Origin: a virus
Reading direction: 5' to 3' (one strand)
Virus record (IMG/VR): IMGVR_UViG_3300035183_000096
Coordinates: 32,001-96,000 of that record
DNA: 64,000 bases
In this document: positions 1-64,000 of the stretch, piece by piece
Layout: every line of letters begins with the position of its first letter
Numbering within the stretch: the first letter of the stretch is position 1
Notes under the pieces: generated by a model
The model's database searches: none
Seen by the model: only the letters and a program-made list of their open reading frames with translations
Told to the model about the DNA's origin: nothing
Position numbers and translations under genes: made by a program

Positions 1-2
1 TT

Positions 3-1370
3 AAAGCCCCCGAGCTTGCAACTTGGAAACGTATTCGTGAAAAGTGCAAGAAGGGTCGTAGGACTGGTACTGGCATTACAGCGTTAGCTGATGCTATGGC
101 CGCTGTAAATGTCAAATATGGTAGCGAAGAAAGTGTGGTATTCACAGACAAAGTTTATCAAACGCTTAAGTTAGGTTGTTACAGGTCAAGCGTTGATATG
201 GCTAAGGAACTTGGTCCCTTTCCTATTTGGGATAAAGCTCTCGAAAAACACAACCCGTTCTTGCTTAGAATTAAGAGTGAGGACGCCGAACTCTATGCTG
301 ATATGCAAAAGTATGGTAGGCGTAATATAGCTTTGTTGACTACCGCTCCTACTGGTAGCACCAGTTTAGTTACACAGGTTTTCAAAGATAAAGAAATACG
401 CTTATATGGCACTAGCTCAGGTATTGAGCCTTGTTATAAGATGTTACATAAGCGTCGTAAAAAAATTAATCCTAGTGAGGAAAACATTGGTAGTATTCAA
501 GTTGCTTTTACTGATGAAAATGGAGATAAGTGGGAGGAGTTTATAGTTTATCATCCTGCTATAAAGTATTGGATGAAGGTGACTGGTGCTGAAGACGCCA
601 CAGAATCCCCTTATGCTGGAGCGTGCGCAGAAGATATAGATTGGACAATGAGAGTGAAGATACAAGCGGCGGCTCAGCGTCATATAGACCATTCTATTAG
701 TAGTACGGTAAATTTACCTAATAATGTGACAGTAGATGAAGTGAAGAAGATTTATGTAGCTGCATGGAAAGCGGGTTGTAAAGGTATGACTGTCTATCGT
801 GATGGATGTCGTAGCGGCATACTTGTTGAGGCTAAACAAAATGAGTCAATCAAGAAAAATGATGCCGTAAAACGTCCTAGAAAGTTATTCTGTGAATTGC
901 ATAAAATTAGCGTATCGCATAAAAGGTATATGATAATCGTTGGCTTAATGAATAGGGAGCCTTATGAGGTTTTTGTATTACCTATGGATAAGTTGGATAA
1001 AGAAACATTTATAGAATCTGGTTTCTTGCATAAGGTTAAGAGAGGGCATTATAGTTTGGTTTCTGACAAAGGCAACATAATCTATGATAACGTAGCTGAT
1101 TATTGCTCCGATGAACAGGAATCATTAGCTAGGTTGACGAGTGCAAGTCTTCGTCATGGCGTTCGTGTAAACTTTGTTGTAGAACAATTGGAGCGTACTA
1201 AGGGAAACATACTATCCTTTAGTAAGGCTGTAGCTAGAGCTTTGAAGAAGTATATACCTGATGGTACCAAAGTAACTGGCGACGAATGTCCTAGTTGTAA
1301 AAGTGATAACCTTGTTCGTTCCGAGGGTTGCAAGATTTGTAAAGACTGTTCATGGAGTGCGTGTAGTTAA
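3..1370 (+). CDS. nrdJ: Class II (B12-dependent) ribonucleotide reductase, 5'-truncated by window edge
   Basis: Frame is open from the window start (..RRTGTGITALADAM..). Motifs TAPTGSTS, TSSGIEP, ISSTVN, GCKGMTVYRDG, a TSCPD-like domain and C-terminal CPSC..EGC..CKDC..SAC zinc ribbon. Confidence 0.93.
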   Translation, partial: KAPELATWKRIREKCKKGRRTGTGITALADAMAAVNVKYGSEESVVFTDKVYQTLKLGCYRSSVDMAKELGPFPIWDKALEKHNPFLLRIKSEDAELYADMQKYGRRNIALLTTAPTGSTSLVTQVFKDKEIRLYGTSSGIEPCYKMLHKRRKKINPSEENIGSIQVAFTDENGDKWEEFIVYHPAIKYWMKVTGAEDATESPYAGACAEDIDWTMRVKIQAAAQRHIDHSISSTVNLPNNVTVDEVKKIYVAAWKAGCKGMTVYRDGCRSGILVEAKQNESIKKNDAVKRPRKLFCELHKISVSHKRYMIIVGLMNREPYEVFVLPMDKLDKETFIESGFLHKVKRGHYSLVSDKGNIIYDNVADYCSDEQESLARLTSASLRHGVRVNFVVEQLERTKGNILSFSKAVARALKKYIPDGTKVTGDECPSCKSDNLVRSEGCKICKDCSWSACS

Positions 1371-1380
1371 CGAGATGTTC

Positions 1381-1409
1381 TTGACACACAGTAAAAAATG
1401 TGGTAAAAT
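1381..1409 (+). promoter_or_regulatory. Sigma70-type promoter (TTGACA-N17-TAAAAT, extended -10 TG)
   Basis: TTGACA at 1381-1386, TG at 1401-1402, TAAAAT at 1404-1409. The ATG of the HNH gene lies only 6 nt downstream. Confidence 0.8.
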
Positions 1410-1415
1410 TCAACA

Positions 1416-1904
1416 ATGAAACCTTGCCTAATTCTAAACAAAGATTATCGTGTGTTAAGGGTAGCACCCTGGAAAGACGCTGTATGTCTTGAATATCAGG
1501 GAAAGGGTTTAGTCCTAGAAAGGTATCCTGAGCATGTTAAGACTGTAAAGGGCTACTACCAGTTACCTGCTGTTATTGTAATTAAAGATAGATTCGTTAA
1601 GTTTGTCCGTAGAAAAGTGAAGATGAGGAAGAAGAATATCTTTATTAGGGATAAGTTTAAATGTGCTTACTGTGGTCAAACATTCGATAGGGAAAAACTA
1701 ACCGTTGACCATGTTTATCCTAAGTCTAAGGGTGGTAAGTCCACTTGGGATAATTTGGTTACCGCATGTATCTTGTGTAATCGCATAAAGGGAGACACCG
1801 ACAAAATGAAACCGTTATGGAAGCCATATGAGCCAAAAGCTCATCAGGTCTTTATAGTTGGCAAGATACAACCTGAGTGGAGAAACTACATTGTTGAAGA
1901 CTAA
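1416..1904 (+). CDS. HNH endonuclease (McrA-like)
   Basis: RD.F.CAYCG, TVDHVYPKSKGG, NLVTACILCN.IKG. Confidence 0.93.
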   Translation: MKPCLILNKDYRVLRVAPWKDAVCLEYQGKGLVLERYPEHVKTVKGYYQLPAVIVIKDRFVKFVRRKVKMRKKNIFIRDKFKCAYCGQTFDREKLTVDHVYPKSKGGKSTWDNLVTACILCNRIKGDTDKMKPLWKPYEPKAHQVFIVGKIQPEWRNYIVED

Positions 1905-1911
1905 GGAAAAA

Positions 1912-1924
1912 GGGGTATATTATT
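1912..1924 (+). promoter_or_regulatory. Putative phage-specific promoter motif GGGGTATATTATT
   Basis: Intergenic; matches the GGKGTA+AT-rich motif seen upstream of several structural genes. Confidence 0.5.
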
Positions 1925-1972
1925 AGTAGTGACTGGAATATAATGTAAAAAGCTGCTTACGAGTTATAACAT

Positions 1973-2386
1973 ATGCCAATATATCAATTTCGCTGCTCTG
2001 CGTGTGGTAATGAATTCGACCATTTTCAAACATTTACTGAGTTCGATAAGGGGGAGTTGCCTAATTGTACTTGTGGACATCAAGCTCAAAGAGAGGTAAC
2101 CGCTCCCCTATTTGTATTTGACTCAACCCCAAAAACAGTAGGCTCTTTGGCTGAACGCAACACCCATAAGTTTGGTTCATATTATCGTGAAAAAATGGAG
2201 CGTGAACATGAAGAATCTGCTAAGAAAGCTAGAAAGGCTTTATCGCCCAATTCGAGCGGTGTGGTGAATAACAAAAGCAAGTTTAAGAGATATTGGCCTA
2301 AGATGTCTAATAAAGCACTTAAAAAGATGAGTAAAAAACAGTTAAGGGATTATGTTACATCAGATACAGAACCAAAGGAAATGTAA
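1973..2386 (+). CDS. FmdB-family zinc-ribbon protein
   Basis: MPIYQFRCSACGNEF...CTCG signature. Confidence 0.8.
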   Translation: MPIYQFRCSACGNEFDHFQTFTEFDKGELPNCTCGHQAQREVTAPLFVFDSTPKTVGSLAERNTHKFGSYYREKMEREHEESAKKARKALSPNSSGVVNNKSKFKRYWPKMSNKALKKMSKKQLRDYVTSDTEPKEM

Positions 2387-2613
2387 TGAGTCATCCACAC
2401 GCACCACATAATGTGACATTGGTTTTAAGAATAGGAACTCACGAACAAAGAGCGGTAGGTGATTTTGTATCAATAGAACCAGAACAACAATATCTGTTTT
2501 CCCTACCTTGCAGGAATCTACAAGAGGCTCAAAGAGCCAAGAAGGAATTAGTAGAGGTTATACAACAATGCTTAAAGCAAAAAAGATTAGAAATGTCTCC
2601 GACAAAGCAATAA
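2386..2613 (+). CDS. Hypothetical protein
   Basis: TAATG stop/start overlap with upstream gene, AAGGA RBS. Confidence 0.6.
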   Translation: MSHPHAPHNVTLVLRIGTHEQRAVGDFVSIEPEQQYLFSLPCRNLQEAQRAKKELVEVIQQCLKQKRLEMSPTKQ

Positions 2614-2921
2614 TTAGCGATGGTGGTGAAGTCATACTTAGTTGCAGCAATAGCGATTGTAAGCAACCATTAGTTAGACTTTGGATAACTAGACCAGACG
2701 CTAGATACACGTGGAAAGTAAAAGCCACTTGTCCATATTGCGATGGCGAAAGTGAGACAGAAGAAGTGTGTGGTATGTTTCATCAAGCTCCGTACTCATA
2801 TGACTTCAATGAAGAAACATTAGAAGACGAAGGTGAATTGTACATCAACGGAATGCGTGAAGAAGATAATGTTGTTGTACTAATTATTAAGAGGCACGAA
2901 AATGGCAGAAAAGAAGATTAA
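2568..2921 (+). CDS. Hypothetical zinc-finger protein
   Basis: CSNSDC and CPYC pairs; start moved to ATG 2568 after GAGGT RBS. Confidence 0.65.
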   Translation: MLKAKKIRNVSDKAIISDGGEVILSCSNSDCKQPLVRLWITRPDARYTWKVKATCPYCDGESETEEVCGMFHQAPYSYDFNEETLEDEGELYINGMREEDNVVVLIIKRHENGRKED

Positions 2922-3255
2922 GTTAAGACAAGAACCAAATATAGAAATAGAAATAGGTTATGCGATGGGTGGTCAGATTATTGATTCTGATGAACCAGAA
3001 TCGTTGGCAAAAGTAGTTCATGTCGGCAAAAACATACAATACTATGTTAAGTATGCCACATATGGTGGAGATGCTGGACATATGGTAAATCCAAATGGCT
3101 TAAACCATAATAAGAGTGATTTTACAGCAATTGATAGATATGGTCGCGAGAAATATACTTACCGTAAGGTAAGAAAAGAAGTATTTGATTTGTATAAGAA
3201 ATTTTTAGAAACGAGGAATATAGCATGGCTAAGACAAGCAGAAAGAGTGATATAA
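2902..3255 (+). CDS. Hypothetical protein
   Basis: ORF in operon with GAGG RBS. Confidence 0.7.
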   Translation: MAEKKIKLRQEPNIEIEIGYAMGGQIIDSDEPESLAKVVHVGKNIQYYVKYATYGGDAGHMVNPNGLNHNKSDFTAIDRYGREKYTYRKVRKEVFDLYKKFLETRNIAWLRQAERVI

Positions 3256-3599
3256 AGCAAAAGATAGACAGTGTTGCTTCTTCTCCTGAAAATAAACAGC
3301 CCGTTACTGATGATAAGCCTTTTAATGAAATTGAACAGGCATACATTCTGTCAAACATTAAAAATAAGCAACTTAGTGTAATTGCTGAAGAGCTTAAAAC
3401 GACCAAAGACAAGATTAAGGCTTTCATTCGCAGTTTAAGACGCGGTAAGGGGCTGTCCCAAAGACTGTTCGGTAGGCACAAATCTGGTGGAGTAGTGATT
3501 GCAAGCCAAGAGGCTTCCCAAAGAGCGGACGAATATAACAAAAGAATAAATAAAAATGATTATTATAACTTAAGTGATTATATATTTAGGCCAAAGTAA
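3225..3599 (+). CDS. Hypothetical protein, possible HTH
   Basis: EQAYILSN..KQLSVIAEELKTT helix-turn-helix-like segment; GAGGA RBS. Confidence 0.6.
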   Translation: MAKTSRKSDIKQKIDSVASSPENKQPVTDDKPFNEIEQAYILSNIKNKQLSVIAEELKTTKDKIKAFIRSLRRGKGLSQRLFGRHKSGGVVIASQEASQRADEYNKRINKNDYYNLSDYIFRPK

Positions 3600-3607
3600 G
3601 ACTAATC

Positions 3608-4087
3608 ATGATATGTACCAAATTCGATGAATACTTCGAGTGGCTCGGTCTTATTAAAAGAGAAGCTCCGTGGGTTGTCGAATTGAGTAATGGAGAGGTG
3701 GTATATCAAGACGATTATCGTGGCGAATACTTACTTTTTAAGGGAGAGTATGGTCACGATAATCGTCGCTCTTGGGATATATTGAAAGATTACATTTCTG
3801 CTAACAATCTATACATTCATAAGATGTATCTCAAAAACTACAATAATATAGTTGAGCCGTTACCATTAGATGCCGATGGATACTTCTTTAAGAAAGGGGC
3901 ACTAGGTAAGTTATTTAGTAGTACAACTCGCCAATATGCCATCATAGGATATTATGATAAGGCAACTAAAAAAACAAAGACATTCAAATATGCACTACCA
4001 GACTTACTATTGGTAGAGTTTGATGAGAGAATTGTGGATATAAATACACCATCTCTAATACTAAGGAAAGAATATAACTCGGTATAG
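3608..4087 (+). CDS. Hypothetical protein
   Basis: 159-aa ORF tightly packed in operon. Confidence 0.7.
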   Translation: MICTKFDEYFEWLGLIKREAPWVVELSNGEVVYQDDYRGEYLLFKGEYGHDNRRSWDILKDYISANNLYIHKMYLKNYNNIVEPLPLDADGYFFKKGALGKLFSSTTRQYAIIGYYDKATKKTKTFKYALPDLLLVEFDERIVDINTPSLILRKEYNSV

Positions 4088-4099
4088 AAAGAGGTTTGC

Positions 4100-4537
4100 A
4101 TGAAACAAGTTTATACATCCAGATATACCGATAGAAAGATAACTGCCGCTCAACGTATAGCTGAAATAGTATGTGAAAAACTAGCCGACAAAGAAAAGAA
4201 AGTTTTAACTGATAAGTTCTGGAATAAACCAGAATGGGAAAAGGTTTACAAACAACAACTTTATCTTGCTAACTCTTTGTTGAAATTATATTCAGCAGAG
4301 GCTATCATTGCAGCGCTTAGAGACAAAAGAGCTTATGACGTATATTCGCTGGGTGCTGATTTTGTCTTAGATAAGATATTTCAAGAGGAACAAGCTAAAA
4401 TTGATAATAGAGAGGCTAATATGATTGCCCCGCCAGAACAGGAACTTGTGAAAGAATTGCCTCGTCAGCCAGTAAAGAAAAAATCAATCTATTCTAAGTT
4501 AATGAGGTTAGACGACGATGGCAATAGTATCAGGTAA
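4100..4537 (+). CDS. Hypothetical protein
   Basis: GAGGT RBS; overlaps recA start. Confidence 0.7.
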   Translation: MKQVYTSRYTDRKITAAQRIAEIVCEKLADKEKKVLTDKFWNKPEWEKVYKQQLYLANSLLKLYSAEAIIAALRDKRAYDVYSLGADFVLDKIFQEEQAKIDNREANMIAPPEQELVKELPRQPVKKKSIYSKLMRLDDDGNSIR

Positions 4538-5567
4538 TAATGTAATTAAGGATTACATTAAGAAGAATTATGGTAATGATATTTTTAAGTCATCAAAAGA
4601 CATAATAGAACGTAAATGGGATATTCTTAGAGTTAGTCCTGCTATTAACGCCATGTTGGGAGGTGGAATACCAACGGGTTCGTGGGTTAATCTTGGCGGA
4701 AAACCAAAGTGTGGTAAAACAACTACTGTGTTGTGGATATGTTATAAAGCTCAAAAACTCCTTAAGATGCCTATATACTATTTGAATGTAGAACATAGAC
4801 TTAAGCCAATGAATTTTGAGGGTTTAGACATAGACCATGCTAATTTTCATATGATTCAATCTTCCGAAGATAAGATTTTATCTGCACAAGACTTTCTAAC
4901 AATAGCAGAACAAATTTTATTGAATAATAGTAAGATAGTTATGGTTATTGATAGCTTAGCTGCTTTAACGCACGAAAAGGAGTTGACTGAAGGTATCGGT
5001 GCTTCTACTCGTGGCGGTAGTGCTGCATTAGTTGCTCAATTTACAAGGCAAATGAGCGCTGTAGTACCTATTAAGAACCATATCATTCTTACAATTCAGC
5101 AGATACAAGCAAACACAAGCGGGTATGGCTCATCAACCGTGCTTAAGGGTGGTTATGCTATAGGTTATCAAGGCGATATTATTCTTCGCGAGCGAGGTGT
5201 AACCGATTGGATAGTTGGTGACAAACAGGTTGGACAAAAGGTGACGTGGGAAGCTGATTGTACAGCTTTGGGTGGAATGCCAGGAAGTAGATGCGAGTCT
5301 TCATTGCGTTATGGTGGTGGTATAGATGAAATTAACGAGCTTATTACACTTGGTAAAGGGTTTGGATTGATTAGTGGTTCATCATGGTTACTATTAGACT
5401 TTATTGAAGACCATTTAGCAGAGTTTGGTGAAAAGGTATGGGATGAAGCAACCAAGAGTAAGTATAAGACACACGGAGTCGAAAAAATGGCTGTGTTTCT
5501 AAAGGAAAATCCTAAAATTGCTGACACTCTTGAATCAGACATAATCAAACTCATAATGGGAAAATAA
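4518..5567 (+). CDS. recA: RecA/UvsX-like recombinase
   Basis: LGGGIP.G, Walker A GKPKCGKTT, Walker B VIDSLAAL, KGG.AI.Y. Confidence 0.9.
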   Translation: MAIVSGNNVIKDYIKKNYGNDIFKSSKDIIERKWDILRVSPAINAMLGGGIPTGSWVNLGGKPKCGKTTTVLWICYKAQKLLKMPIYYLNVEHRLKPMNFEGLDIDHANFHMIQSSEDKILSAQDFLTIAEQILLNNSKIVMVIDSLAALTHEKELTEGIGASTRGGSAALVAQFTRQMSAVVPIKNHIILTIQQIQANTSGYGSSTVLKGGYAIGYQGDIILRERGVTDWIVGDKQVGQKVTWEADCTALGGMPGSRCESSLRYGGGIDEINELITLGKGFGLISGSSWLLLDFIEDHLAEFGEKVWDEATKSKYKTHGVEKMAVFLKENPKIADTLESDIIKLIMGK

Positions 5568-5568
5568 T

Positions 5569-5979
5569 ATGAAAGTAACAGGACTTGACAACAGGACATA
5601 CACATTAGACTTAAGGGTTAAGGAAATATCAAGAGAAAATAAGTCTAAGTACCATTTGCTTGCTCGTCAAGTTATCTCGGAAGTTTTTCCATTGATTAGA
5701 ACGGTAGAGGAAGTTCATATACCTGGATGCGGCAACTCTGTGTATATAGATTTCTTTCTACCTATCATGAAGATTGCGGTGGAAGTACAAGGTGAACAAC
5801 ATTATAAGTTTATCTCTCATTTTCATCGCAATAAACTTTCCTTTGCTAAAGCGCGTACAAGAGATAAGCAAAAGAAAGAATGGTGTGAGTTAAACGACAT
5901 TGTATTGATTGAGTTTGTCTTTAATGAACCATATGATATTTGGAAGGAGAAATTGGCCAATGCCTACAGAGAAGACTAG
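5569..5979 (+). CDS. PD-(D/E)XK / Vsr-like endonuclease
   Basis: YIDFFLP..KIAVEVQGEQHY...RD..K..WC..N.I.L. Confidence 0.8.
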   Translation: MKVTGLDNRTYTLDLRVKEISRENKSKYHLLARQVISEVFPLIRTVEEVHIPGCGNSVYIDFFLPIMKIAVEVQGEQHYKFISHFHRNKLSFAKARTRDKQKKEWCELNDIVLIEFVFNEPYDIWKEKLANAYRED

Positions 5980-6466
5980 CCAAGAAAATTCTATTGATAA
6001 ACTAATGGAATCATTAGATAGGTTCCTTGATGATAGACACATTTTTAGTGTTAATGTTGATAATAATTTAGAGGATTTGTTGGATGTAGATAGAGATGCT
6101 TTGAAAACTATGAGCTTTGAGGAATGCGGTGAGAATGCTGTGCTTTTGGCTAAATATGCTTACTATATACAGAGACTTGTTAATAAGGAAACAGCAGCTA
6201 TTCACTTAATAGAAGCATCTCTTGATAGTATAGTTGGTAAGTATTTTGGTAGCTACAAGGGAAGCAAGTGGGTAAGTAAGGATGAGGTTAGATTGAGAAT
6301 CATATCAGATAATGATGCAGCCAAGGAATATAACAGACTTCGCGTGTTAGCCCAGGCTAGAATAGATGAATTATCATACTTAGCCAATCGAGTACAATTT
6401 ATGTCTCAAACATTTTTAGATTTACAGCAAAGTAAACGTGCGGCAACTTTTAGAGGTAAAAACTAA
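5960..6466 (+). CDS. Helical hypothetical protein (possible UvsY-like recombination mediator)
   Basis: All-helical and coiled-coil-like; follows recA. Start set at ATG 5960 after AAGGAG. Confidence 0.5.
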   Translation: MPTEKTSQENSIDKLMESLDRFLDDRHIFSVNVDNNLEDLLDVDRDALKTMSFEECGENAVLLAKYAYYIQRLVNKETAAIHLIEASLDSIVGKYFGSYKGSKWVSKDEVRLRIISDNDAAKEYNRLRVLAQARIDELSYLANRVQFMSQTFLDLQQSKRAATFRGKN

Positions 6467-6960
6467 TGAGTATAATAAGCAATATGTCTAAAATGAAAGA
6501 AGCTATTCTAAAAAACCCAACTCCAGAATTGTTAAGAGCTTACGAGGATATATTTGGCGAAAAATTGGAAGCGGAGTTGCCAAACCCCAATTCCGATGAT
6601 AAAATCGAAGTGCCGGCTAGTAAACCAATCACGCCAACAACTCATCATGAGAATGTTGGTAGAAAACATCGCAGTAAAAAGCATGCTAATAGAAGGTTTG
6701 ATAAAATTGGCAAAAGACCAATGAGGATGGAGCCATATACTCCTCCTAGTAAACTGAATTTCTTTGAAAGTAAGGAAGTTGGTAAGGAGGAGTTGGATGC
6801 TAAGTTTCCTATCCCTAGAAGTCCGCGAATCAAGCCTAAACATCGCAAAATTAAAGTGATGTGTCGTAAGTGTGGGGCAAAAGAAAGAATCTCAGAGAAC
6901 TTCCCTCTTGTCGATATAAGACGATATGTATGTAACGAATGTTCAATCAGAGGAGCATAG
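6466..6960 (+). CDS. Hypothetical protein with C-terminal zinc finger
   Basis: CRKC...CNEC; directly upstream of the helicase. Confidence 0.65.
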   Translation: MSIISNMSKMKEAILKNPTPELLRAYEDIFGEKLEAELPNPNSDDKIEVPASKPITPTTHHENVGRKHRSKKHANRRFDKIGKRPMRMEPYTPPSKLNFFESKEVGKEELDAKFPIPRSPRIKPKHRKIKVMCRKCGAKERISENFPLVDIRRYVCNECSIRGA

Positions 6961-6961
6961 G

Positions 6962-8428
6962 ATGAACGAAAGGCTAATAGAGGCTGGGTCTGAAAGAGCT
7001 TTGTTAGCTGGCGTATTTAATCATGGACATAAAGCGTTTGTTGAAATCAATGAAATAGTAAATGCTGGTTCTTTCAATGCTGATGTGACAAACCAAATAC
7101 TATGGAAATGCTTTCAACATTTCTACGACAATACCAGTGACCCAGAAGCTAAACCGGATATAGCTTCCATTTATGCTTCTGCTAAAGCAATAGGTCATGG
7201 CGGTCATTTTGATAAGGCGGAAGAGCAGAAGTATCTACGGAGCCTATCTAATTACCCAATACATTTTGATAGTCTCCGTAGATTAGCTGTTCGTCTTCGT
7301 AAATTTCAAGTCGCCAGAGAATTAAATGCGGAACTCTCGCTTGCTCAAGAAGAATTAAATAGTATAACTGGCGATGAGAGTCTTCATAAGATGTTATCTG
7401 TAGTTGAATCCAGAATACTTGATTTTGGTATTAAATTAGCAACAGACGGTGAAGAGGTTTCCTCAATCATAGGCGAAGGTATTGATGAATACTTACAGAA
7501 CATCTTTGATAATCCGAAACAGTGTGTTGGTATTTCGAGCGGATACCCTCTTTATGACAAATGTATAGGCGGCGGTCTTAGACGTGGCTCTGTAAATATC
7601 ATAGGTGCCCGTCCCAAGATTGGTAAGACTACGGTTGGTATCAATATAGGATTGCATGTTGCCTCCCTTGGAATACCAGTGCTTTATTGTGATATGGAAA
7701 TGGATAAAGAGGATTTTTGGGCAAAGATGTTGGCCAACTTAGCCAATGTTGAAATAAGCAAGATAGAAGAGGGCAGACTTGACGCAGCCGAGCGTAAAAG
7801 ATTAGTGATTGCTAAAGAGACTATCAAATCCCTACCTTTTTATTATGTGAACATAGCAGGCAAATCATTTGAAGAAACTATAGCTATAGTTAAGAGGTTA
7901 GTTCTAAAAAAAATAGGTCGTAACACCGATGGCCAAATCAAAGACTGTTTGATGATTTACGATTATTTCCGCCTTAACAATATTGAGAGCATAAGCAACG
8001 ATATCAAAGAGTATCAAGCTCTTGGCTTTCAAATTATTGCTTTGAAAATCTTTGCTAAGCGTATGGATATTCCAATTCTTAGTTTTATTCAACTTAACAG
8101 AGATGGCATCAATAAAGAAGATGCAGGTGTTGCTTCTGGTTCCGATAGAATTATTTGGTTGTGTAACAACTTTACAATCTTTAAGAAGAAGACTGAAGAA
8201 GAAAACGCTGATGATATAGCTAATAACAGGAGGGTTGCACTTCGTAAACTTGTTCCTATTGTGGCTCGTCACGGTGAAGGTCTTTCAGAAGGCGACTATA
8301 TTAACATATTCTTTGATGGTAAGTTTGCTAGGGTGAAAGAGGGCAAGACAAAAAGCCAATATAACAAACAGCCCAAGAATGATGGATTTGTGATGGAAAA
8401 AGACGATGACACGATTAGATTTGAATAA
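6962..8428 (+). CDS. dnaB: Replicative DNA helicase (DnaB family)
   Basis: Walker A GARPKIGKT, DMEM, IYDY, QLNR, SGSDRI, ARHG; AGGAG RBS before ATG 6962. Confidence 0.93.
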   Translation: MNERLIEAGSERALLAGVFNHGHKAFVEINEIVNAGSFNADVTNQILWKCFQHFYDNTSDPEAKPDIASIYASAKAIGHGGHFDKAEEQKYLRSLSNYPIHFDSLRRLAVRLRKFQVARELNAELSLAQEELNSITGDESLHKMLSVVESRILDFGIKLATDGEEVSSIIGEGIDEYLQNIFDNPKQCVGISSGYPLYDKCIGGGLRRGSVNIIGARPKIGKTTVGINIGLHVASLGIPVLYCDMEMDKEDFWAKMLANLANVEISKIEEGRLDAAERKRLVIAKETIKSLPFYYVNIAGKSFEETIAIVKRLVLKKIGRNTDGQIKDCLMIYDYFRLNNIESISNDIKEYQALGFQIIALKIFAKRMDIPILSFIQLNRDGINKEDAGVASGSDRIIWLCNNFTIFKKKTEEENADDIANNRRVALRKLVPIVARHGEGLSEGDYINIFFDGKFARVKEGKTKSQYNKQPKNDGFVMEKDDDTIRFE

Positions 8429-9554
8429 ACTAGACCAAGATACTTTGAAGGCTATCAATGATGCTGTATGCTTGAAGATTGATGGCCTTCTTAGTGTTTT
8501 GGGTTTAGAATTTAATAAGCGTGGTAGATATTATATTGGAACATGCCCAATACATATGGGAGATAATACAACCGCCCTTAATCTTTATCCTGAAGGCTAT
8601 AAAATGAATGGATATTGGAGATGTAACACCAAGCATTGTGAAAAGCATTTTGCTCAAAACATCATAGGTTTTACTAGAGGGGTTCTGTCTAATCGTAGAT
8701 GTAGGTGGACGAGTTCAGGCGGACAGAAATACTCCTTTGTAAAGACTGTGCAATTTTTACTTGATTTTATAGGAGATGAGCTTAGTATAGATTATTCAGC
8801 TATAGACCGTAAAAGGTTTATTAGTGAAGTAGAAACTATAACTAAGACCGCAAGTGTACAGAGTAAAGGCATACATAGGCTGACTGTTAGAAAAGCGTTG
8901 AAAATACCAGCAGAGTATTATATCAAACGTGGATACAGCACAGATGTGCTTGATAGATATGATGTTGGCCTATGCGACAAGGAAGGTAAAGAGATGTTCA
9001 ATAGGATTGTCGTGCCAGTTTACGATAACAAACTTATGATGGTTGGATGTCAGGGTCGCTCTATTCATAAAGAGTGTCCAGAATGCGAGTATCATCATCC
9101 TAGTGGTTGGGCGTGCCCAGAAACAAGAGAAGAGAAGATTAATTGTGCAAAATGGAAAAATAGCAACAATTTCAACGTTGGTCAACATCTATATAACTTT
9201 TGGAACGCCAAACCTTTTATTGAGGACAGTAAAACGGTTATAGTTGTAGAGGGTCCAGGTGATGTATGGAGATTGGAGGAAGCTGGTATTCATAATTCTG
9301 TAGCCATGTTTGGTACAGCTTTTACCGAACAACAAGAAATACTACTTGAAACAAGTGGTGCTACCAGTATTATTATAATGACAGACAACGATGAGGCCGG
9401 GGAAGAGGCTGAAAAAAGAATAAGAAAAAAATGTCAACGTCTCTATAATCTATCAAGACCAAGGTTTGATAAACATGATGTTGGTGAAATGTCTATAACT
9501 GAAATAAGAAATGAGTTATTGCCCATATTTAAGGCGGCTGAACGGAGATTTTAG
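8406..9554 (+). CDS. dnaG: DNA primase (DnaG family)
   Basis: N-terminal CPIH...C...C Zn-binding domain, NRIVVPV..GCQGR, TOPRIM VVEGPGD and DND. Confidence 0.92.
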   Translation: MTRLDLNKLDQDTLKAINDAVCLKIDGLLSVLGLEFNKRGRYYIGTCPIHMGDNTTALNLYPEGYKMNGYWRCNTKHCEKHFAQNIIGFTRGVLSNRRCRWTSSGGQKYSFVKTVQFLLDFIGDELSIDYSAIDRKRFISEVETITKTASVQSKGIHRLTVRKALKIPAEYYIKRGYSTDVLDRYDVGLCDKEGKEMFNRIVVPVYDNKLMMVGCQGRSIHKECPECEYHHPSGWACPETREEKINCAKWKNSNNFNVGQHLYNFWNAKPFIEDSKTVIVVEGPGDVWRLEEAGIHNSVAMFGTAFTEQQEILLETSGATSIIIMTDNDEAGEEAEKRIRKKCQRLYNLSRPRFDKHDVGEMSITEIRNELLPIFKAAERRF

Positions 9555-9555
9555 G

Positions 9556-10329
9556 ATGTCAAAAATTATCGCTTTTTCAGGAAAGAAACAGTCTGGTAAA
9601 AATACAATGGCTAATTATTTAGCTGGCGAAATCTTAGTGCAAAAAGGGGTCATAAGCAAATATGCTATATCTGATAAGGGTGAGTTGTTGGTTCCGGCCC
9701 AAACATCGTATGGAGTAGTGATGGGTAATCTGGATTTGCTTAGACAAGATTCATCTTTTGTTGATTATGCTAGTAAATTAGTCTGGCCTCATGTTAAACT
9801 ATATAGTTTCGCTGAGCCAATCAAAGAAATATGCATGGACCTGTTTGACTTCACTTTTGAGGATGTTTATGGTACAGATGCTCAAAAAGATTCTAAGAGC
9901 AAGTTAAAGTGGGAAAATATGCCTAATTATATGGAGATGAAAATATCTAATAAATCAAAGGCTCCGAAAGGTTTTATGACTAATCGTGAGGTTATGCAAC
10001 ATATAGGTACAGAAATATTTGGGCGTATGTATCCTGATGTATGGGCTAAACATTTAATAAAGCGAGTAAGAAGAGATAGTCCATCCGTAGCTATGATATG
10101 TGATTGTCGTTTCCATAATGAAGTAGCTGTAATACAAGATGCTGGTGGTAAGGTTGTCCGTCTTACTCGTAAAGTTTATGATGACAAACACCTGAGCGAA
10201 ACCTCTTTGGATAAAGATGTGTTTGATTGGTCTAAATTCGACTTGATAGTAGATAATGAAAACCAAACTAAGTTTCAGACCTATCAAGCTATTAAACCTA
10301 AACTTATTGAGTGGGGTATTCTTGCCTAA
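9556..10329 (+). CDS. Deoxynucleoside monophosphate kinase (T4 gp1-like)
   Basis: FSGKKQSGKNT P-loop, SFAEPIK, REVMQ.IGTE, DCRF.NE, HLSE. Confidence 0.85.
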   Translation: MSKIIAFSGKKQSGKNTMANYLAGEILVQKGVISKYAISDKGELLVPAQTSYGVVMGNLDLLRQDSSFVDYASKLVWPHVKLYSFAEPIKEICMDLFDFTFEDVYGTDAQKDSKSKLKWENMPNYMEMKISNKSKAPKGFMTNREVMQHIGTEIFGRMYPDVWAKHLIKRVRRDSPSVAMICDCRFHNEVAVIQDAGGKVVRLTRKVYDDKHLSETSLDKDVFDWSKFDLIVDNENQTKFQTYQAIKPKLIEWGILA

Positions 10330-11325
10330 ATGATTACAACCTATTTACGGTCCTCTAGTTATTCAGCTTATGATTTTTGCCCACATAAGTATTATTTACA
10401 ATATGTATTAGGGTTATTTGAGCCATCTAACAAGAAGGCAGATAAAGGTAATATAGTGCATAAAGCGCTAGAACTTTTAGCAAAAAGAAGAATAGCTGAG
10501 TTGAGAAATGAAGAAAGGGTAAGCGATATAGAAGTGTTTGGTGAAGATAGCATTCCTGCAAAAAGTATTAGTCCTGAATTTGCTTTAGAAAAAGCGTGGG
10601 CACACTGCACAAGTAAGTTTACTAATCATCAGTGGGAGATTGCTGACTTTAATTGGTGTGAGAAAGCTATCAATATAGTTTTAGATTTTAATAAAGGAAT
10701 GTTCTCGCCACTTAATATGAATGTGTTGGCTGCTGAACAAAGATTCGATTTTGAAATCATTAAACCTTGGTCGCATTATAAATGGGGCGATATTGAAGGA
10801 TACTTAGGTCTTAAGGGTACTATTGACCTTATAGTTCAACCTTACGAAAACGTAATAGAGATTGTGGATTGGAAAACCGGCCAACGTAAAGACTGGAATA
10901 CAAATGAAGAGAAGACAATAGTTAAATTAGAGGATGACCCGCAACTTCGCATTTATTACTATGCTGCTCGCCAGCTTTATCCAGATATTCAGGATGTTTT
11001 TATTACAATCTTCTATATAATGGACGGTGGACCTTTCTCTATATGCTTTAGTGGTAACGAGTTAGAAAGAACGGAAGAGATGATTAAAGAGCGATTCGAG
11101 AAAATCAAATCCACACAACGTCCTAAGCTCATCTATCCGGATTGGAAATGCACAAAGTTATGTCATTTTGGTAAGGTAAAGATTGGGCCAAATGAAGATG
11201 ATAAAACGATATGTATGCACCATAAAGATGAGATTATTCAATTAGGTATAGATAGAGCGACTAAAAAATATGCAGATATGAATAAACTAACTAAGTATGG
11301 TGCTGGAGGAGGCAAGTATGAATGA
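10330..11325 (+). CDS. Cas4-like/RecB-family PD-(D/E)XK exonuclease
   Basis: FCP, G.IVH, GTIDL, IVDWKTG, QLRIY, and C-terminal Cys residues (CTKLC...C) consistent with an Fe-S cluster. Confidence 0.85.
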   Translation: MITTYLRSSSYSAYDFCPHKYYLQYVLGLFEPSNKKADKGNIVHKALELLAKRRIAELRNEERVSDIEVFGEDSIPAKSISPEFALEKAWAHCTSKFTNHQWEIADFNWCEKAINIVLDFNKGMFSPLNMNVLAAEQRFDFEIIKPWSHYKWGDIEGYLGLKGTIDLIVQPYENVIEIVDWKTGQRKDWNTNEEKTIVKLEDDPQLRIYYYAARQLYPDIQDVFITIFYIMDGGPFSICFSGNELERTEEMIKERFEKIKSTQRPKLIYPDWKCTKLCHFGKVKIGPNEDDKTICMHHKDEIIQLGIDRATKKYADMNKLTKYGAGGGKYE

Positions 11326-11815
11326 AATTAAGATAAGTATAGATGAGTTAAGAGCATTATTGTTTCCGCCCGTAAAGATTAGAGTTCTACGAACAGCGGA
11401 AAACGCTAAAATTCCAGTGCGTGCGACATCCGGTAGTTCTGGTTATGATTTGTATGCTATTAAGCCAATTACTATTTATCCAGCACCAGGAAATCATCTC
11501 GTTATTCCGACCGGCCTAGAAGTAGCTATACCTTATGGATATGAATTACAAATTCGGGCAAAAAGCGGTTTAGCCGCAAAAGCCGCCTTGACAACGGCTA
11601 ATGGGATTGGTACAATAGATTCGGACTACCGTGGAAGTTTAGGTGTGATTATGATTAACCTTGGACAACATGAATATGAATTTAATGTAGGTGATAAGGT
11701 GGCTCAAGTAGTTTGTTGCAAGGTAGAGGAGATTGATTGGGAGGAGGTTAAGTCTAAAGATGAACTTGGAAACACATCAAGAGGCTCTGGAGGCTATGGT
11801 TCCACTGGTAAATGA
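11318..11815 (+). CDS. dut: Trimeric dUTPase
   Basis: All five motifs present: SGYDL, KSGLA, GTIDSDYRG, AQ, RGSGGYGSTG. Confidence 0.96.
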   Translation: MNEIKISIDELRALLFPPVKIRVLRTAENAKIPVRATSGSSGYDLYAIKPITIYPAPGNHLVIPTGLEVAIPYGYELQIRAKSGLAAKAALTTANGIGTIDSDYRGSLGVIMINLGQHEYEFNVGDKVAQVVCCKVEEIDWEEVKSKDELGNTSRGSGGYGSTGK

Positions 11816-11831
11816 GGAGTGAAAGAAAATC

Positions 11832-12023
11832 ATGGATAACCAAGAACATACACCCATAGTTATGTCTCCACCTATAGATATGGCATATTTAAGGGCCGCA
11901 TCCCGCTTAATAGTTAAACAGCTTAATAGTGAAATCAATAAGCGTAGGAAGGCAGAACACGATAAGCGTAAAGCAAAGAGGAAGTTCGCTAGGGCTAGTC
12001 GCAAAAGAAACAGGAGAAAGTAA
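11832..12023 (+). CDS. Small, very basic hypothetical protein
   Basis: GAGGAG RBS; K/R-rich C-terminus; TAATG coupling to dnaE-N. Confidence 0.6.
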   Translation: MDNQEHTPIVMSPPIDMAYLRAASRLIVKQLNSEINKRRKAEHDKRKAKRKFARASRKRNRRK

Positions 12024-13981
12024 TGCCAGAATTTGTGCCTCTTCATGTACATGACCACTATTCTTTGCTTGACGGATTATCTAAGCCAGAACAGATTGCT
12101 AAGAGATGTCATAAATTAGGCTACAAGGCTTGTGCTATAACCAACCACGGTTCTATTAGCGGGGCGGTTGATTTTATTAAGGCTATGGAGAAAAAGACAA
12201 AAGAAGGCCAATCTATTAAATGGATATTGGGTAATGAGTTTTATCTTGCTGATAAGTCTCCAAGCATAAAAACAAAAGAAAATAGAAACAAGCATCATCT
12301 CTGTGTTCTTGCAAAGAATAAAGACGGCTGGAAATCTTTAGTTAAAGCTACCAGTGAGTCCAACAAACCTGATAACTTTTACTATCGCCCAAGACTGGAT
12401 TTAGATACACTGTCTAAGTTTACTGGTAATTTAATTGCCTTTAGCGGGCATCCAGGTTCTCAACTAGCTAATGTTCTATTCAAGAACCCTAAGATTGGCT
12501 ATAACGCTAAGACTACTACAGAAGCTAGAATGGTCCTTAAAGATAATTGGCGTGATGAAGCTATAGCTATAGCTGGCAAGCATCAAGATATTTTTGGCAA
12601 AGGCAACTTCTATATTGAGATACAGCTAGTTGATAAAACTAACTTACCATCTACCATAGTAATTGCTGAATGTCTAAGAGAGGTTTCAAGAATAACAGGT
12701 ATTCCATGTGTTGCTACACCAGACGCTCATTATCCATCCCGCAAGGATGCTGCTGACCAAAGGGTATTATTGGTTACAGCCTTACAAACAACATTAAGTT
12801 CGATTCATCATAAGATAGAGATAGAAGAAGAATTTGGGCTTGGTGGATTTTTCAAATCTAATAACTACCATATACCATCATTAGATGAGATGTTAGACTT
12901 GCATAGTGGATATGAACACGAAATACAAAATGCGGCAAACATTGCGGAGCAGTGTGAGACTTACAATTTAGCTGGTAAACCAAGCCTACCGCACTTTGAT
13001 TGTCCAAATGGTATGAATGAGGCGGAATATCTACGCCATCTATGTAGAGAAGGTTGGAAATATAAAATTGCACCTAAAATACCCAAGGACCAACAACAAG
13101 TATATGTTGATAGAATTAAGAAAGAAATGGAGGTTATTAACGGTGCTGGATTACCAGGATATTTTCTTATTGTTCAAGATTTTATTAAATACGCTAAAGA
13201 CCAAGGTTGGCTTGTTGGACCAGGAAGAGGTTCTGCTGCCGGATGCTTAATTTCTTACTTAATTGGTATTACAAGCATCGACCCTATTCCTTACGACCTA
13301 CTCTTTGAAAGATTTTATAACGCCGGTAGAAATACAGCTACTCACATTAGCTTTCCAGATATTGATTCTGACTTTCCAATAAGCAAAAGAGAAAGTGTAA
13401 TTGAGTATGTGATGAATAAGTATGGTAAAGAATATGTTTCTCAAATTGTCACTTTTGGTAGAATGCGGGGTCGTGGTGCAATCAAAGATGTGTTTAGGGC
13501 ACATGAAGCATGTAGCTTTGATACTATGAATAGGATAACAGAGTTTATTCCTGATGAGGCCAGGATTGCGGATGAACTTCAGGAAATGAAAGATGCCGGT
13601 GAAAATCCAAGTATTATCACATGGGCTTTGCGTAATAACTCAGACCAGCTTAAAGAATGGTGCTATCTTGACAAGGAAGGTAAATGTGATGGTCCTATGG
13701 CCCGTTTGTTTGAACAAGCTATTAGGTTGGAAGGAACCTTGCGTAACATGGGTAAACACGCGGCTGGCGTTGTAATTTCTACAGTTCCACTTGCCGAAGT
13801 CTGCCCTATGGTATATGATAATCATAGCAAGACGGTAAATGCCGGAATGGAATACGAAGGATTGGAATGGTTTGGCATACCAAAGTTTGATATTCTAGGC
13901 GTGGCATCTCTTGATAAAATCATGGGTGTCATTTCTATTCTTGAGAAAGGAAGTATTAGAGGAGAAAAAAATGCCAATTGA
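12023..13981 (+). CDS. dnaE: DNA polymerase III alpha, N-terminal half (PHP + palm/thumb)
   Basis: PHP HVHDHYS.LDG, TNHG, GNE, DAHY; GPGRGSAAG, LLFERF, catalytic PDIDSD, HAAGVVIS, KFDILG; the ORF ends shortly after. Confidence 0.95.
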   Translation: MPEFVPLHVHDHYSLLDGLSKPEQIAKRCHKLGYKACAITNHGSISGAVDFIKAMEKKTKEGQSIKWILGNEFYLADKSPSIKTKENRNKHHLCVLAKNKDGWKSLVKATSESNKPDNFYYRPRLDLDTLSKFTGNLIAFSGHPGSQLANVLFKNPKIGYNAKTTTEARMVLKDNWRDEAIAIAGKHQDIFGKGNFYIEIQLVDKTNLPSTIVIAECLREVSRITGIPCVATPDAHYPSRKDAADQRVLLVTALQTTLSSIHHKIEIEEEFGLGGFFKSNNYHIPSLDEMLDLHSGYEHEIQNAANIAEQCETYNLAGKPSLPHFDCPNGMNEAEYLRHLCREGWKYKIAPKIPKDQQQVYVDRIKKEMEVINGAGLPGYFLIVQDFIKYAKDQGWLVGPGRGSAAGCLISYLIGITSIDPIPYDLLFERFYNAGRNTATHISFPDIDSDFPISKRESVIEYVMNKYGKEYVSQIVTFGRMRGRGAIKDVFRAHEACSFDTMNRITEFIPDEARIADELQEMKDAGENPSIITWALRNNSDQLKEWCYLDKEGKCDGPMARLFEQAIRLEGTLRNMGKHAAGVVISTVPLAEVCPMVYDNHSKTVNAGMEYEGLEWFGIPKFDILGVASLDKIMGVISILEKGSIRGEKNAN

Positions 13982-14531
13982 TTTTAACAGCATGAGTGCT
14001 TGTACTATTTGCCCTATAAGGAGTGGTTGTAAACAAGTTGTTGTTGGATTCGGTAATACAAACAGCAAGTTAGTTTTTGTGGGAGAGGCTCCTGGGGCCG
14101 ATGAAGATATTATCGGTAGGCCGTTTGTCGGTCGCGGCGGTCAACTACTAAGTAAATTGTTAAAAGAAGCGGGTATTGACCGTAAAGATGTCTATATTAC
14201 AAATGCTGTTAAGTGTCGCCCACCCAACAACAGAACACCAACCGCTAATGAATTATCACAATGTAAAAGGTGGTTATGGTATGAACTTAAGACCATACAA
14301 CCAAAAGCTGTTGTTACTCTTGGACGAACGCCTACTTTTCTTTTGCTTACTCTTAAACCAAATGATAGTATGAGTAAGCATGTCGGTTATCCACATACAG
14401 TAAACTATATGGCAGCTAAGATTTATCCTTGGTATCATCCAAGTTTCCTACTTAGGAAGGGTGGAAATTTTGATAAAAAAACAGTTGCCCTTTTTGAGGA
14501 GATTAAAAATGGGATTCTTTTGGAAAGATAA
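13971..14531 (+). CDS. Uracil-DNA glycosylase, family 4 (Fe-S)
   Basis: CTICP, VGEAPG, GRPFVG, TNAVKCRPP.NR.P, YHPS. Confidence 0.93.
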   Translation: MPIDFNSMSACTICPIRSGCKQVVVGFGNTNSKLVFVGEAPGADEDIIGRPFVGRGGQLLSKLLKEAGIDRKDVYITNAVKCRPPNNRTPTANELSQCKRWLWYELKTIQPKAVVTLGRTPTFLLLTLKPNDSMSKHVGYPHTVNYMAAKIYPWYHPSFLLRKGGNFDKKTVALFEEIKNGILLER

Positions 14532-14868
14532 AAAAGAAAATCGTGAGGCTGAAAAACTTGCATTATTACTTACTCGTTCGAGACAGAAGTATAAGCAATT
14601 AAAGCGTAATGCTTTAGCAGAAATACGCAAGTATCAAATTGCTAATGCCGAATTGGTTAAGGCTGTTACTACTCTTGTTGTTAAGGCTGGCGGCGAAGTC
14701 TTAGTCGAGAAGGATTTGCTTGATGCGGTAAAAGACTTGGATAGCAAATTTAGATTAGATATTATAGAGGTTAAGGATACTCCTGGTGACTTAAAGTTCC
14801 GCGTAGTTCAAGTTGGCCCAAACAATCCGGTTGAAGAATTTGAGGAAGAAAAGGATGAGCAACAATAA
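14509..14868 (+). CDS. Hypothetical protein
   Basis: GAGGAG RBS before ATG 14509. Confidence 0.65.
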   Translation: MGFFWKDKKENREAEKLALLLTRSRQKYKQLKRNALAEIRKYQIANAELVKAVTTLVVKAGGEVLVEKDLLDAVKDLDSKFRLDIIEVKDTPGDLKFRVVQVGPNNPVEEFEEEKDEQQ

Positions 14869-15547
14869 TATATTGGTGTTAGATTTTGAAACAGTTGGAT
14901 ACGCTCCTAAAGAGTCTATGAATCCTAATGTTTGTGACCCAGTACAAATTGCCGTCGTGCCTATTGATGGTAAGACTATGCAAGTAAAATATGATAAGTC
15001 TTTCTCTTCTATGATTAAGCCAAGTAAAAGTGTGGACCTTATAGATAAGGAAACCTTACAATGGCATTCAGAGAAGTTAAAAAAGTCTCCAGAGGAACTA
15101 AAAAAGGCCTGGAATGAAGCTCCGGTTTTAAGCGTTGTATGGAACTCTTTATTGTCTTATATAGACACGCATCGTACTAGTAAGACATCCTGGGGTTTGC
15201 CAATTCTGGCTGGACACAACATTAGAAGGTTTGATTGTATCATATTGGAACGCATACAACGAGAGCTTGGCCCGAAGGACAAGGCAATATTCCACGAACG
15301 TGAATTTATCGACACGATGAATTATTTATGGTTCTGGCTTGAAGATGATACTCGTGTAAAGTCGTATTCTCTTGATAATTTAAGAAAGTTTTTTGGAATG
15401 TCAGAAGATGGTGGGCATGAGGCTTTACAAGACTGTAAGGATTGTGCGGCTATATTTGCCAGATTTATGCGTCATCAACGCAATCAAGCTAAAAAGGTGA
15501 ATTTTGCCAATCAGTTTAAGGACTGGAAGGATAAGGGGCTAGAATGA
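14855..15547 (+). CDS. DnaQ-like DEDDh 3'-5' exonuclease
   Basis: ExoI LDFET, ExoII GHNI..FD, ExoIII HEALQD. Confidence 0.9.
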   Translation: MSNNNILVLDFETVGYAPKESMNPNVCDPVQIAVVPIDGKTMQVKYDKSFSSMIKPSKSVDLIDKETLQWHSEKLKKSPEELKKAWNEAPVLSVVWNSLLSYIDTHRTSKTSWGLPILAGHNIRRFDCIILERIQRELGPKDKAIFHEREFIDTMNYLWFWLEDDTRVKSYSLDNLRKFFGMSEDGGHEALQDCKDCAAIFARFMRHQRNQAKKVNFANQFKDWKDKGLE

Positions 15548-17715
15548 AACTTTATACGATGGATTGCGGATGTCAGTTTGAGGTTATAGAGGATAGAGGG
15601 GTTAACAAGACCCCAAGAATTAAGATAAATGTAGCAACCATCTATGATGAACTAAGACTTGAATGCCCAAGAACCATATCCCTTTTAGCTAGTGGATTAA
15701 CAAAGGGGGTATTTCAACTAGAAAGCCAACTTGGTCGTAATTGGGTTAAGAAACTAAAACCTGAAAATCTTGAGCATATGGCGGCTCTTGTTGCATTGTT
15801 AAGGCCTGGTTGTATATCAGGTGATACTCTTATATCAGTTAAGATGTATGATGGAGATTGGAAGAAGTTTACTATTAAAGAACTTTATGAGAAATGGCGA
15901 CGTGGGCATCTCAATTCTGAACATGGTATTGTATCATTAGATGAATCAAGTTGCTTGTTATTTAATAATAGAATTAAAAATATAATATATAGTGGACAAA
16001 AAAGAGTGTACAAAGTCAATATCAAGAATAGGAAAGAGGAACGTGTTAATGATAAGTTTTATACTCTTGAATGTACATATGACCATAAACTACTAACATT
16101 TGACAGAGGATGGATTCCTTTGTCAAAATTAAGACTTGGGGATAGAATAGCGGTTATAAGCAAAAGTAAGTATGTAAAAAATTTCAGAGACTTGTATAAG
16201 TACGAGAATTATACACAATGGGCCGAGTATGATGGATGTATTGATATTGGTGTCAAGGATACATATGATATAACTGTAAATGGTCCAAATCATAACTTTA
16301 TTGCTGGAAATGTTGTTGTGCATAACTGCCTTGAAGCTAAAGACGAGAATGGCGTGTCGATGACAGAACACTATTGTCGTAGGAAAAACTTCCAAGAAGA
16401 AACGACCGTGTTTCATAAAGCCATTGAGCCTATCCTTGCTCCAACTTATCAGGTTTTAACTTATCAAGAACAGGCTATGATTATAGCGGCTCGTGTTGCC
16501 GGGTTCAATCTTATGCAAGCCGATAACCTTCGTAAAGCCATGGGCAAGAAGTTACCGGAAGAGATGGCTAAAGTGAAAGTTATGTTTGTTGAAGGAGCCG
16601 CTAAACTTGGAGCATTAACTACAGAGGAAGCCGCCGAAATCTTTAGTTGGATTGAGAAGGCTCAGCGTTATTCTTTTAATAAACCGCACGCTATATGTTA
16701 TGGTAAGATTGGTCTTGTGACCGCGTACTTAAAGTCTCACTTTCCTATAGAGTTCTTCACATCATGGCTTACTTATGCTATGTATAAACAAAATCCGCAT
16801 GATGAAGTTAAGGAACTTGTTGAAGACGCTAAATTATTTGATGTGACCGTATTACCACCCGAAATTACAAGAATGGATATAGATTTTGCAACAGACCAAG
16901 AAAGTAAGATTTGGTTTGGGCTTGGTAATATTAAGGGTGTAGGACAATCGCAGATAAGCAAATTGAAAGATGTGGTTAGTGCCGCTGAAAATAAGCTAGG
17001 ACGTAAATTTTCTGAAATGAAGTGGTTTGAGATTATGAGTCATATCTTGGATAATCTTAACAGTGCTGCTTCTGAAATATTTATACTATCAGGTGCTTTG
17101 TCCGGCGTAGTCTTTCTGCAAAGAAGACGTATGTTAGAGGAATGGAAGGCCTGGTCTTTGCTGACTGATAAAGAACGTGAATGGATTAAGGCTAGAGAGT
17201 TTAATGATTTAAGTGAGGCTTTAAGTGCTGTTGGTAGAACAAAGAAGGAAGGTGGGGGTGCAGCTAATTTTAAGAGAGTAGAAATTATACAAGGCACAAA
17301 GAAAATTTTGGATAATCCAGCTACGCCTCTAGTAGATGATTCTCGTTGGCTTGTCTGGCACGAAACTAATTTGCTTGGCATACCTTTAACTGCTAGCGTG
17401 TTAGATGGTAAGGATACAGAGTATGCTACAAATGCCACTTGCAAAGATGTACTTAATGGAAAGAAGGGTCCAATTACATTAGCCGCCGAAGTACGTTCTT
17501 GTAGAGAAATAAAGATTAAGAATGGCAAAAACATTGGTCGTAAGATGGCGTTTGTTAGTTTGGCTGACCCTACTTGCGTGATAGATAGTGTGGTTATGTG
17601 GTGTAACGAGTATGAAACACAAGGCGGATTACTTGTTGAGGGTAACACACTGATAGTCCACGGTGAAGCGGATAAAAAAGGAACTTTCGCTATACGAAAA
17701 GCGGTTCAAATTTGA
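15544..17715 (+). CDS. dnaE: DNA polymerase III alpha, C-terminal half (fingers, HhH, OB), intein-containing
   Basis: TKGVFQLES, LLRPG, YQEQ.M, ADNLRKAMGKK, YSFNKPHA, GL.NIKGVG, OB-fold MAFVSL.D. Confidence 0.93.
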   Translation: MKLYTMDCGCQFEVIEDRGVNKTPRIKINVATIYDELRLECPRTISLLASGLTKGVFQLESQLGRNWVKKLKPENLEHMAALVALLRPGCISGDTLISVKMYDGDWKKFTIKELYEKWRRGHLNSEHGIVSLDESSCLLFNNRIKNIIYSGQKRVYKVNIKNRKEERVNDKFYTLECTYDHKLLTFDRGWIPLSKLRLGDRIAVISKSKYVKNFRDLYKYENYTQWAEYDGCIDIGVKDTYDITVNGPNHNFIAGNVVVHNCLEAKDENGVSMTEHYCRRKNFQEETTVFHKAIEPILAPTYQVLTYQEQAMIIAARVAGFNLMQADNLRKAMGKKLPEEMAKVKVMFVEGAAKLGALTTEEAAEIFSWIEKAQRYSFNKPHAICYGKIGLVTAYLKSHFPIEFFTSWLTYAMYKQNPHDEVKELVEDAKLFDVTVLPPEITRMDIDFATDQESKIWFGLGNIKGVGQSQISKLKDVVSAAENKLGRKFSEMKWFEIMSHILDNLNSAASEIFILSGALSGVVFLQRRRMLEEWKAWSLLTDKEREWIKAREFNDLSEALSAVGRTKKEGGGAANFKRVEIIQGTKKILDNPATPLVDDSRWLVWHETNLLGIPLTASVLDGKDTEYATNATCKDVLNGKKGPITLAAEVRSCREIKIKNGKNIGRKMAFVSLADPTCVIDSVVMWCNEYETQGGLLVEGNTLIVHGEADKKGTFAIRKAVQI
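15811..16326 (+). mobile_element. Mini-intein (172 aa, no homing endonuclease) in dnaE C-half
   Basis: Block A CISGDTLI, block B CTYDHKLL, blocks F/G TYDITV...HNFIAGNVVVHN, followed by Cys+1. Confidence 0.92.
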
Positions 17716-17722
17716 AATGTAC

Positions 17723-17752
17723 TTGACAAACTATCCGGATTGAGGGCATAAT
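17723..17752 (+). promoter_or_regulatory. Sigma70-type promoter upstream of ssb
   Basis: TTGACA-N18-CATAAT in intergenic space; GAGGAG RBS downstream. Confidence 0.6.
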
Positions 17753-17790
17753 TAACTAGGAAGTTTGAATAATAACTGAGGAGAATATAC

Positions 17791-18153
17791 ATGAACATAT
17801 GCATATTTGATGGAAGACTAGCACACGACCCAGAATTGACAAATCTAAGTAATGGTAATACTGTATGCAACTTTACGGTTATTGCTCGCAGTTCCAGACG
17901 CACTAAAAGCGGTGACATCATTAACGAATCCGCTTATCTTGATTGCGAAGCGTGGGATACTGCTGCTAAATTGATTGCTAGCACATATAAGAAGGGTGAT
18001 GCTATCCTTGTGAATGCTTCTGCTAAAACAGATAAATGGGATAGTAAGGTTGATGGTCAAAAAAGAAGTAAGATTAAGTTTAGGGTAAATAGTTTTCAAC
18101 CTATAAAGTATCTATCTAAGACTACAGATAAGGTTGATGAAGTTGTAATGTGA
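17791..18153 (+). CDS. ssb: Single-stranded DNA-binding protein (OB fold, no acidic tail)
   Basis: MN...GRL..DPEL, CNF.V, DCEAW..A, KG..I.V, W....GQKRS. Confidence 0.9.
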   Translation: MNICIFDGRLAHDPELTNLSNGNTVCNFTVIARSSRRTKSGDIINESAYLDCEAWDTAAKLIASTYKKGDAILVNASAKTDKWDSKVDGQKRSKIKFRVNSFQPIKYLSKTTDKVDEVVM

Positions 18154-18389
18154 GTTGGATTATTAAAGGCTTACAGTACAACAACTGTGAGCCTTTTGTT
18201 AATCTGGAAGCTAAAACTCAATCACAACTCTTTATACATCCAGATTGGGGTAAATATGTATCCCATAAGGCTGAGAGAATTATCAGTAGGCACATACAGT
18301 TCCCAATAGTAGAATGTAAGCTAAAAATTAAGTATGAGGCATTTGATGTTGAATGGATTGGGTATAATGCTTCTAGCAAAGATAAATAG
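18150..18389 (+). CDS. Hypothetical protein
   Basis: GTGA overlap with the ssb stop (translational coupling). Confidence 0.5.
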   Translation: MSWIIKGLQYNNCEPFVNLEAKTQSQLFIHPDWGKYVSHKAERIISRHIQFPIVECKLKIKYEAFDVEWIGYNASSKDK

Positions 18390-18390
18390 T

Positions 18391-18600
18391 ATGAGTGGGA
18401 AGGAATTATTTGATTGTGAGGCAAGACCTTATCCTACGATAAAAGATGGTGGTAAAGAAGTACCTAAAATAATTTTCAAAGAAAACTATAGTTGTGTTAA
18501 TAAAAACCGAATGAAAGAAAGACTAGCTATATGGAGTATGAGTTCAGTAACACTAACAGGAAATTTACCACAAAACAATTGGCTTATGTGTTCTGAATAG
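18391..18600 (+). CDS. Hypothetical protein
   Basis: ATG one base after the previous stop; fills the gap before the GT gene. Confidence 0.4.
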   Translation: MSGKELFDCEARPYPTIKDGGKEVPKIIFKENYSCVNKNRMKERLAIWSMSSVTLTGNLPQNNWLMCSE

Positions 18601-18609
18601 GATGTAAAA

Positions 18610-20268
18610 ATGGATAGAAAACTAAGAATACTAATGTGTAATGAAGCTAGTTATCTAAGCACTGGTTATGGAACCTACGGTAAAGAAGTTCTAAGTCGTT
18701 TACATAACACTGGAAAATATGAGTTGGCTGAGTTCGCCACCTATGGAACAAGTGCTGACCCACGCAGCAGAAGCATACCTTGGAAATGGTATCCTAACCT
18801 ACCTAACCAGGGCGATGAAGACGCACAACGTATTTATGAATCTAAAACCACCAACCAGTTTGGCGAATGGAAGTTTGAAGAAACATGCCTAGCTTTTAAG
18901 CCCGACATTGTTTTTGACATTCGTGACCACTGGATGTTTCAATATCAAGTCTATTCACCATATAGACCATACTATTATCATATACTTATGCCAACTGTCG
19001 ATGCTTACCCACAAGAAGACATTTGGATTAACGACTTCATGCAGGCCGACAACATTCTAACCTATACTGATTTTGGCCTCCAAACTTTGAAAAAACAAGC
19101 TGGGCATAAAATCAAACTTGTTAAAAGCGCCCCACCCGGAGCTAACTTAAGTGTGTTGTCACCTATGCCTGATAAACATCAACATAAAAAGAATATGGGT
19201 TTGGGAGAGGACTCTCTAGTTATCGGCACTGTTATGCGTAATCAAAAGCGTAAGCTATACCCAGACCTATTTCTTGCTTTTGCTAAGTTTTTGGAAACAG
19301 TCCCGAAGGATTTGGCTAGGAGAGTATTACTATACTGCCATACATCCTTCCCTGATGTTGGCTGGGATATACCTTTACTTTTGCGTGAAAGCGGTGTTTC
19401 TCACAAGGTTTACTTTACTTACATATGTAAACATTGTGGCTATGTTACGGCAAGTAAGTATATGGACATCAATGTTCCGTGCCGTAAGTGTGGTCTAAAC
19501 TCTATGACTTTTCCAAGTCCACAGCATGGCGTAACAATTGAAACTCTTTCTCGTATATACAACCTATTTGATGTTTACGTTCAGTACGCTATTTGTGAAG
19601 GTGCTGGTATGCCTCAAATTGAGGCAGCCGCTTGCGGTGTTCCAATAATGTCTGTAAATTATAGTGGTATGGAAGACGTAGTTAAGAAGTTAGGTGGTAC
19701 TCCAATTGATGTAGAGCGATGGTTTAGAGAGGCTGAAACCCATAGGATTATGGCCTTGCCTAGTAATAACGACTTTATAAACAAAGTTAAGCAATTCTTA
19801 CTTAAACCTAGTCCAGTTAGAGAGAGTATGGGGAGAAAGGCTCGTGAGTTATGTGAGAAACATTATAATTGGGATAATACTGCAAAAGTTTGGGAAGATG
19901 TATTTGATAGTTATAAACCAAGACCGATAGAAGAAACTTGGCATTCTGCTCCACGAATATTTAATCCAGAACATCCAGATAGATGCCCGCCAAACTTAAG
20001 CAATGAGGAATTTGTGCGTTGGCTTATAATACATATGGCTAGAGAGCCTAGACTTATCAATACCTACTTAGAACAAAAACTTGTTAGAGACTTAAACTTT
20101 GGCCAAACATATGATTATATGGGGGTTCCATATTTTAGTGATTTGTCTGCCCTTGGTGTTCGTGCTAAGTTGAGAAACTTTAATCGTGGAGATTGCGTTA
20201 AGGAGCTACTTAAGTTTATAGATAATCGTAATTTATGGGAAAAGCGTAGGATGGAGGCTGTGAAATGA
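18610..20268 (+). CDS. GT-B (GT4-like) glycosyltransferase with zinc-ribbon insertion
   Basis: TGYG, MRNQKRK, EGAGMPQIEAAACGVP; CKHC...CRKC insert. Confidence 0.88.
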   Translation: MDRKLRILMCNEASYLSTGYGTYGKEVLSRLHNTGKYELAEFATYGTSADPRSRSIPWKWYPNLPNQGDEDAQRIYESKTTNQFGEWKFEETCLAFKPDIVFDIRDHWMFQYQVYSPYRPYYYHILMPTVDAYPQEDIWINDFMQADNILTYTDFGLQTLKKQAGHKIKLVKSAPPGANLSVLSPMPDKHQHKKNMGLGEDSLVIGTVMRNQKRKLYPDLFLAFAKFLETVPKDLARRVLLYCHTSFPDVGWDIPLLLRESGVSHKVYFTYICKHCGYVTASKYMDINVPCRKCGLNSMTFPSPQHGVTIETLSRIYNLFDVYVQYAICEGAGMPQIEAAACGVPIMSVNYSGMEDVVKKLGGTPIDVERWFREAETHRIMALPSNNDFINKVKQFLLKPSPVRESMGRKARELCEKHYNWDNTAKVWEDVFDSYKPRPIEETWHSAPRIFNPEHPDRCPPNLSNEEFVRWLIIHMAREPRLINTYLEQKLVRDLNFGQTYDYMGVPYFSDLSALGVRAKLRNFNRGDCVKELLKFIDNRNLWEKRRMEAVK

Positions 20269-21386
20269 AAGTATTATATGTGGCTCCATATAGAACTGGA
20301 ACAGACTATTCTGACGCTGCTATTAACTATATTCTTGCTCTTGATAAAGTTGGTATTGAAGTAGTGCCTAGATGTATATTGGATGCACACATAGATGTTC
20401 CATTGCGAATAAAAGAGTTAGAAAAAAGAAGTCCACTTGGTTGTGATAGACTTGTCTTACATACTCCACCACTTTACTTTGAGTATGATAGTAGTTTCAA
20501 AAGGTGTATAGGTATAACCAATGTGGAGACTAACTCTTTGGTTAATACTACATGGGCACATAGAATGAAACTAATGGATAAGATTGTGATAGCTAATCCA
20601 ATTGCAATGAAGGCTTGTGAAGATGCTGGGCTTAGCAATATAATACAAGTTCCATATGCCGCGAATTTAGAAGAATATAGTCGCAGTTATTCTAGGTTGA
20701 CGGATATAGAAAATGTAACTCAAGGTAACTTTATATTCTATATGATAGCCAGGTCGGATATGCGTAAGAACTTAATTGAGGTACTAAGAGCATTTCATAC
20801 AGAATTTAAGCCTGACGAACCAGTAAGTATAGTTGTTAAAACTGGCACGGCTAATATGCCCCCAAAAATAACTAGGGATAAGATGGAGAAATTATGTGCT
20901 AATCTAAAAATGTCTCTTAGGATATATGCTAATCTTGATGCTTATAAAGAAGAGTTGATAGTAACAGAATGGTTAACAAGAGAAGAATTATGTTCCTTAC
21001 ATAGCACAGGAAACTGTTTCATTAATGTAAGCTCAAATGAAAACTGGAGTATGCCCACGTTTGATGCTATGGCTTTTGGTAAAACTCCTATAGCATTGAA
21101 TTGGGCTGGCCCTTCAGTATATTTAACCAATAAAAATTCTTTTAATCAGGTTCGATATGAGTTAGAGCCATGTTTCAGCTACACCGGTAACAGTGAGGCG
21201 TTTACATCAGATGAGGATTGGGCTAAGCCAAGCATACGTTCATTACAAAAAATTATGAGAAAGGCATATCAAGTTCATACAGAACAACCAAAGTTATTAG
21301 AACAAATGGCGGATGAAGGTTTAGATACGGCATACAACTACTCCCTTGACAATATAGGTAATAAACTAAAGGAAGTATTAGAATGA
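20265..21386 (+). CDS. GT-B (GT4-like) glycosyltransferase
   Basis: RKNL, ENWSMPTFDAMAFGK (variant of the EX7E motif). Confidence 0.8.
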   Translation: MKVLYVAPYRTGTDYSDAAINYILALDKVGIEVVPRCILDAHIDVPLRIKELEKRSPLGCDRLVLHTPPLYFEYDSSFKRCIGITNVETNSLVNTTWAHRMKLMDKIVIANPIAMKACEDAGLSNIIQVPYAANLEEYSRSYSRLTDIENVTQGNFIFYMIARSDMRKNLIEVLRAFHTEFKPDEPVSIVVKTGTANMPPKITRDKMEKLCANLKMSLRIYANLDAYKEELIVTEWLTREELCSLHSTGNCFINVSSNENWSMPTFDAMAFGKTPIALNWAGPSVYLTNKNSFNQVRYELEPCFSYTGNSEAFTSDEDWAKPSIRSLQKIMRKAYQVHTEQPKLLEQMADEGLDTAYNYSLDNIGNKLKEVLE

Positions 21387-22120
21387 GCAATAAGAAAAGG
21401 TGTAGCGGTAAAACGGGTGGGGCCAAAAGGTGTCGTAAACAGCTTGAAATGCAACCACCAATAGAAGAGGCAAAAGAAGAGTTTGCGACCAAAACACCGA
21501 GTCAGGAAAAATATGTAGAGATTATAAAAAACAATCATATTATTTTTGCTGATGGCGCAGCCGGTTGTGGTAAGACTTTTGTGGCTACAGCCGTAGGATT
21601 ACAAATGCTGTTGGGCGGTGAGTATGAAAGATTGATTATAACAAGGCCGGTAATGGAAGCTGGAGAAAGTTTAGGTTTTTTGCCCGGTAAGGTTAATGAG
21701 AAATTCAAACCTTATATACAGCCAGTTATGGATGCTCTACATAAGTTTTTGACGCCATATGAGGTTGCTCAATTTATACAAAGAGGAAAAATCGAAATAG
21801 CTCCGATTGCTTACATGAGAGGACGCACTTTCGATGATTCGTTTATCATAGTAGATGAGGCTCAAAATTGTAGTATGAAACAGCTTAAGCTGGCTGTAAC
21901 CCGCCTAGGGAAAAATTCAAAGATTGTGGTAAATGGTGACGTTACCCAAGCTGATATTGCTTGTCATAGCTCATATGGTAATGCGTTAAGCAAACACATT
22001 AGAGAGTTTACTAACAACAAAAAAGAAGGTATAGCTGTCTTTAAGTTTGATGTTAATGATATTATCAGAAACAAAATACTTATAGACTATTTGGATGTAA
22101 TATATGAGGATTATTGCTAA
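21383..22120 (+). CDS. phoH: PhoH-family ATPase
   Basis: G.AGCGKT, ITRP, LGFLPG, YMRGRTF, DEAQN, TRLG, GD..Q.D. Confidence 0.95.
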   Translation: MSNKKRCSGKTGGAKRCRKQLEMQPPIEEAKEEFATKTPSQEKYVEIIKNNHIIFADGAAGCGKTFVATAVGLQMLLGGEYERLIITRPVMEAGESLGFLPGKVNEKFKPYIQPVMDALHKFLTPYEVAQFIQRGKIEIAPIAYMRGRTFDDSFIIVDEAQNCSMKQLKLAVTRLGKNSKIVVNGDVTQADIACHSSYGNALSKHIREFTNNKKEGIAVFKFDVNDIIRNKILIDYLDVIYEDYC

Positions 22121-23163
22121 TGCCTACTCCTGTAAGTTCATTGATTAGACAAACAAAATCTAATGACAAACTTAATATATTAACTTTCTGTTATGAAGAA
22201 AAGCATGAAGCGGCTATATGTCGTACAGGCCATAACTTCTACGCAATAACAGTGCCGGGTATGTTCTACAAATGGAATCCCGACATCATGATGAAGCCGA
22301 GCAACTATACGTTGTTTGATATAAAAATGGAGCAGGACTTATTGGAGTCATTGCCCCCACATTTAGACTTTGACCTAATCTTAGTACATGAACGCCCATA
22401 TCAATTTCAGATTGGTAAGAATGCATCTAGGATTTTGTCAATACCGTTGGTAGCCATGACAGATAACTTTCCTATTGCTATAGCCTCCGATTTCGATATC
22501 CATAGTTTTGCGGATATGAAAGCACATGCCAACATTTTTGGTAACTTAGGACTTAAAAGCTTTTGGCAAATAGAAGATAGTGTGGTTATACATCCGGGTG
22601 TGGATACCGAAAGATTTACGGTTCGTAATGATGTTATCCGTAAGAAGAACATTATGACGTTGGTCCATAGATTTGCTCAACGTGATGAAGAAACACAATT
22701 TAGCTCTTGGAGACAGATTATCGAGGGTTTTGAATATACGTTGGTCGGTCATAATCCCGGCCTACCATCTGAGTTCTTGGCCTATAGCTTGTTACCTAAG
22801 CGTTATCAAGAATCAAGAGTTTATCTTAATACTGTAACTGGTGGCGTATTTCCAATTGAAGTTATTGAGGCTATGGCTTCTGGCTGTGTAGTTGTTACCT
22901 ATCCTTATCCCGGCATAACAGACTTTGTAAAGGATGGTGAGAATGGGTTTATTTGTAAGGATGTTGATACAGCTAAGCGTACTATACGAAGACTAATTGA
23001 GGATGATGACTTGGCTAATAAAATGAGTGTAGCAGCTAGGCAATTTGCTGTTGATAACTTAAACATTGACCAATATACAAAAGAACTAAATAAAGTATTT
23101 GATAAGGTTGTAAAGAACCATAAGGAGATAGGATATGAAGATAAACCTACTTATAAATGGTAA
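22120..23163 (+). CDS. GT-B (GT4-like) glycosyltransferase
   Basis: PGVDTERF, P.EVIEAMASGC.VV, DGENGF. Confidence 0.85.
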   Translation: MPTPVSSLIRQTKSNDKLNILTFCYEEKHEAAICRTGHNFYAITVPGMFYKWNPDIMMKPSNYTLFDIKMEQDLLESLPPHLDFDLILVHERPYQFQIGKNASRILSIPLVAMTDNFPIAIASDFDIHSFADMKAHANIFGNLGLKSFWQIEDSVVIHPGVDTERFTVRNDVIRKKNIMTLVHRFAQRDEETQFSSWRQIIEGFEYTLVGHNPGLPSEFLAYSLLPKRYQESRVYLNTVTGGVFPIEVIEAMASGCVVVTYPYPGITDFVKDGENGFICKDVDTAKRTIRRLIEDDDLANKMSVAARQFAVDNLNIDQYTKELNKVFDKVVKNHKEIGYEDKPTYKW

Positions 23164-23605
23164 GCATATTTTAGCAGGCTATATTAACATAGACCCATTA
23201 GCTGTTGATGGCGATGGAAAGATTGCTGCTGACATATCCAATTTAGATGCTACCATAGATGATGGAGAGGCGGACGAGATAATTGCAGACTCAATTTTAG
23301 ATTATTTTCCATATCGCAATACTGCATCAATAGTTGGCAATTGGGTAAAGAAGCTAAGAAAGGGTGGCAAACTTATTTTGGTATGCCCAAACATCTATGA
23401 GGTTGCTAGGCAACTAATGCGTCGTGAGATAACTGAAACACAAGCCAACGAACTCATATACGATGGACGTGGTGAAGATTGGCAGCTTAAGAAAAACCTA
23501 TATAGTGTAACAACCATGGAAGAAATGTTGAAATCTATGGGTATGAAAACGATTAGTAAAAAACTCGTCAATCATAAGCATATGTTGACAGCGGAGAAAG
23601 TATAA
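23135..23605 (+). CDS. Class I SAM-dependent methyltransferase-like protein
   Basis: KINL..NG...GYINID, DEI.A..IL, LRKGGKL.L.CP; motif I is degenerate. Confidence 0.7.
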   Translation: MKINLLINGKHILAGYINIDPLAVDGDGKIAADISNLDATIDDGEADEIIADSILDYFPYRNTASIVGNWVKKLRKGGKLILVCPNIYEVARQLMRREITETQANELIYDGRGEDWQLKKNLYSVTTMEEMLKSMGMKTISKKLVNHKHMLTAEKV

Positions 23606-24450
23606 TGGATAATGTTGAAAATACCAACCCTTTATCTGATGCTAGACTAATAGTACCATGCAAACCTTGTGTATTTGCACAGTGGGATGGGAAAACTCAG
23701 ATTGGTTGTCGCGCTGGTATGCTAGACAAGTTGAAAGATAATGGTGCAGAAATTATCGAAGTTTATGACACTGAAACAGAGTCATATGTTATTAAAAACC
23801 GCGTATGTATGATGCGTAGGTTATCTGGTTGGAGAGAGAGATGGGCCGATAAGGATATTGATGCTTTATTGGAAATCGCCGACAAGGAAGTTTATAGAGC
23901 AATAACAACGGAGTTGCTTGTGTATGTTGGTCCAAATTGGTCAGAACATGAAGTGGCTAAAGGACTTACAATTACACTCGACAGTGTTGTTAAAGAAGAA
24001 GTTAAGCCGATAAGAATAACCTTCATTACCAATAACTCAATGAGAATATCAAAGATGGTACGTGCTGTCAAAAAGTATGAGTTAATGACACCACAAGGTA
24101 GTAAACTTCCACCCTGGTTCGTAGAATACATCACAGATAGAACAGACGACGACCAAATGATTCAGGATAGGGCGGCTATAGATATTTTCGCAAAGACGAA
24201 GTGTATTGCGCCATACTATATAATTGCAGAGTGTGGCAAGCCAGTTCGCCAAAACATCTTTTCCTATATTAAGGAGAAGGTTATTAGAGAAATGAAAATG
24301 GTTTTGTGTGAAAGAGGCGACGACGATGGATTACATAATGAAATAGTTCATGTTGGAGTGCATATGTATCTTAGGGGCAATTGGGAAATCAATGTTTGTG
24401 ATAAGATAGAGTCAATGCTTAGGATGGGTACAAAAAATGAACAAACCTAA
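23605..24450 (+). CDS. Hypothetical protein in GT cluster (Cys-rich N-terminus, possible degenerate GT-A)
   Basis: CKPCVF...QIGC...VCMMRR; operonic coupling. Confidence 0.55.
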   Translation: MDNVENTNPLSDARLIVPCKPCVFAQWDGKTQIGCRAGMLDKLKDNGAEIIEVYDTETESYVIKNRVCMMRRLSGWRERWADKDIDALLEIADKEVYRAITTELLVYVGPNWSEHEVAKGLTITLDSVVKEEVKPIRITFITNNSMRISKMVRAVKKYELMTPQGSKLPPWFVEYITDRTDDDQMIQDRAAIDIFAKTKCIAPYYIIAECGKPVRQNIFSYIKEKVIREMKMVLCERGDDDGLHNEIVHVGVHMYLRGNWEINVCDKIESMLRMGTKNEQT

Positions 24451-25195
24451 TGTATGTATTATCGTTACTTGTTACAATAAAGAGAAAACGATAGTAAATG
24501 CTATTAAGAGCGCTGCCAATCAAAGTTATGACCCAAAGGCTATAATAGTTGTAGATGATGGTTCTACAGATAAAAGCTGGCAAGCTATCAAGAGTTGTTT
24601 TAAGAGTAAGACAAGGTATGAGCCAGAAATAATAGTTGGCACAGGTGAACATAACGTAACATTGTACGCCATAAAAAACAAACATAGATGCGGTCCAGGT
24701 ATTGCAAAGAACAAAGCTATGGCTATGGCGTTTAACGTAAGTGACTTGTTCCTATTCTTAGAGGGCGATGATGAGTTGGCGACATTAAAGACACAAATAA
24801 TGGTAAATAAGTTTCTTGAAGACCCAAGGGCTATTGGCCTTATATATAGTGACCAGATGATACGAAATCATATTGAAGACTATGAAGTAACTGGATATAT
24901 GCCACCATTCAATAGAAGTTTGTTAGAGAATGTAAATTATGTTGAACCTAACTATATGGTAAGCAAAAAAGCTGTGTTTACTGCAGGTAAGTTTGATGAA
25001 CAAATACCATTTCCAGACCACGATTTTGTTCTTAGAATAACAGAGAAGTTTGTTGGTATCCATATACCGGAGGTTCTATCTACTCATAACATCTTACCAG
25101 ATGGTTACACGCTTAATTATCAGGGCGACCTAAACAAAAGCACAGAAATCACAATCAAGAAAGCTATACAGAGAGTGAGGATTGCGGAAGAATGA
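24437..25195 (+). CDS. GT2 (GT-A) glycosyltransferase
   Basis: IIVTCYN.E..I..AI.S, VVDDGSTD, FLEGDD, FDE. Confidence 0.9.
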   Translation: MNKPNVCIIVTCYNKEKTIVNAIKSAANQSYDPKAIIVVDDGSTDKSWQAIKSCFKSKTRYEPEIIVGTGEHNVTLYAIKNKHRCGPGIAKNKAMAMAFNVSDLFLFLEGDDELATLKTQIMVNKFLEDPRAIGLIYSDQMIRNHIEDYEVTGYMPPFNRSLLENVNYVEPNYMVSKKAVFTAGKFDEQIPFPDHDFVLRITEKFVGIHIPEVLSTHNILPDGYTLNYQGDLNKSTEITIKKAIQRVRIAEE

Positions 25196-26115
25196 ACATT
25201 CTAGTACAAGTTGGATATAATGCCGACCAAGAAATGACTGGTGTTGTAAACGCACTTAGAGACGCCGGACAGGATGTAGTCACTTGGTCCGAAAAAGATA
25301 TACCGGCTTTCAATATATTTGAAGACATAAAGCCCGGCGTGTTTATTGGGTCCGCTAAATTAGCTAGTAGAGCCATTAAGAAATGCTTAATCAAGTATAA
25401 ACCAAAGGCCGCTATATATGTTGATAGTACGAAACCTGAAGATTACGAAAATCTAAAACCCGACTTACTCTTCAGTGAAGTAGATAAAATTATAAGTGAC
25501 GAACTCATGCCAGATGTTCGGCGCCTATCTATATATCCATCTATCAATATGAGTGTGTCTATGAACCCGGTAGCAAATACTAAACTCAACACAGATGTTG
25601 TATTCGTTGGTAGCTATCATCCAACAAACCGGCATAACATACACAAATACATCTTTCCACTTGCTGAAAGTAAATTATGTAGTTTTAGAATCTATGGTCA
25701 CGGGGAGTGGCCAATGCCCAATGCTCTTGGCATACTTGAATATGCTAATATCAAGAATGTTATGTATAATGCTAAGCTCTATCTATATCTTACTCCCAAT
25801 GATACGGACTTCACATGGAATCCTTTGTTGTCTGTGTCTGTAGGCACTCAAGTTCTAACGAATAGTAAGAAGACGTATGAAACACTTGGTAGTGATTATA
25901 TAAAACTAATTGGAGACAATTACCTTGAGCAAGTAAAAGATTTGTTGGTAAATTATAATGACGATAGTAAGCAGGCTAGACTTAGACTAGGTAAGGATAT
26001 CATCTATGGAAGTTACACTAATTATCACTTGGCTCAGTCTATTATGTCATCACTTGATATAAACCTAGAAACCAAACTACAGAATGCTTTAGTTAAGAGG
26101 ATTAAGAATGATTAA
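25192..26115 (+). CDS. CgeB/Glyco_trans_1_2-like GT-B protein
   Basis: DVVFVGSY..., RIYG.G.W, YNAKL.L; lies in GT cluster. Confidence 0.6.
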   Translation: MNILVQVGYNADQEMTGVVNALRDAGQDVVTWSEKDIPAFNIFEDIKPGVFIGSAKLASRAIKKCLIKYKPKAAIYVDSTKPEDYENLKPDLLFSEVDKIISDELMPDVRRLSIYPSINMSVSMNPVANTKLNTDVVFVGSYHPTNRHNIHKYIFPLAESKLCSFRIYGHGEWPMPNALGILEYANIKNVMYNAKLYLYLTPNDTDFTWNPLLSVSVGTQVLTNSKKTYETLGSDYIKLIGDNYLEQVKDLLVNYNDDSKQARLRLGKDIIYGSYTNYHLAQSIMSSLDINLETKLQNALVKRIKND

Positions 26116-26584
26116 GAAAATAGGTATAATGATGGATAGCTTACGCTCTAGTCAGATGGCTTACTACGCCATTCGTAATGTTAATAATTACTTAGTTAAC
26201 AATTATTTAACAAACTTCAATTTCTTCGTAAAGGCTGTCTATGCCCCATGTATTGAGCCGAAATGCGGGGTTATGAGATGGGAAGAGTTGTGGGGGTTTC
26301 AAGGTAAACTTATTACTACTAACATTGAAAGTACCCGTAGGGTTATGAAGTTACCAGCCACCTTTGACCATTATTACTATGTTTATGATTTAGACTGGTT
26401 GAGAATTGGAACTAAACCCTGGAGATTTGAAGAATTGTCGGAGTTTTACCAAAACCCAAGCATTAAGTTGCTTACAAGAACTAAGAGGAATGCTGAACTC
26501 ATCAAAAACATATGGGGTACATCAGCGGGTGTAGTTGAAGATTTCAATATCAATCAGTTGCTCACAAACATAGAGGTAGATTAG
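26108..26584 (+). CDS. Hypothetical protein, possible stand-alone GT-B N-terminal Rossmann half
   Basis: Beta/alpha pattern ...YYYVYDLDW...LLTRT; last gene of the GT cluster. Confidence 0.5.
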   Translation: MIKKIGIMMDSLRSSQMAYYAIRNVNNYLVNNYLTNFNFFVKAVYAPCIEPKCGVMRWEELWGFQGKLITTNIESTRRVMKLPATFDHYYYVYDLDWLRIGTKPWRFEELSEFYQNPSIKLLTRTKRNAELIKNIWGTSAGVVEDFNINQLLTNIEVD

Positions 26585-26585
26585 G

Positions 26586-27365
26586 ATGGATAAATTAATA
26601 TTAGATAAAGATTACATTGATGAACATTACTGGAAGCAAGAAAAGAGTATTCATCAAATAGCCGAGGAGTTAGGCACTTATCCTAATAAGGTTCGCAGGG
26701 CTATACTACAACATTATAGTAAACTTAGAGACAAGTCTAAGGCTCAAAGTCTAGCTCTATCACAAGGAAGACACAAGCACCCAACACGCGGCACTAATCG
26801 TAGTCAAGAAACAAAGGATAAGATTAGTTTATCTGTGGCTAGTAAATGGAAGGGTATTTCTGAAGATGAAAGACAACGCCGCGTGAATTTAGCAAAGGAA
26901 AGATGGGCTAGTATGCCAGACGATGGGCGAGCGGAAATGTCAAAAAAAGCTATTGATGCTTTTAGGAAAGCCGCCAAAGAAGGTTCAAGACTTGAGAAGT
27001 TTCTACTTGACGAATTGAGGCGGGCGGGATATAGTGTGATGTTTCACACAGAAGCAATTGCTGAAAGCGAAAAAATGCACGTTGACCTTATAGTACCAGA
27101 GTTACAGGCAGCTATAGAGGTCGATGGGCCAAGCCACTTCTTTCCTATATGGGGAGAAGAGTCTTTAAGACAACACATCCAGTGGGATAATGAAAAAAAC
27201 GGCCTTCTAATCAACGCGGGTTATACAGTCATACGAATCAAAGTTTATGTTAATACAGTATCAAGGCGAGTTGAGCTTGAGGTACTCGATAAACTATTGT
27301 TTCATTTGAAGAAGCTGAAGGACGAAGGATTAACTAAACAATATATAGAAATTGAGGTGAAATAA
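26586..27365 (+). CDS. HTH + NUMOD3-like + Vsr/EDxHD-type endonuclease (homing-endonuclease-like)
   Basis: SIHQIAEELGT HTH, SQETKDKIS, S.LE, VDL, IEVDGPSH, D.EKN..L...GY.VIRI. Confidence 0.75.
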   Translation: MDKLILDKDYIDEHYWKQEKSIHQIAEELGTYPNKVRRAILQHYSKLRDKSKAQSLALSQGRHKHPTRGTNRSQETKDKISLSVASKWKGISEDERQRRVNLAKERWASMPDDGRAEMSKKAIDAFRKAAKEGSRLEKFLLDELRRAGYSVMFHTEAIAESEKMHVDLIVPELQAAIEVDGPSHFFPIWGEESLRQHIQWDNEKNGLLINAGYTVIRIKVYVNTVSRRVELEVLDKLLFHLKKLKDEGLTKQYIEIEVK

Positions 27366-28165
27366 TGGCTAGACCCAAGAAAACTAATAATTTTGGCAAT
27401 CCTGCTGATAGTAACGATACTGGAGATTTTGTAGTGAATACAGATAGTGGAATTAAGTTGGAAGAGATTGCTGCAAGCAAATTGGAGCACCCACTACCAA
27501 CTGACCCTGCATGGCATGATTATGTCATGATGCAATTTGATGAAGCTGAGGTAGATAACAATGGTTATCCTAAAGTAAGCGGGTTGCGCAGAGTTACAGA
27601 ACAACTGTTGGGTGAAATTGTATATTCTGCACCGACACCAGTTAGCGATAGTGCTGATAGGTCATGTGTCATACATACCATTAAAATAAGATTTCCATAT
27701 GAAAATGAACCTAGGGTTTTTGCCGAAATAGCAGATGCCACACCAGATAATATCAAAGGTAATGAAACAAGTAAAGTAGTATCTAAGCACTTACCGGCAA
27801 CAGCTAGTTCAAGAGCCGAAGCTAGAGCTTTAAGAAAGGCGCTTCGTCTCCGTGTTATGTCGGCGGAAGAGGCTACAACATCTTCTGCTGATAAGGTTAC
27901 AAACGACACCGGCTATATTGAACCAGCACAGATTACATTTATTGATATTATGTGTAGGAGAAATAAGATTGATGTTTGGCGATATATAAATAGTCGCGGA
28001 TTTTTGCCAGATGATGGCACTAAATATACTAACATAGAAAAAGTGCCTTATGATAAGGCTATAAAAATGGCTAGGGCTTTAACTAAGATTCAAAATGGAA
28101 CATTACAAATTCCAGAGGATTTAGTGGGATATGACCCGAATTGGCGTAATAAAGGAGAACTATAA
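27365..28165 (+). CDS. Putative single-strand annealing protein (RecT/Red-beta/Rad52 superfamily)
   Basis: GYPKVSGLRR...ATASSRAEARALRKALRL..SAEE pattern resembles SSAP cores. Confidence 0.5.
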   Translation: MARPKKTNNFGNPADSNDTGDFVVNTDSGIKLEEIAASKLEHPLPTDPAWHDYVMMQFDEAEVDNNGYPKVSGLRRVTEQLLGEIVYSAPTPVSDSADRSCVIHTIKIRFPYENEPRVFAEIADATPDNIKGNETSKVVSKHLPATASSRAEARALRKALRLRVMSAEEATTSSADKVTNDTGYIEPAQITFIDIMCRRNKIDVWRYINSRGFLPDDGTKYTNIEKVPYDKAIKMARALTKIQNGTLQIPEDLVGYDPNWRNKGEL

Positions 28166-28473
28166 TGAATTTTCCACCACAAAGTGTGATGATGATGGTG
28201 CCACAAGCTAAACCATCGAAACTTAAGGCTGTAGCTGGTGTTCTTAATCCAGAAACATTGATTGACGTATGGACAGACACTTCTTTTATAGACAAAGATG
28301 TTGTCAAACTTAACCGCTTAACCATTCTTGCTTACAAAGAAATAGAAATGCCAGAAACAAAAATATACAAACTATGGACCAGTGGTGGGTTTGAGTTCTT
28401 CACCAATAATGATAAGTTTAAGAGTGACGACGATGAAAAAGAAAATAAGGATTTGGAAGCTGGGAAATCTTGA
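28165..28473 (+). CDS. Hypothetical protein
   Basis: AAGGAG RBS, TAATG coupling. Confidence 0.6.
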   Translation: MNFPPQSVMMMVPQAKPSKLKAVAGVLNPETLIDVWTDTSFIDKDVVKLNRLTILAYKEIEMPETKIYKLWTSGGFEFFTNNDKFKSDDDEKENKDLEAGKS

Positions 28474-28705
28474 ACATAAGATAATGCCAACCACAAAGAC
28501 GTTTGAGAAGTTTACGCAGTTATTACTAGCAGCTTATGAGCATAATGGTGATACTGACATAATGTGGACGCCTGACATAGAAATGTTTGAGGTAGAGTTA
28601 GATAAAGATGACAACTTTCTGTTAAGTGGGGATATAATAACAAGTTCACAAGAATTACAAGAGTTTATCAAGAAGAAGAGAGGTGGTAACAATGAAGGCA
28701 ATTAG
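28433..28705 (+). CDS. Small protein paralogous to the clip region of this phage's portal
   Basis: IRIWKLGNLEH..P....F.K....L.A.....G..DIMWTPD matches portal IRVWKLGSLEH..P....F.K....L.A....G..DIIWGPD. Confidence 0.8.
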   Translation: MKKKIRIWKLGNLEHKIMPTTKTFEKFTQLLLAAYEHNGDTDIMWTPDIEMFEVELDKDDNFLLSGDIITSSQELQEFIKKKRGGNNEGN

Positions 28706-29108
28706 ACAAATAGGTAATGGTTTGCAATTTGAGGCAGAAGCAGATAGTCAACTTGGTCTATTTAAGGCTCTTGCCGACATCGACAAAACCTATCAGGAAG
28801 TATTCGGCGAAAAACAATGTGGTTGCTGCCAGTCTAATAACATCTTTTTCAATGAAAGAAATGTAGAGAAAGAAGACGCAAAGACAAAGAAAGTTAAGAA
28901 GTACCAATACTTTGAAATGAAGTGTCGTGACTGTTGGGCTACTTTGTCGTTTGGCCAACACCAAGAAGGTGACACACTGTTCCCTAAGCGTAAACTTGAG
29001 AATGGTGAGTTTGATAAAGAACATAGGGGCTGGAAGAGATGGAAGAAGACAGAACAACCTGCTAAGAGTTCAGCAAAGAAAAATGAAGATGATGATGCCC
29101 CATTCTAA
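28692..29108 (+). CDS. Zinc-binding protein with SSB-like acidic C-terminal tail
   Basis: CGCC and CRDC pairs; ends KKNEDDDAPF; GAGGTGG RBS before ATG 28692. Confidence 0.7.
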   Translation: MKAIRQIGNGLQFEAEADSQLGLFKALADIDKTYQEVFGEKQCGCCQSNNIFFNERNVEKEDAKTKKVKKYQYFEMKCRDCWATLSFGQHQEGDTLFPKRKLENGEFDKEHRGWKRWKKTEQPAKSSAKKNEDDDAPF

Positions 29109-29113
29109 TTCAT

Positions 29114-29158
29114 AAAAAAAAAGACGGGAGGGAACTTAACCCTACCCGTCTTTTCTTT
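29114..29158. terminator. Bidirectional intrinsic terminator between the convergent arms
   Basis: A-run + GACGGG-AGGG...CCCT-A-CCCGTC stem + TTTTCTTT. Confidence 0.85.
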
Positions 29159-29462
29159 ATCTTTTAATCATATCAAAGTCTAGTTTATCTTTATCTTTGG
29201 GGTCATCAGAATGAGCATTAAGCCATTTAGTTACCCAATTCTTACCAAAAGTTATTAAAGCAACAATCAACGGAGTGGCCCAAGTCATATCTTTGAAATC
29301 AATTGTAGATATTTGCGTGCCTAAGTATGTTAGAGCAGCACCTATACCGGTAACTATACTAACCACAGCCACATCTGTCCATTGCTTACCACTTTTAACA
29401 GTGGTCCATCCAGCACTACCAAAGTTTTTTGTACCTTTTGCTATTTTTCCGAATATATTCAT
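29157..29462 (-). CDS. Putative holin / small membrane protein
   Basis: Two hydrophobic helices and a charged C-terminus; last gene of the late arm. Confidence 0.55.
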   Translation of the reverse strand: MNIFGKIAKGTKNFGSAGWTTVKSGKQWTDVAVVSIVTGIGAALTYLGTQISTIDFKDMTWATPLIVALITFGKNWVTKWLNAHSDDPKDKDKLDFDMIKR

Positions 29463-29546
29463 GATAAGGCTTCCTCTCGTGACCATTGTGCTATTGTTTT
29501 TGTTTCTCCAACTTAGTTGTGCGATTAAGCCAACCTTTTTTGTACA

Positions 29547-30206
29547 TTACATATATTCCAAACTTGCATAAAGCCCAAATTTATCTTTACTACCAATACT
29601 TGTTGGTGTTGCAGACATAGCCAAGAACCAATCGTGAATAGTGTCGCCCGTACCACCATTGATTGGGTTTGACCATGAACCAAAGCCACCCATTCCTGGA
29701 TTAGGAGTTAGACTTAAGGTTACAGCACTTCCATAAATCTCAATCCAACCACTATCACCCTTACCTGAGCTAGTAGCACTTACACCAGATGCGCCAGATG
29801 GCTTAATAATTTCAGCTAAGAAGCAACGTACACCGCTTGGAGGATTATCAATGTTGCTTCTATCGAAAATTCTAACCACAACGTTATCTACTTCAACAGC
29901 AGAACTGTGTGAGAATCTAATTTTGCAAGTAGCTTCTTCATTATATAGGTACAATAAAGGAATGGTGCCTGTACCACGATTGTTGTTAATTACGTTAGAA
30001 CTCGATAATGGAACCGCTCTATTATTATTAAGAGCGCCACCGTTAGCAGTACCAACACTGTTTGTAATATAAGTAGTACCTTGAAACTCATTGACTTTTA
30101 CACTAGCGCCAAAGCCGGCGTCACCATAAAAACCAATACCAGAGCCACCTAAATCGGTTAAGGTAGAACCACCTCCACCTATACCATAAAATGTAATTGC
30201 AGCCAT
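29547..30206 (-). CDS. Putative virion structural protein
   Basis: G/S/T-rich beta-type composition; GAGG RBS; promoter-like motifs upstream. Confidence 0.55.
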   Translation of the reverse strand: MAAITFYGIGGGGSTLTDLGGSGIGFYGDAGFGASVKVNEFQGTTYITNSVGTANGGALNNNRAVPLSSSNVINNNRGTGTIPLLYLYNEEATCKIRFSHSSAVEVDNVVVRIFDRSNIDNPPSGVRCFLAEIIKPSGASGVSATSSGKGDSGWIEIYGSAVTLSLTPNPGMGGFGSWSNPINGGTGDTIHDWFLAMSATPTSIGSKDKFGLYASLEYM

Positions 30207-30234
30207 ACAGTATTATCCTCATGTAAATAAGCGA

Positions 30235-30275
30235 ATTACTACACCTAATTTAATACACTAATGTAATGCACACCT
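30235..30275 (-). promoter_or_regulatory. Tandem GGTGTA-like motifs (putative late promoter)
   Basis: Minus strand reads AGGTGTGCATT, AGTGTATTA, AGGTGTAGTAAT. Confidence 0.55.
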
Positions 30276-33200
30276 TTAGCAATTAGCTGCAATTACTACG
30301 AACTTATTAGCCTGTGGTAGATAGCCACACAAAACTTTTGTTTTCTCACTTATAACAGCACTAGACCAGTTGTAAACTTCCATTGTTCCATCCAAACCTA
30401 TACTATTGCTTAATTTCTTATCATCTAAGCCTAACAGCCGTATCTTAGCTTTTGGCCATTTATCCTTTTTATATACTCTTGGGTCTGAGTCACATGCGTC
30501 TAAGTCTTCGAGCAAATACCCATAAACTGTACCGTGTGGTGTCCATACGCCACGCATATCATCCCAAAGTAAATCAACTGGTCCTGTTCTATATTTCATA
30601 ATATCGCGTCTATCTTCTTCGTTTAGATAGTCTCTAGCAACTTCCCAATCGCCATTATTTTTTACAGTATCTTGAGCAGAACGACAATATATGTTAAAAC
30701 CATATCCACTTACAATTAGCGGTCCCTTAAGACCAATAGCCCTTACATTATCACCAGTTTTTGATTGTCTTGAATACGTTATTGTCTTAGTTTTATAGTT
30801 ATAATCAAAACTCTTCATATCTTTATTGAAGGTTGTGCCTCTTGAATAAACTATAATATCATTATCTTGCCTAAATGGATTTAGCGTTTGGCAAGTCATT
30901 TTACGGTCATCATTTTTAAGCTGAAGAATAGGCTCAATAAACGCTGGCATATACTCATCATCTTTCTTTGTGGAATATGGACGAAGTAAGCCGTTAATAG
31001 ACATCATAGCTGTTTGTTGAAAATGAGAATTATCCCTTGGGTTAATTGATGCTAAAGCATCGCCTGGAGTCATTGCAGCAACTTCAGAGTAACCCTTGTC
31101 AGTTATGTTATAATGTGTAGCAAACAAAATAGCATGTGGGCTTTTAGTATTTATTGCTGAGTGCATACCGTCACGATAGGCTTGATAAATAGTAATAACA
31201 TTATCATAGAACTTATGAAAGGCTTCACGGGCACGTGCCCTAACCGTCTGTATGCCTCTTCCTATCCTAGCCAACCTTTCTTCCTGTTTTTTGCTTAGAC
31301 TGCCTAGAAATCTATAGTCAAATGTCTTGAGCTTATAAGATGTTACCGCTCCCTGTTGACCTATACTTACGTCTATACCTGTAATATTAGAACCAGCAGC
31401 CACCAAGTTGTCTCCTAAACTAAACGCTGGCAAACCAGCAACTCTTACATCGCCCGCTTCACTTACCAGTAAGTTTGTAGCACTAGAGAATAACTTAGAT
31501 ACGGCTGCCAAATGCATACCAGCATATCCACCAAAATTCCAAGGGGCTAAATTAGTGTCTTGTTCAAATTCGGAGCGTCCGATAGCGCCGTTTAAGAACC
31601 AAAAACCAACGCCCGCAGGTCCACCACCATAGGTTATCAAATTATTACGAATAGGTACAGCAATAGCTGCCGGCATTAAGCATTTAGCCGGAATGCCTAT
31701 ACCATTAGTTGGAACCATATTTGTACTTAAGAATTTTAATGTTGGTGCTGTGTTGAAACCATTACCAAAAATTGCGGGAATAGATTCTTCTATGTTATAA
31801 GGATATTTATATACTGCTGTTATTGTCTGAGATAGATTTACTATTACATGGGGAAATGGCGAGTATTTTATGCCGCCATCTATAGAAGCCTGAACATAAG
31901 CCCCATTAGACTGTAACACGCTACTCCTACTAACGGCTGACATTGCATCAATACGTTTATCATTAAAATAGGCGAAACTACCTAATCTAAAACTAGACTG
32001 TTCAAACAGTAACTGATTAAGAGGGGATAAGCCTAGTGGTGTGGAGCCAAATGAGACATAGCCTCCCTCTGTATCAATATCGTGACTATTTTTAATGTTA
32101 GCTGTTTCTGTTTCAATATATGTCATCACGAAAGGTAAAGCAACTAAGAATGACTTACCCATATACTGATTACCAGCACTAGAGACAAGTCTATGAAGCC
32201 TAGACGCCTTAGTTAAACCTTTATTGGTTCCAGTTCTTGCTCCATGCAAAAAATCAGACATAGCATCATCCATCTTGTGTACTGGTTGTCCAGGCTTTGG
32301 TCCAATATCAGCCTGAACAACAGTTTGCAAGGCGGAAATATCATATTGATTAGCTATTCCGAGAATATTCGCAAGTTGAGGCTTTTGATTAGCAATATAG
32401 TTATTCCAATACTGCTCACCAGCCACAGCCATACGAATCTCAGCCACCGTACAGTTATAGAATGGTCCTATGAAATCCACACAGGACAAACTGTTAAGTG
32501 TTACCCCAGTCTCATCTTCCAGGTTAGCACTAACTAAAGGATTACCATTCAAATCAGCACCCCAATAAGGTAATATACTAGCTTGAGTAGCCAGATAAAG
32601 TTCGCTGATATTAGCTCCAACCAAAAACTTGCTGGTTGGTCCATCATTACGGAGTTCCCATCCTCTATTTTTACTTTCTACTTGCTTATTAGACTCAACG
32701 AATCTATTGATGGAACCCGAATTTGGTCCGTTATTATAAGCTATTTGAACTTTACGGTTTACTGTGCGTACCTTAATAACATTATCATCACTCATCTCAA
32801 GAAAGTAATCTACGCCAGCATCAGTACATCTTTGAGATATGGCATCTAACAAACTTACTTGTGGGTTACCTCTAATTCTGTACCAGAATGGAGCAAATTG
32901 TATTTCAGTAAGGTCAAGAGTGTATCGATTTTGTAAATCTCTAAAACGTAACGGCCCACCCAAACCCGGACCAAATCCATTATTTACAATTGAGTTAAGA
33001 GCAATATAAATTGTTCGCCAAGGCATACCACCTTCATTAGTATGAGATGTGCCAAAACCAGTTAAGTTTTCCCAGAAACCAAATACGTTGATGATATTTG
33101 GTACTGCGGAAGTGGCGCTATAATATGATGACGTTACAAGTTGAGTTCCTGCTAGAATTTCCTTAGCATCAGTTAATGTAACCTCAAACGTAGGATTGCC

Positions 33201-33455
33201 GCCGCGAGCATTTGTCTGTCTCCAACTTTGCAAAAGACCTCTAAAACGAAATGAACCAAATGTAAATGTATATGGTAAACCTATACCTGGGTCTGGAGAG
33301 TTGTTGAACACAAAACTATCACCATATAGTCTATCCTCTACAAGATTGATTGTGCATGTACTTCCCTGTTCCCCCCACCCTATATTCGAGTTGAATCCGG
33401 CGACGGAACACCCTAGAAACTTGATAGCTTCTGTTCCATGTCTTTTCTTAGTCAT
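30276..33455 (-). CDS. Tail tip / baseplate hub-like protein
   Basis: 1059 aa downstream of TMP; N-terminal hub-like pattern (..TF.VTLTD.KEIL, SLLDAISQ.C.DAGVDY). Confidence 0.6.
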   Translation of the reverse strand: MTKKRHGTEAIKFLGCSVAGFNSNIGWGEQGSTCTINLVEDRLYGDSFVFNNSPDPGIGLPYTFTFGSFRFRGLLQSWRQTNARGGNPTFEVTLTDAKEILAGTQLVTSSYYSATSAVPNIINVFGFWENLTGFGTSHTNEGGMPWRTIYIALNSIVNNGFGPGLGGPLRFRDLQNRYTLDLTEIQFAPFWYRIRGNPQVSLLDAISQRCTDAGVDYFLEMSDDNVIKVRTVNRKVQIAYNNGPNSGSINRFVESNKQVESKNRGWELRNDGPTSKFLVGANISELYLATQASILPYWGADLNGNPLVSANLEDETGVTLNSLSCVDFIGPFYNCTVAEIRMAVAGEQYWNNYIANQKPQLANILGIANQYDISALQTVVQADIGPKPGQPVHKMDDAMSDFLHGARTGTNKGLTKASRLHRLVSSAGNQYMGKSFLVALPFVMTYIETETANIKNSHDIDTEGGYVSFGSTPLGLSPLNQLLFEQSSFRLGSFAYFNDKRIDAMSAVSRSSVLQSNGAYVQASIDGGIKYSPFPHVIVNLSQTITAVYKYPYNIEESIPAIFGNGFNTAPTLKFLSTNMVPTNGIGIPAKCLMPAAIAVPIRNNLITYGGGPAGVGFWFLNGAIGRSEFEQDTNLAPWNFGGYAGMHLAAVSKLFSSATNLLVSEAGDVRVAGLPAFSLGDNLVAAGSNITGIDVSIGQQGAVTSYKLKTFDYRFLGSLSKKQEERLARIGRGIQTVRARAREAFHKFYDNVITIYQAYRDGMHSAINTKSPHAILFATHYNITDKGYSEVAAMTPGDALASINPRDNSHFQQTAMMSINGLLRPYSTKKDDEYMPAFIEPILQLKNDDRKMTCQTLNPFRQDNDIIVYSRGTTFNKDMKSFDYNYKTKTITYSRQSKTGDNVRAIGLKGPLIVSGYGFNIYCRSAQDTVKNNGDWEVARDYLNEEDRRDIMKYRTGPVDLLWDDMRGVWTPHGTVYGYLLEDLDACDSDPRVYKKDKWPKAKIRLLGLDDKKLSNSIGLDGTMEVYNWSSAVISEKTKVLCGYLPQANKFVVIAANC

Positions 33456-33460
33456 TATTA

Positions 33461-34993
33461 TTATCCTCTTTCATATGTCCATTCATATGACCTAGTATAT
33501 CTTCCTGTAGATGGACTCCATGTTTCTTGGTCGTTACTTACAAAAATGTAAGGACTTTCATAATTAGGGATAAGGTTAGTCAACACAGCAATGACGTTCG
33601 CTCTTACGGATGTTGGTGCAACTAGGTTTTCCATACAAGTACCAGTAAGCCCAACAACCGCTTCGATTACTACTGAGCGTTTTGTAGCCCTAGTTGTTCC
33701 AAGACCCTGCAATACTGGACCTTGAAATCTATTCAATACCAATATCTGTGCTACCTCATCCACATCACCATAAGGGTTGTCATCTGTGATTGTTATACTT
33801 TCGCTTAAGACGCCGCTACCAAGACAGTTGCTTGGTCTATTATTATACTCGTAGTTATAGGTAATTGTCCCGGCAAAAGGATTGCGCCCCACAACTTCAT
33901 TAACAGTATTTACATTGAGCTTAAGACCAGAGTAGTTTTGTGCTCTTGTAATTAAGAATGGTTTAATACCACTCCATGCAATATTCGCATTTGCGTACTT
34001 TAAGTGACTAGCTGGAAACTCAACACTATCAATATCTGTACTATCCAATCCTGTGATAACACCCTGGATACTTACAGTTGTTAGTCCATCTTGTTGACTC
34101 TTACGAGATTCTACACTGAAAGTTTCGTAAAAATTACCAGTTGATAACACCCAACTCTCTGTAACCGAATACTCTCCATTAAAGTAATTTATGTTTTGAT
34201 TTCTAACATGATTATAGGCCGCATATACATTAGTATCTATATTGATTGTCCCACTCATAGCAAGCATAGGATTATAACCTAGACGACTTTCAACCCATTC
34301 TTTGGCATTTTCCCACGCCTCTTTGTTAATAACAGTCGGGTTTTCACTATCTTCCCAAGTCCTTAAACCAACAGCACTTACGGTATGCTGAATGCGAAAG
34401 ATTCCATAAACTTCTGTATCAAAATCCATTGTCCAGCTTTCGTTTACGTTCTGAACATAGTAATCCTTTGGTATATCACTACCATCGTTTTTGTCAGCAG
34501 ATATTGGGTCGCCGTCATTAGCATCTTCATAAGGTGCTAACGAAGGAATACCACAAATAAGTCTATCTGTTTCTAATTCAATAGTATAATCACAAGTTTC
34601 TACCCATGTGCCCTCTGGAAAACTAATATCTTTAACGCGGGGTTGACACTTCATACCCGGTTGGTCATTCCAGGGTGTGATTTCAAACCATCGGCCATCT
34701 CTTGAAAATAAATCACGAATAGCTTCCTGCTTCACGCGAATAGCATTCTGTCTATCATTTACACTTAGAGCGCCATCCGCTGGATAATCAAACGTACCAC
34801 CACTATCAAATAAAGCCTCATTTGTAGTTCCTGTAGCTACAATAGGCGAGCCTTTGTATGGTATAATCTTACCCTTAACACTTATATTATAAATAGGACT
34901 TATCTTTCTTGAGTCCCCCGCCCTACGATAGCTTTTACCTATCGTTACTAGAGGAGCGGGAATTAGCTTTTTTCCATCATATATGACTGGCAT
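33461..34993 (-). CDS. Tail protein (distal-tail-like, internally repeated beta domains)
   Basis: Position after TMP/fibre; repeated ..G.YSVTESW / GTITYNYEY / GRYTRSYEW strands. Confidence 0.55.
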   Translation of the reverse strand: MPVIYDGKKLIPAPLVTIGKSYRRAGDSRKISPIYNISVKGKIIPYKGSPIVATGTTNEALFDSGGTFDYPADGALSVNDRQNAIRVKQEAIRDLFSRDGRWFEITPWNDQPGMKCQPRVKDISFPEGTWVETCDYTIELETDRLICGIPSLAPYEDANDGDPISADKNDGSDIPKDYYVQNVNESWTMDFDTEVYGIFRIQHTVSAVGLRTWEDSENPTVINKEAWENAKEWVESRLGYNPMLAMSGTINIDTNVYAAYNHVRNQNINYFNGEYSVTESWVLSTGNFYETFSVESRKSQQDGLTTVSIQGVITGLDSTDIDSVEFPASHLKYANANIAWSGIKPFLITRAQNYSGLKLNVNTVNEVVGRNPFAGTITYNYEYNNRPSNCLGSGVLSESITITDDNPYGDVDEVAQILVLNRFQGPVLQGLGTTRATKRSVVIEAVVGLTGTCMENLVAPTSVRANVIAVLTNLIPNYESPYIFVSNDQETWSPSTGRYTRSYEWTYERG

Positions 34994-34994
34994 A

Positions 34995-37900
34995 TTACCA
35001 TCCTCTTACAAATAGGTTCCCTTGCTTGATGATTTTATCAGAAGTCTTCGGCATTACCAATTTTATATCATTGTCATAAGTTGATGAGGCTGCATTCAAA
35101 AATAGGTCAAAATCTCCAGATATACCAGGAATATAACCGTTGATATATAAAGGCGTTTGCTGTCCAATAGCTGTTTCAATAAACAAATTCATACTGTCAT
35201 CAAATGTTATAAACCCATCTCTTTCTCCTGAGCCTATTATCCATAGGTCAATACTATCTGTAGCACTTAATACGCTATTATGCAAGTAAAGAGGTAGTGT
35301 GCTGTCAAACTCACTCCATCCACCCTCTATACACAAGTTCATTGATTCATCGAATTCTTCAAAGGCTACAGTTTCTAGGTATAATGGCATATCTTCTAGC
35401 CATTCACCTTCTATTTCACTTGTCTTTAAGTATAAGTCTAAACCAGAAGTAAACCCAGTGCTATTTGTACTAAACATCCATAGGTCAGCCCTAGAGTCTA
35501 GTGGAGTAATAGGATTACCCTGTAAATATAGATTTAGACTTTCATTGCTTACATCAAAACCGTGTATAAATAGGTCTATGGGCGATTGCTCTATTGTGCT
35601 TATAAATAATGGTATAGAACTACTAAAATCATCAATTGAGTTGATGTATAGGTTCAAATCCCCACTACCATCATCTTTGCCGCGAATGAATAATTCAGTG
35701 TAAACAGGGTGGATATATAAATCCACACCATCTACCCAGTTGTCAAATTCGCCGCCACTCATGTATAGGTCAAATTGACTATTCAGTGGTTTCGCGGAAG
35801 CCTCTACCCATAGGTTCAAGTTCTCGGATAAGTCAGTAGGTGTCCATACCTTTAAGTAAAGTTCATTAAGTTGACCACACCCAATGTTTTCCGCAACACC
35901 AATCATATTTAGGTTTATGCTAAGACTACTATCTCCACCACCACCAATATATAGATTCAAGTCCTCATTAACTGGTGAATGTATATATAAGTCTAGGCTT
36001 GGGTCAAAATCTAAAGCGTCATCCTTTCCTTTTGCAAACAGAGGAACACCAGTAGAGTTAAAGAAGAATGGGTCTGTAAGTTCTCCTTGAATGAATAAAT
36101 TAAGCCCTTCATCTGCCCCGTACACGCCATCAATAAATAATGATGTAAACCTACCAGCACCAGCATTCACTGTTGTTTGAACTGGAATCGGTCCCTCTAT
36201 TGGCATATAAATATCACGATAACTGGTATAGGAGTTCCATACCTCATCTGCTTCAAAAGCTCTATCACGATAAACACGAACATCCTTAACACATCCATGG
36301 AAGAATGTATCTTTAAGAAAGTTATCAATACCATCCTCAGTACCAGTCTTAAATAATCTTGGCTTATCCCCAGTATTATAAGCAATAGGGAATGTACATG
36401 GACCTTGGGCTATCAATAGTCCATCCAAATACAACTTCATTGTGCCATTACCACTGCCCGGACTTATACCACCAAATATCATAAAGTCTGGTGGACTAGA
36501 TAGAAAGACGCCAGTTTCTTCACCACTACCAGAGCCACTTGGGTCTGGAGTTGTATATTCGTTTGGCATTGCCACTGCGGTTATGTGGTGCCAGTCCGTG
36601 TCATCATACCTAATAGAATTTTCCACTCCACCAGAAATAACATCACCGACTGTATATCCATTTATGGCAAATCTTATGGTGGAAACAGGAGTGCCGGTTC
36701 CAATGCCTGAGTATCCTCCTACTAATCTTAGGTCATAACCACGATTAAATTGCCAAGAAATAATTGGGCCTTCGAGTGTAGTGAATGTCGCTTTTGGAGA
36801 TTTACGACGCACCCAAGCGCTTAATGTTATAGCACCAGTTGCGTCTATAGTACCAGAAGTGTAGTTGTTTATCTCACCATATATGTTTAAGTCTGTTCCA
36901 CCAGGACCAAGTTCTTCCTGGAAGTTAATTATCTTACCAAAGTCTTGGTCGAAATCCCATTGATACTCGTCATTTGACCCAACACCAGATTCGCCGCCTA
37001 AATTACCATCCCAATAGAAGTATTTAGCATCAGCCCTTAATATATCAGTGCTATGCTTACTAAACGTATTGTTATACAAACTTGGGCCATGCCCCTCATT
37101 CATAGGCCAAAATGCGACTTGCCCGTCTTCCCAGACTGAGTTATAATTAGCAAGAGAATGTAAGTGTGGGTAATCGTAAGGATAAGTCTTTTCAATAAAA
37201 AATAGGGCGGCTTGTGTACCAGAATCTTGTACTCCCCATATACATAGAGGTATTGAACTGTCAGGTAAAGGTTCTCCCTCCAAGTGTAGTGGGATGTTTC
37301 TTGAGTCTGTATCGTAACCTTTGATAAATAGATTTCCAACCATACCCTCGTGGTATAACACACTGCTTTCTATAGAGATAGGTTGCATATACTCAGGTGT
37401 TTGGAAAAATCTATTCTTTTGACGACGATATAAGTCCACATGCTCACTAATTTCTAATGGCTTGTCTATAAATAACACGTCGCTTAAGCTACCACTGTAC
37501 CCAGTAGTATTATAAAAGGTAACACCAAACTCATCTGCATAACTAACAGCATCTCCACTGCCAAACTTTAGATACTGACTAGGACCATAAGAATAACCAA
37601 GACCAGGATAAGCCAATCTATTATAACCATTACCCTCAATAACATCATTTTGCTGAACAACCCTACCATTTATTGCGGTTGTAAATTGCCAATAAGAAAA
37701 ACCAAAAATAGGTGATGTCAATGGCTTCATTGAACATGAGAAGTAATTCCAGTCATTTGGACGCAATGCTCCTGTAAAAGAAACATCTGATGCTGTAAAT
37801 CCAGCGGTTCTATTTGTAAATTCAGTTGGATATAATTGCGCGAATGTGCTTGGTACTTCAGAACCTTCTCTAAAGAATATGGATATAGGACCATTTTGTA

Positions 37901-38459
37901 CAACAACATAGGCCGCTGTAGTAGGACTCGACGGTTTCTTTGTGGTCTTATACCAAAACGCAATTGTGTGGCCTTCACTGCTTATACTACCATCTAATCC
38001 CAAGTGGTGCATATTATAAGGAATACCACTAAAAAATACGCTATCCCCAGTATTTTGAAAGTTTAGACACAATCCTCTTTGCTCATCATATTGTACGCTG
38101 GCCCCTGATAAAGTGCCATCAATACCACTATTATGAGTAACATAGGCTCCATAATAAACCACTGGAGCATAACCAAGATTGCGTAATGTGGGCGAGTTAA
38201 AGTCTAGTGTAGGCCAATATCCAGCTATATAATCCTTTGGGAAATAATCTTCATTATTAGTCAATATAGGACTATTCCATGCGTTTAATGGATAGGTCTT
38301 CTCTATCCTTATAAACTTGGACCTATATGTAACTTCACTTTCGCCTACAGCTATCATACTCAAAGGAATATCACCATTTGATGGTGTTGGTGGGTCGCCA
38401 AACACCATCAGTGGTGGTTCATCCCCTAAGAATGTACTACTTAGAATTATGTCAGACAT
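34995..38459 (-). CDS. LamG/concanavalin-like domain tail fibre or adhesin with LxLxIxG repeats
   Basis: Two LamG-like domains (TIAFWYK/ITLSAWV, WNY/WHHITAV, LYLDG, DVRVYRDRA) and many L.L[YF]I.G repeats. Confidence 0.75.
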   Translation of the reverse strand: MSDIILSSTFLGDEPPLMVFGDPPTPSNGDIPLSMIAVGESEVTYRSKFIRIEKTYPLNAWNSPILTNNEDYFPKDYIAGYWPTLDFNSPTLRNLGYAPVVYYGAYVTHNSGIDGTLSGASVQYDEQRGLCLNFQNTGDSVFFSGIPYNMHHLGLDGSISSEGHTIAFWYKTTKKPSSPTTAAYVVVQNGPISIFFREGSEVPSTFAQLYPTEFTNRTAGFTASDVSFTGALRPNDWNYFSCSMKPLTSPIFGFSYWQFTTAINGRVVQQNDVIEGNGYNRLAYPGLGYSYGPSQYLKFGSGDAVSYADEFGVTFYNTTGYSGSLSDVLFIDKPLEISEHVDLYRRQKNRFFQTPEYMQPISIESSVLYHEGMVGNLFIKGYDTDSRNIPLHLEGEPLPDSSIPLCIWGVQDSGTQAALFFIEKTYPYDYPHLHSLANYNSVWEDGQVAFWPMNEGHGPSLYNNTFSKHSTDILRADAKYFYWDGNLGGESGVGSNDEYQWDFDQDFGKIINFQEELGPGGTDLNIYGEINNYTSGTIDATGAITLSAWVRRKSPKATFTTLEGPIISWQFNRGYDLRLVGGYSGIGTGTPVSTIRFAINGYTVGDVISGGVENSIRYDDTDWHHITAVAMPNEYTTPDPSGSGSGEETGVFLSSPPDFMIFGGISPGSGNGTMKLYLDGLLIAQGPCTFPIAYNTGDKPRLFKTGTEDGIDNFLKDTFFHGCVKDVRVYRDRAFEADEVWNSYTSYRDIYMPIEGPIPVQTTVNAGAGRFTSLFIDGVYGADEGLNLFIQGELTDPFFFNSTGVPLFAKGKDDALDFDPSLDLYIHSPVNEDLNLYIGGGGDSSLSINLNMIGVAENIGCGQLNELYLKVWTPTDLSENLNLWVEASAKPLNSQFDLYMSGGEFDNWVDGVDLYIHPVYTELFIRGKDDGSGDLNLYINSIDDFSSSIPLFISTIEQSPIDLFIHGFDVSNESLNLYLQGNPITPLDSRADLWMFSTNSTGFTSGLDLYLKTSEIEGEWLEDMPLYLETVAFEEFDESMNLCIEGGWSEFDSTLPLYLHNSVLSATDSIDLWIIGSGERDGFITFDDSMNLFIETAIGQQTPLYINGYIPGISGDFDLFLNAASSTYDNDIKLVMPKTSDKIIKQGNLFVRGW

Positions 38460-38461
38460 TC

Positions 38462-41400
38462 CTATTTTCCTGTATTGTTAGGATAACTTATTCTAATTCC
38501 TTGAGCATCAAAGTCGTTCTTTAGACTACTTATAGCTTGATATACCGCCTCTTCAGCAACTTCCTTCATAACCGGTTGTAATCTTGTTAAGACTTCGGCG
38601 CCATTGAATAATACCTCCATCCTATGAGTAAATACACCCTCAATTTGTCTTGGGAAATTATTCATTGCTTGAGCCAATGTTTGCGTTCCTCCAATAAAAG
38701 AGTCAAATACAGACTTAAGTGTAGCTGTAGCTGTATTAAAACTATCTACTGCTGAACTTAATCCACCGCCTCCGTTTCCAGTTGGTATTGGTACGCTTCC
38801 ACCTTGAGCAAAGTAATTAACCTTATGTAAGTTAGCTGTACCTATTCTTGAAACAGCATTCTTGTTAAGAACATATTCACCGGCAGATAACAATGCTGGT
38901 ACTTTATCCCCTGCGCCATGTCCGGTAACAACACCACCACTAGCATATCTAGCAAACCTTTTTCTGTCATAATTGCGTACTACATCCAATGGACCCAGCT
39001 CTTGTTCTATAAGATGAGCATCAGGATTACCTTTTTCGTCAAATGTAGTTATGTAGGCTGTGGTTGGCTCATCAGGGCCAGATGAGTAATACGACGTTCT
39101 AAATCTCACGTTTTTGGAATCCGTCAACTTGGATAGGTTATTTCTAACTGTAGCAAGCTGTTGTTCCAATTTAGCGCCTGGTTTAGTTATGTTTTCGTTA
39201 TTACTCAAAGCAACCAATCTTCTTTCGTAATCCCTTAAATCTGCAATCTTCTTTTGAATATCCTCTTCAGGTAGAATACCAAGGAAGTCTCTAGCATCAT
39301 CATCAGTCAACATATATCTATGTTTATAAGGGTTTTGTAATTCTTGAAGTGTTAGGTATAGTTCTTTTTTATTAGCCAACTCTTTAAGTCTTTCGGATAC
39401 CATCTCACGGTCAGTTTTATTTAACTTAAAAAATTCATCTCTTAACTTATTTTCTTTTGCCTCAATAGCGGCTATCTTATCTTCGACTGTTTCAGGATAA
39501 GACTTTCTATGAATAAACAACACCTGTTGTCCTTTCTTATTTTCATCGCGAACCTCCTGTTGTCCTTTATTCTTTCTTCCCAAGCCAATCTCATCTACGA
39601 TGTCAGAGACAAATAACTCGTTGCCTGCCTCAACAAAGCCATAACTTGGGCTATTATAATTACGCTTACGCAATATAGCAAATCTTTGTTCTAATCTCTT
39701 AATAACCTTAAGTCTATCTTCATACTTCTTTATTTTTAAGAATTTTGAAAATTCACTATCTAGTTTATCACCAATTTGTTCATCAGTAGTTCCTAGGACT
39801 TCTAGCTTTCTATAGTTGCCTATCTTAGCTAATTGGTCCTTAAAGTATAACTCTGTTTCTAATAACCTAATCTCCTTAGCGCGTTCTATTTGTCCGCTTT
39901 TATCTGCTGGAGTATTACTAAACTTAAGAATTCTTTCTATTTTTGCTTGCCTCTCAGCTATATTCTCAAACTCATTACCCTTAGCCTGTCTGGATGACTT
40001 TACGAAAGCGTCAAATCCTGGTAAACCAGTGTTGCCAAGAATATTTTGCTCACCAAGAACAGCTTGCTTAAATCTAATATCTTGTTCGGCTGCTAGTCTA
40101 GCTTGTGGGCGTTTATAAGTAATTCTCTTTTTATTCAGCCTACGATTTAAGTAATCCTCTTCTTCCTTAAGTTTACGCCTTTTCTCCTGTAAATTTATAC
40201 TAATAATCATGCCAATTGATGTGTCAATAAGTCCGCCAGATGATGCATAAATAACATCCTGACCTGAGTTAATTTTGTTTAACAAACCTAAGTGTTTGGA
40301 TGCGGCTCTAGCATTAACAACATACTCACCTGGGGTTAGCATTGCTGGAACAGTATCGCTACCGTGTGGCTTAAATATAATTCCACCTGCGGCCTTCTTC
40401 TCTGGTTCTGGTGGTAACTTAGATATAGCACCGTTAATTACTTCAAGCGTTTTCTTCAAAGCCTGAAACTGTGTGTCCAAATCCTTTAGGCTCGAACCAA
40501 TCTTTCCAGCTTCATCAATAATCCTTGTTATTTTGGATGGGTCAGACTTAATCCTATTAAACAAATCATCCTGTCCAGCGCTTGTGAATCTCTGTTGTAT
40601 TTCTGTTTCTTGAGCCTCTATTTGCCTAGTGAGATTACTGGATTCAGCTTGGAATACTTCAGCAATAGACTCTCTAAATAGCTTTTGTAAATTATTAGGG
40701 TTGTTAAGCGATTCTCTAAACTTATCTCCACCTTGAACAAATCTTCTCTCAAATACCTCCAAAACCTTACCAGCGACTTCAGCCGGAATCCCAGCTTCAG
40801 TAAGTTGTTTCGTTAATAATGGTTTACGTGATTCGCTTATAACGACACGACCATCCTTATCGTTTATTTTACTGTAGATATAAGCAAGAAGTGGGTTCCT
40901 TGTTGCTAATGATAATTGACTTGCTACACCACCACCGCCACCATCATCAAATTTATAGTGCTCAATACCCCTACCTGCTCTATTGTATATGGGACCAAGT
41001 TTAGTAAGAATATTATCAATTTCCTTTTCATCAAATCTACTCTTACTCTCATTAAGCTCCTTTAGTTTAGTAAAAGAGGATTGATTAGCCCTTATCAAAT
41101 TTATCTGCTCATCGGTTGTTATACCAAATTTTTCACTAAGAATCTTCTTAGACGCTATACCACCATTTTCTATTTGAGAAATTGCTGCTTCAGTCTTTAT
41201 CTTTCTTTGCTGTAAATCAGCACGACGCACTTCGGTTTGGCTATTTTCTAATTTAGACAAAAATGATTTAAATTGTTCTTCAATATCTTTTATAAAATTA
41301 GTATTAGCCTGATTCAGATTATTAACCAATTCACGTTGGGCCTGAATTTGTAGCTTATTATTATCCTGAACAATCTGTTGTAGGGCTTCAATCTGAGCCT

Positions 41401-44400
41401 TTTGCTCTGGACTTATATCGGTTGTCTTACCGACATTCGTAGCACCAACTAATTGTTCTTCGACTTCACCAAGAGTTGCTCCACCGAATGCGGCAGAACG
41501 CACATTTCTAAACTGGCCCGTCAATTCAAAGATAGCCTTACGAATTTCCAAAGGTAGATTTTCTATACCTACTTGTCTTGCTGCTAGTAAGCCCTTAGCT
41601 CCCAAGTTTAATCTCTGTAGTTGTTCAGGGTCAGAAGTCAATAGAGTCTTAGCTAAACTACGACGCTCACCTCTTTCTTGCTCAATAGCGTTTAACTTCT
41701 CAGAAGCAATAGCAGCTTTATCAGCATTCTCCGCCAAGTTACGGAGAGCCTGTCTTGCGTTTGCGGCGGCGTTCTGGAATTGAATTAATTCAGCAGCAGC
41801 TTTAGCAGATGCCTCACTACCAACTGGGGCACTATCCCTTCTCTTTAGAGCTTCTTCGGCCTTTTTTTCATTATAAGCTATAACTTTACTTATGGCGACT
41901 GGGTCATTGGCCTCAGCACCCTTTAGACCAGTAAGCCTCTCCTGTCCAATTTGGAATGGCCGAGTAAGTTGATTTATAGTTAGAAAATCAGTAACACTAC
42001 CTTGACGGCCTTCTGCTCTAGCCTGGAATAATGCGTTGGTTTTAGCAAGAGAAAGTTCAAGGTTGTCAATCTTACCTCTTTCGCTGTTGACAAGGTTGCC
42101 TTGCTTAGCTCCCTGAGCAAGACCCGCATTTAGTCTTCCCGCTTGGTCATACAAAGCTCTTCCCATTTCAGCTAAGGCCTTCTTAAACGGGTTGAAATCA
42201 CCAAGAAGTTCTTCGGTTATTTTTTCTGGAGATTCCCTAAGTTTTTCAGCTATATCCTCTGGTTTTGACCCTTCCGCTTTGGATACGATACTATCTGTTA
42301 TTTCTTTAGGTATATTATTAGCATCAAGTTGTTCGCGAAGTTCAATGCCTAGATTTTTTTTACCAAACGCGCTTGATTTAAGAACTGTTGATAGTATTGA
42401 TGGTAGTATTCTTTCGGCTTTATTTAGACCATTAGCGAGTACACCTAATTGATTGTTAGGCACTTGAGCAGTTATGTCTAATATACTTTGATTGAAAGCG
42501 TCCTGATTAGGAGCGCCAAATTGTCTAATACCTTCCTCTGTGTTTCTAAAAGCTATAGGTGTAAAACCACTGTCGAACTTATCAGTCACTAATGTAATCG
42601 AACGTCCAAGGTCTGTAACGCTTTGTGACGCCGTGCTGAAAGCCTGAGCCAATCTATTTATGCTTGACAATACATTATTTACTTCGATAGCAGCATCCTT
42701 TCTTCCTCGTTCAATAGATAATGCCTTTGCTTGCTCCCTAAAAGACTTAACAAAGTCATTCAAAACCTTATCAACTGGCACATTCTTTACTAAGGATATA
42801 GAGCTGAGAATGTCTCTATTGTTTATAGCAAAGTTCTTCTTGAAGTTTTCTACTTCCGCATTAAGTTCTTGTTCATTTAATGTTCTAGTAGTTATCTGTT
42901 TAGCGAAGTTAGCTATTTCCTTATTCATCGCTTCAGCAAGAGCAGGTAATTGCAAACCTAATTGTTGTTTTATGTTAGATAGAGTAGTATCTGCTATTTC
43001 TTGATTCTTGGGTCTAAAGTCGTATTCAGTGGCGCTTAAATCACCAAAAGTATTACCACTTATTAAACCAAGGAATCTACTACCAAAAGCCTTAACTCTA
43101 TTAAATCCCTCATCAACGAATGTTTGTTCAAATTGCTTACTAGTTTTATTAATAGAAGCATCAACTACTTGTCTTGTTATAGAATTAATAGATGCAATAT
43201 TTCCACCCTTACCAGAGTTGAACTCTTCTAACTGTTGTTGAAATTTAGTAAATGTCTTTTCAAGCTCAACTTCAGCTAACTTTTGATTAGTTTCCTTAAC
43301 AGCCTGAGCAAAACCCAATGCGGCACCAGCGGCAGCACCAAAGGCTACACCAATCGGTCCAAACGCAACACCAATACCGGCACCTATACCAGCACCAGAA
43401 AGTGCACCACCAATCCTTTCTTCTCTAACAGCTTGATTTCTTAATGCTTCATTTGGGGCTGTTTCAATAGACAAACCTTTTGTTCTACCAAATTGTTCAA
43501 ACAATACAGACGCGGCGGCTATACCTGTTACACCAGCTACACTGGCTGTTTTACTAAGTTGAGCAAATTTTTGTTTCTTAGCTTCCTTTTCATACTTTTT
43601 AGCATCCGGCAATGTTGTTCTTGCTTCCTTTAATCTTTGTGCTTCTTCTTGGGCTTTATTTCTACTCCTCTCTATAATATCACGTTGTCTTTGAACATCA
43701 GGTTGACTTTCAAAACTCTTTCTGGCCGATTCTGCCTCACGTTCTATTTTCTGAAAACTAGGTAGGCCAAGTGTAGCCTGTCTTTTGTTGAAAGCTCTTA
43801 ATGCCTTCTGTCTATCTACTTCATTGATACCACCCTCTAAAGTGGCTATCTCATCCGGAGTAGCAGAAGCAGCTCTAGCTTTAGCGGCTGTAAGACCTAA
43901 ACCTTCTTGCCTTCTAATGGTTGTTATAAGAGTCCTATCCTTCAATTCAGACTTAGCCGTATCTAAAGCAACACCAGCATTAACCAGTCTAGTGTCAGAA
44001 ACCTCACGGCTCGCTATATCACGCTCTGCTCTTTTACGTGAGGAGGCAGTATCTTTAAGACCCCTAACAGCACTTCTTTCTTGACGTTCAATCTGATATA
44101 CACGTTTACTTGCCTCATTCAGTGCTTTGAATGCGTTAGTGGTTTCCTTTATACTAGAAACCAAATTAACCATGGTTCCAGCAAGTACGGTTATAACAGC
44201 AAAGCCCTCTATACCAGAACTAGCCGGAATAGGAGTGCCGCCAGTCTGAAAGCGTTGAACTACACCACCAGTATGATAACGAGGTAATTCACCAGTCTGA
44301 TTCATCTTGTCTAAGTTTTGCTTACCAAGACGAGCCGCACTTTGCTTAGAAAGAACGTACTCACCAGGAGTAAGTAAGGCCGGAACCTCACCACCACTAG

Positions 44401-46558
44401 CTCTTGATATAGCTCCATATTTTTTATCAATCTCCTTTGGTGGCTTTTGACGAGGCTCGTCAGTCTCTTCTTCTTCGACACCATACCGTCTAATAGCTTT
44501 GGACAAAACTTTAATTCTAGCTTCCTCGTTATCCGTTAATTTGGCGTCACCATTACTACCCAATGTTCCTGGGAAAATTTTATCAATAGACTTAGGAACT
44601 TTAGGAAAATCAAAGTCTTGATTAGAACTAACAATCTTAGTATTTGCTATAGCTTGTAGTGCTGCTTCAAAGATTCTACCTTGACCTTGAGGATTTACAA
44701 CCTTATCAACTAAATCATCATCTATTTTCTCAACATTTCCACCAAAAACATCATTAGCTATTTGACTTACAGCAGTTTTTACACTGGACCTAAACTTAAT
44801 ACCCAACTCATTCTCAGCCTTAACAGATGGTCCAACTGTACGCATAGTAGCCGTTGCTTTTCTTGCTTTACCAATTTTCTCGCGTGCCTCTTCTGTTAGT
44901 TTTCCTCTAGGAGCAACAATAGTGGCAAACTCTGAACTACCCTTCTTATTAGGATTTAAGTATAGTAATGATAATCCTCTACCTCCGTCTTTAGCCCTAA
45001 CAACTCCACCCTGACCATACTTATTTATGCGCTCTAGCGTACCATAACCTATAGCTTGAGCAGACTGCTTGCGAATGACATATTCACCTGGAGTTAGGTA
45101 AGCTGGAACCGTATCTCCGTCACCAGTTCCAGGTACTATACCACCACCAGCCCTATTAATTGGTCTTCCCAACGTATCAGAACGCCCTAAAAAACCTGAA
45201 CCAACACTATTAAAAAACGCTCCTAGAGAAGAGCTTAACTTAACAGCGGCTAAAGCTGTAAGCAAAGGAACAAGTGGTTTAATGGCCTCAATTAAGGTTA
45301 GAGCATTTTTGGTTGCTGTGGCTAAGAAAGTAACTAGATAGTTAAAGCCTTGAGATTGTACAATAGACCTACCTAGAGCTAAGATTTCTTCCTTAACTTT
45401 AGTAAGTTGAACTATGTAAGCCTCTTGCGCTTGTTTAGCATTAACAGTGAGGGAAATACCGCCGGATTGAGCTACGTTAAGAGCTTTCTGAGCAGTTTCA
45501 AACTCTTGAATAAGTGGCACTACCTTTGAGATTTGACGTATGCCACCAATCTCTTCAACAATGGAAGCGAATCTTGTATCTGTTGTTGGTAGATTCTTAA
45601 GAGCTATACTTAATCTACGAATAGCTTCATATGGACCTACGAACTTACCTTCTAGGTTAGCATCACCAAGAGAAACAGCTTCTTCTTTCGTTCTTCTAAG
45701 TTGAATGCCGAGCGCCTCAAGCTCTTTAATTGTTTCTGGGCGTTGAATACGAGCAAAGATTGTGCGAAAAGCCGTAGCGATACTTTCAGCGCTTTCGCGG
45801 GTTGTAGCACGAACGCTTGTAAATAGAGCTATTAACTCATTTAAGTCACCACCAGCTACTTTGAAAGCTCCACCAGTACGCTTAATAGCATCAATCAAGT
45901 CCCTAGACTCAACGGCGAATGCACCAGCAACAGCGTTAATAGAACCTAACTGTTCTTCCAAATCGTTGGCTCCTGTCTTGAATTGTTGCATTATAGCAAC
46001 AACACCTTCGGTGGTTGACTTCAAATCATCGAAGTTAGGAGCTAGAGCGGCCTTAGCTAATGCCTCAAGAGAGGTTTGCACATCTTGTGTTGCTAAACCA
46101 GCTTGTTTGAGGACTACGGCAGCGGCCAATAACTCTTTGGAACTCACACCAAGAGTTTTAGATAATCCAGTGATTTCCTTTTCTAGTTGTGAAATCGTAC
46201 CGTAAGTGTCTCCGCTAACCTGAGCGAGTCTAACTAATTCGCGCTGGAATTTAACAGCCTCACCAATGGCTTCTTTTAGAGTACCAACAAATGTAATAAA
46301 GCCACCAGCAGCAATAGTATAAGCTAAAAATCTCTTAGCTGCTATACCAGTCTGCTCACCAAGTTTATATATGGAATCAGTAACCTTATCAGCCCCATCC
46401 TTAATCGCTCTTAAAGATGTGGTAGCGGCAGCAATGTTAGGAGCATCAACTTTGATATTTGCGTTTAAGCCTTGAAGTTGAGACTTCATTTGAGCCAAAA
46501 CGGTACCAAGGTTTTGCGGACTGCGTACTATTAAATTAACATAAGCATTCATTGCCAC
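38462..46558 (-). CDS. Tape measure protein (~2700 aa) with repeated AxGG/VPAxLxxGEYV modules
   Basis: N-terminal TP901-type TMP core (ESAESIATAFRTIFARI), glycine-zipper TM segments, long helical regions; probable start GTG 46558 after GAGG. Confidence 0.92.
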   Translation of the reverse strand: MAMNAYVNLIVRSPQNLGTVLAQMKSQLQGLNANIKVDAPNIAAATTSLRAIKDGADKVTDSIYKLGEQTGIAAKRFLAYTIAAGGFITFVGTLKEAIGEAVKFQRELVRLAQVSGDTYGTISQLEKEITGLSKTLGVSSKELLAAAVVLKQAGLATQDVQTSLEALAKAALAPNFDDLKSTTEGVVAIMQQFKTGANDLEEQLGSINAVAGAFAVESRDLIDAIKRTGGAFKVAGGDLNELIALFTSVRATTRESAESIATAFRTIFARIQRPETIKELEALGIQLRRTKEEAVSLGDANLEGKFVGPYEAIRRLSIALKNLPTTDTRFASIVEEIGGIRQISKVVPLIQEFETAQKALNVAQSGGISLTVNAKQAQEAYIVQLTKVKEEILALGRSIVQSQGFNYLVTFLATATKNALTLIEAIKPLVPLLTALAAVKLSSSLGAFFNSVGSGFLGRSDTLGRPINRAGGGIVPGTGDGDTVPAYLTPGEYVIRKQSAQAIGYGTLERINKYGQGGVVRAKDGGRGLSLLYLNPNKKGSSEFATIVAPRGKLTEEAREKIGKARKATATMRTVGPSVKAENELGIKFRSSVKTAVSQIANDVFGGNVEKIDDDLVDKVVNPQGQGRIFEAALQAIANTKIVSSNQDFDFPKVPKSIDKIFPGTLGSNGDAKLTDNEEARIKVLSKAIRRYGVEEEETDEPRQKPPKEIDKKYGAISRASGGEVPALLTPGEYVLSKQSAARLGKQNLDKMNQTGELPRYHTGGVVQRFQTGGTPIPASSGIEGFAVITVLAGTMVNLVSSIKETTNAFKALNEASKRVYQIERQERSAVRGLKDTASSRKRAERDIASREVSDTRLVNAGVALDTAKSELKDRTLITTIRRQEGLGLTAAKARAASATPDEIATLEGGINEVDRQKALRAFNKRQATLGLPSFQKIEREAESARKSFESQPDVQRQRDIIERSRNKAQEEAQRLKEARTTLPDAKKYEKEAKKQKFAQLSKTASVAGVTGIAAASVLFEQFGRTKGLSIETAPNEALRNQAVREERIGGALSGAGIGAGIGVAFGPIGVAFGAAAGAALGFAQAVKETNQKLAEVELEKTFTKFQQQLEEFNSGKGGNIASINSITRQVVDASINKTSKQFEQTFVDEGFNRVKAFGSRFLGLISGNTFGDLSATEYDFRPKNQEIADTTLSNIKQQLGLQLPALAEAMNKEIANFAKQITTRTLNEQELNAEVENFKKNFAINNRDILSSISLVKNVPVDKVLNDFVKSFREQAKALSIERGRKDAAIEVNNVLSSINRLAQAFSTASQSVTDLGRSITLVTDKFDSGFTPIAFRNTEEGIRQFGAPNQDAFNQSILDITAQVPNNQLGVLANGLNKAERILPSILSTVLKSSAFGKKNLGIELREQLDANNIPKEITDSIVSKAEGSKPEDIAEKLRESPEKITEELLGDFNPFKKALAEMGRALYDQAGRLNAGLAQGAKQGNLVNSERGKIDNLELSLAKTNALFQARAEGRQGSVTDFLTINQLTRPFQIGQERLTGLKGAEANDPVAISKVIAYNEKKAEEALKRRDSAPVGSEASAKAAAELIQFQNAAANARQALRNLAENADKAAIASEKLNAIEQERGERRSLAKTLLTSDPEQLQRLNLGAKGLLAARQVGIENLPLEIRKAIFELTGQFRNVRSAAFGGATLGEVEEQLVGATNVGKTTDISPEQKAQIEALQQIVQDNNKLQIQAQRELVNNLNQANTNFIKDIEEQFKSFLSKLENSQTEVRRADLQQRKIKTEAAISQIENGGIASKKILSEKFGITTDEQINLIRANQSSFTKLKELNESKSRFDEKEIDNILTKLGPIYNRAGRGIEHYKFDDGGGGGVASQLSLATRNPLLAYIYSKINDKDGRVVISESRKPLLTKQLTEAGIPAEVAGKVLEVFERRFVQGGDKFRESLNNPNNLQKLFRESIAEVFQAESSNLTRQIEAQETEIQQRFTSAGQDDLFNRIKSDPSKITRIIDEAGKIGSSLKDLDTQFQALKKTLEVINGAISKLPPEPEKKAAGGIIFKPHGSDTVPAMLTPGEYVVNARAASKHLGLLNKINSGQDVIYASSGGLIDTSIGMIISINLQEKRRKLKEEEDYLNRRLNKKRITYKRPQARLAAEQDIRFKQAVLGEQNILGNTGLPGFDAFVKSSRQAKGNEFENIAERQAKIERILKFSNTPADKSGQIERAKEIRLLETELYFKDQLAKIGNYRKLEVLGTTDEQIGDKLDSEFSKFLKIKKYEDRLKVIKRLEQRFAILRKRNYNSPSYGFVEAGNELFVSDIVDEIGLGRKNKGQQEVRDENKKGQQVLFIHRKSYPETVEDKIAAIEAKENKLRDEFFKLNKTDREMVSERLKELANKKELYLTLQELQNPYKHRYMLTDDDARDFLGILPEEDIQKKIADLRDYERRLVALSNNENITKPGAKLEQQLATVRNNLSKLTDSKNVRFRTSYYSSGPDEPTTAYITTFDEKGNPDAHLIEQELGPLDVVRNYDRKRFARYASGGVVTGHGAGDKVPALLSAGEYVLNKNAVSRIGTANLHKVNYFAQGGSVPIPTGNGGGGLSSAVDSFNTATATLKSVFDSFIGGTQTLAQAMNNFPRQIEGVFTHRMEVLFNGAEVLTRLQPVMKEVAEEAVYQAISSLKNDFDAQGIRISYPNNTGK

Positions 46559-46571
46559 ATTAAACCTCACT

Positions 46572-46624
46572 AAAAGCAAAAAGCCGCAGCGTACCAAGCG
46601 TGAGTTCTTGGCGTACTACGACTT
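46572..46624 (-). terminator. Imperfect hairpin + U-tract immediately upstream of the TMP RBS
   Basis: Minus strand AAGTCGTAGTACGCCAAG-loop-CTTGGTACGCTGCGGCTT TTTGCTTTT. Confidence 0.55.
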
Positions 46625-46645
46625 AATGCTATCCTAATAGAAGGG

Positions 46646-47623
46646 TTATTCCTTCTTGTTTTCTATCTTAGTCGTCTCTTCTTTAGCCTGCCTTAACTTA
46701 GCCTTTCTTTCTTCCCATTCAATCTTCTTTTTTCTAAACTCTTCTAACTCAGCTTTATACTCATCATCCAGTATGGGCTTACCTTGCTCATCTACAAATG
46801 GTTGTGGTTCCACTAAGTATTCGCCTTCATCCGTAAAAGCATTACCATTTATGTCTATCAAATCACCTTCATCATTTACCGGGCGACCAAACTCATCAAT
46901 TAGTTGCCCTTTACGATTGATTCGTTTGCCCTCTTTATTGATTAAGTTTAACTCATTATCCATAAATCCATACTTAATCAACCATGCGTTTTCGGGTAAG
47001 TCTTTCAGAGAATCACGACGATTACCAAAAAATAGCTCATAGAAAGCTGATGTAGCCTGTTCTATAACTGGATACTCTTTATCATCATCGGAGCGTTTGT
47101 ACTGAGCTTTATCGGAGAAATCTTCATAGGAAGAAAAAACTCTTTTATTAGTATCTTCATACACCGTACAGGCGTAGATTAAATAGTTAATACGGGCACT
47201 ACTTGCGCGTCCTTCCGCGGAGTTCATTTCAAGAGATGTGCGAAGGGATGTCATCTCAAATAATTCATTCCTAAGTTCCTGCATTTCAATAGCAAGACCA
47301 TAGTATGTATTTTTATCAAACACGCCATGACTTCCCTTTTGCATAGGCTCTGTGCGCCTCTTTAACTTTAACTCACTATCAAATAACTTCCTTTTAAGTT
47401 CCGCAAACCTCTTATCCATTTCCTCAGTCCAAACATTCTGTTCCCTGAGTGACTTTTCCAGTTTAGCGGCTAACGGAATACCCATATCAAGACATTCATT
47501 ATAAGTTTTTGCGTGTACTCTATCACCTTCTTTCAATTCTTCAGCGGTAGGTAATCTAACAACTATCTGCTTATCATTTAGTTTGGCCTTAATCGGTACA
47601 CTTGGTCCTTTAATCTTAGACAT
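46646..47623 (-). CDS. Tail assembly chaperone-like protein (paralog B)
   Basis: Directly before TMP; N-terminal VRLPT.EE; homologous to 48002-49075. Confidence 0.6.
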   Translation of the reverse strand: MSKIKGPSVPIKAKLNDKQIVVRLPTAEELKEGDRVHAKTYNECLDMGIPLAAKLEKSLREQNVWTEEMDKRFAELKRKLFDSELKLKRRTEPMQKGSHGVFDKNTYYGLAIEMQELRNELFEMTSLRTSLEMNSAEGRASSARINYLIYACTVYEDTNKRVFSSYEDFSDKAQYKRSDDDKEYPVIEQATSAFYELFFGNRRDSLKDLPENAWLIKYGFMDNELNLINKEGKRINRKGQLIDEFGRPVNDEGDLIDINGNAFTDEGEYLVEPQPFVDEQGKPILDDEYKAELEEFRKKKIEWEERKAKLRQAKEETTKIENKKE

Positions 47624-47625
47624 TC

Positions 47626-48000
47626 CTAGTTACTCCTGTTGCTCTTAATCGGTAAAATATAATTGTACCTCTTCCATGTAATAATATATTCATTGATTTC
47701 ATTTTGAAAAGCTCTTATTTGGTTATTACCAAGATTGAGCATATTTTTACGCGCTATCTGAAATAGCTCATACCATCGTTTTTCTTCCTCAGTTCTTTCC
47801 TCTGGTTTCTTATTTCTTCCCCATAACTCACCAAAGGCTTCTTCCATTTCTGCCACACATCCAACCATACTTGTCTTAATTTTCTTGACACCTATGTTAG
47901 ATAAACGTTGCGCAGACCTTTGATTATAGTTATTATCTGAGGAAACTTTCTCTCTTTCCTTGGCCGCTTTTAATAATTGTAGTGATAAATCGTTTCCCAT
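47626..48000 (-). CDS. Hypothetical protein
   Basis: ATG one base after the upstream TAG; helical. Confidence 0.65.
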   Translation of the reverse strand: MGNDLSLQLLKAAKEREKVSSDNNYNQRSAQRLSNIGVKKIKTSMVGCVAEMEEAFGELWGRNKKPEERTEEEKRWYELFQIARKNMLNLGNNQIRAFQNEINEYIITWKRYNYILPIKSNRSN

Positions 48001-48001
48001 A

Positions 48002-49075
48002 CTATCCCTTTCCTTTAACTCTGTCACTATATGCCTTGGCTATCATTTGTTGTTTCTTAATTATAGCATCAGGCTGGTTTACGACTTCTAATACTCCATG
48101 TTCCTCAACCTTCTTCATAAGAGTCTTTTGCTGTGCTTTAGCTGCCGGGTCGTTGGCCGCATACACTCTCTTACGAAGCTCATCATCTTTACCTACAACA
48201 ACAAACACATCACCCGAGTTCTTAATATCCGGGTTAGTAATATGAGATTCTAACCATTCCTTATCTGTTTCCTTACTTCTTTTACGCTTCTGTATGATAA
48301 ACCATCCATCAAGAGCATCATCATCATTGATTAACTCTTCTGGTGGACAATTGGGGTGTTCATATATATTATCATACACTTGGGTCCAATAGACAAGTGC
48401 TTTTTGCTCATCTGTAAGTTCGATTGCTGAGCAAGGAAAAACTCTATCACCTGTGGCCTTCTTGCAAAACCATATACTACGCCACGGCTCCGTCCTAGCT
48501 AACTCACGGAATTGAGCCTCGGTGATTTTATATTTACTAGCGTCATTATTTAATTCGTCAACTATAGCCGGATTAGATGTCCAATAGGTTTCTGACTCAA
48601 ACATCTTTTTGCCATCTATAGTGTAAACTGACATGGCAGTAAGATAGCGAGCTTTCTGTAAAAGGGCTAAACCGTTCGCAGAAACATAATCATATTCATG
48701 GTGTCGTGTGTGTAGTCTGTCTAACTCAAGCTTTGTTTTACGAATTGCTTCCTTAATAGTTAGACGTGAGTTACTATTTATATAGGTATTACACAATGTT
48801 ACTTTTAGTTCTTCTAAATCTTTCGACAACTTATCAAACTTTGCTTGCAAAACTGGATTCCATATAGCTTTGTTTTCTAAAAATTCCTCAAATTCTTCTT
48901 CACACTTCGCTCCTTCTGTAAGAGCTTCTGTATATGTTTCTTCATATACTCGTTCCGCCTCATACTTATCCTCAATAGTAGGATGCTTTAATATAAAAGT
49001 GCCAAACCTAGTTTTGCATTTTATCTTACCATTAAGAATACGATAAATCATTAACTGACGTTCTGTGTCATTCAT
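48002..49075 (-). CDS. Tail assembly chaperone-like protein (paralog A)
   Basis: Follows the tail tube gene; homologous to 46646-47623. Confidence 0.6.
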   Translation of the reverse strand: MNDTERQLMIYRILNGKIKCKTRFGTFILKHPTIEDKYEAERVYEETYTEALTEGAKCEEEFEEFLENKAIWNPVLQAKFDKLSKDLEELKVTLCNTYINSNSRLTIKEAIRKTKLELDRLHTRHHEYDYVSANGLALLQKARYLTAMSVYTIDGKKMFESETYWTSNPAIVDELNNDASKYKITEAQFRELARTEPWRSIWFCKKATGDRVFPCSAIELTDEQKALVYWTQVYDNIYEHPNCPPEELINDDDALDGWFIIQKRKRSKETDKEWLESHITNPDIKNSGDVFVVVGKDDELRKRVYAANDPAAKAQQKTLMKKVEEHGVLEVVNQPDAIIKKQQMIAKAYSDRVKGKG

Positions 49076-49103
49076 TCCTTACTCCTGTTGTCCTAAACAG
49101 ATA

Positions 49104-49140
49104 GAAAAGAGCGGCATGGTTCCTGTACCACGCCGCCCTT
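49104..49140 (-). terminator. Intrinsic terminator after the major tail protein
   Basis: Minus strand GGGCGGCGTGGT-ACAGGA-ACCATGCCGCTC followed by TTTTCT. Confidence 0.75.
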
Positions 49141-49152
49141 ATAATACACCTT
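49141..49152 (-). promoter_or_regulatory. GGTGTATTAT putative late promoter
   Basis: Recurrent motif; a separate RBS (AGGAG) lies further downstream. Confidence 0.55.
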
Positions 49153-49163
49153 AACTCAGATTA

Positions 49164-50375
49164 TTATCCACCTGGATTTATCCAATATGCACCACCATTA
49201 CCTGAACCAGTAAGTGGGAATCTGAAGCTGCTCTTTGGGTCGCCTGTATGTAATACGGTAAAGTCATTAAAGGTAGTGTATGTATATGTAATAGTTTGGT
49301 TAGAACCACCAGTTTCACCACCACCAATGTTTACACTCTGTAACTTATTCTTCGTACCAAGGTTAATACGAGTGCCTTCACGGGTAGCAATACGAATAGA
49401 CTCGTTACGCAAATTGTTGCCGTCAGAATAAATACCTTCTTCAAGAGCTTCAATAGCATCACCGCTTACGCTTAATACTTCCCATTCGGAAGTTACTTCT
49501 GTTGGGAAACGAACATAACGGAAGTATGGGGCGCGTCTGCCAAGCTCAAAGATTTCATCGCGACCAAAGTTAGAGTTGACTTTAATGTTTTGAGCGTGTA
49601 CAAGTCTATCTCCATTTGCATCTAGTAAGTTCAAACCGCTTGCGTTACCTACAATTTGAACTGGAATGTTGGTTGCGTGAGCATATACGGAAACACCATT
49701 AGCGTCAGTGCCGTAAAATTGATTTGCAGTATATAAGCCACCTGTTGGTACACCAGTGTCCCATAACAAATCTTCACGTCTGTTGACACCACCAATACCA
49801 ACTGGAGCATCTGGGTTATTGAAATATAGACCATTGAAGAAACCAGTTAATACACCAGGACCAGAGCCTCTAGCGCCACCAGTAGAATACAACAGCTTGT
49901 TATTGCAAACCATGGTTAGACTTTCTGTAAAGTGACCATTAACTGGGAAATTATAGCTTAAAGCGCTAACATAAGCTCCGCTTAACATCATAGCAGCAAC
50001 GGCTGTACCGGAAGCATTATCTTGAGTATCTGGAAAGATACCCATAGCTACCATAGCACGAGCATTACTACGGCCAATTAGAGACGGGCTTGTGCTACCA
50101 GTAGAAGTTGCTAAGTGCCATGCTAACGGATAACCGTCAAGTACGCGCTCTACAGTCATTTCTATGTTAGGAATGTTTTCTATATTTTCATAGTTAGCAA
50201 GTTGACCTAACTCGAAAACCTGTTCTAGTCTAAAATCTGTACGAAGACCAGCGCTTTGACCACCGTGCACAACGTGGCTATCGTTGAAGTTCGTAAATGT
50301 GTAGCTAGGATTTGTGCTAGTTGCTGGAGCTATTAGAATCTGTTCAATAGCATAAAACACTCTCTTATTAGCCAT
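49164..50375 (-). CDS. Major tail tube protein
   Basis: Tube-like pattern (VHGGQS.G......EQVFELGQL, R.EIFELG...PY.RY); own promoter motif and terminator. Confidence 0.75.
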   Translation of the reverse strand: MANKRVFYAIEQILIAPATSTNPSYTFTNFNDSHVVHGGQSAGLRTDFRLEQVFELGQLANYENIENIPNIEMTVERVLDGYPLAWHLATSTGSTSPSLIGRSNARAMVAMGIFPDTQDNASGTAVAAMMLSGAYVSALSYNFPVNGHFTESLTMVCNNKLLYSTGGARGSGPGVLTGFFNGLYFNNPDAPVGIGGVNRREDLLWDTGVPTGGLYTANQFYGTDANGVSVYAHATNIPVQIVGNASGLNLLDANGDRLVHAQNIKVNSNFGRDEIFELGRRAPYFRYVRFPTEVTSEWEVLSVSGDAIEALEEGIYSDGNNLRNESIRIATREGTRINLGTKNKLQSVNIGGGETGGSNQTITYTYTTFNDFTVLHTGDPKSSFRFPLTGSGNGGAYWINPGG

Positions 50376-50412
50376 TGTTATTTATCTCCATAGGAAAACC
50401 TATCATCAGGGA

Positions 50413-50430
50413 TACTACTACTTACACCAC
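50413..50430 (-). promoter_or_regulatory. GGTGTAAGTAG putative late promoter
   Basis: Intergenic, upstream of the tail tube gene's GGAG RBS. Confidence 0.55.
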
Positions 50431-50434
50431 TTTT

Positions 50435-51379
50435 TTATAATCCTGGGCAATATAACTCACACATACCGCGAACTATCGCTCTATATAATGGAGGCTCGGA
50501 TTCTACCTCATATCCTGTTAGGTCCATAAACCTTATTGTTCCCCAAGGATAATCATTAAGCAATTGAGGATACACCTTTGTACCTGACCATATTGAGCCG
50601 TGTGGTGTTAGTGGAATGCCAGAGTTTTCTTGCATTTTATTGAAGTCAAAACCGCTTATAGTAGTCTCCGTTTGCATGGTTATAATATCAACGATTCTAT
50701 TTCTGTCATATGGCGTTTCCGCAAATATATGCCACTGAACACCTACATAACACCATTTGCCGCCACCTAATTGTAATGGTGTCCACTTCCTAGAAGGCAA
50801 CACCTCAACTACTACGGCTGGTAATTGTATTCTATTTTCATCAAATACAGTCTTAAAACCTGAGCCATACTCAAAGAAAGTTGCGTCATCCGCCCTAAAA
50901 CTTCTATATGCAATTTCACGAAACCAATCTACGCTTGCTGGTTCAAAACTATAATACTTATGACTAAATTGTGCTGTGACAACCGAGCCGGTTGGTATAG
51001 CATTATCAAATTCTATTCTACCTAAAGGATAGTTTACACTAAAAGCATATGTTCCTCTGGCACCAGTTGGATAAAATGTATTATCTATTTTGATACCAGT
51101 CACTCTAACTGGTTGATAATCGTAGTTTATACCAGTTTCCCACACCCAATTTTTTCTAAAACCTTCCCACACTTGACCTTGAGAAAACCCTGGTGCTTCT
51201 GCATTTCTAAGTTGAGAAAGGTTCCCACCATACTCACCAGATTCACCATACTCTATATTAGAAAAGCCACCTATATTAAGTTGACACCAATCAAACCATG
51301 CAACAATGTTAGTTTCTAGTTGCATGGAAATTGTACTTTCACCAATATGATTTATACCTTTGAAATTAAGTATCGCCAT
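50435..51379 (-). CDS. Tail terminator/completion protein (putative)
   Basis: Position; QLPAVVVE...QLGGG...HIFAE...DRNRIVD motif typical of tail-terminator folds. Confidence 0.55.
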   Translation of the reverse strand: MAILNFKGINHIGESTISMQLETNIVAWFDWCQLNIGGFSNIEYGESGEYGGNLSQLRNAEAPGFSQGQVWEGFRKNWVWETGINYDYQPVRVTGIKIDNTFYPTGARGTYAFSVNYPLGRIEFDNAIPTGSVVTAQFSHKYYSFEPASVDWFREIAYRSFRADDATFFEYGSGFKTVFDENRIQLPAVVVEVLPSRKWTPLQLGGGKWCYVGVQWHIFAETPYDRNRIVDIITMQTETTISGFDFNKMQENSGIPLTPHGSIWSGTKVYPQLLNDYPWGTIRFMDLTGYEVESEPPLYRAIVRGMCELYCPGL

Positions 51380-52214
51380 CTCCCTTCCCCAAGAATTTTA
51401 CTAAAGCATTTAGTAGGTTGTCATTTCTATCATCATCGGCCAAGCCTTTCATCATACTATTGATGATTTCCTCTATCTTTGGACGAAATAAATCAAGGTT
51501 TCTAGTAATCCAATTATCATTTGCAGTACCAGCAAACTCAGCGGGTACACCCCAGGCTCCACCATTCTTAGGAACCATTATAGCTTGACCTGTACGAGAT
51601 GTAGGAAAGTTTCCAAACTTAACCCTATAACCAAAGATTACTGGTTCAGCACCACTGGTTAATAACCATTTAAGCCAGTCTATATTGAAGACTTCAAACT
51701 TCTCTGCTGGCCTACCCCTTAATCCCGTCCTCTCTTTACCCAAACTTTTTCTATTCGGATATGACCCTAACCTATCCTTACGAGTTATACGCCTACCATT
51801 AACAGTAGGATAACTAACTTGAACCAAATTATATATCTTTTCTGGGTCACGGTCAAAACTAACAACTATAGCACCAAACAATACATTAGAAGATGAAACA
51901 GGTTTCTGATATTTAACCTTAAACATATCACCTATAAGTTTTGTTAATCTAGTCATTACATATTCTGGCTGTTCTATACCAAATTCCAGTCGCAATCTTC
52001 CGTTTGGTGTCACTAGAGATTGATACTCTGGACTTGCCCTAAGTTGTTGAATAAACATTTTCCCAACAACCTTTGATAACTTATCAGCAATCGAACTAAG
52101 TCTTTTATCCAATCTAACCTTCATATTTCTCATAATCTCTTTCCTAAGCTCACGCTCAGAAATGTTAAGATTAAGAGTTACAGGAAAGTTCATATCATTA
52201 ACGTTAGCCACCAA
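51366..52214 (-). CDS. Neck/tail completion protein (putative)
   Basis: Position between head closure and tail terminator; basic. Confidence 0.45.
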   Translation of the reverse strand: MVANVNDMNFPVTLNLNISERELRKEIMRNMKVRLDKRLSSIADKLSKVVGKMFIQQLRASPEYQSLVTPNGRLRLEFGIEQPEYVMTRLTKLIGDMFKVKYQKPVSSSNVLFGAIVVSFDRDPEKIYNLVQVSYPTVNGRRITRKDRLGSYPNRKSLGKERTGLRGRPAEKFEVFNIDWLKWLLTSGAEPVIFGYRVKFGNFPTSRTGQAIMVPKNGGAWGVPAEFAGTANDNWITRNLDLFRPKIEEIINSMMKGLADDDRNDNLLNALVKFLGKGDGDT

Positions 52215-52722
52215 CTCTCTCCCATATTGCGATAAAATATCTATTTGGAACTATATTATTCTTATTAGTAGGGTCACTAACCAATCTAAATCTATACTCT
52301 TGTATTCCCTGTATAGCAACTTGAAAGATGGCGTATGAACATTTCAAAATCTTAGGTAAATCAGATATGTAACCTTTAGTCTGCACAGTAGAACCAGACT
52401 GTCTCATGCGAATATCAGGATTGGTTATTCTATCAAAGGTTCTGCTATCCCAATTGCACAACAATCTAATAGTTTCTGTTTGTTCCTGATGTTTCTGTCC
52501 GCTACCACCACAATACACGCATGAACCAACTCTTGGCGAGGGGCCACCATGGCTCCAAATATGAGGGCCTTTCTTACCAATCAAATCCTGTCCACATGAG
52601 CAAGGAACAGGTGTAGGCGGATATACCAACTTGACATCTTTGCCAAGCTGGTCGATTAGGTCATCTATAGCATCTTGTGCTATCCGTCTAATAGCGTTAC
52701 TTATCTGAAATATCTTGGCCAT
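52204..52722 (-). CDS. Head closure/stopper protein (putative) with CxC...CxxCxGxG zinc finger
   Basis: Position; CSCG...CVYCGGSG. Confidence 0.5.
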   Translation of the reverse strand: MAKIFQISNAIRRIAQDAIDDLIDQLGKDVKLVYPPTPVPCSCGQDLIGKKGPHIWSHGGPSPRVGSCVYCGGSGQKHQEQTETIRLLCNWDSRTFDRITNPDIRMRQSGSTVQTKGYISDLPKILKCSYAIFQVAIQGIQEYRFRLVSDPTNKNNIVPNRYFIAIWERVGG

Positions 52723-52730
52723 CATACACC

Positions 52731-53132
52731 TTATAGGCTGAATGACTTACGCTTCGTTGTTGCGCTTGTAAAATTAAGTACAGCTACAACATCACCAACA
52801 CCATCGCTATCTACGCGGGTTGTGCCGTCGGTTGAGCGTTCAAAGAACAACACAACATTACCATTAGGAGAGCCTGTTAGTGTTACTTGAAACACAAAGG
52901 TTCCGCCTATATACTTATCTGTATTATTATCAACCATTGTTGCGGCATCATATGAACCTGGACTTATACTACTACTATTATCCAACACTAAAGTTTCTGA
53001 ATTCTCATAAGATAATGCGCCATCTGCACCAAACTTAAATCTACGGGTGTAAACCTTTGCGTTATTAGCACTTATACTCACACCACTATTATTATATATC
53101 TTAAACCTATAATATCTTGGTAAAACTAACAT
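52731..53132 (-). CDS. Hypothetical virion protein
   Basis: Beta-rich ORF in the head-tail region with GGAG RBS. Confidence 0.55.
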   Translation of the reverse strand: MLVLPRYYRFKIYNNSGVSISANNAKVYTRRFKFGADGALSYENSETLVLDNSSSISPGSYDAATMVDNNTDKYIGGTFVFQVTLTGSPNGNVVLFFERSTDGTTRVDSDGVGDVVAVLNFTSATTKRKSFSL

Positions 53133-53141
53133 ATCTTACTC

Positions 53142-53345
53142 CTACGTTGTGTAGTAATTCCTATCATCAAACCTGTTATCATATTTACCATAAAATATGG
53201 TGTCGGTATTTGTATCAGTAGTGCCACGCTCTTTTTTTTTAGCCATATCAGTTCCGCCGCTACCTTTACCGCCAGTAGCTACTAAAACTCTACCATGATG
53301 GAAGTTTTGACCACCAACACATTTTGTCGCTACATCTACTGCCAT
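53142..53345 (-). CDS. Hypothetical small protein
   Basis: AAGGTG RBS; fills the gap in the operon. Confidence 0.5.
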   Translation of the reverse strand: MAVDVATKCVGGQNFHHGRVLVATGGKGSGGTDMAKKKERGTTDTNTDTIFYGKYDNRFDDRNYYTT

Positions 53346-53354
53346 ATATCACCT

Positions 53355-53864
53355 TTAATAAAGAGAATCTGAAGGAACTTCATCCATATCCCAACCGGCA
53401 AATATCCTAAATGGACTTACCACAGCTAGTCCTGGGTTTAGACTACCCAACACAAACTCTTTCTTTGCTAAAGCATAAGCAGCACAATATCCTACATCTT
53501 TCAACATAGCTATCTTACTACCTGCTCTACCAGACAAGGCTATTCTTGAACCAACATCTGAGATGTCTATACCTTGTTCGGCAGCTATTCTTGCTTCTGC
53601 TGTATCTAATAAACAAGCGGCTTTTAATGTAACTAGGTTTATAAAAGCATTATCTTGTGGGTCATCTACAGGGTCTGGAGTAACTGTAATCGCCGGTATG
53701 CTAATAGTATATGTCTTAGGGAATGTTAATTCTCCACCTTGAATAAGTTGGGCAGCAAGCAATAATTGCTTTTCTAGCCTTTCATCATCATAAGTGTAAT
53801 TATCTATATCCATATCCCCAATCATCATACGAAGCATTGGGACCATTACATCATTCCAAGCCAT
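53355..53864 (-). CDS. Head-tail adaptor (putative)
   Basis: First gene after MCP; LR.MIGD.......DE.L pattern. Confidence 0.6.
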   Translation of the reverse strand: MAWNDVMVPMLRMMIGDMDIDNYTYDDERLEKQLLLAAQLIQGGELTFPKTYTISIPAITVTPDPVDDPQDNAFINLVTLKAACLLDTAEARIAAEQGIDISDVGSRIALSGRAGSKIAMLKDVGYCAAYALAKKEFVLGSLNPGLAVVSPFRIFAGWDMDEVPSDSLY

Positions 53865-53883
53865 AGAAAATCCTCCCTTTTAC

Positions 53884-53895
53884 AATATATACCCC
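53884..53895 (-). promoter_or_regulatory. GGGGTATATATT putative late promoter
   Basis: Lies right after the MCP terminator and before a GGGAGG RBS; same motif as 1912-1924. Confidence 0.6.
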
Positions 53896-53900
53896 AATAC

Positions 53901-53937
53901 AAAAAAGGGCCGGAAGGAATAACTCCTCCCAGCCCTT
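53901..53937 (-). terminator. Intrinsic terminator after MCP
   Basis: Minus strand AAGGGCTGGGAGGAG-loop-TCCTTCCGGCCC followed by TTTTTT. Confidence 0.85.
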
Positions 53938-53955
53938 ATAATGTTGAGTCTTAGA

Positions 53956-54966
53956 TTAGAAGCTACCAAGGATAACTCTACGGTTGTCTAATACACCGAA
54001 GCCAATTTCCATCCAGCCACAGTAACCTTGACGACGCTGACGGAACAAGCTATCATCCTCGAAGATTTCCAACTCTTGACGAATTGGCATTACAAAGCTG
54101 TCATTAACACTTAGGTCAAAACCTACCACAAGTTCTCTATCGGAAGTTTGTAGAGCAGCACCAAGTTCATTTAGGTAGTACAACTGATATTCTTGGTCTT
54201 CACCAAGCTCATCGAGTTCGTGTAGGTTGACTCCGAATAGTCTTGTTAAGCCACCGTCGCCTAGTTGATAGATTTCACGACGAGTTACTTCGTCTATTAT
54301 ATCTACGCCCCAATTACGAATATCTTCCTGAGCTTCTGGGGACATATATAGGTCAGTTAGCTTACCGCGGCTGACACTTGTTGAGTTGCCACCGGAGTTA
54401 CGACGCATAACTAGCTTCATAAGAGAAACAAGTCTCTTTGTGAATTGACCTTGGGTTGCGTCAGAATCATATACTAAGATGTTACGGTCAACACCAGCCA
54501 TCAATAGGGTGTGCCAACCATCATCGTTTAACTTCTTGACAAACATGCTTTCAAGAACTTGCATAAACTTTGCAACAATATTCCAACGCGCATTCTTAGC
54601 ATAACGCAATGACCAGTCGATGCTTGCACCAATTTCGTAAGTAGGCATGGTTACGAAGTCGCCTTCTACGAACTTTTGAGGCATCATACCCTGAGATGGA
54701 ACAGCATAAGCAACATACTCACGCTCTGTACCAGGAGCTAAGAAATCCAATGGATATTCTACATATACGCCTGGTTCAAACTTCTCTTGCTGGAAGATGT
54801 TACCAATAATGTCGCCACTCAGAACACCCTTACGAAGAGGGATTTCAAGCGACTTAGCGATTTCGCGTTGTGCAGCAAAAGCTATATAACGGTCATCACT
54901 ACCAGCGTCTCTAAGTGCACACATAGCCTCATCTAGGTCTAAATTATCTATTATTCTATTTTCCAT
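53956..54966 (-). CDS. Major capsid protein (HK97 fold)
   Basis: 336 aa after protease/scaffold and decoration genes; strong terminator downstream; C-terminal G...W.EIGFGVLD..RV; start ATG 54966. Confidence 0.85.
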   Translation of the reverse strand: MENRIIDNLDLDEAMCALRDAGSDDRYIAFAAQREIAKSLEIPLRKGVLSGDIIGNIFQQEKFEPGVYVEYPLDFLAPGTEREYVAYAVPSQGMMPQKFVEGDFVTMPTYEIGASIDWSLRYAKNARWNIVAKFMQVLESMFVKKLNDDGWHTLLMAGVDRNILVYDSDATQGQFTKRLVSLMKLVMRRNSGGNSTSVSRGKLTDLYMSPEAQEDIRNWGVDIIDEVTRREIYQLGDGGLTRLFGVNLHELDELGEDQEYQLYYLNELGAALQTSDRELVVGFDLSVNDSFVMPIRQELEIFEDDSLFRQRRQGYCGWMEIGFGVLDNRRVILGSF

Positions 54967-54982
54967 TTTTAGTTTCTCTCCG

Positions 54983-55453
54983 TTACTTAGGAAGTTCAAC
55001 GTATAGCTTTGCAAAACCGTCAGAGTTCTTACGACTACCGAAGACGCCGACTTGTGGAGTTGCAGTTGCGTTTACGAATGTTGGGGTAACATTACCGTTA
55101 TTGGTTAGATAAGCCTTGTCACCAGCCTTTGGATTACCAGTGATTTTGTTTGTAACAACCCAACCTTTCTGAACGATAGTGACCTTACCACCTGTTTGAA
55201 CTTCTTCTTTATAGAAATTCAAGTGTGTTTGGGTCAAATCCTTATTTACAACGTCTTGTATAATGACACCTAATGGAATAGTGCCACTGGCCGTAGATGC
55301 TACATAGCAAAAGGCTTCTGCGTCATCTAAAGAAACACCAGCGCCACCACTAGGGTCTTGGGCAAATACTACTACTTGACCCTTCTCGGCTAAGCCACTT
55401 GAAAAATAATCAATAGAATCTTGAATAATTAGTCTATCGCCTAATAGAGCCAT
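54983..55453 (-). CDS. Capsid decoration/cement protein (putative)
   Basis: 156 aa between scaffold and MCP; G.VTI...G.V.T, AGD.AYL...G.V beta-tulip-like pattern. Confidence 0.65.
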   Translation of the reverse strand: MALLGDRLIIQDSIDYFSSGLAEKGQVVVFAQDPSGGAGVSLDDAEAFCYVASTASGTIPLGVIIQDVVNKDLTQTHLNFYKEEVQTGGKVTIVQKGWVVTNKITGNPKAGDKAYLTNNGNVTPTFVNATATPQVGVFGSRKNSDGFAKLYVELPK

Positions 55454-55465
55454 TTTTTAATTCTC

Positions 55466-56986
55466 CTATATAAGTCTTGTCGTCTTATTTGCCCTGGACC
55501 TAGATTGCTCGAACATGTTTGCAATAGCAATACGACGCCGTTCTACCTTATCTTCATTTACACCAGACGTTGCTAAAGCAACATCTTTATTTACACTAAC
55601 ATTATCTAAATCTTTTGCGGTTACGTCATTAAACCTGCTCTTCTTATCAACTTCAGCCCTATCCTTTTCTTCTTTCTTCTTCTTATTAAAATATGCAGCC
55701 CTAGTCTTTTCTACATACCTTGCAAATAGTTCATCGGTCAAAGAAGTTGTAATATCGAATAGTTCGCTTGCTTCATTCTTATCTACACCTAGCTTTTCAA
55801 CTAATATAGAAATACGATTAGACTTAACTCGCTCAGCCTTATTCCTAGCAATTTCTTCGTTAGCATCTGCCAAGTCTGCACTTAGTTCATCGACCTTCTT
55901 AGAAAGTTCGATAATCTTTTCGTTAGCTTTTGCTAATTCGGAAGCCTTAAAACTAAGTTGCTCATCACGAACATTAACATCTGCTTCAAGAGCAGCAATC
56001 TTAGCCTTTAATTGTTCATTTTCTACTTGTAGTTGGTTGTTCTGCTTAGTAAGAGCATCTACCTTTGCATTTAGCTGTTCTAAAGTCATATCATCCATCT
56101 CCTGTGTTTGTTGAGTAACACCGCTAATACCATTCATATACCCCACAGTTTTAGAATTTGAAACAATTTCTTTACAAGAAGCAAAAGTTCTTCCATCAAA
56201 GTCAATTATATTTTGCTTAGCAAAGATAACACTATCTGGATTAGCTGGCTTTTTTACAAGCCCTTTACCAGAGAAAATAAGGTTACGAGGCAACCTACCA
56301 ATCTTGCAACCGTTATATATCCCTGTACCACCATATGCACGTAAATATTTTGTAAGAAATGAACTCTCCTCATTTCTTACTATAATCTTCTGAGAACCAT
56401 CTGGTAAAACAATGGCGTAATCATAATTAGAGAAAAGACATTCCATAGATACAAACCATTTACCTTCCGGTAATTCGGCTAGTATAGTATCCATTCTCTT
56501 CTGCAAATCTTTATTATCATGCCAGACTTTGTATAATACAGATGTTGAAAAGATGTGGAACTTGGATGGTAAGTCTTCAATTGATGTATCATTACCATCC
56601 TTATCAACCTCTGGTATAATGTTATACTCTTCATCAATCGGAGAACATCCAATGATATGACCTATGATGTCTGAAAAGTCGTGCTGATAATTCAATGGCT
56701 TATCTTCAGGCGTATTGCGACTAGCCCATGTCTCACTACGTTCAAAAACATCATCATTAAGATTCCATCCGGTACTTACCATTATTGAGTTTAACGGATG
56801 TAGGTCCACTAGACTTTTAACATTAGCTTTAAGTAACTTATGTAACTTCTCCTCATCAATCTTCTTTGCCTTCAAATTTTCAGCAAGAGAAAGTTCAGCG
56901 GTGTAGGCTAAACAGGCTTTAGACTTAATCTTATGCTGTAAGCCATCCAAAATTTCTTGTCTGTAAATTGGAATCGCCATATACAT
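55466..56986 (-). CDS. Prohead protease fused to scaffolding coiled coil
   Basis: N.NDD.F, KPLNYQH...IIGH, VSMEC, FSG.GLV.KPA.P.S; long C-terminal coiled coil. Confidence 0.8.
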   Translation of the reverse strand: MYMAIPIYRQEILDGLQHKIKSKACLAYTAELSLAENLKAKKIDEEKLHKLLKANVKSLVDLHPLNSIMVSTGWNLNDDVFERSETWASRNTPEDKPLNYQHDFSDIIGHIIGCSPIDEEYNIIPEVDKDGNDTSIEDLPSKFHIFSTSVLYKVWHDNKDLQKRMDTILAELPEGKWFVSMECLFSNYDYAIVLPDGSQKIIVRNEESSFLTKYLRAYGGTGIYNGCKIGRLPRNLIFSGKGLVKKPANPDSVIFAKQNIIDFDGRTFASCKEIVSNSKTVGYMNGISGVTQQTQEMDDMTLEQLNAKVDALTKQNNQLQVENEQLKAKIAALEADVNVRDEQLSFKASELAKANEKIIELSKKVDELSADLADANEEIARNKAERVKSNRISILVEKLGVDKNEASELFDITTSLTDELFARYVEKTRAAYFNKKKKEEKDRAEVDKKSRFNDVTAKDLDNVSVNKDVALATSGVNEDKVERRRIAIANMFEQSRSRANKTTRLI

Positions 56987-57009
56987 CTCTCCTTTGCTTA
57001 TTTCTTATT

Positions 57010-57082
57010 GCGTTCGTTGCGTGATTCGACGGCACAAAACCGTCTAAGTCAGACTTAGCGCCCACCGCTGCTTATGCAGCCA
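57010..57082 (-). other. GC-rich multi-hairpin intergenic element between portal and protease
   Basis: GCTGC-ATAA-GCAGC, CTAAGTC-T-GACTTAG and GACGG-TTTTGTG-CCGTC inverted repeats. Confidence 0.5.
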
Positions 57083-57086
57083 TATA

Positions 57087-59228
57087 TTACTCGTCGGTTA
57101 GTCCGATAATACAAGCTACAGCTTGAATGGTTCTTATATCCTCTATACTTGGTTCAGCGTTTACTTTAGTCATAAAATCCAATAGAGTATTAGCATATAT
57201 ACGACGAACATTGTCTGGAACTTGCACTGGATTACTAATAATCCCAGCAACAGTTTCCTCTTCTATTTTTTTAAGAGGCTTAAGATTGGCTAAAACTCTA
57301 AATCTTAACTCTTCAAGAACTTGTGCTTCTTCGTCGCTTAATTGACGTAGATTCTTTTTGCCACATGATTCAAGATACACCGGAGTTAAAATATCTGTTA
57401 TAATTCTTTGAGCTTCTTTAGCCCATGCTACCATAGAAGCAAATTCTGCCTTACTACGAGGCTTGACAATTTTTTGCTTACGCTTATTACTATCCTTTGA
57501 GTTTTTCGGCCTACCTTGTTGTGGTTGTCCTTTTTGTTTAGGACTTCCTGGTAAACCCAAAGGAGCTTTAGGTATGGTTTGTCGCATTAAGATTTTCTTT
57601 GTATCCAAACTACTTTTAATACCAACATCTTCTGGGCGTATTAAACCTCGCTGTAAGGCAATCCTTTTCATTTCTTCAAGATTACCCGTCCTATGGTATG
57701 GAGAGGTTTTTTCTGGTAATGCACCTAACTTACGCTGACGATATTCTCTCTTCATACGAATGTTTTCTAGCTCAGGAATCAGATTAAACCTTTCCATTAG
57801 AGCTTCACCAGAAATAAGGTCGCGGTCAGCTAACTGAACTAATAAAGCCTTTTCAGCGTCTTCACTTGTTAATGAAATCTTATCAAAAACTAATTTGGCT
57901 GGTTCGTTCCAACCTAGAGCCTTCTGTACTAAACGTAGTTGGTGATTCCAGAACATAATTAAGATATTTCTAACATAGTTAAGTCTTTCAATGAGTGTCT
58001 TAAGACTTACAGCGTTGTTAGTAAAACCACCGGAGCTGTCACCAGTAAGTGTGCTAGGAATACCTAAACCAGCATAGATATTACGAAGACTTTGTTCGTA
58101 TTTAGCTGAACCAATAAACTTATCTATATCTGTTGATATTTCTTCAACTTTTAGGTCTGGCCCCCATATGATGTCAATGGTGCCACCAGAACCTAATGCC
58201 ATTAACATATTATTAAGTTTGACGAAAGCCGCTGGACCAGGAACAAATTGGTGTTCCAGGCTACCCAACTTCCACACTCTAATACGGGAAGCAGCAGCAT
58301 CTAACGCCGTTCTATCTGCTAATCTAGCTTTTTGGTAGTCAATTAAATCATCCAATATACAATAATGGATTGGGTCCGCCCATGTTTGCCAATCATCTTT
58401 TTTATAATGATAAACAAACGTTTTATCGTCAGGAAGTGGTATATATTTAGCCCCACTTTTTACTAGACTAAGCAATTCGGCAGGTAAGTTTGCTACAAGT
58501 TCTACTACCTTTGGGTCATTAGTAGAACGCATAGCTCTCATTACATTTTCAGGAACCCTTAAAACATATCTGGAAACACCAACGAAAGCTGCAACTTCCT
58601 CACCAACCACTTCAACATCAATTGGATTAAGAAATGTGTACTTCCAAGGGATTTCGTTTTTCTCTGTTGTAGATAAATCTTCTGGATTGGTAATATCAGG
58701 AGCGGCGGATGTTTTTGTCAACTTTTCTACTCTACGAGCGTTTAATTTAGCTGTAGTCATCTTAACCACAGTATTACCAGCCCTCATAAGTATGTTGGAA
58801 AATCTTTCTGAGCGTTCTTTACCATTTACTTTTTCAAACCAAGCCTTAGCTACCTTATCCTTAGCTTTGTTGGTATGCACAACATTTATGCCCTGAGTAA
58901 CAAAGTCAGACATTAAATCAATTACATTGTGAACGATACCAATTTTACGAGCAGCCTCCATACACTCCTTTATATTTTCTTTTTGCCTACGAGGAGTTTG
59001 CTCATTCTTACGGAAGTAGTAGTAGTCGTTATTAGAGTATCCATCCCTTACAGATACATTGGGAGCTACATTTTGGAACGTATTCCATGCAGAAGAGCGG
59101 TGTATTGGGTCGAAATTTTGTGTAGCATTAGCTGACATAGTTAGGGCTTCGGCCTTACTCTTTGCATTATCCCATGTTATATACATAGGACCAGTTTGAT
59201 GTCTTGTCTTCATATACTTAGCAGGCAT
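57087..59228 (-). CDS. Portal protein
   Basis: Follows TerL; IVHNVIDLM.DF, Y.FLNP, stem-clip-stem arrangement ending IYAGLGIP..L. Confidence 0.85.
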   Translation of the reverse strand: MPAKYMKTRHQTGPMYITWDNAKSKAEALTMSANATQNFDPIHRSSAWNTFQNVAPNVSVRDGYSNNDYYYFRKNEQTPRRQKENIKECMEAARKIGIVHNVIDLMSDFVTQGINVVHTNKAKDKVAKAWFEKVNGKERSERFSNILMRAGNTVVKMTTAKLNARRVEKLTKTSAAPDITNPEDLSTTEKNEIPWKYTFLNPIDVEVVGEEVAAFVGVSRYVLRVPENVMRAMRSTNDPKVVELVANLPAELLSLVKSGAKYIPLPDDKTFVYHYKKDDWQTWADPIHYCILDDLIDYQKARLADRTALDAAASRIRVWKLGSLEHQFVPGPAAFVKLNNMLMALGSGGTIDIIWGPDLKVEEISTDIDKFIGSAKYEQSLRNIYAGLGIPSTLTGDSSGGFTNNAVSLKTLIERLNYVRNILIMFWNHQLRLVQKALGWNEPAKLVFDKISLTSEDAEKALLVQLADRDLISGEALMERFNLIPELENIRMKREYRQRKLGALPEKTSPYHRTGNLEEMKRIALQRGLIRPEDVGIKSSLDTKKILMRQTIPKAPLGLPGSPKQKGQPQQGRPKNSKDSNKRKQKIVKPRSKAEFASMVAWAKEAQRIITDILTPVYLESCGKKNLRQLSDEEAQVLEELRFRVLANLKPLKKIEEETVAGIISNPVQVPDNVRRIYANTLLDFMTKVNAEPSIEDIRTIQAVACIIGLTDE

Positions 59229-59264
59229 ATTGATATTCCTCTAATTGAATTGTAATTCTATTAG

Positions 59265-59278
59265 TTATCATACACCTG
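59265..59278 (-). promoter_or_regulatory. GGTGTATGATAA putative late promoter
   Basis: Intergenic, upstream of the portal's GAGGA RBS. Confidence 0.55.
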
Positions 59279-59279
59279 A

Positions 59280-61397
59280 TTAACTCCTGACGATAACAGA
59301 GAACTTGCAATTTCCATCAACTTGGCTAGAATACCAGTGAGCGCCAAGATACATAGACTGACCTTGACTTTTGCTTACCTCTTCTTTCTTAACTTGTCCT
59401 ACCACGCCTCCGATATTGTGATATTCTGGTTTTTCTGGCGCGCGTTGTATAGTACGAGCCGCCATATTAGCGATAAGAAGTGCGGAGTATCTATCCTTAC
59501 GAAGCCTACCCTTCTTTTGCATACCCGGAGTCTTAATCTCAGGCGTGTCCCAACGCTCGCGACCATTTGAGGTTTGGGTGTGCTGAATACTAGCTAATTC
59601 TTCCTTAAGTTCCTCAATCTCAATCATACAATCTTCAAGAGTATCCTCTCTTGGTACACCATAGTCTTTTTCATACTGGTTATCTTCTTCGCCAGCTAAT
59701 TGTATTTCAACGGCATCAAATCTAGGTAGTAATAGAACCTTGTCTTCAAAGTCTTTTTTCATACCATGATTTGCTTCACTTACCCATTTACCATCTGAGA
59801 AATTAACTAACTCAACGAGATGTAAGCCAGCATAGCTGTCACTATCTTTCGGCTCATCTGGGTCACGAACAGGCCATATTGGCAATTCTCCGGGGTACAT
59901 CTTGTCGGTGTCGTAAAGAGCTTCAGCTACCTCACGCCCGCCGCCTTCAGCATCCATAACAATACGTTCACAAGGGAATGTCTTCATAAGCTCGCGAATT
60001 TTACGGGCACAATAAGCATAAAATTGATGTTCTTTAATAATACCCTTTTGAAACTTTTCCTTAAATCTTTTCCTATCTGTTGTCCAAACATAAACAACAC
60101 GACGATGTTCCGGCCAAAGCTCAAGTAAGGTTATAGCAAAATTATCGCGTTCGGAGGCTGGGTCAATTCCATAAACATATCTACGTTTTGGATGACCTTT
60201 AATAGTAGCAGAAAATTGCACTGGAATACCACTTATATAGATTGGGTGGCGGGTAACGCATGTTTCAACTAATGTACGCTTAAAAAAACCATCACTGTCG
60301 CCCACAAAGACTGCTCCGTACTCCATTTCATAAGCTGCTTTGTGTAAGGTAGCTTTGTTAGAAGCAATCTGGGTGGCGTCAAAGTAACCTTCTTGTAGTA
60401 AGTCAACGGGTATGCGAATTATACAATAATCTTTCCAGTTAAGGGCAGCCATATTTTCGGTATCACCGCCCATCATTTCAGCCAACTTGGCTTGATTACC
60501 TTTGCTTGAAATAATAGCTTTATACTTCTTCCAATACTTAGCAAAATTACGAAAGCTATATGATGCTGTGCCGGAGATGATAACCTGATTACGTTTGGAC
60601 TCAAACAATTCTTTTGCTCTTACTTGATTATCTTCGTTAATAAAACCTAACTCTTGCATAGCCTTATAGCTTGCTTTACGCTCCATATTCTCAATTGGGT
60701 TGTCTGATACAACAGTAAAACCTTTAATAACGGTTTCAAAAATTTCGGTATCAATAGCATCAAACTCATCAGCAACAATAGTGTTGGCGCGCAAACCTCT
60801 AATCTTCTCACCATTACCAATAGGTAGAGCAGTAATAACACTGTCAGCCAGAATCATTTCATGACGGTCTATATTACGATGTGGGCCATTTCTTAAGCCA
60901 CGGGCACCAGTATCACCAAGTAAATCTCTTAATATATCTGCCTTATACCATATAGTTTCACCATACTCAGACAATAATTTACTTTGACGAAAACCGGCGC
61001 CCGTTAGAATAATCTTTGAGCCTTGTTTAATAAGGCCTTTATACATAACATAGAACGCTAATGTAAAGGTCTTAGACATACCACGACTACCCACCAATAA
61101 TGGAAATGGGTGGTCCCACAACAACCTAATTAAAGCCACCTGCATTGGCGACAATTTTACATTAAAAATATGTTTAGCTGTAAAATGAACGTAGTTTACA
61201 TCAGTAATAAGTTTAACTAGATACTTATGTGGTCTCTCTATATCCTCACGAGTAATGTGAGCTAGAGGATTATCAATTTCCCGGCCTATTAAATCAGGTA
61301 AGTTTAACCACGCTCTTTTTACATACTGTTTCGCTAACTCTGGGTCACTTTTTATTTCTTCTAGGCTTAGTCGCGGGTCTTTCTTTTTCGCGCTCAT
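59280..61397 (-). CDS. terL: Terminase large subunit
   Basis: L.P.Q adenine-binding motif, Walker A GSRGMSKT, IRGLRA, Walker B IVADE, SGTA, RNase H YGIDPA, KDRYSA. Confidence 0.92.
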   Translation of the reverse strand: MSAKKKDPRLSLEEIKSDPELAKQYVKRAWLNLPDLIGREIDNPLAHITREDIERPHKYLVKLITDVNYVHFTAKHIFNVKLSPMQVALIRLLWDHPFPLLVGSRGMSKTFTLAFYVMYKGLIKQGSKIILTGAGFRQSKLLSEYGETIWYKADILRDLLGDTGARGLRNGPHRNIDRHEMILADSVITALPIGNGEKIRGLRANTIVADEFDAIDTEIFETVIKGFTVVSDNPIENMERKASYKAMQELGFINEDNQVRAKELFESKRNQVIISGTASYSFRNFAKYWKKYKAIISSKGNQAKLAEMMGGDTENMAALNWKDYCIIRIPVDLLQEGYFDATQIASNKATLHKAAYEMEYGAVFVGDSDGFFKRTLVETCVTRHPIYISGIPVQFSATIKGHPKRRYVYGIDPASERDNFAITLLELWPEHRRVVYVWTTDRKRFKEKFQKGIIKEHQFYAYCARKIRELMKTFPCERIVMDAEGGGREVAEALYDTDKMYPGELPIWPVRDPDEPKDSDSYAGLHLVELVNFSDGKWVSEANHGMKKDFEDKVLLLPRFDAVEIQLAGEEDNQYEKDYGVPREDTLEDCMIEIEELKEELASIQHTQTSNGRERWDTPEIKTPGMQKKGRLRKDRYSALLIANMAARTIQRAPEKPEYHNIGGVVGQVKKEEVSKSQGQSMYLGAHWYSSQVDGNCKFSVIVRS

Positions 61398-61866
61398 TAA
61401 CTAATTCCACCATTCTTTTCATTAGACAGGAGGCTATACGATGACCGTTACCACTTCCGGCCAATATAAACTTGGTTTTGTACTTAAGTTGAAACTCCAT
61501 CAACTTTGCAAGAATAAGACGTGGGGATATTTTTGCCAAACTCTTCCAATACATTTTTGGTATGCCAGAATTTTCGGGAAAGTTAAGGATGTCATCCATA
61601 TTAAACTCTAAGACAACATATGGAAACTCAAACTCCTGTAATCTCTCTAATTCTTTTATAAATCTTGCCTCAAGTATATTGCGGGAAAACTCTGATGTAT
61701 TTGCCTTACGCTCAATAACAAATATGTTTTCCAAACCCTTTAACGTATAATCACCAGTTGGTAAGGCTTCAATTACTGTACCATTACACCAATCGCAAGG
61801 ACTAAACATCCATCCATGCCCCTCCTTTTCCCTTGTGTCTCTAACTACTGTATATAGTTTATTCAT
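61345..61866 (-). CDS. ERCC4/XPF-like nuclease
   Basis: RDTREK, LPTGDY, IERK, RF..ELERL. Confidence 0.85.
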   Translation of the reverse strand: MNKLYTVVRDTREKEGHGWMFSPCDWCNGTVIEALPTGDYTLKGLENIFVIERKANTSEFSRNILEARFIKELERLQEFEFPYVVLEFNMDDILNFPENSGIPKMYWKSLAKISPRLILAKLMEFQLKYKTKFILAGSGNGHRIASCLMKRMVELVNEREKERPATKPRRNKK

Positions 61867-62923
61867 TATTATTACACCTTTGAATATCATGATTAACCAT
61901 TTCATAAACAAGTTCATCAAAACTTATAGTAGTCTTCCAACCAAGTTTTTCGCGCGTATAGGTGCTATCACCTAATAAGTACGGCACTTCAAGTGGACGA
62001 ATAAACTTAGGGTCTATTTCTACGATTTTAGCAAGAGAAAGGTTAGGAATATAATAAGATGAATGATTTGATAACCATCTTACGAAAACCGCATATGCTT
62101 TTTCTAAGAACTCTTGTATTGTATGAGTTTCCATAGATGAAAATACAAAGTCTTCGGGCTTATCGAGTTGCATCATACGCCAAAAACCGTCAACACAATC
62201 GCGGGCGTGCGACCAATCGCGTTTGGTTGTTAATGTACCCAAATGTAGTTTTGGATAGTTCATTTCGCCTGTAAGATTAAAGATAACTTTATCGTTTATA
62301 ATAGCAGCGGCTAACTCACCAAAGTATTTAGTTATCTTACGAGTAACAAAGTTTTCGCCGCGTCTTGGGCTTTCATGATTAAAGCATATGGCGGACGCCG
62401 CATATAAGCCAAAACTCTCTCTATAAACTTTAGTCATTTGGAAAGCCGCTGTTTTAGCAACAGCATAAGGACTACGAGGATTAAAAGGTGTTGTTATACG
62501 TTGGTGCCCATCATCATCACAGGCATCGCCGAACTGTTCGCTAGAACCAGCATAAAAGTAACGGGTATCAGGCTTAATGGTGCGAATTGCTTCAAGACAA
62601 TTTAAGCACCCTACCGCGGTAGATTGAAAACACGATGAAGGTTCAGCCCAACTAATGTGAACGTGACTCATAGCGGCAAAATTGTATATTTCATCCGGCT
62701 TAACTTCGCTTATGATTCGAGTAACAGAACCGGCGTCAGTTACATCGCCGCTATGTAAATGAATTTGATTTAATACTTTAGGCTCAAATCTGGTTGTATT
62801 TGGTACTGAGGTGCGTCTAGCCACACCATGTACGTCATATCCTTTAGCAAGAAGGAAATCAGTCATATATGAGCCATCTTGTCCTGTGATTCCGAATATC
62901 AACGCTTTCTTTTTATTCACCAT
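61859..62923 (-). CDS. gmd: GDP-mannose 4,6-dehydratase
   Basis: GITGQDGSY, PDEIYN.AA.SHV..S, SSE.FG, PRSPYAVAK, FNHESPRRGENFVTRKI, RDWSHA.D. Confidence 0.96.
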   Translation of the reverse strand: MVNKKKALIFGITGQDGSYMTDFLLAKGYDVHGVARRTSVPNTTRFEPKVLNQIHLHSGDVTDAGSVTRIISEVKPDEIYNFAAMSHVHISWAEPSSCFQSTAVGCLNCLEAIRTIKPDTRYFYAGSSEQFGDACDDDGHQRITTPFNPRSPYAVAKTAAFQMTKVYRESFGLYAASAICFNHESPRRGENFVTRKITKYFGELAAAIINDKVIFNLTGEMNYPKLHLGTLTTKRDWSHARDCVDGFWRMMQLDKPEDFVFSSMETHTIQEFLEKAYAVFVRWLSNHSSYYIPNLSLAKIVEIDPKFIRPLEVPYLLGDSTYTREKLGWKTTISFDELVYEMVNHDIQRCNNNE

Positions 62924-63728
62924 CGCCCTCTTCTTCCTCTAACATTTGAATGGTTTTAGAACATAATATGGGCTGGTCAACAAGCCCATCCATGTATTTA
63001 TGAGGCTTAGCCAGCCTTTTTAATTCTCTCTCGCCAGCCATCCTCATTAGTTCCATCTCTTCGCCCTCGTGTTTTCTGAAGGATTCATTATCAAACGCCC
63101 TTAATAACTCAACGACTTCCTTCTTTGCGCCTTCTTCATTCTTGCGAATCTGGTCCCTAGTGCCCTTAATATCCCTAATTTGCTTCTGCCACTTATCCAT
63201 ATAATCATTAACGTTGGCAACGACCCTAGTTAATGCGGCGCGAGTATTAGTTATAAGCTCGTGTAACTTAGCTATTCTGGGCTTCTTAACCTTTTCTTCA
63301 TCCAGGCTATCATCATTACGAACCTCTTCTATTTCAAGTTGCCAGGCAATTATGCTATCTTCCATTTGCTTACGCTGAATGAGTGTTTTACTGATTAACA
63401 ATTCATAAGTTACGGCCAATACTATTTGACTACGTTCACTTGGCTTAATATCATTCTTGAACTGTAACGTAAGCTCTACATACTTATGTTCAAAAATAGC
63501 CATTTCGTCTTCAGCGAATTGTCTTTTGATTTGATTGTATTCTGGCCTATTTCTGAAGTCAGCAATAATCTCTTGAGCCTCTTCATAATTCTCCTCCTCT
63601 TTCATTACACTTATGATAAAGTCTTCGGTGCGGTCTAACATTATAGCTATTTCTGCTGGCGTCTTCTTTCTTGCGTTATCTCTTATTGTTTTAATTTCCG
63701 TAGCACTTGGTCTTCCACGTTTAGGCAT
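62913..63728 (-). CDS. Terminase small subunit candidate
   Basis: N-terminal HTH (TPAEIAIMLDRT) plus long helices; upstream of TerL. Confidence 0.45.
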   Translation of the reverse strand: MPKRGRPSATEIKTIRDNARKKTPAEIAIMLDRTEDFIISVMKEEENYEEAQEIIADFRNRPEYNQIKRQFAEDEMAIFEHKYVELTLQFKNDIKPSERSQIVLAVTYELLISKTLIQRKQMEDSIIAWQLEIEEVRNDDSLDEEKVKKPRIAKLHELITNTRAALTRVVANVNDYMDKWQKQIRDIKGTRDQIRKNEEGAKKEVVELLRAFDNESFRKHEGEEMELMRMAGERELKRLAKPHKYMDGLVDQPILCSKTIQMLEEEEGDGE

Positions 63729-63999
63729 TCTTCCTCACCTCAAATATCGTTGCTATATACCTTTGTAACTTCTCCCTCTCAGTTTTCCGTAACTTTCCAC
63801 CGCCCTTAGCCTTTTCCCAAAAAACTTGAAGAGTTTTAGGTAGATTACGCTCAATTATCGCTATGATTTCACGGAGTTCCACGTCCTTAACCACAGAAGA
63901 TTTTTTGGAGATTTGACTATCGAAAATGAGACTTATATCAACTGGATAGAGTAAACCTTGTTTGTTAGCATTACGTCTAGTCCAATTAGCAAATTTAAT
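63721..63999 (-). CDS. 3' end of a gene missing from the ORF track (possible phage sigma-like/transcription factor)
   Basis: Open frame ..WTRRNANKQGLLYPVDI..VELREIIAIIERNLPKTLQVFWEKAKGGGKLRKTEREKLQRYIATIFEVRKNA*; its stop overlaps the next ATG. Confidence 0.5.
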   Translation of the reverse strand: MKFANWTRRNANKQGLLYPVDISLIFDSQISKKSSVVKDVELREIIAIIERNLPKTLQVFWEKAKGGGKLRKTEREKLQRYIATIFEVRKNA

Positions 64000-64000
64000 A

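Follow-up and report, generated by a model that had tools for sequence, protein, structure and literature searches.

A small phage protein homologous to the clip segment of the portal is a member of an old, unnamed family of stand-alone portal-clip paralogs

Why should a phage carry, in a separate small gene, a free-standing version of one segment of a portal protein? The clip is the only part of the portal to protrude from the capsid; it docks the packaging motor and then the tail, and it is also read by bacterial immune proteins. The question is raised by a gene in the 64,000-nucleotide stretch of DNA analysed here (the window), which comprises bases 32001-96000 of a 126,592-bp virus record (IMGVR_UViG_3300035183_000096) with direct terminal repeats, rated 100% complete. 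This mini-clip gene, here called the mini (28433..28705, + strand), encodes 90 aa between an ATG start and a TAG stop. It lies where the replication arm ends, a long way from the packaging genes; that it forms a gene of its own, on the arm opposite to that of the portal, had been stated in a preliminary description made from the sequence and holds. An AAGAG box is found 8 nt 5' of the ATG. The mini shares its first 41 nt with an upstream ORF in a different frame, and its stop overlaps the start of the following gene, an ATG at 28692. The upstream ORF (28165..28473, +; 102 aa) and the one preceding it (27365..28165, +; 266 aa, 55% identical to its counterpart in locus L189) belong to no known family, and the order of all three genes is kept in L189. 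An HNH-endonuclease-like ORF (26586..27365, +; phrog_559, E 2.1e-7) lies two genes upstream of the mini. Contigs from two sequencing runs of another study, X3 and X4, are ~94% identical and have 27 other letters in place of 28168-28354, which is most of the upstream 102-aa ORF; among the sequencing runs listed as holders, none was of RNA. The start was assigned to M1 and not to the later Met (M18) of the gene caller because a 90-aa protein with 82% identity, P0001, keeps M1 and has Ile at position 18, because L189 retains the same overlap with the upstream gene, and because X4 carries an in-frame 18-nt insert supplying AAGGAG and an ATG just before the same N-terminus (as P0001).

The homology of the mini to the part of the portal that separates the stem helices was confirmed. 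BLASTP aligned its residues 4-59 (28442..28609, +) with residues 315-369 (58122..58286, -) of the 713-aa portal protein (57087..59228, -) with 23/56 identities (41%), 35/56 positives, one gap and an E value of 8e-14; the earlier alignment of 28445-28594 with 58283-58137, made by hand at about 21/50 identities, was therefore correct. The clip-homologous core, seen also in the structure model, runs from strand 1 (I-R-I-W-K-L-G) through a conserved loop and the helix at residues 21-36 to strand 2 (D-I-M-W-T-P-D) and a further strand. A profile of 143 minis matched the window's portal at E 6.6e-23, and a profile search of the whole genome of the phage revealed two copies of the clip only, one in the mini and one in the portal. 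When the mini was compared with 80 related IMG/VR portal loci, the same segment was matched in 80/80 with 31-51% identity, and many of these portals matched it better than the phage's own portal does. The mini itself has no PHROG or Pfam match. It is no full-length portal, which would have wing, stem and crown in about 700 aa: it has 90 aa, and only the clip segment aligns.

The portal gene was identified by phrog_2739 (E 3.9e-8), by the fold of its product and by 367 IMG/VR relatives, and it adjoins the gene of the large terminase (59280..61397, -; phrog_2, E 1.5e-24), whose product may be a ligand of the clip. Among PDB sequences nothing matched a 39-portal profile at E <= 1. The top PDB matches found by Foldseek with the AlphaFold (AF2) model of the portal, built with 39 relatives, were all portals, 29 of them with E <= 1e-3. 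The order of elements in this model is a helix at 292-313, the mini-like segment at 314-372, a helix at 374-388 and a long helix at 409-438, so the position claimed for the segment, exactly between the two predicted stem helices, was upheld. The pLDDT of the clip segment in the portal monomer model is low (36-65). According to the available parts of PMC4493910 and PMC12847820, the clip of a portal connects the two stem helices and is made up of three strands and a single helix. Since the segment of the window's portal lies between the stem helices and before the long wing helix, the predicted topology supports its assignment as the clip domain (residues 315-369).

Modelled alone with a 143-member alignment, the mini folded with a pLDDT of 84.2 into a strand (residues 3-10), a helix (21-36), a second strand (49-56) and a second helix (72-84). 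A Foldseek search with this model gave no match at E <= 1e-3. After re-alignment of the Foldseek list, portals occupied the top 11 rows (Z 2.8-5.6), and in an independent alignment to 48,161 representative PDB chains the top 12 were all portals, one of them from RcGTA (Z 3.6-5.7). Stretches of the mini model from 1-55 up to 1-90 mapped to the mid-chain region of each portal. In the P23-45 portal the match covers residues 236-295, and the clip helix is placed at residues 263-275 in the available part of PMC7234808. Given the modest Z scores (<= 5.7), the fold supports the sequence evidence and would not stand alone. The term clip-only used in that description does not hold strictly, as the mini shares with its subfamily a conserved tail helix (residues 72-84; 28646..28684, +), inside a net acidic tail, which is conserved in P0001, P0005, P0006, L189 and L190. 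The mini has the features of this window-like subfamily, namely alignment over the full length and a C-terminal helix followed by a basic patch: residues 1-93 of P0006 align with mini residues 1-90, and P0001, P0005, L189 and L190 have the same tail.

Although the preliminary description knew of no described gene of this kind, the mini is a member of an old, large and unnamed family of portal-clip paralogs in uncultured phages of ~120-190 kb. An exhaustive profile search of 1.84 billion protein representatives gave 452 matches at E <= 1e-3. Among the best 150 of these 452, 141 were short stand-alone proteins of 51-174 aa, the others being the window's own protein, one piece of a portal and seven proteins of at least 200 aa, four of them full portals (664-733 aa). 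In 99 of the 142 short proteins (the 141 and P0001) the conserved first strand begins no more than 7 residues from the first Met, and the family members are therefore not portal pieces cut off by contig ends. Word searches recovered much less: that restricted to near-length proteins gave P0001 as the single relative, and a word-index search with the family profile gave only 33 short proteins, far below the full scan, with no name beyond 'hypothetical protein'. None of the 143 family members matched PHROGs at E <= 0.001; a Pfam scan of the 143 gave only four unrelated families with one member each (E 0.007-0.01), and NCBIfam gave one chance-level match among 10 proteins scanned, of which 8 were minis. 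No match was obtained among INPHARED phages for the portal, the mini or P0165, in IMG/VR by a pattern scan with the single mini or by a scan for P0164, or in a metagenome scan for the Tat-type protein P0026. In GTDB species genomes no relative was found, none of 5 pattern matches being confirmed, and so these genomes hold no prophage copy and no clue to the host. Twelve loci collected with the DNA pattern for M-K-I-R-L-W-K-L-G were rejected as chance matches, for none of them scored with the family profile. An Atlas look-up yielded no lead (best feature score 0.79, structure TM < 0.5). The literature searched, supplements lying outside the search, held no description of free-standing clip genes. 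The clip domain itself is known, and Pfam, PHROGs, NCBIfam and the literature searched yielded no entry for its free-standing form as a gene family.

The conserved stand-alone ORFs for which the preliminary description proposed to look in related phages are thus present, and their core residues are kept: W8, L10, G11, P19, W45 and P47 occur in at least 90% of 143 sequences. The strands taking part in the predicted pairing described below are conserved in minis as much as in portals. Minis, like portals, retain the polar loop that follows strand 1 (S-L-E-H-K), at 51-86% in the minis. They have lost the loop that joins helix and second strand in portals, where its conservation is 79-100% (67 portals). 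Beyond the second conserved strand the tails are hypervariable (median 37 aa, range 4-88) and are net acidic in 90% of members. Three proteins (P0004, P0077 and P0108) have two clip-like domains in one chain. A regular-expression and hydropathy test called a Tat-type leader, with twin arginines and a hydrophobic stretch, before the core in 16/142 representatives and a hydrophobic leader in 4 more; by this prediction, roughly one representative in eight would be exported from the cytoplasm. The window's mini has no Tat leader and begins 4 residues before the first strand. When a single origin of the leader was tested, the Tat label needed 14 changes among 18 on a poorly resolved tree.

A duplication of the portal of this same genome, which the preliminary description had considered possible, was not borne out. 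When 211 distinct cores, 144 from minis and 67 from portals, were placed on a likelihood tree (55 columns), a single branch separated minis from portals with an SH-aLRT support of 77; the resolution inside each side was poor, the columns being few, and a single origin of the minis, with a support of only 77 from 55 columns, is suggested by the sequences. When the portals were ranked by likeness to the mini over the 55 core columns, the phage's own portal came 46th of 64 in the case of the window's mini, 53rd of 64 in that of L022 and, by a small margin, 1st of 64 in that of L097/L099. The derivation of the window's mini by copying of its own portal was rejected on account of the 46th rank. Since one branch splits the two kinds and the window's own portal is not the closest, the mini represents an old paralog lineage and not a recent fragment. 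Another candidate, that portal clips had diverged to escape the mini of the same phage, was not taken further. Compared with the clip consensus, the portals of three mini-bearing phages rank 2nd, 6th and 1st from the bottom among 67, and they are divergent overall; after regression on the rest of the protein the mini-bearers rank 2, 60 and 3 of 117, the lowest (L007) being without a mini, a mixed result from n = 3.

The mini is a functional gene retained under selection. In other members of the family dN/dS (Nei-Gojobori) was 0.32 for L194 versus L198, a pair with 68% identity; two other pairs, which are more distant and close to saturation, gave 0.23. The test of dN/dS proposed earlier thus came out in favour of selection in these other members (0.23-0.32). 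When the portal segment was drifted neutrally to 41% identity, the frame stayed open in just 67/2000 trials. Homologs that were absent or decaying had been named as grounds for refutation; the frame is kept in P0001 (82% identical), in X3 and X4 (~94%), where the mini is open though most of the upstream ORF has been replaced, and in L189 (38%). A recent non-functional portal fragment, brought in by recombination or homing-endonuclease traffic and now decaying, is thus a very improbable origin, already largely refuted: it could draw on the HNH-like ORF two genes upstream of the window's mini, the L262 mini between two HNH genes, the truncated copy beside the intact one in L191 and the scar in L099, but the own portal is only 41% identical and 46th of 64 in likeness, the minis form one side of a single tree branch, core residues are kept in at least 90% of 143 sequences, dN/dS is low, and the frame, rarely surviving neutral drift, is kept in all these relatives.

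The genomic contexts of the minis are varied. In 160 IMG/VR portal loci, a mini was found within 8-10 kb of the portal on only 2 distinct contigs, L022 and L097/L099, the last two being identical. None of ten other large relatives with the same portal family carries a mini (0/10; 5 of them at least 89% complete), nine having been searched with the profile and one (G005) with a single protein only. Among the 75 loci obtained in a metagenome scan, 13 had minis. The packaging operon was the context in 7/11 cases with recognisable neighbours. In L022 the mini is directly between TerL and the portal; in L097/L099, L244, L217 and L199 it lies just upstream of a GDP-mannose dehydratase gene (gmd), followed by an ERCC4-type nuclease, TerL and the portal; in L193 it is between gmd and the nuclease; and in L262 it lies, in the same packaging operon, between two HNH genes (phrog_374, E 2e-63 and 4e-62). 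The minis of the window, L189, L261 and L206 (4/11 contexts) are among early genes. Wherever neighbours could be recognised, the phage is related to that of the window and shares its TerL, portal or early genes. For the Tat-type minis there is one context, L213, in which the mini lies in a series of small ORFs, and one of these has a Sec-like signal. Adjacency to HNH genes varies: they flank the mini in L262, are nearby in L099 and two genes off in the window, and the minis of L022, L244, L217, L193, L199 and L189 had no such gene beside them. L199 has two minis in tandem. In L191 a truncated mini fragment lies beside an intact copy, and in L099 the second conserved strand bears a recombination scar.

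The minis are predicted to pair head-to-tail through their two conserved strands. Four copies folded together gave ipSAE values of 0.60, 0.67 and 0.34 (median 0.60; best of 3 controls 0.00) with a tool calibrated on two copies and not on four, whose mark was reached by 20/30 solved pairs and 1/23 single chains. The runs agreed in at least 82% of contacts, with a partner pLDDT of 61-71. The tightest predicted contacts are between residues 40-49 of one copy and 4-11 of the next, forming an in-register parallel pair, and the predicted interface is formed by precisely those two motifs that minis and portals alike conserve. The strand pairing predicted in trans for the mini matches the three-stranded sheet formed in trans between subunits of the T4 clip, as described in the available part of PMC4493910. 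Given this predicted pairing, the mini could form arcs or rings, or cap a portal protomer. The pass in this calculation may reflect the model's memory of solved portal rings; the result indicates likeness and not binding.

A self-pairing mimic of the clip is the best-supported mechanism and, in our judgement, leans towards being the right one. The mini family has kept the two strands that weld neighbouring subunits in the portal ring, plus the loop between them, and has dropped the portal-specific loop and gained variable, mostly acidic tails. Through the conserved strands a mini would pair head-to-tail with itself and possibly with portal protomers, and the paired minis would copy the surface of the clip and the clefts between its subunits. 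Such a soluble mimic could compete for a reader of the clip, whether terminase, the adaptor tails, unassembled portal or a host portal sensor; target and role are what we infer. Ligands of the clip are known from other phages. In T4 gp17 binds the clip, and the gp20 clip peptide 288-311 binds gp17 and inhibits packaging (work cited in the available part of PMC4493910); adaptor tails bind in clefts between adjacent clip subunits, according to the part of PMC12407722 at hand; and the accessible text of PMC12847820 describes SpbK docking and clustering on the clip ring of YonE, and EcAvs4 binding the stem, clip and wing of portal monomers. Against the self-pairing mimic, the leader-bearing members should act outside the cytoplasm, without a known clip ligand there, and the export leaders of 16/142 representatives are explained by no reading as a cytoplasmic decoy. 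Also, because the portal loop between helix and second strand is lost, minis could not mimic the contact with terminase or adaptor if that loop is the contact. The acidic tails of the family do not fit the reading as a mimic, and neither does the distance of the window's copy from the packaging genes.

The patchy distribution, the shuffled tails, the tandem copies and the HNH neighbours suggest an accessory, conflict-type role rather than one in core assembly. That the mini serves in conflict, as an immune decoy or shield or as a weapon against co-infecting phages, is a possibility that we hold with considerable doubt. It would then be a dedicated, self-assembling soluble copy of the portal clip ring used as a weapon or shield, a picture to be taken as tentative. 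Such a copy would soak up host sensors that read portal clips (SpbK- or Avs4-like), or would act on co-infecting rivals by trapping their terminase or adaptor or by poisoning their portal ring; the exported forms would serve a similar purpose in the periplasm.

The mini could alternatively be a housekeeping cofactor of assembly or packaging, for example a chaperone that covers the free strand edges of portal protomers up to ring formation, or a regulator that keeps terminase back until proheads are ready. The place in the packaging operon in 7/11 readable contexts, with the L022 copy directly between TerL and the portal, would fit such a cofactor, as would the equal conservation of the pairing strands in minis and portals and the predicted strand pairing itself. 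However, the mini is absent from the 10 other large relatives with the same portal family, 5 of them at least 89% complete, and only 2 distinct contigs among the 160 IMG/VR portal loci have one within 8-10 kb; the tails are hypervariable, the position in the genome varies, and 16/142 representatives have export leaders. We consider a housekeeping role unlikely. A little less likely again is that the mini has only its descent in common with the clip and is now a generic small oligomerising scaffold, with its specificity residing in tails or leaders and a function unrelated to portal ligands, for example periplasmic superinfection exclusion by the exported forms. This would account for the Tat-type leaders (16/142), for the L213 copy among small ORFs of which one has a Sec-like signal, for tails that differ in length (4-88 aa) and sequence, for the two-domain proteins P0004, P0077 and P0108 and for the loss of the portal-specific loop. 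It sits less well with contexts that are all, where recognisable, in related phages with the same TerL, portal or early genes and are mostly in the packaging operon, and with the retention of the S-L-E-H-K loop at 51-86% in minis, as in portals; since this polar loop is kept in both, a surface shared by minis and portals is suggested.

A large, selected family of clip copies means that phages make a soluble look-alike of the docking site. The self-pairing mimic would offer a handle on how terminase and adaptor recognise the portal, on nucleation of the portal ring and on whether portal-sensing immunity is blunted by mimics. The minis are tiny and are predicted to fold well and to self-associate, and so should lend themselves readily to expression and testing. 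A second use of the fold, an unexpected one, is hinted at by the exported variants. If the reading as a conflict gene is true, mimics of structural-protein domains would be a new class of phage conflict genes.

Comparison with known systems places the mini beside the clips of portals, which comprise residues 279-358 in T4 gp20 and 270-325 in SPbeta YonE, with the clip helix at 263-275 in P23-45/G20c. The mini resembles them in its sequence homology to the clip of its own phage, in the same order of strand, helix and strands and in having portals as its best fold matches. It differs in being a separate gene of 90 aa without stem, wing and crown, in which the loop from helix to second strand has been lost and an acidic tail with its own helix has been added. 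The immune proteins SpbK and EcAvs4 read the clip (PMC12847820, in the part available), so that, by analogy, a copy of the clip could compete for them; the difference is that no such sensor is known for the host of the window's phage. A clip copy might also trigger a portal sensor rather than block it. The T4 gp20 peptide 288-311, known here through the available part of PMC4493910, is a synthetic laboratory peptide from an unrelated portal family, whereas the mini is a natural gene whose mimicry would be analogous. The peptide is the only experimental precedent found for the idea of a decoy, and the likeness is that part of the clip, detached from the portal, works in trans on a ligand of the clip.

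The clip of the window's portal (58122-58286) ranked second of 67 in divergence from the family consensus and, once overall divergence was allowed for, had the second lowest residual among 117. Two other contigs bear a mini, the stand-alone homologue of this domain; their portals ranked first and sixth in divergence, and third and 60th by residual. Immediately 5' of the window's terL, on the minus strand within 61345-62923, the packaging operon carries a gene for a GDP-mannose 4,6-dehydratase (gmd; PF16363, E 6e-102) together with one for an ERCC4-type nuclease (phrog_3490, E 1e-13). The order gmd, nuclease, terL was common to four related loci (L099, L244, L262 and L193). No small terminase was recognisable. 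Also on the minus strand, within 53956-55453, a 155-aa protein matched two families of cement or minor capsid proteins, PF23982 and PF22758 (E about 1e-6), and its 351-aa neighbour gave a weak match to a major head protein (phrog_2522, E 2e-5).

Around the window's mini, the upstream 102-aa ORF appears to be dispensable, because contigs of about 94% identity, assembled from two sequencing runs of another study (X3 and X4), have 27 other letters in place of 185 bases at 28168-28354, which make up most of this ORF, yet retain the genes on either side. The product of the next gene after the mini (28692-29108) is 138 aa long, contains two pairs of Cys residues and is acidic at its C-terminus; no family was found for it in Pfam or PHROG. 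An HNH-like ORF was located at 26586-27365. HNH genes were also present at related loci: one at L099:4810-5118, and paralogous endonuclease genes on either side of the mini at L262:5758-7590 (phrog_374, E 2e-63 and 4e-62).

Duplicated and truncated copies of the mini were found at two further loci. L199 carries a tandem pair of mini genes (2-175 and 165-359) directly ahead of gmd, and in L191 an intact mini (9998-10192) is preceded, at a distance of 0.5 kb, by a truncated fragment (9396-9521). At L099:3590-3690 the gmd ORF opens with the closing part of a mini, comprising everything from its second conserved strand onward. Since the family protein P0067 is the uninterrupted counterpart of this arrangement, with the mini core fused to the same stretch, the L099 junction resembles a scar left by recombination at this strand, which would offer a route for swapping mini tails.

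Several family members, P0026, P0033, P0049, P0054, P0076, P0088 and others, as well as the product of L213:233-598, possess a twin-arginine (Tat-type) leader. In these members a linker of 20-30 aa separates the leader from the clip core, an arrangement which implies, as a prediction from sequence, that a folded copy of the clip would be exported to the periplasm.

Follow-up and report, generated by a model that had tools for sequence, protein, structure and literature searches.

The tape measure protein of an uncultured tailed phage, encoded within the 64,000-nucleotide stretch of viral DNA analysed here (the 'window', positions 32,001 to 96,000 of IMG/VR record IMGVR_UViG_3300035183_000096), carries a folded domain that, to judge from sequence searches, appears to represent a new family, seen solely inside tape measure proteins. 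The domain occupies the first of the slots that separate four copies of a repeated module ('slot 1'), and its most likely identity, proposed tentatively and at slightly less than an even chance on the strength of its conserved residues, is that of a nuclease-like enzyme with a metal-dependent site, carried and ejected with the tape measure. Tape measure proteins serve as rulers and as a DNA conduit, and a few of them carry cell-wall hydrolases. The existence of such embedded hydrolases was already known, as was the cleavage of the tape measures of lambda and T5.

The phage record is a complete virus genome, 126,592 bp long and bounded by direct terminal repeats. The tape measure gene and the head-and-tail block upstream of it are laid out in the window as follows:

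38462..46597, minus strand: tape measure protein gene, a single open frame of 2,711 codons from TTG
53956-55014, minus strand: major head protein, in the upstream head-and-tail block
57087-59228, minus strand: portal, in the same upstream block
59280-61397, minus strand: terminase large subunit, in the same upstream block

The product of 38462..46597 is a tape measure protein: PF10145 (TP901/SPbeta type) matches residues 140-351 at 98.8 bits against a cut-off of 33.2, several PHROG tape-measure families match the same frame, and the gene lies in the tail block between the head genes and large distal-tail or fibre ORFs (1,154, 510 and 1,059 aa). Translation probably starts at an ATG (M16) at 46552, which gives a protein of 2,696 aa, and an identical 2,696-aa protein is already on record (P0002); residues are nevertheless numbered here from the TTG at 46597. 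PF10145 is the only family that Pfam finds in the protein. A megablast search of the gene against phage records gave no match, and the nearest cultured relatives of the N-terminal core are tape measures of the SPbeta group, at 25-27% identity. Hydrophobic segments are found at aa 89-108, 421-463, 792-817, 1014-1036 and 1062-1100.

Several neighbouring genes may be recorded here in their own right. The 1,154-aa protein encoded directly downstream of the tape measure (34995-38459, minus strand) carries a Laminin_G_3 (concanavalin-like) domain, which makes a distal tail or receptor-binding function probable. Adjoining the terminase block is a gene for GDP-mannose 4,6-dehydratase (61859-62923, minus strand), and a cluster of four or five glycosyltransferase genes that also includes a PhoH gene occupies 18610-25195 (plus strand); together these sugar genes hint at modification of DNA, virion or host surface. 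DNA polymerase III alpha is split over two ORFs within 12023-17715 (plus strand), the first with PHP and NTPase domains (12023-13981) and the second with finger and HhH domains (15544-17715) and an intein splicing domain at its residues 102-261, and two further genes separate the halves, one of the uracil-DNA glycosylase family (13911-14531) and one for an exonuclease of RNase T type (14813-15547). Within 96-1904 (plus strand), the coding region for the C-terminal part of a ribonucleotide reductase, which includes a TSCPD domain, precedes a gene for a free-standing HNH endonuclease.

The initial annotation had described four copies of a VPAxLxxGEYV module in the tape measure and had placed all of them correctly; VPAxLxxGEYV itself lies at aa 497, 738, 2083 and 2566 (45077-45109, 44354-44386, 40319-40351 and 38870-38902), and the [YF]xxGG motifs that it had listed alongside (YGQGG, AKDGG, YHTGG, FQTGG, YASSGG and YFAQGG) are likewise present. 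As delimited by a module profile, the copies are:

44975..45172, minus strand: module 1, aa 476-541, RAGGG..GDTVPAYLTPGEYV..YGQGG, i-E 4e-26, preceded by the hydrophobic segment at aa 421-463
44222..44422, minus strand: module 2, aa 726-792, RASGGEVPALLTPGEYV..YHTGG..FQTGG, i-E 3e-22, followed by the hydrophobic segment at aa 792-817
40202..40417, minus strand: module 3, aa 2061-2132, i-E 5e-26
38777..38971, minus strand: module 4, aa 2543-2607, i-E 5e-23, about 105 aa from the C-terminus

Each module is approximately 65 aa long, and its conserved C-terminal end is the trailing [YF]AxGG, the GG of which is invariant in 29 copies (alignment A4). The repeats do not arise by chance, because the copies match one another in pairwise BLAST at E values of 1e-6 to 1e-13 (35-48% identity, over about 60 aa only) and the module HMM at i-E values of 3e-22 to 4e-26. 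When the flanks of the four modules were compared for a duplicated 'module plus tail' unit, no similarity was found within the protein. A tblastn search with the span of the original finding produced as its sole match a module-like stretch in Synechococcus phage S-BM3, a 169-kb cyanophage (OQ319121.1, 28797-28946, a hypothetical protein; 47% identity over 51 aa, E 1e-4).

Comparison of profiles relates these modules to the tape measure of phage lambda. An HMM built from 36 copies, taken from this tape measure and 14 related proteins, matches lambda gpH (translated from NC_001416) at residues 730-792 with an i-E of 2.8e-10. A second profile, restricted to copies from the window and from IMG/VR, matches the lambda chain 8iyk_H in the PDB at residues 732-786 (E 2.6e-6) and the tape measure chain of mycobacteriophage Douge, 8zdo_S, twice (963-1028 and 1411-1460, E 1.9e-10), and its alignment to gpH with hhalign has a probability of 94.2%. 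By these profile comparisons the modules are homologous to residues 732-786 of lambda gpH. In lambda, gpH is matured to gpH* plus gpHC by a cut in a Gly-rich region just before the module, with gpHC beginning at about residue 690, and the T5 tape measure is likewise processed; in the lambda structures only gpH residues 818-849 are seen, bound to gpI, such that residues from about 690 to 817, including the module, are invisible (all according to the available text of PMC12617516). The matches to lambda and Douge therefore mark the module as an old, widespread tape-measure element, located just downstream of lambda's cut region, and, as the positions of the hydrophobic segments show, the first 540 or so residues of the present protein repeat the layout of lambda gpH up to its module: a hydrophobic segment, a core, a hydrophobic Gly-rich stretch and then the module itself.

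What lies between the modules was followed in relatives that were sampled independently of the slot-1 domain, by searching IMG/VR with a full-length alignment (A2) and with patterns in the N-terminal core. A total of 528 stretches encode tape measure relatives, from which 80 loci were kept; complete tape measure frames among the latter extend from 1,515 to 5,620 aa. Counting as assessable those proteins that are complete or reach a second module, 61 distinct proteins could be scored, at a threshold of i-E <= 1e-3. The content of slot 1 varies across these relatives, as the proposal of exchangeable cargo in the initial annotation would have it: slot 1 contains from none to 1,350 aa, with eight BLAST clusters of other content in addition to four proteins whose modules stand in tandem. 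The four (L031, L046, L074 and L081, of 3,876-4,245 aa) have modules 1 and 2 back to back at aa ~475-570, and several giant tape measures show further such pairs along the chain. Pfam, applied to 12 related giants, found PF10145 alone, bar two sub-threshold matches.

These observations bear on what the modules do. One explanation is that they are mechanical joints, involved for instance in docking in the tube or hub or in channel formation, and are not cleavage signals; that they were multiplied by duplication as the tape measure lengthened; and that the protein remains intact, with no more than lambda-like trimming close to one of the modules. The chances of this being so are judged to be evenly balanced. 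The similarity among the four copies ends at the module edges, only module 1 has a lambda-like hydrophobic, Gly-rich stretch directly upstream, and no peptidase domain is found by Pfam in the protein, all of which favour joints. The lambda cut itself falls upstream of the module and is mapped only approximately (available text of PMC12617516), and the empty slot in the four relatives with tandem modules 1 and 2 would be odd for a pair of cargo boundaries. The Douge tape measure, which has two copies, is described as a trimer of 1,699 residues, of which only residues 1,658-1,699 are resolved, and the available portion of that account mentions neither cleavage nor module copies (PMC13033339). 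Against joints stand the range of the slot after module 1 and its unrelated contents, as expected for cargo insertion points, and the processing undergone by the tape measures of lambda and T5 (PMC12617516, available text). The opposite and more elaborate possibility, close to that raised in the initial annotation, is that the tape measure is a delivery polyprotein which would be cut or unlatched at its modules, releasing a nuclease of novel fold at the start of infection, directed at host or competitor DNA or at a defence target, with relatives loading other cargo or none; taken as a whole, this scenario is considered unlikely.

The domain in slot 1 can be delimited as follows:

44453..45007, minus strand: slot-1 domain, aa 531-715, approximately 185 aa, confidently predicted as alpha/beta

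When residues 536-729 were searched against 1.84 billion representative proteins, 16 proteins matched, all of them large (813-3,533 aa, with 15 of at least 1,101 aa), and the match was positioned mostly at about aa 570-870, with three at about 1,075-1,280 and one at 46-214. A word-index protein search, of limited sensitivity, found no stand-alone form of the domain of 112-378 aa, and the same type of search found nothing among longer proteins, which is weak evidence; across its three modes the sole protein recovered was the tape measure itself. Among the matching representative-library proteins P0012 matches at 757-974 and again at 1125-1415; along with P0010 and P0017 it appears to hold two 'domain plus module' units in successive slots.

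Within the independently sampled relatives, an HMM built from 15 representative-library sequences (no IMG/VR loci included; HMMER filters off) detects the domain in 37 of the 61 proteins and leaves 24 of the 61 without it. An HMM built from a wider alignment, A3, matches 41 of the 61, a count that is largely circular in that most of the 41 were used to build A3. In 40 of these 41 the domain follows module 1, while in L050 it comes after the third module; its end is often no more than about 15 aa from the module that follows. The A3 scan leaves all 12 proteins of at least 3,876 aa, and 8 others, without the domain. An earlier count that made the domain a rare cargo, present at three loci under default HMMER filters, was rejected when the unfiltered scan showed it to be a filter artefact.

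The case for an active site rests on a small number of conserved residues. The initial annotation had singled out three motifs, GRIFEAAL (44657-44680), QDFDFP (44603-44620) and GDAKLT (44534-44551), the coordinates of which are exact. Conservation was assessed in A3, which comprises 35 sequences sharing 13-25% identity with the domain in the window (mean column identity 23%), and in A1, a 15-row alignment of representative-library sequences. The residues concerned are:

44666..44668, minus strand: E644, in GRIFE on a predicted helix; E in 35/35 of A3, and in A1 E in 13/15 and D in 2/15
44609..44611, minus strand: D663, in FDFP; D in 35/35 of A3 and invariant in A1
44540..44548, minus strand: D684-A-K686, the (D/E)xK triplet, on a predicted strand
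44498..44500, minus strand: K700, another conserved lysine, in the helix that follows the DxK strand; K in 33/35 of A3

Only E644 and D663 are invariant across A3. Residue 684 is D in 29 of the 35 sequences and E in the remaining six (DAK as against NEFK, AEAK and AEGK), while K686 is retained in 33, the other two having R and T; in A1, D663, D684, K686 and K700 are all invariant. The glutamate on the helix is followed after 18-26 residues by the aspartate, and that after 19-30 residues by the (D/E)xK on a strand. The sequence E..D..(D/E)xK, in that order and with that spacing, is the pattern of PD-(D/E)XK nucleases. Such a pattern might arise by chance in one sequence, yet here it is conserved across relatives (E 35/35, D 35/35, D/E 35/35 and K 33/35 in A3), and the order of residues first noticed in the single sequence is thereby borne out.

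Searches for a known family or fold gave no confirmation of a nuclease. The slot-1 domain, used both as a single sequence and as profiles, was assigned to no family in Pfam, NCBIfam, PHROGs or the sequences of the PDB. No nuclease family was matched in Pfam at E <= 10 by the domain in the window, by the 15 relatives or by the 35 relatives, nor was any matched in NCBIfam by the domain, and Mrr_cat has no match anywhere in the genome; the PDDEXK_1 gene of the phage itself, which served as positive control, was found at E 1.7e-22. A match to LPD38 by one of the 15 members, at E 0.053, was treated as noise. When A3 was aligned by hhalign to the phage's PDDEXK_1 and ERCC4 nucleases, the probability was 0.1%, a weak test in view of the single-sequence templates. 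The two genes in question, a stand-alone Cas4/RecB-like PDDEXK_1 nuclease (10330-11325, plus strand) and a stand-alone ERCC4-type nuclease (61345-61920, minus strand) that overlaps the start of the terminase ORF, do not resemble the tape-measure domain.

Structure prediction agrees with the initial description of the segment between modules as globular and not a helical repeat: the AlphaFold2 model of aa 531-734 (204 aa, from a 15-row alignment; mean pLDDT 84.8, pTM 0.76) mixes strands with helices. From the N-terminus on, four strands, a 27-residue helix and two more helices are followed by a bridge at FDF, a short helix and the DAK strand, after which one helix and one strand complete the domain. 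A model of the core only, built in addition, lost its strands and bore no sharper resemblance to a restriction enzyme; the N-terminal strands thus seem, from the models, to be needed for the sheet. The residue after D663 takes part in a beta-bridge in both models; in the core-only model a single further residue is bridged, namely that immediately preceding D684. To go by the DSSP strings, antiparallel pairing would then set D663 and D684 opposite one another. The canonical beta-sheet core of PD-(D/E)XK nucleases, part of their alpha-beta-beta-beta-alpha-beta fold, is not evident in the models. Foldseek searches with the domain model gave nothing below E 0.56 in the PDB or E 0.05 in BFVD, and the ESM Atlas yielded no usable match. 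Of the original suggestion that the domain has a restriction-endonuclease fold, the residue signature is confirmed, but significant similarity to nucleases in sequence or fold has not been found.

The same body of evidence can be read to mean that the domain is not catalytic at all, and this is the main alternative. The domain would then serve the tape measure in a structural or binding capacity, for instance as a plug, as a knob for docking or oligomerisation, or as a holder of the leading DNA end or of a metal ion within the tail lumen, and its conserved E, D, D/E and K would engage in salt bridges or in ligand binding. A domain that never occurs alone and always sits inside tape measure proteins, has a single favoured position (behind module 1 in 40 of 41, often ending no more than about 15 aa before the next module) and shows no detectable relation to any enzyme family and no fold match is what such an element would look like, and in other siphophages the N-terminal parts of the tape measure are reported to adjoin the DNA end (available text of PMC13033339). 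An invariant E and D, an alternation of D with E and a near-invariant K, retained at 13-25% identity, are however more usual at catalytic or metal-binding positions than on a surface used for packing. Furthermore, 24 of the 61 relatives lack the domain, which is accordingly not required for tail assembly as such. A non-catalytic role is considered a real but somewhat doubtful possibility.

A further alternative keeps the domain an enzyme and changes its target, most plausibly to the cell envelope. The known enzymes embedded in tape measures are cell-wall hydrolases, and the SPbeta-group proteins that share 25-27% identity in the core are annotated as lytic transglycosylase; peptidoglycan hydrolases are cited in several tape measures in the available text of PMC12617516. 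Module 1, the slot-1 domain and module 2 are moreover flanked, as a unit, by the hydrophobic segments at aa 421-463 and 792-817. Set against this, the domain has no Pfam match to a lysozyme, transglycosylase or peptidase, and lysozyme-like and peptidase folds, which are plentiful among solved structures, did not appear in the fold searches with the domain model. Another enzyme of this type is regarded as quite improbable.

The nuclease reading of the slot-1 domain is, on its residue pattern, plausible, and may be set out as follows. The tape measure starts like a complete lambda-type one, in its first 540 or so residues, and then continues with three more gpH-type modules. Slot 1 contains the folded domain of about 185 aa, with a putative metal-binding site of the phosphodiesterase, PD-(D/E)XK-like type, made up of the glutamate on the helix, the aspartate, the (D/E)xK strand paired with the aspartate's neighbour and a further lysine. 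Such a nuclease-like domain would travel in the tail lumen within the tape measure and leave the virion with it at infection. The analysis shows what the protein is, its repeats and their homology to gpH 732-786, the domain family with its conserved residues, and the variability of the slot; we infer that the site is catalytic, that it has a substrate and that the chain may be cut at the modules, and, by analogy with lambda, T5 and HK97-type phages, that the domain is ejected into the host with the tape measure.

If this reading is correct, a nuclease-like enzyme borne on the ruler would widen the set of activities that a long-tailed phage brings in before gene expression, alongside the RNA polymerases and polyvalent proteins that other phages inject. 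The gpH-type module, as a repeat, offers a handle on where and why lambda gpH is cut; in relatives, the same 60 residues edge a slot of anything from zero to 1,350 aa. The domain family, which combines a confident prediction and conservation in dozens of uncultured phages with the absence of a fold match, is a good target for structure determination. No report was found in the literature, including PMC12617516, PMC13033339 and PMC7824862 in their available text, of a tape measure that contains a nuclease-like domain or of a gpH-type module as a repeated joint.

Among known systems, the PD-(D/E)XK nucleases (Bse634I, NaeI, PspGI and SgrAI, and those of Hjc/Mrr type) have no significant similarity in sequence or fold to the present domain, which differs further in having a short helix between its aspartate and its DxK and in residing in a virion protein. 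The polyvalent proteins (Iyer et al. 2017, PMC5512222) are likewise giant injected polypeptides that string effector domains together, but the account of them stresses processing peptidases, of which Pfam finds none in this tape measure, and mentions tape measures 0 times. The tape measures of the SPbeta YomI group, T5 (pb2) and mycobacteriophages resemble the present one in combining a PF10145-type core with a catalytic-looking domain inside the ruler; their embedded enzymes are cell-wall hydrolases, whereas the domain described here matches none of these and carries E..D..(D/E)xK. Douge gp16 (PDB 8ZDO) is a tape measure from a cultured phage that also has more than one module, with two copies in 1,699 aa as against four in 2,696 aa. 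Lambda gpH resembles the present protein in having a hydrophobic segment near the N-terminus, then a helical ruler, a Gly-rich hydrophobic stretch, a module of about 60 aa and a short C-terminal tail, and its single module has the same near-C-terminal position as module 4. However, gpH has one module in 853 aa and is without known enzymatic activity (available text of PMC12617516), whereas the tape measure described here has four modules in 2,696 aa and, between the first and second of them, a folded domain with a putative active site.
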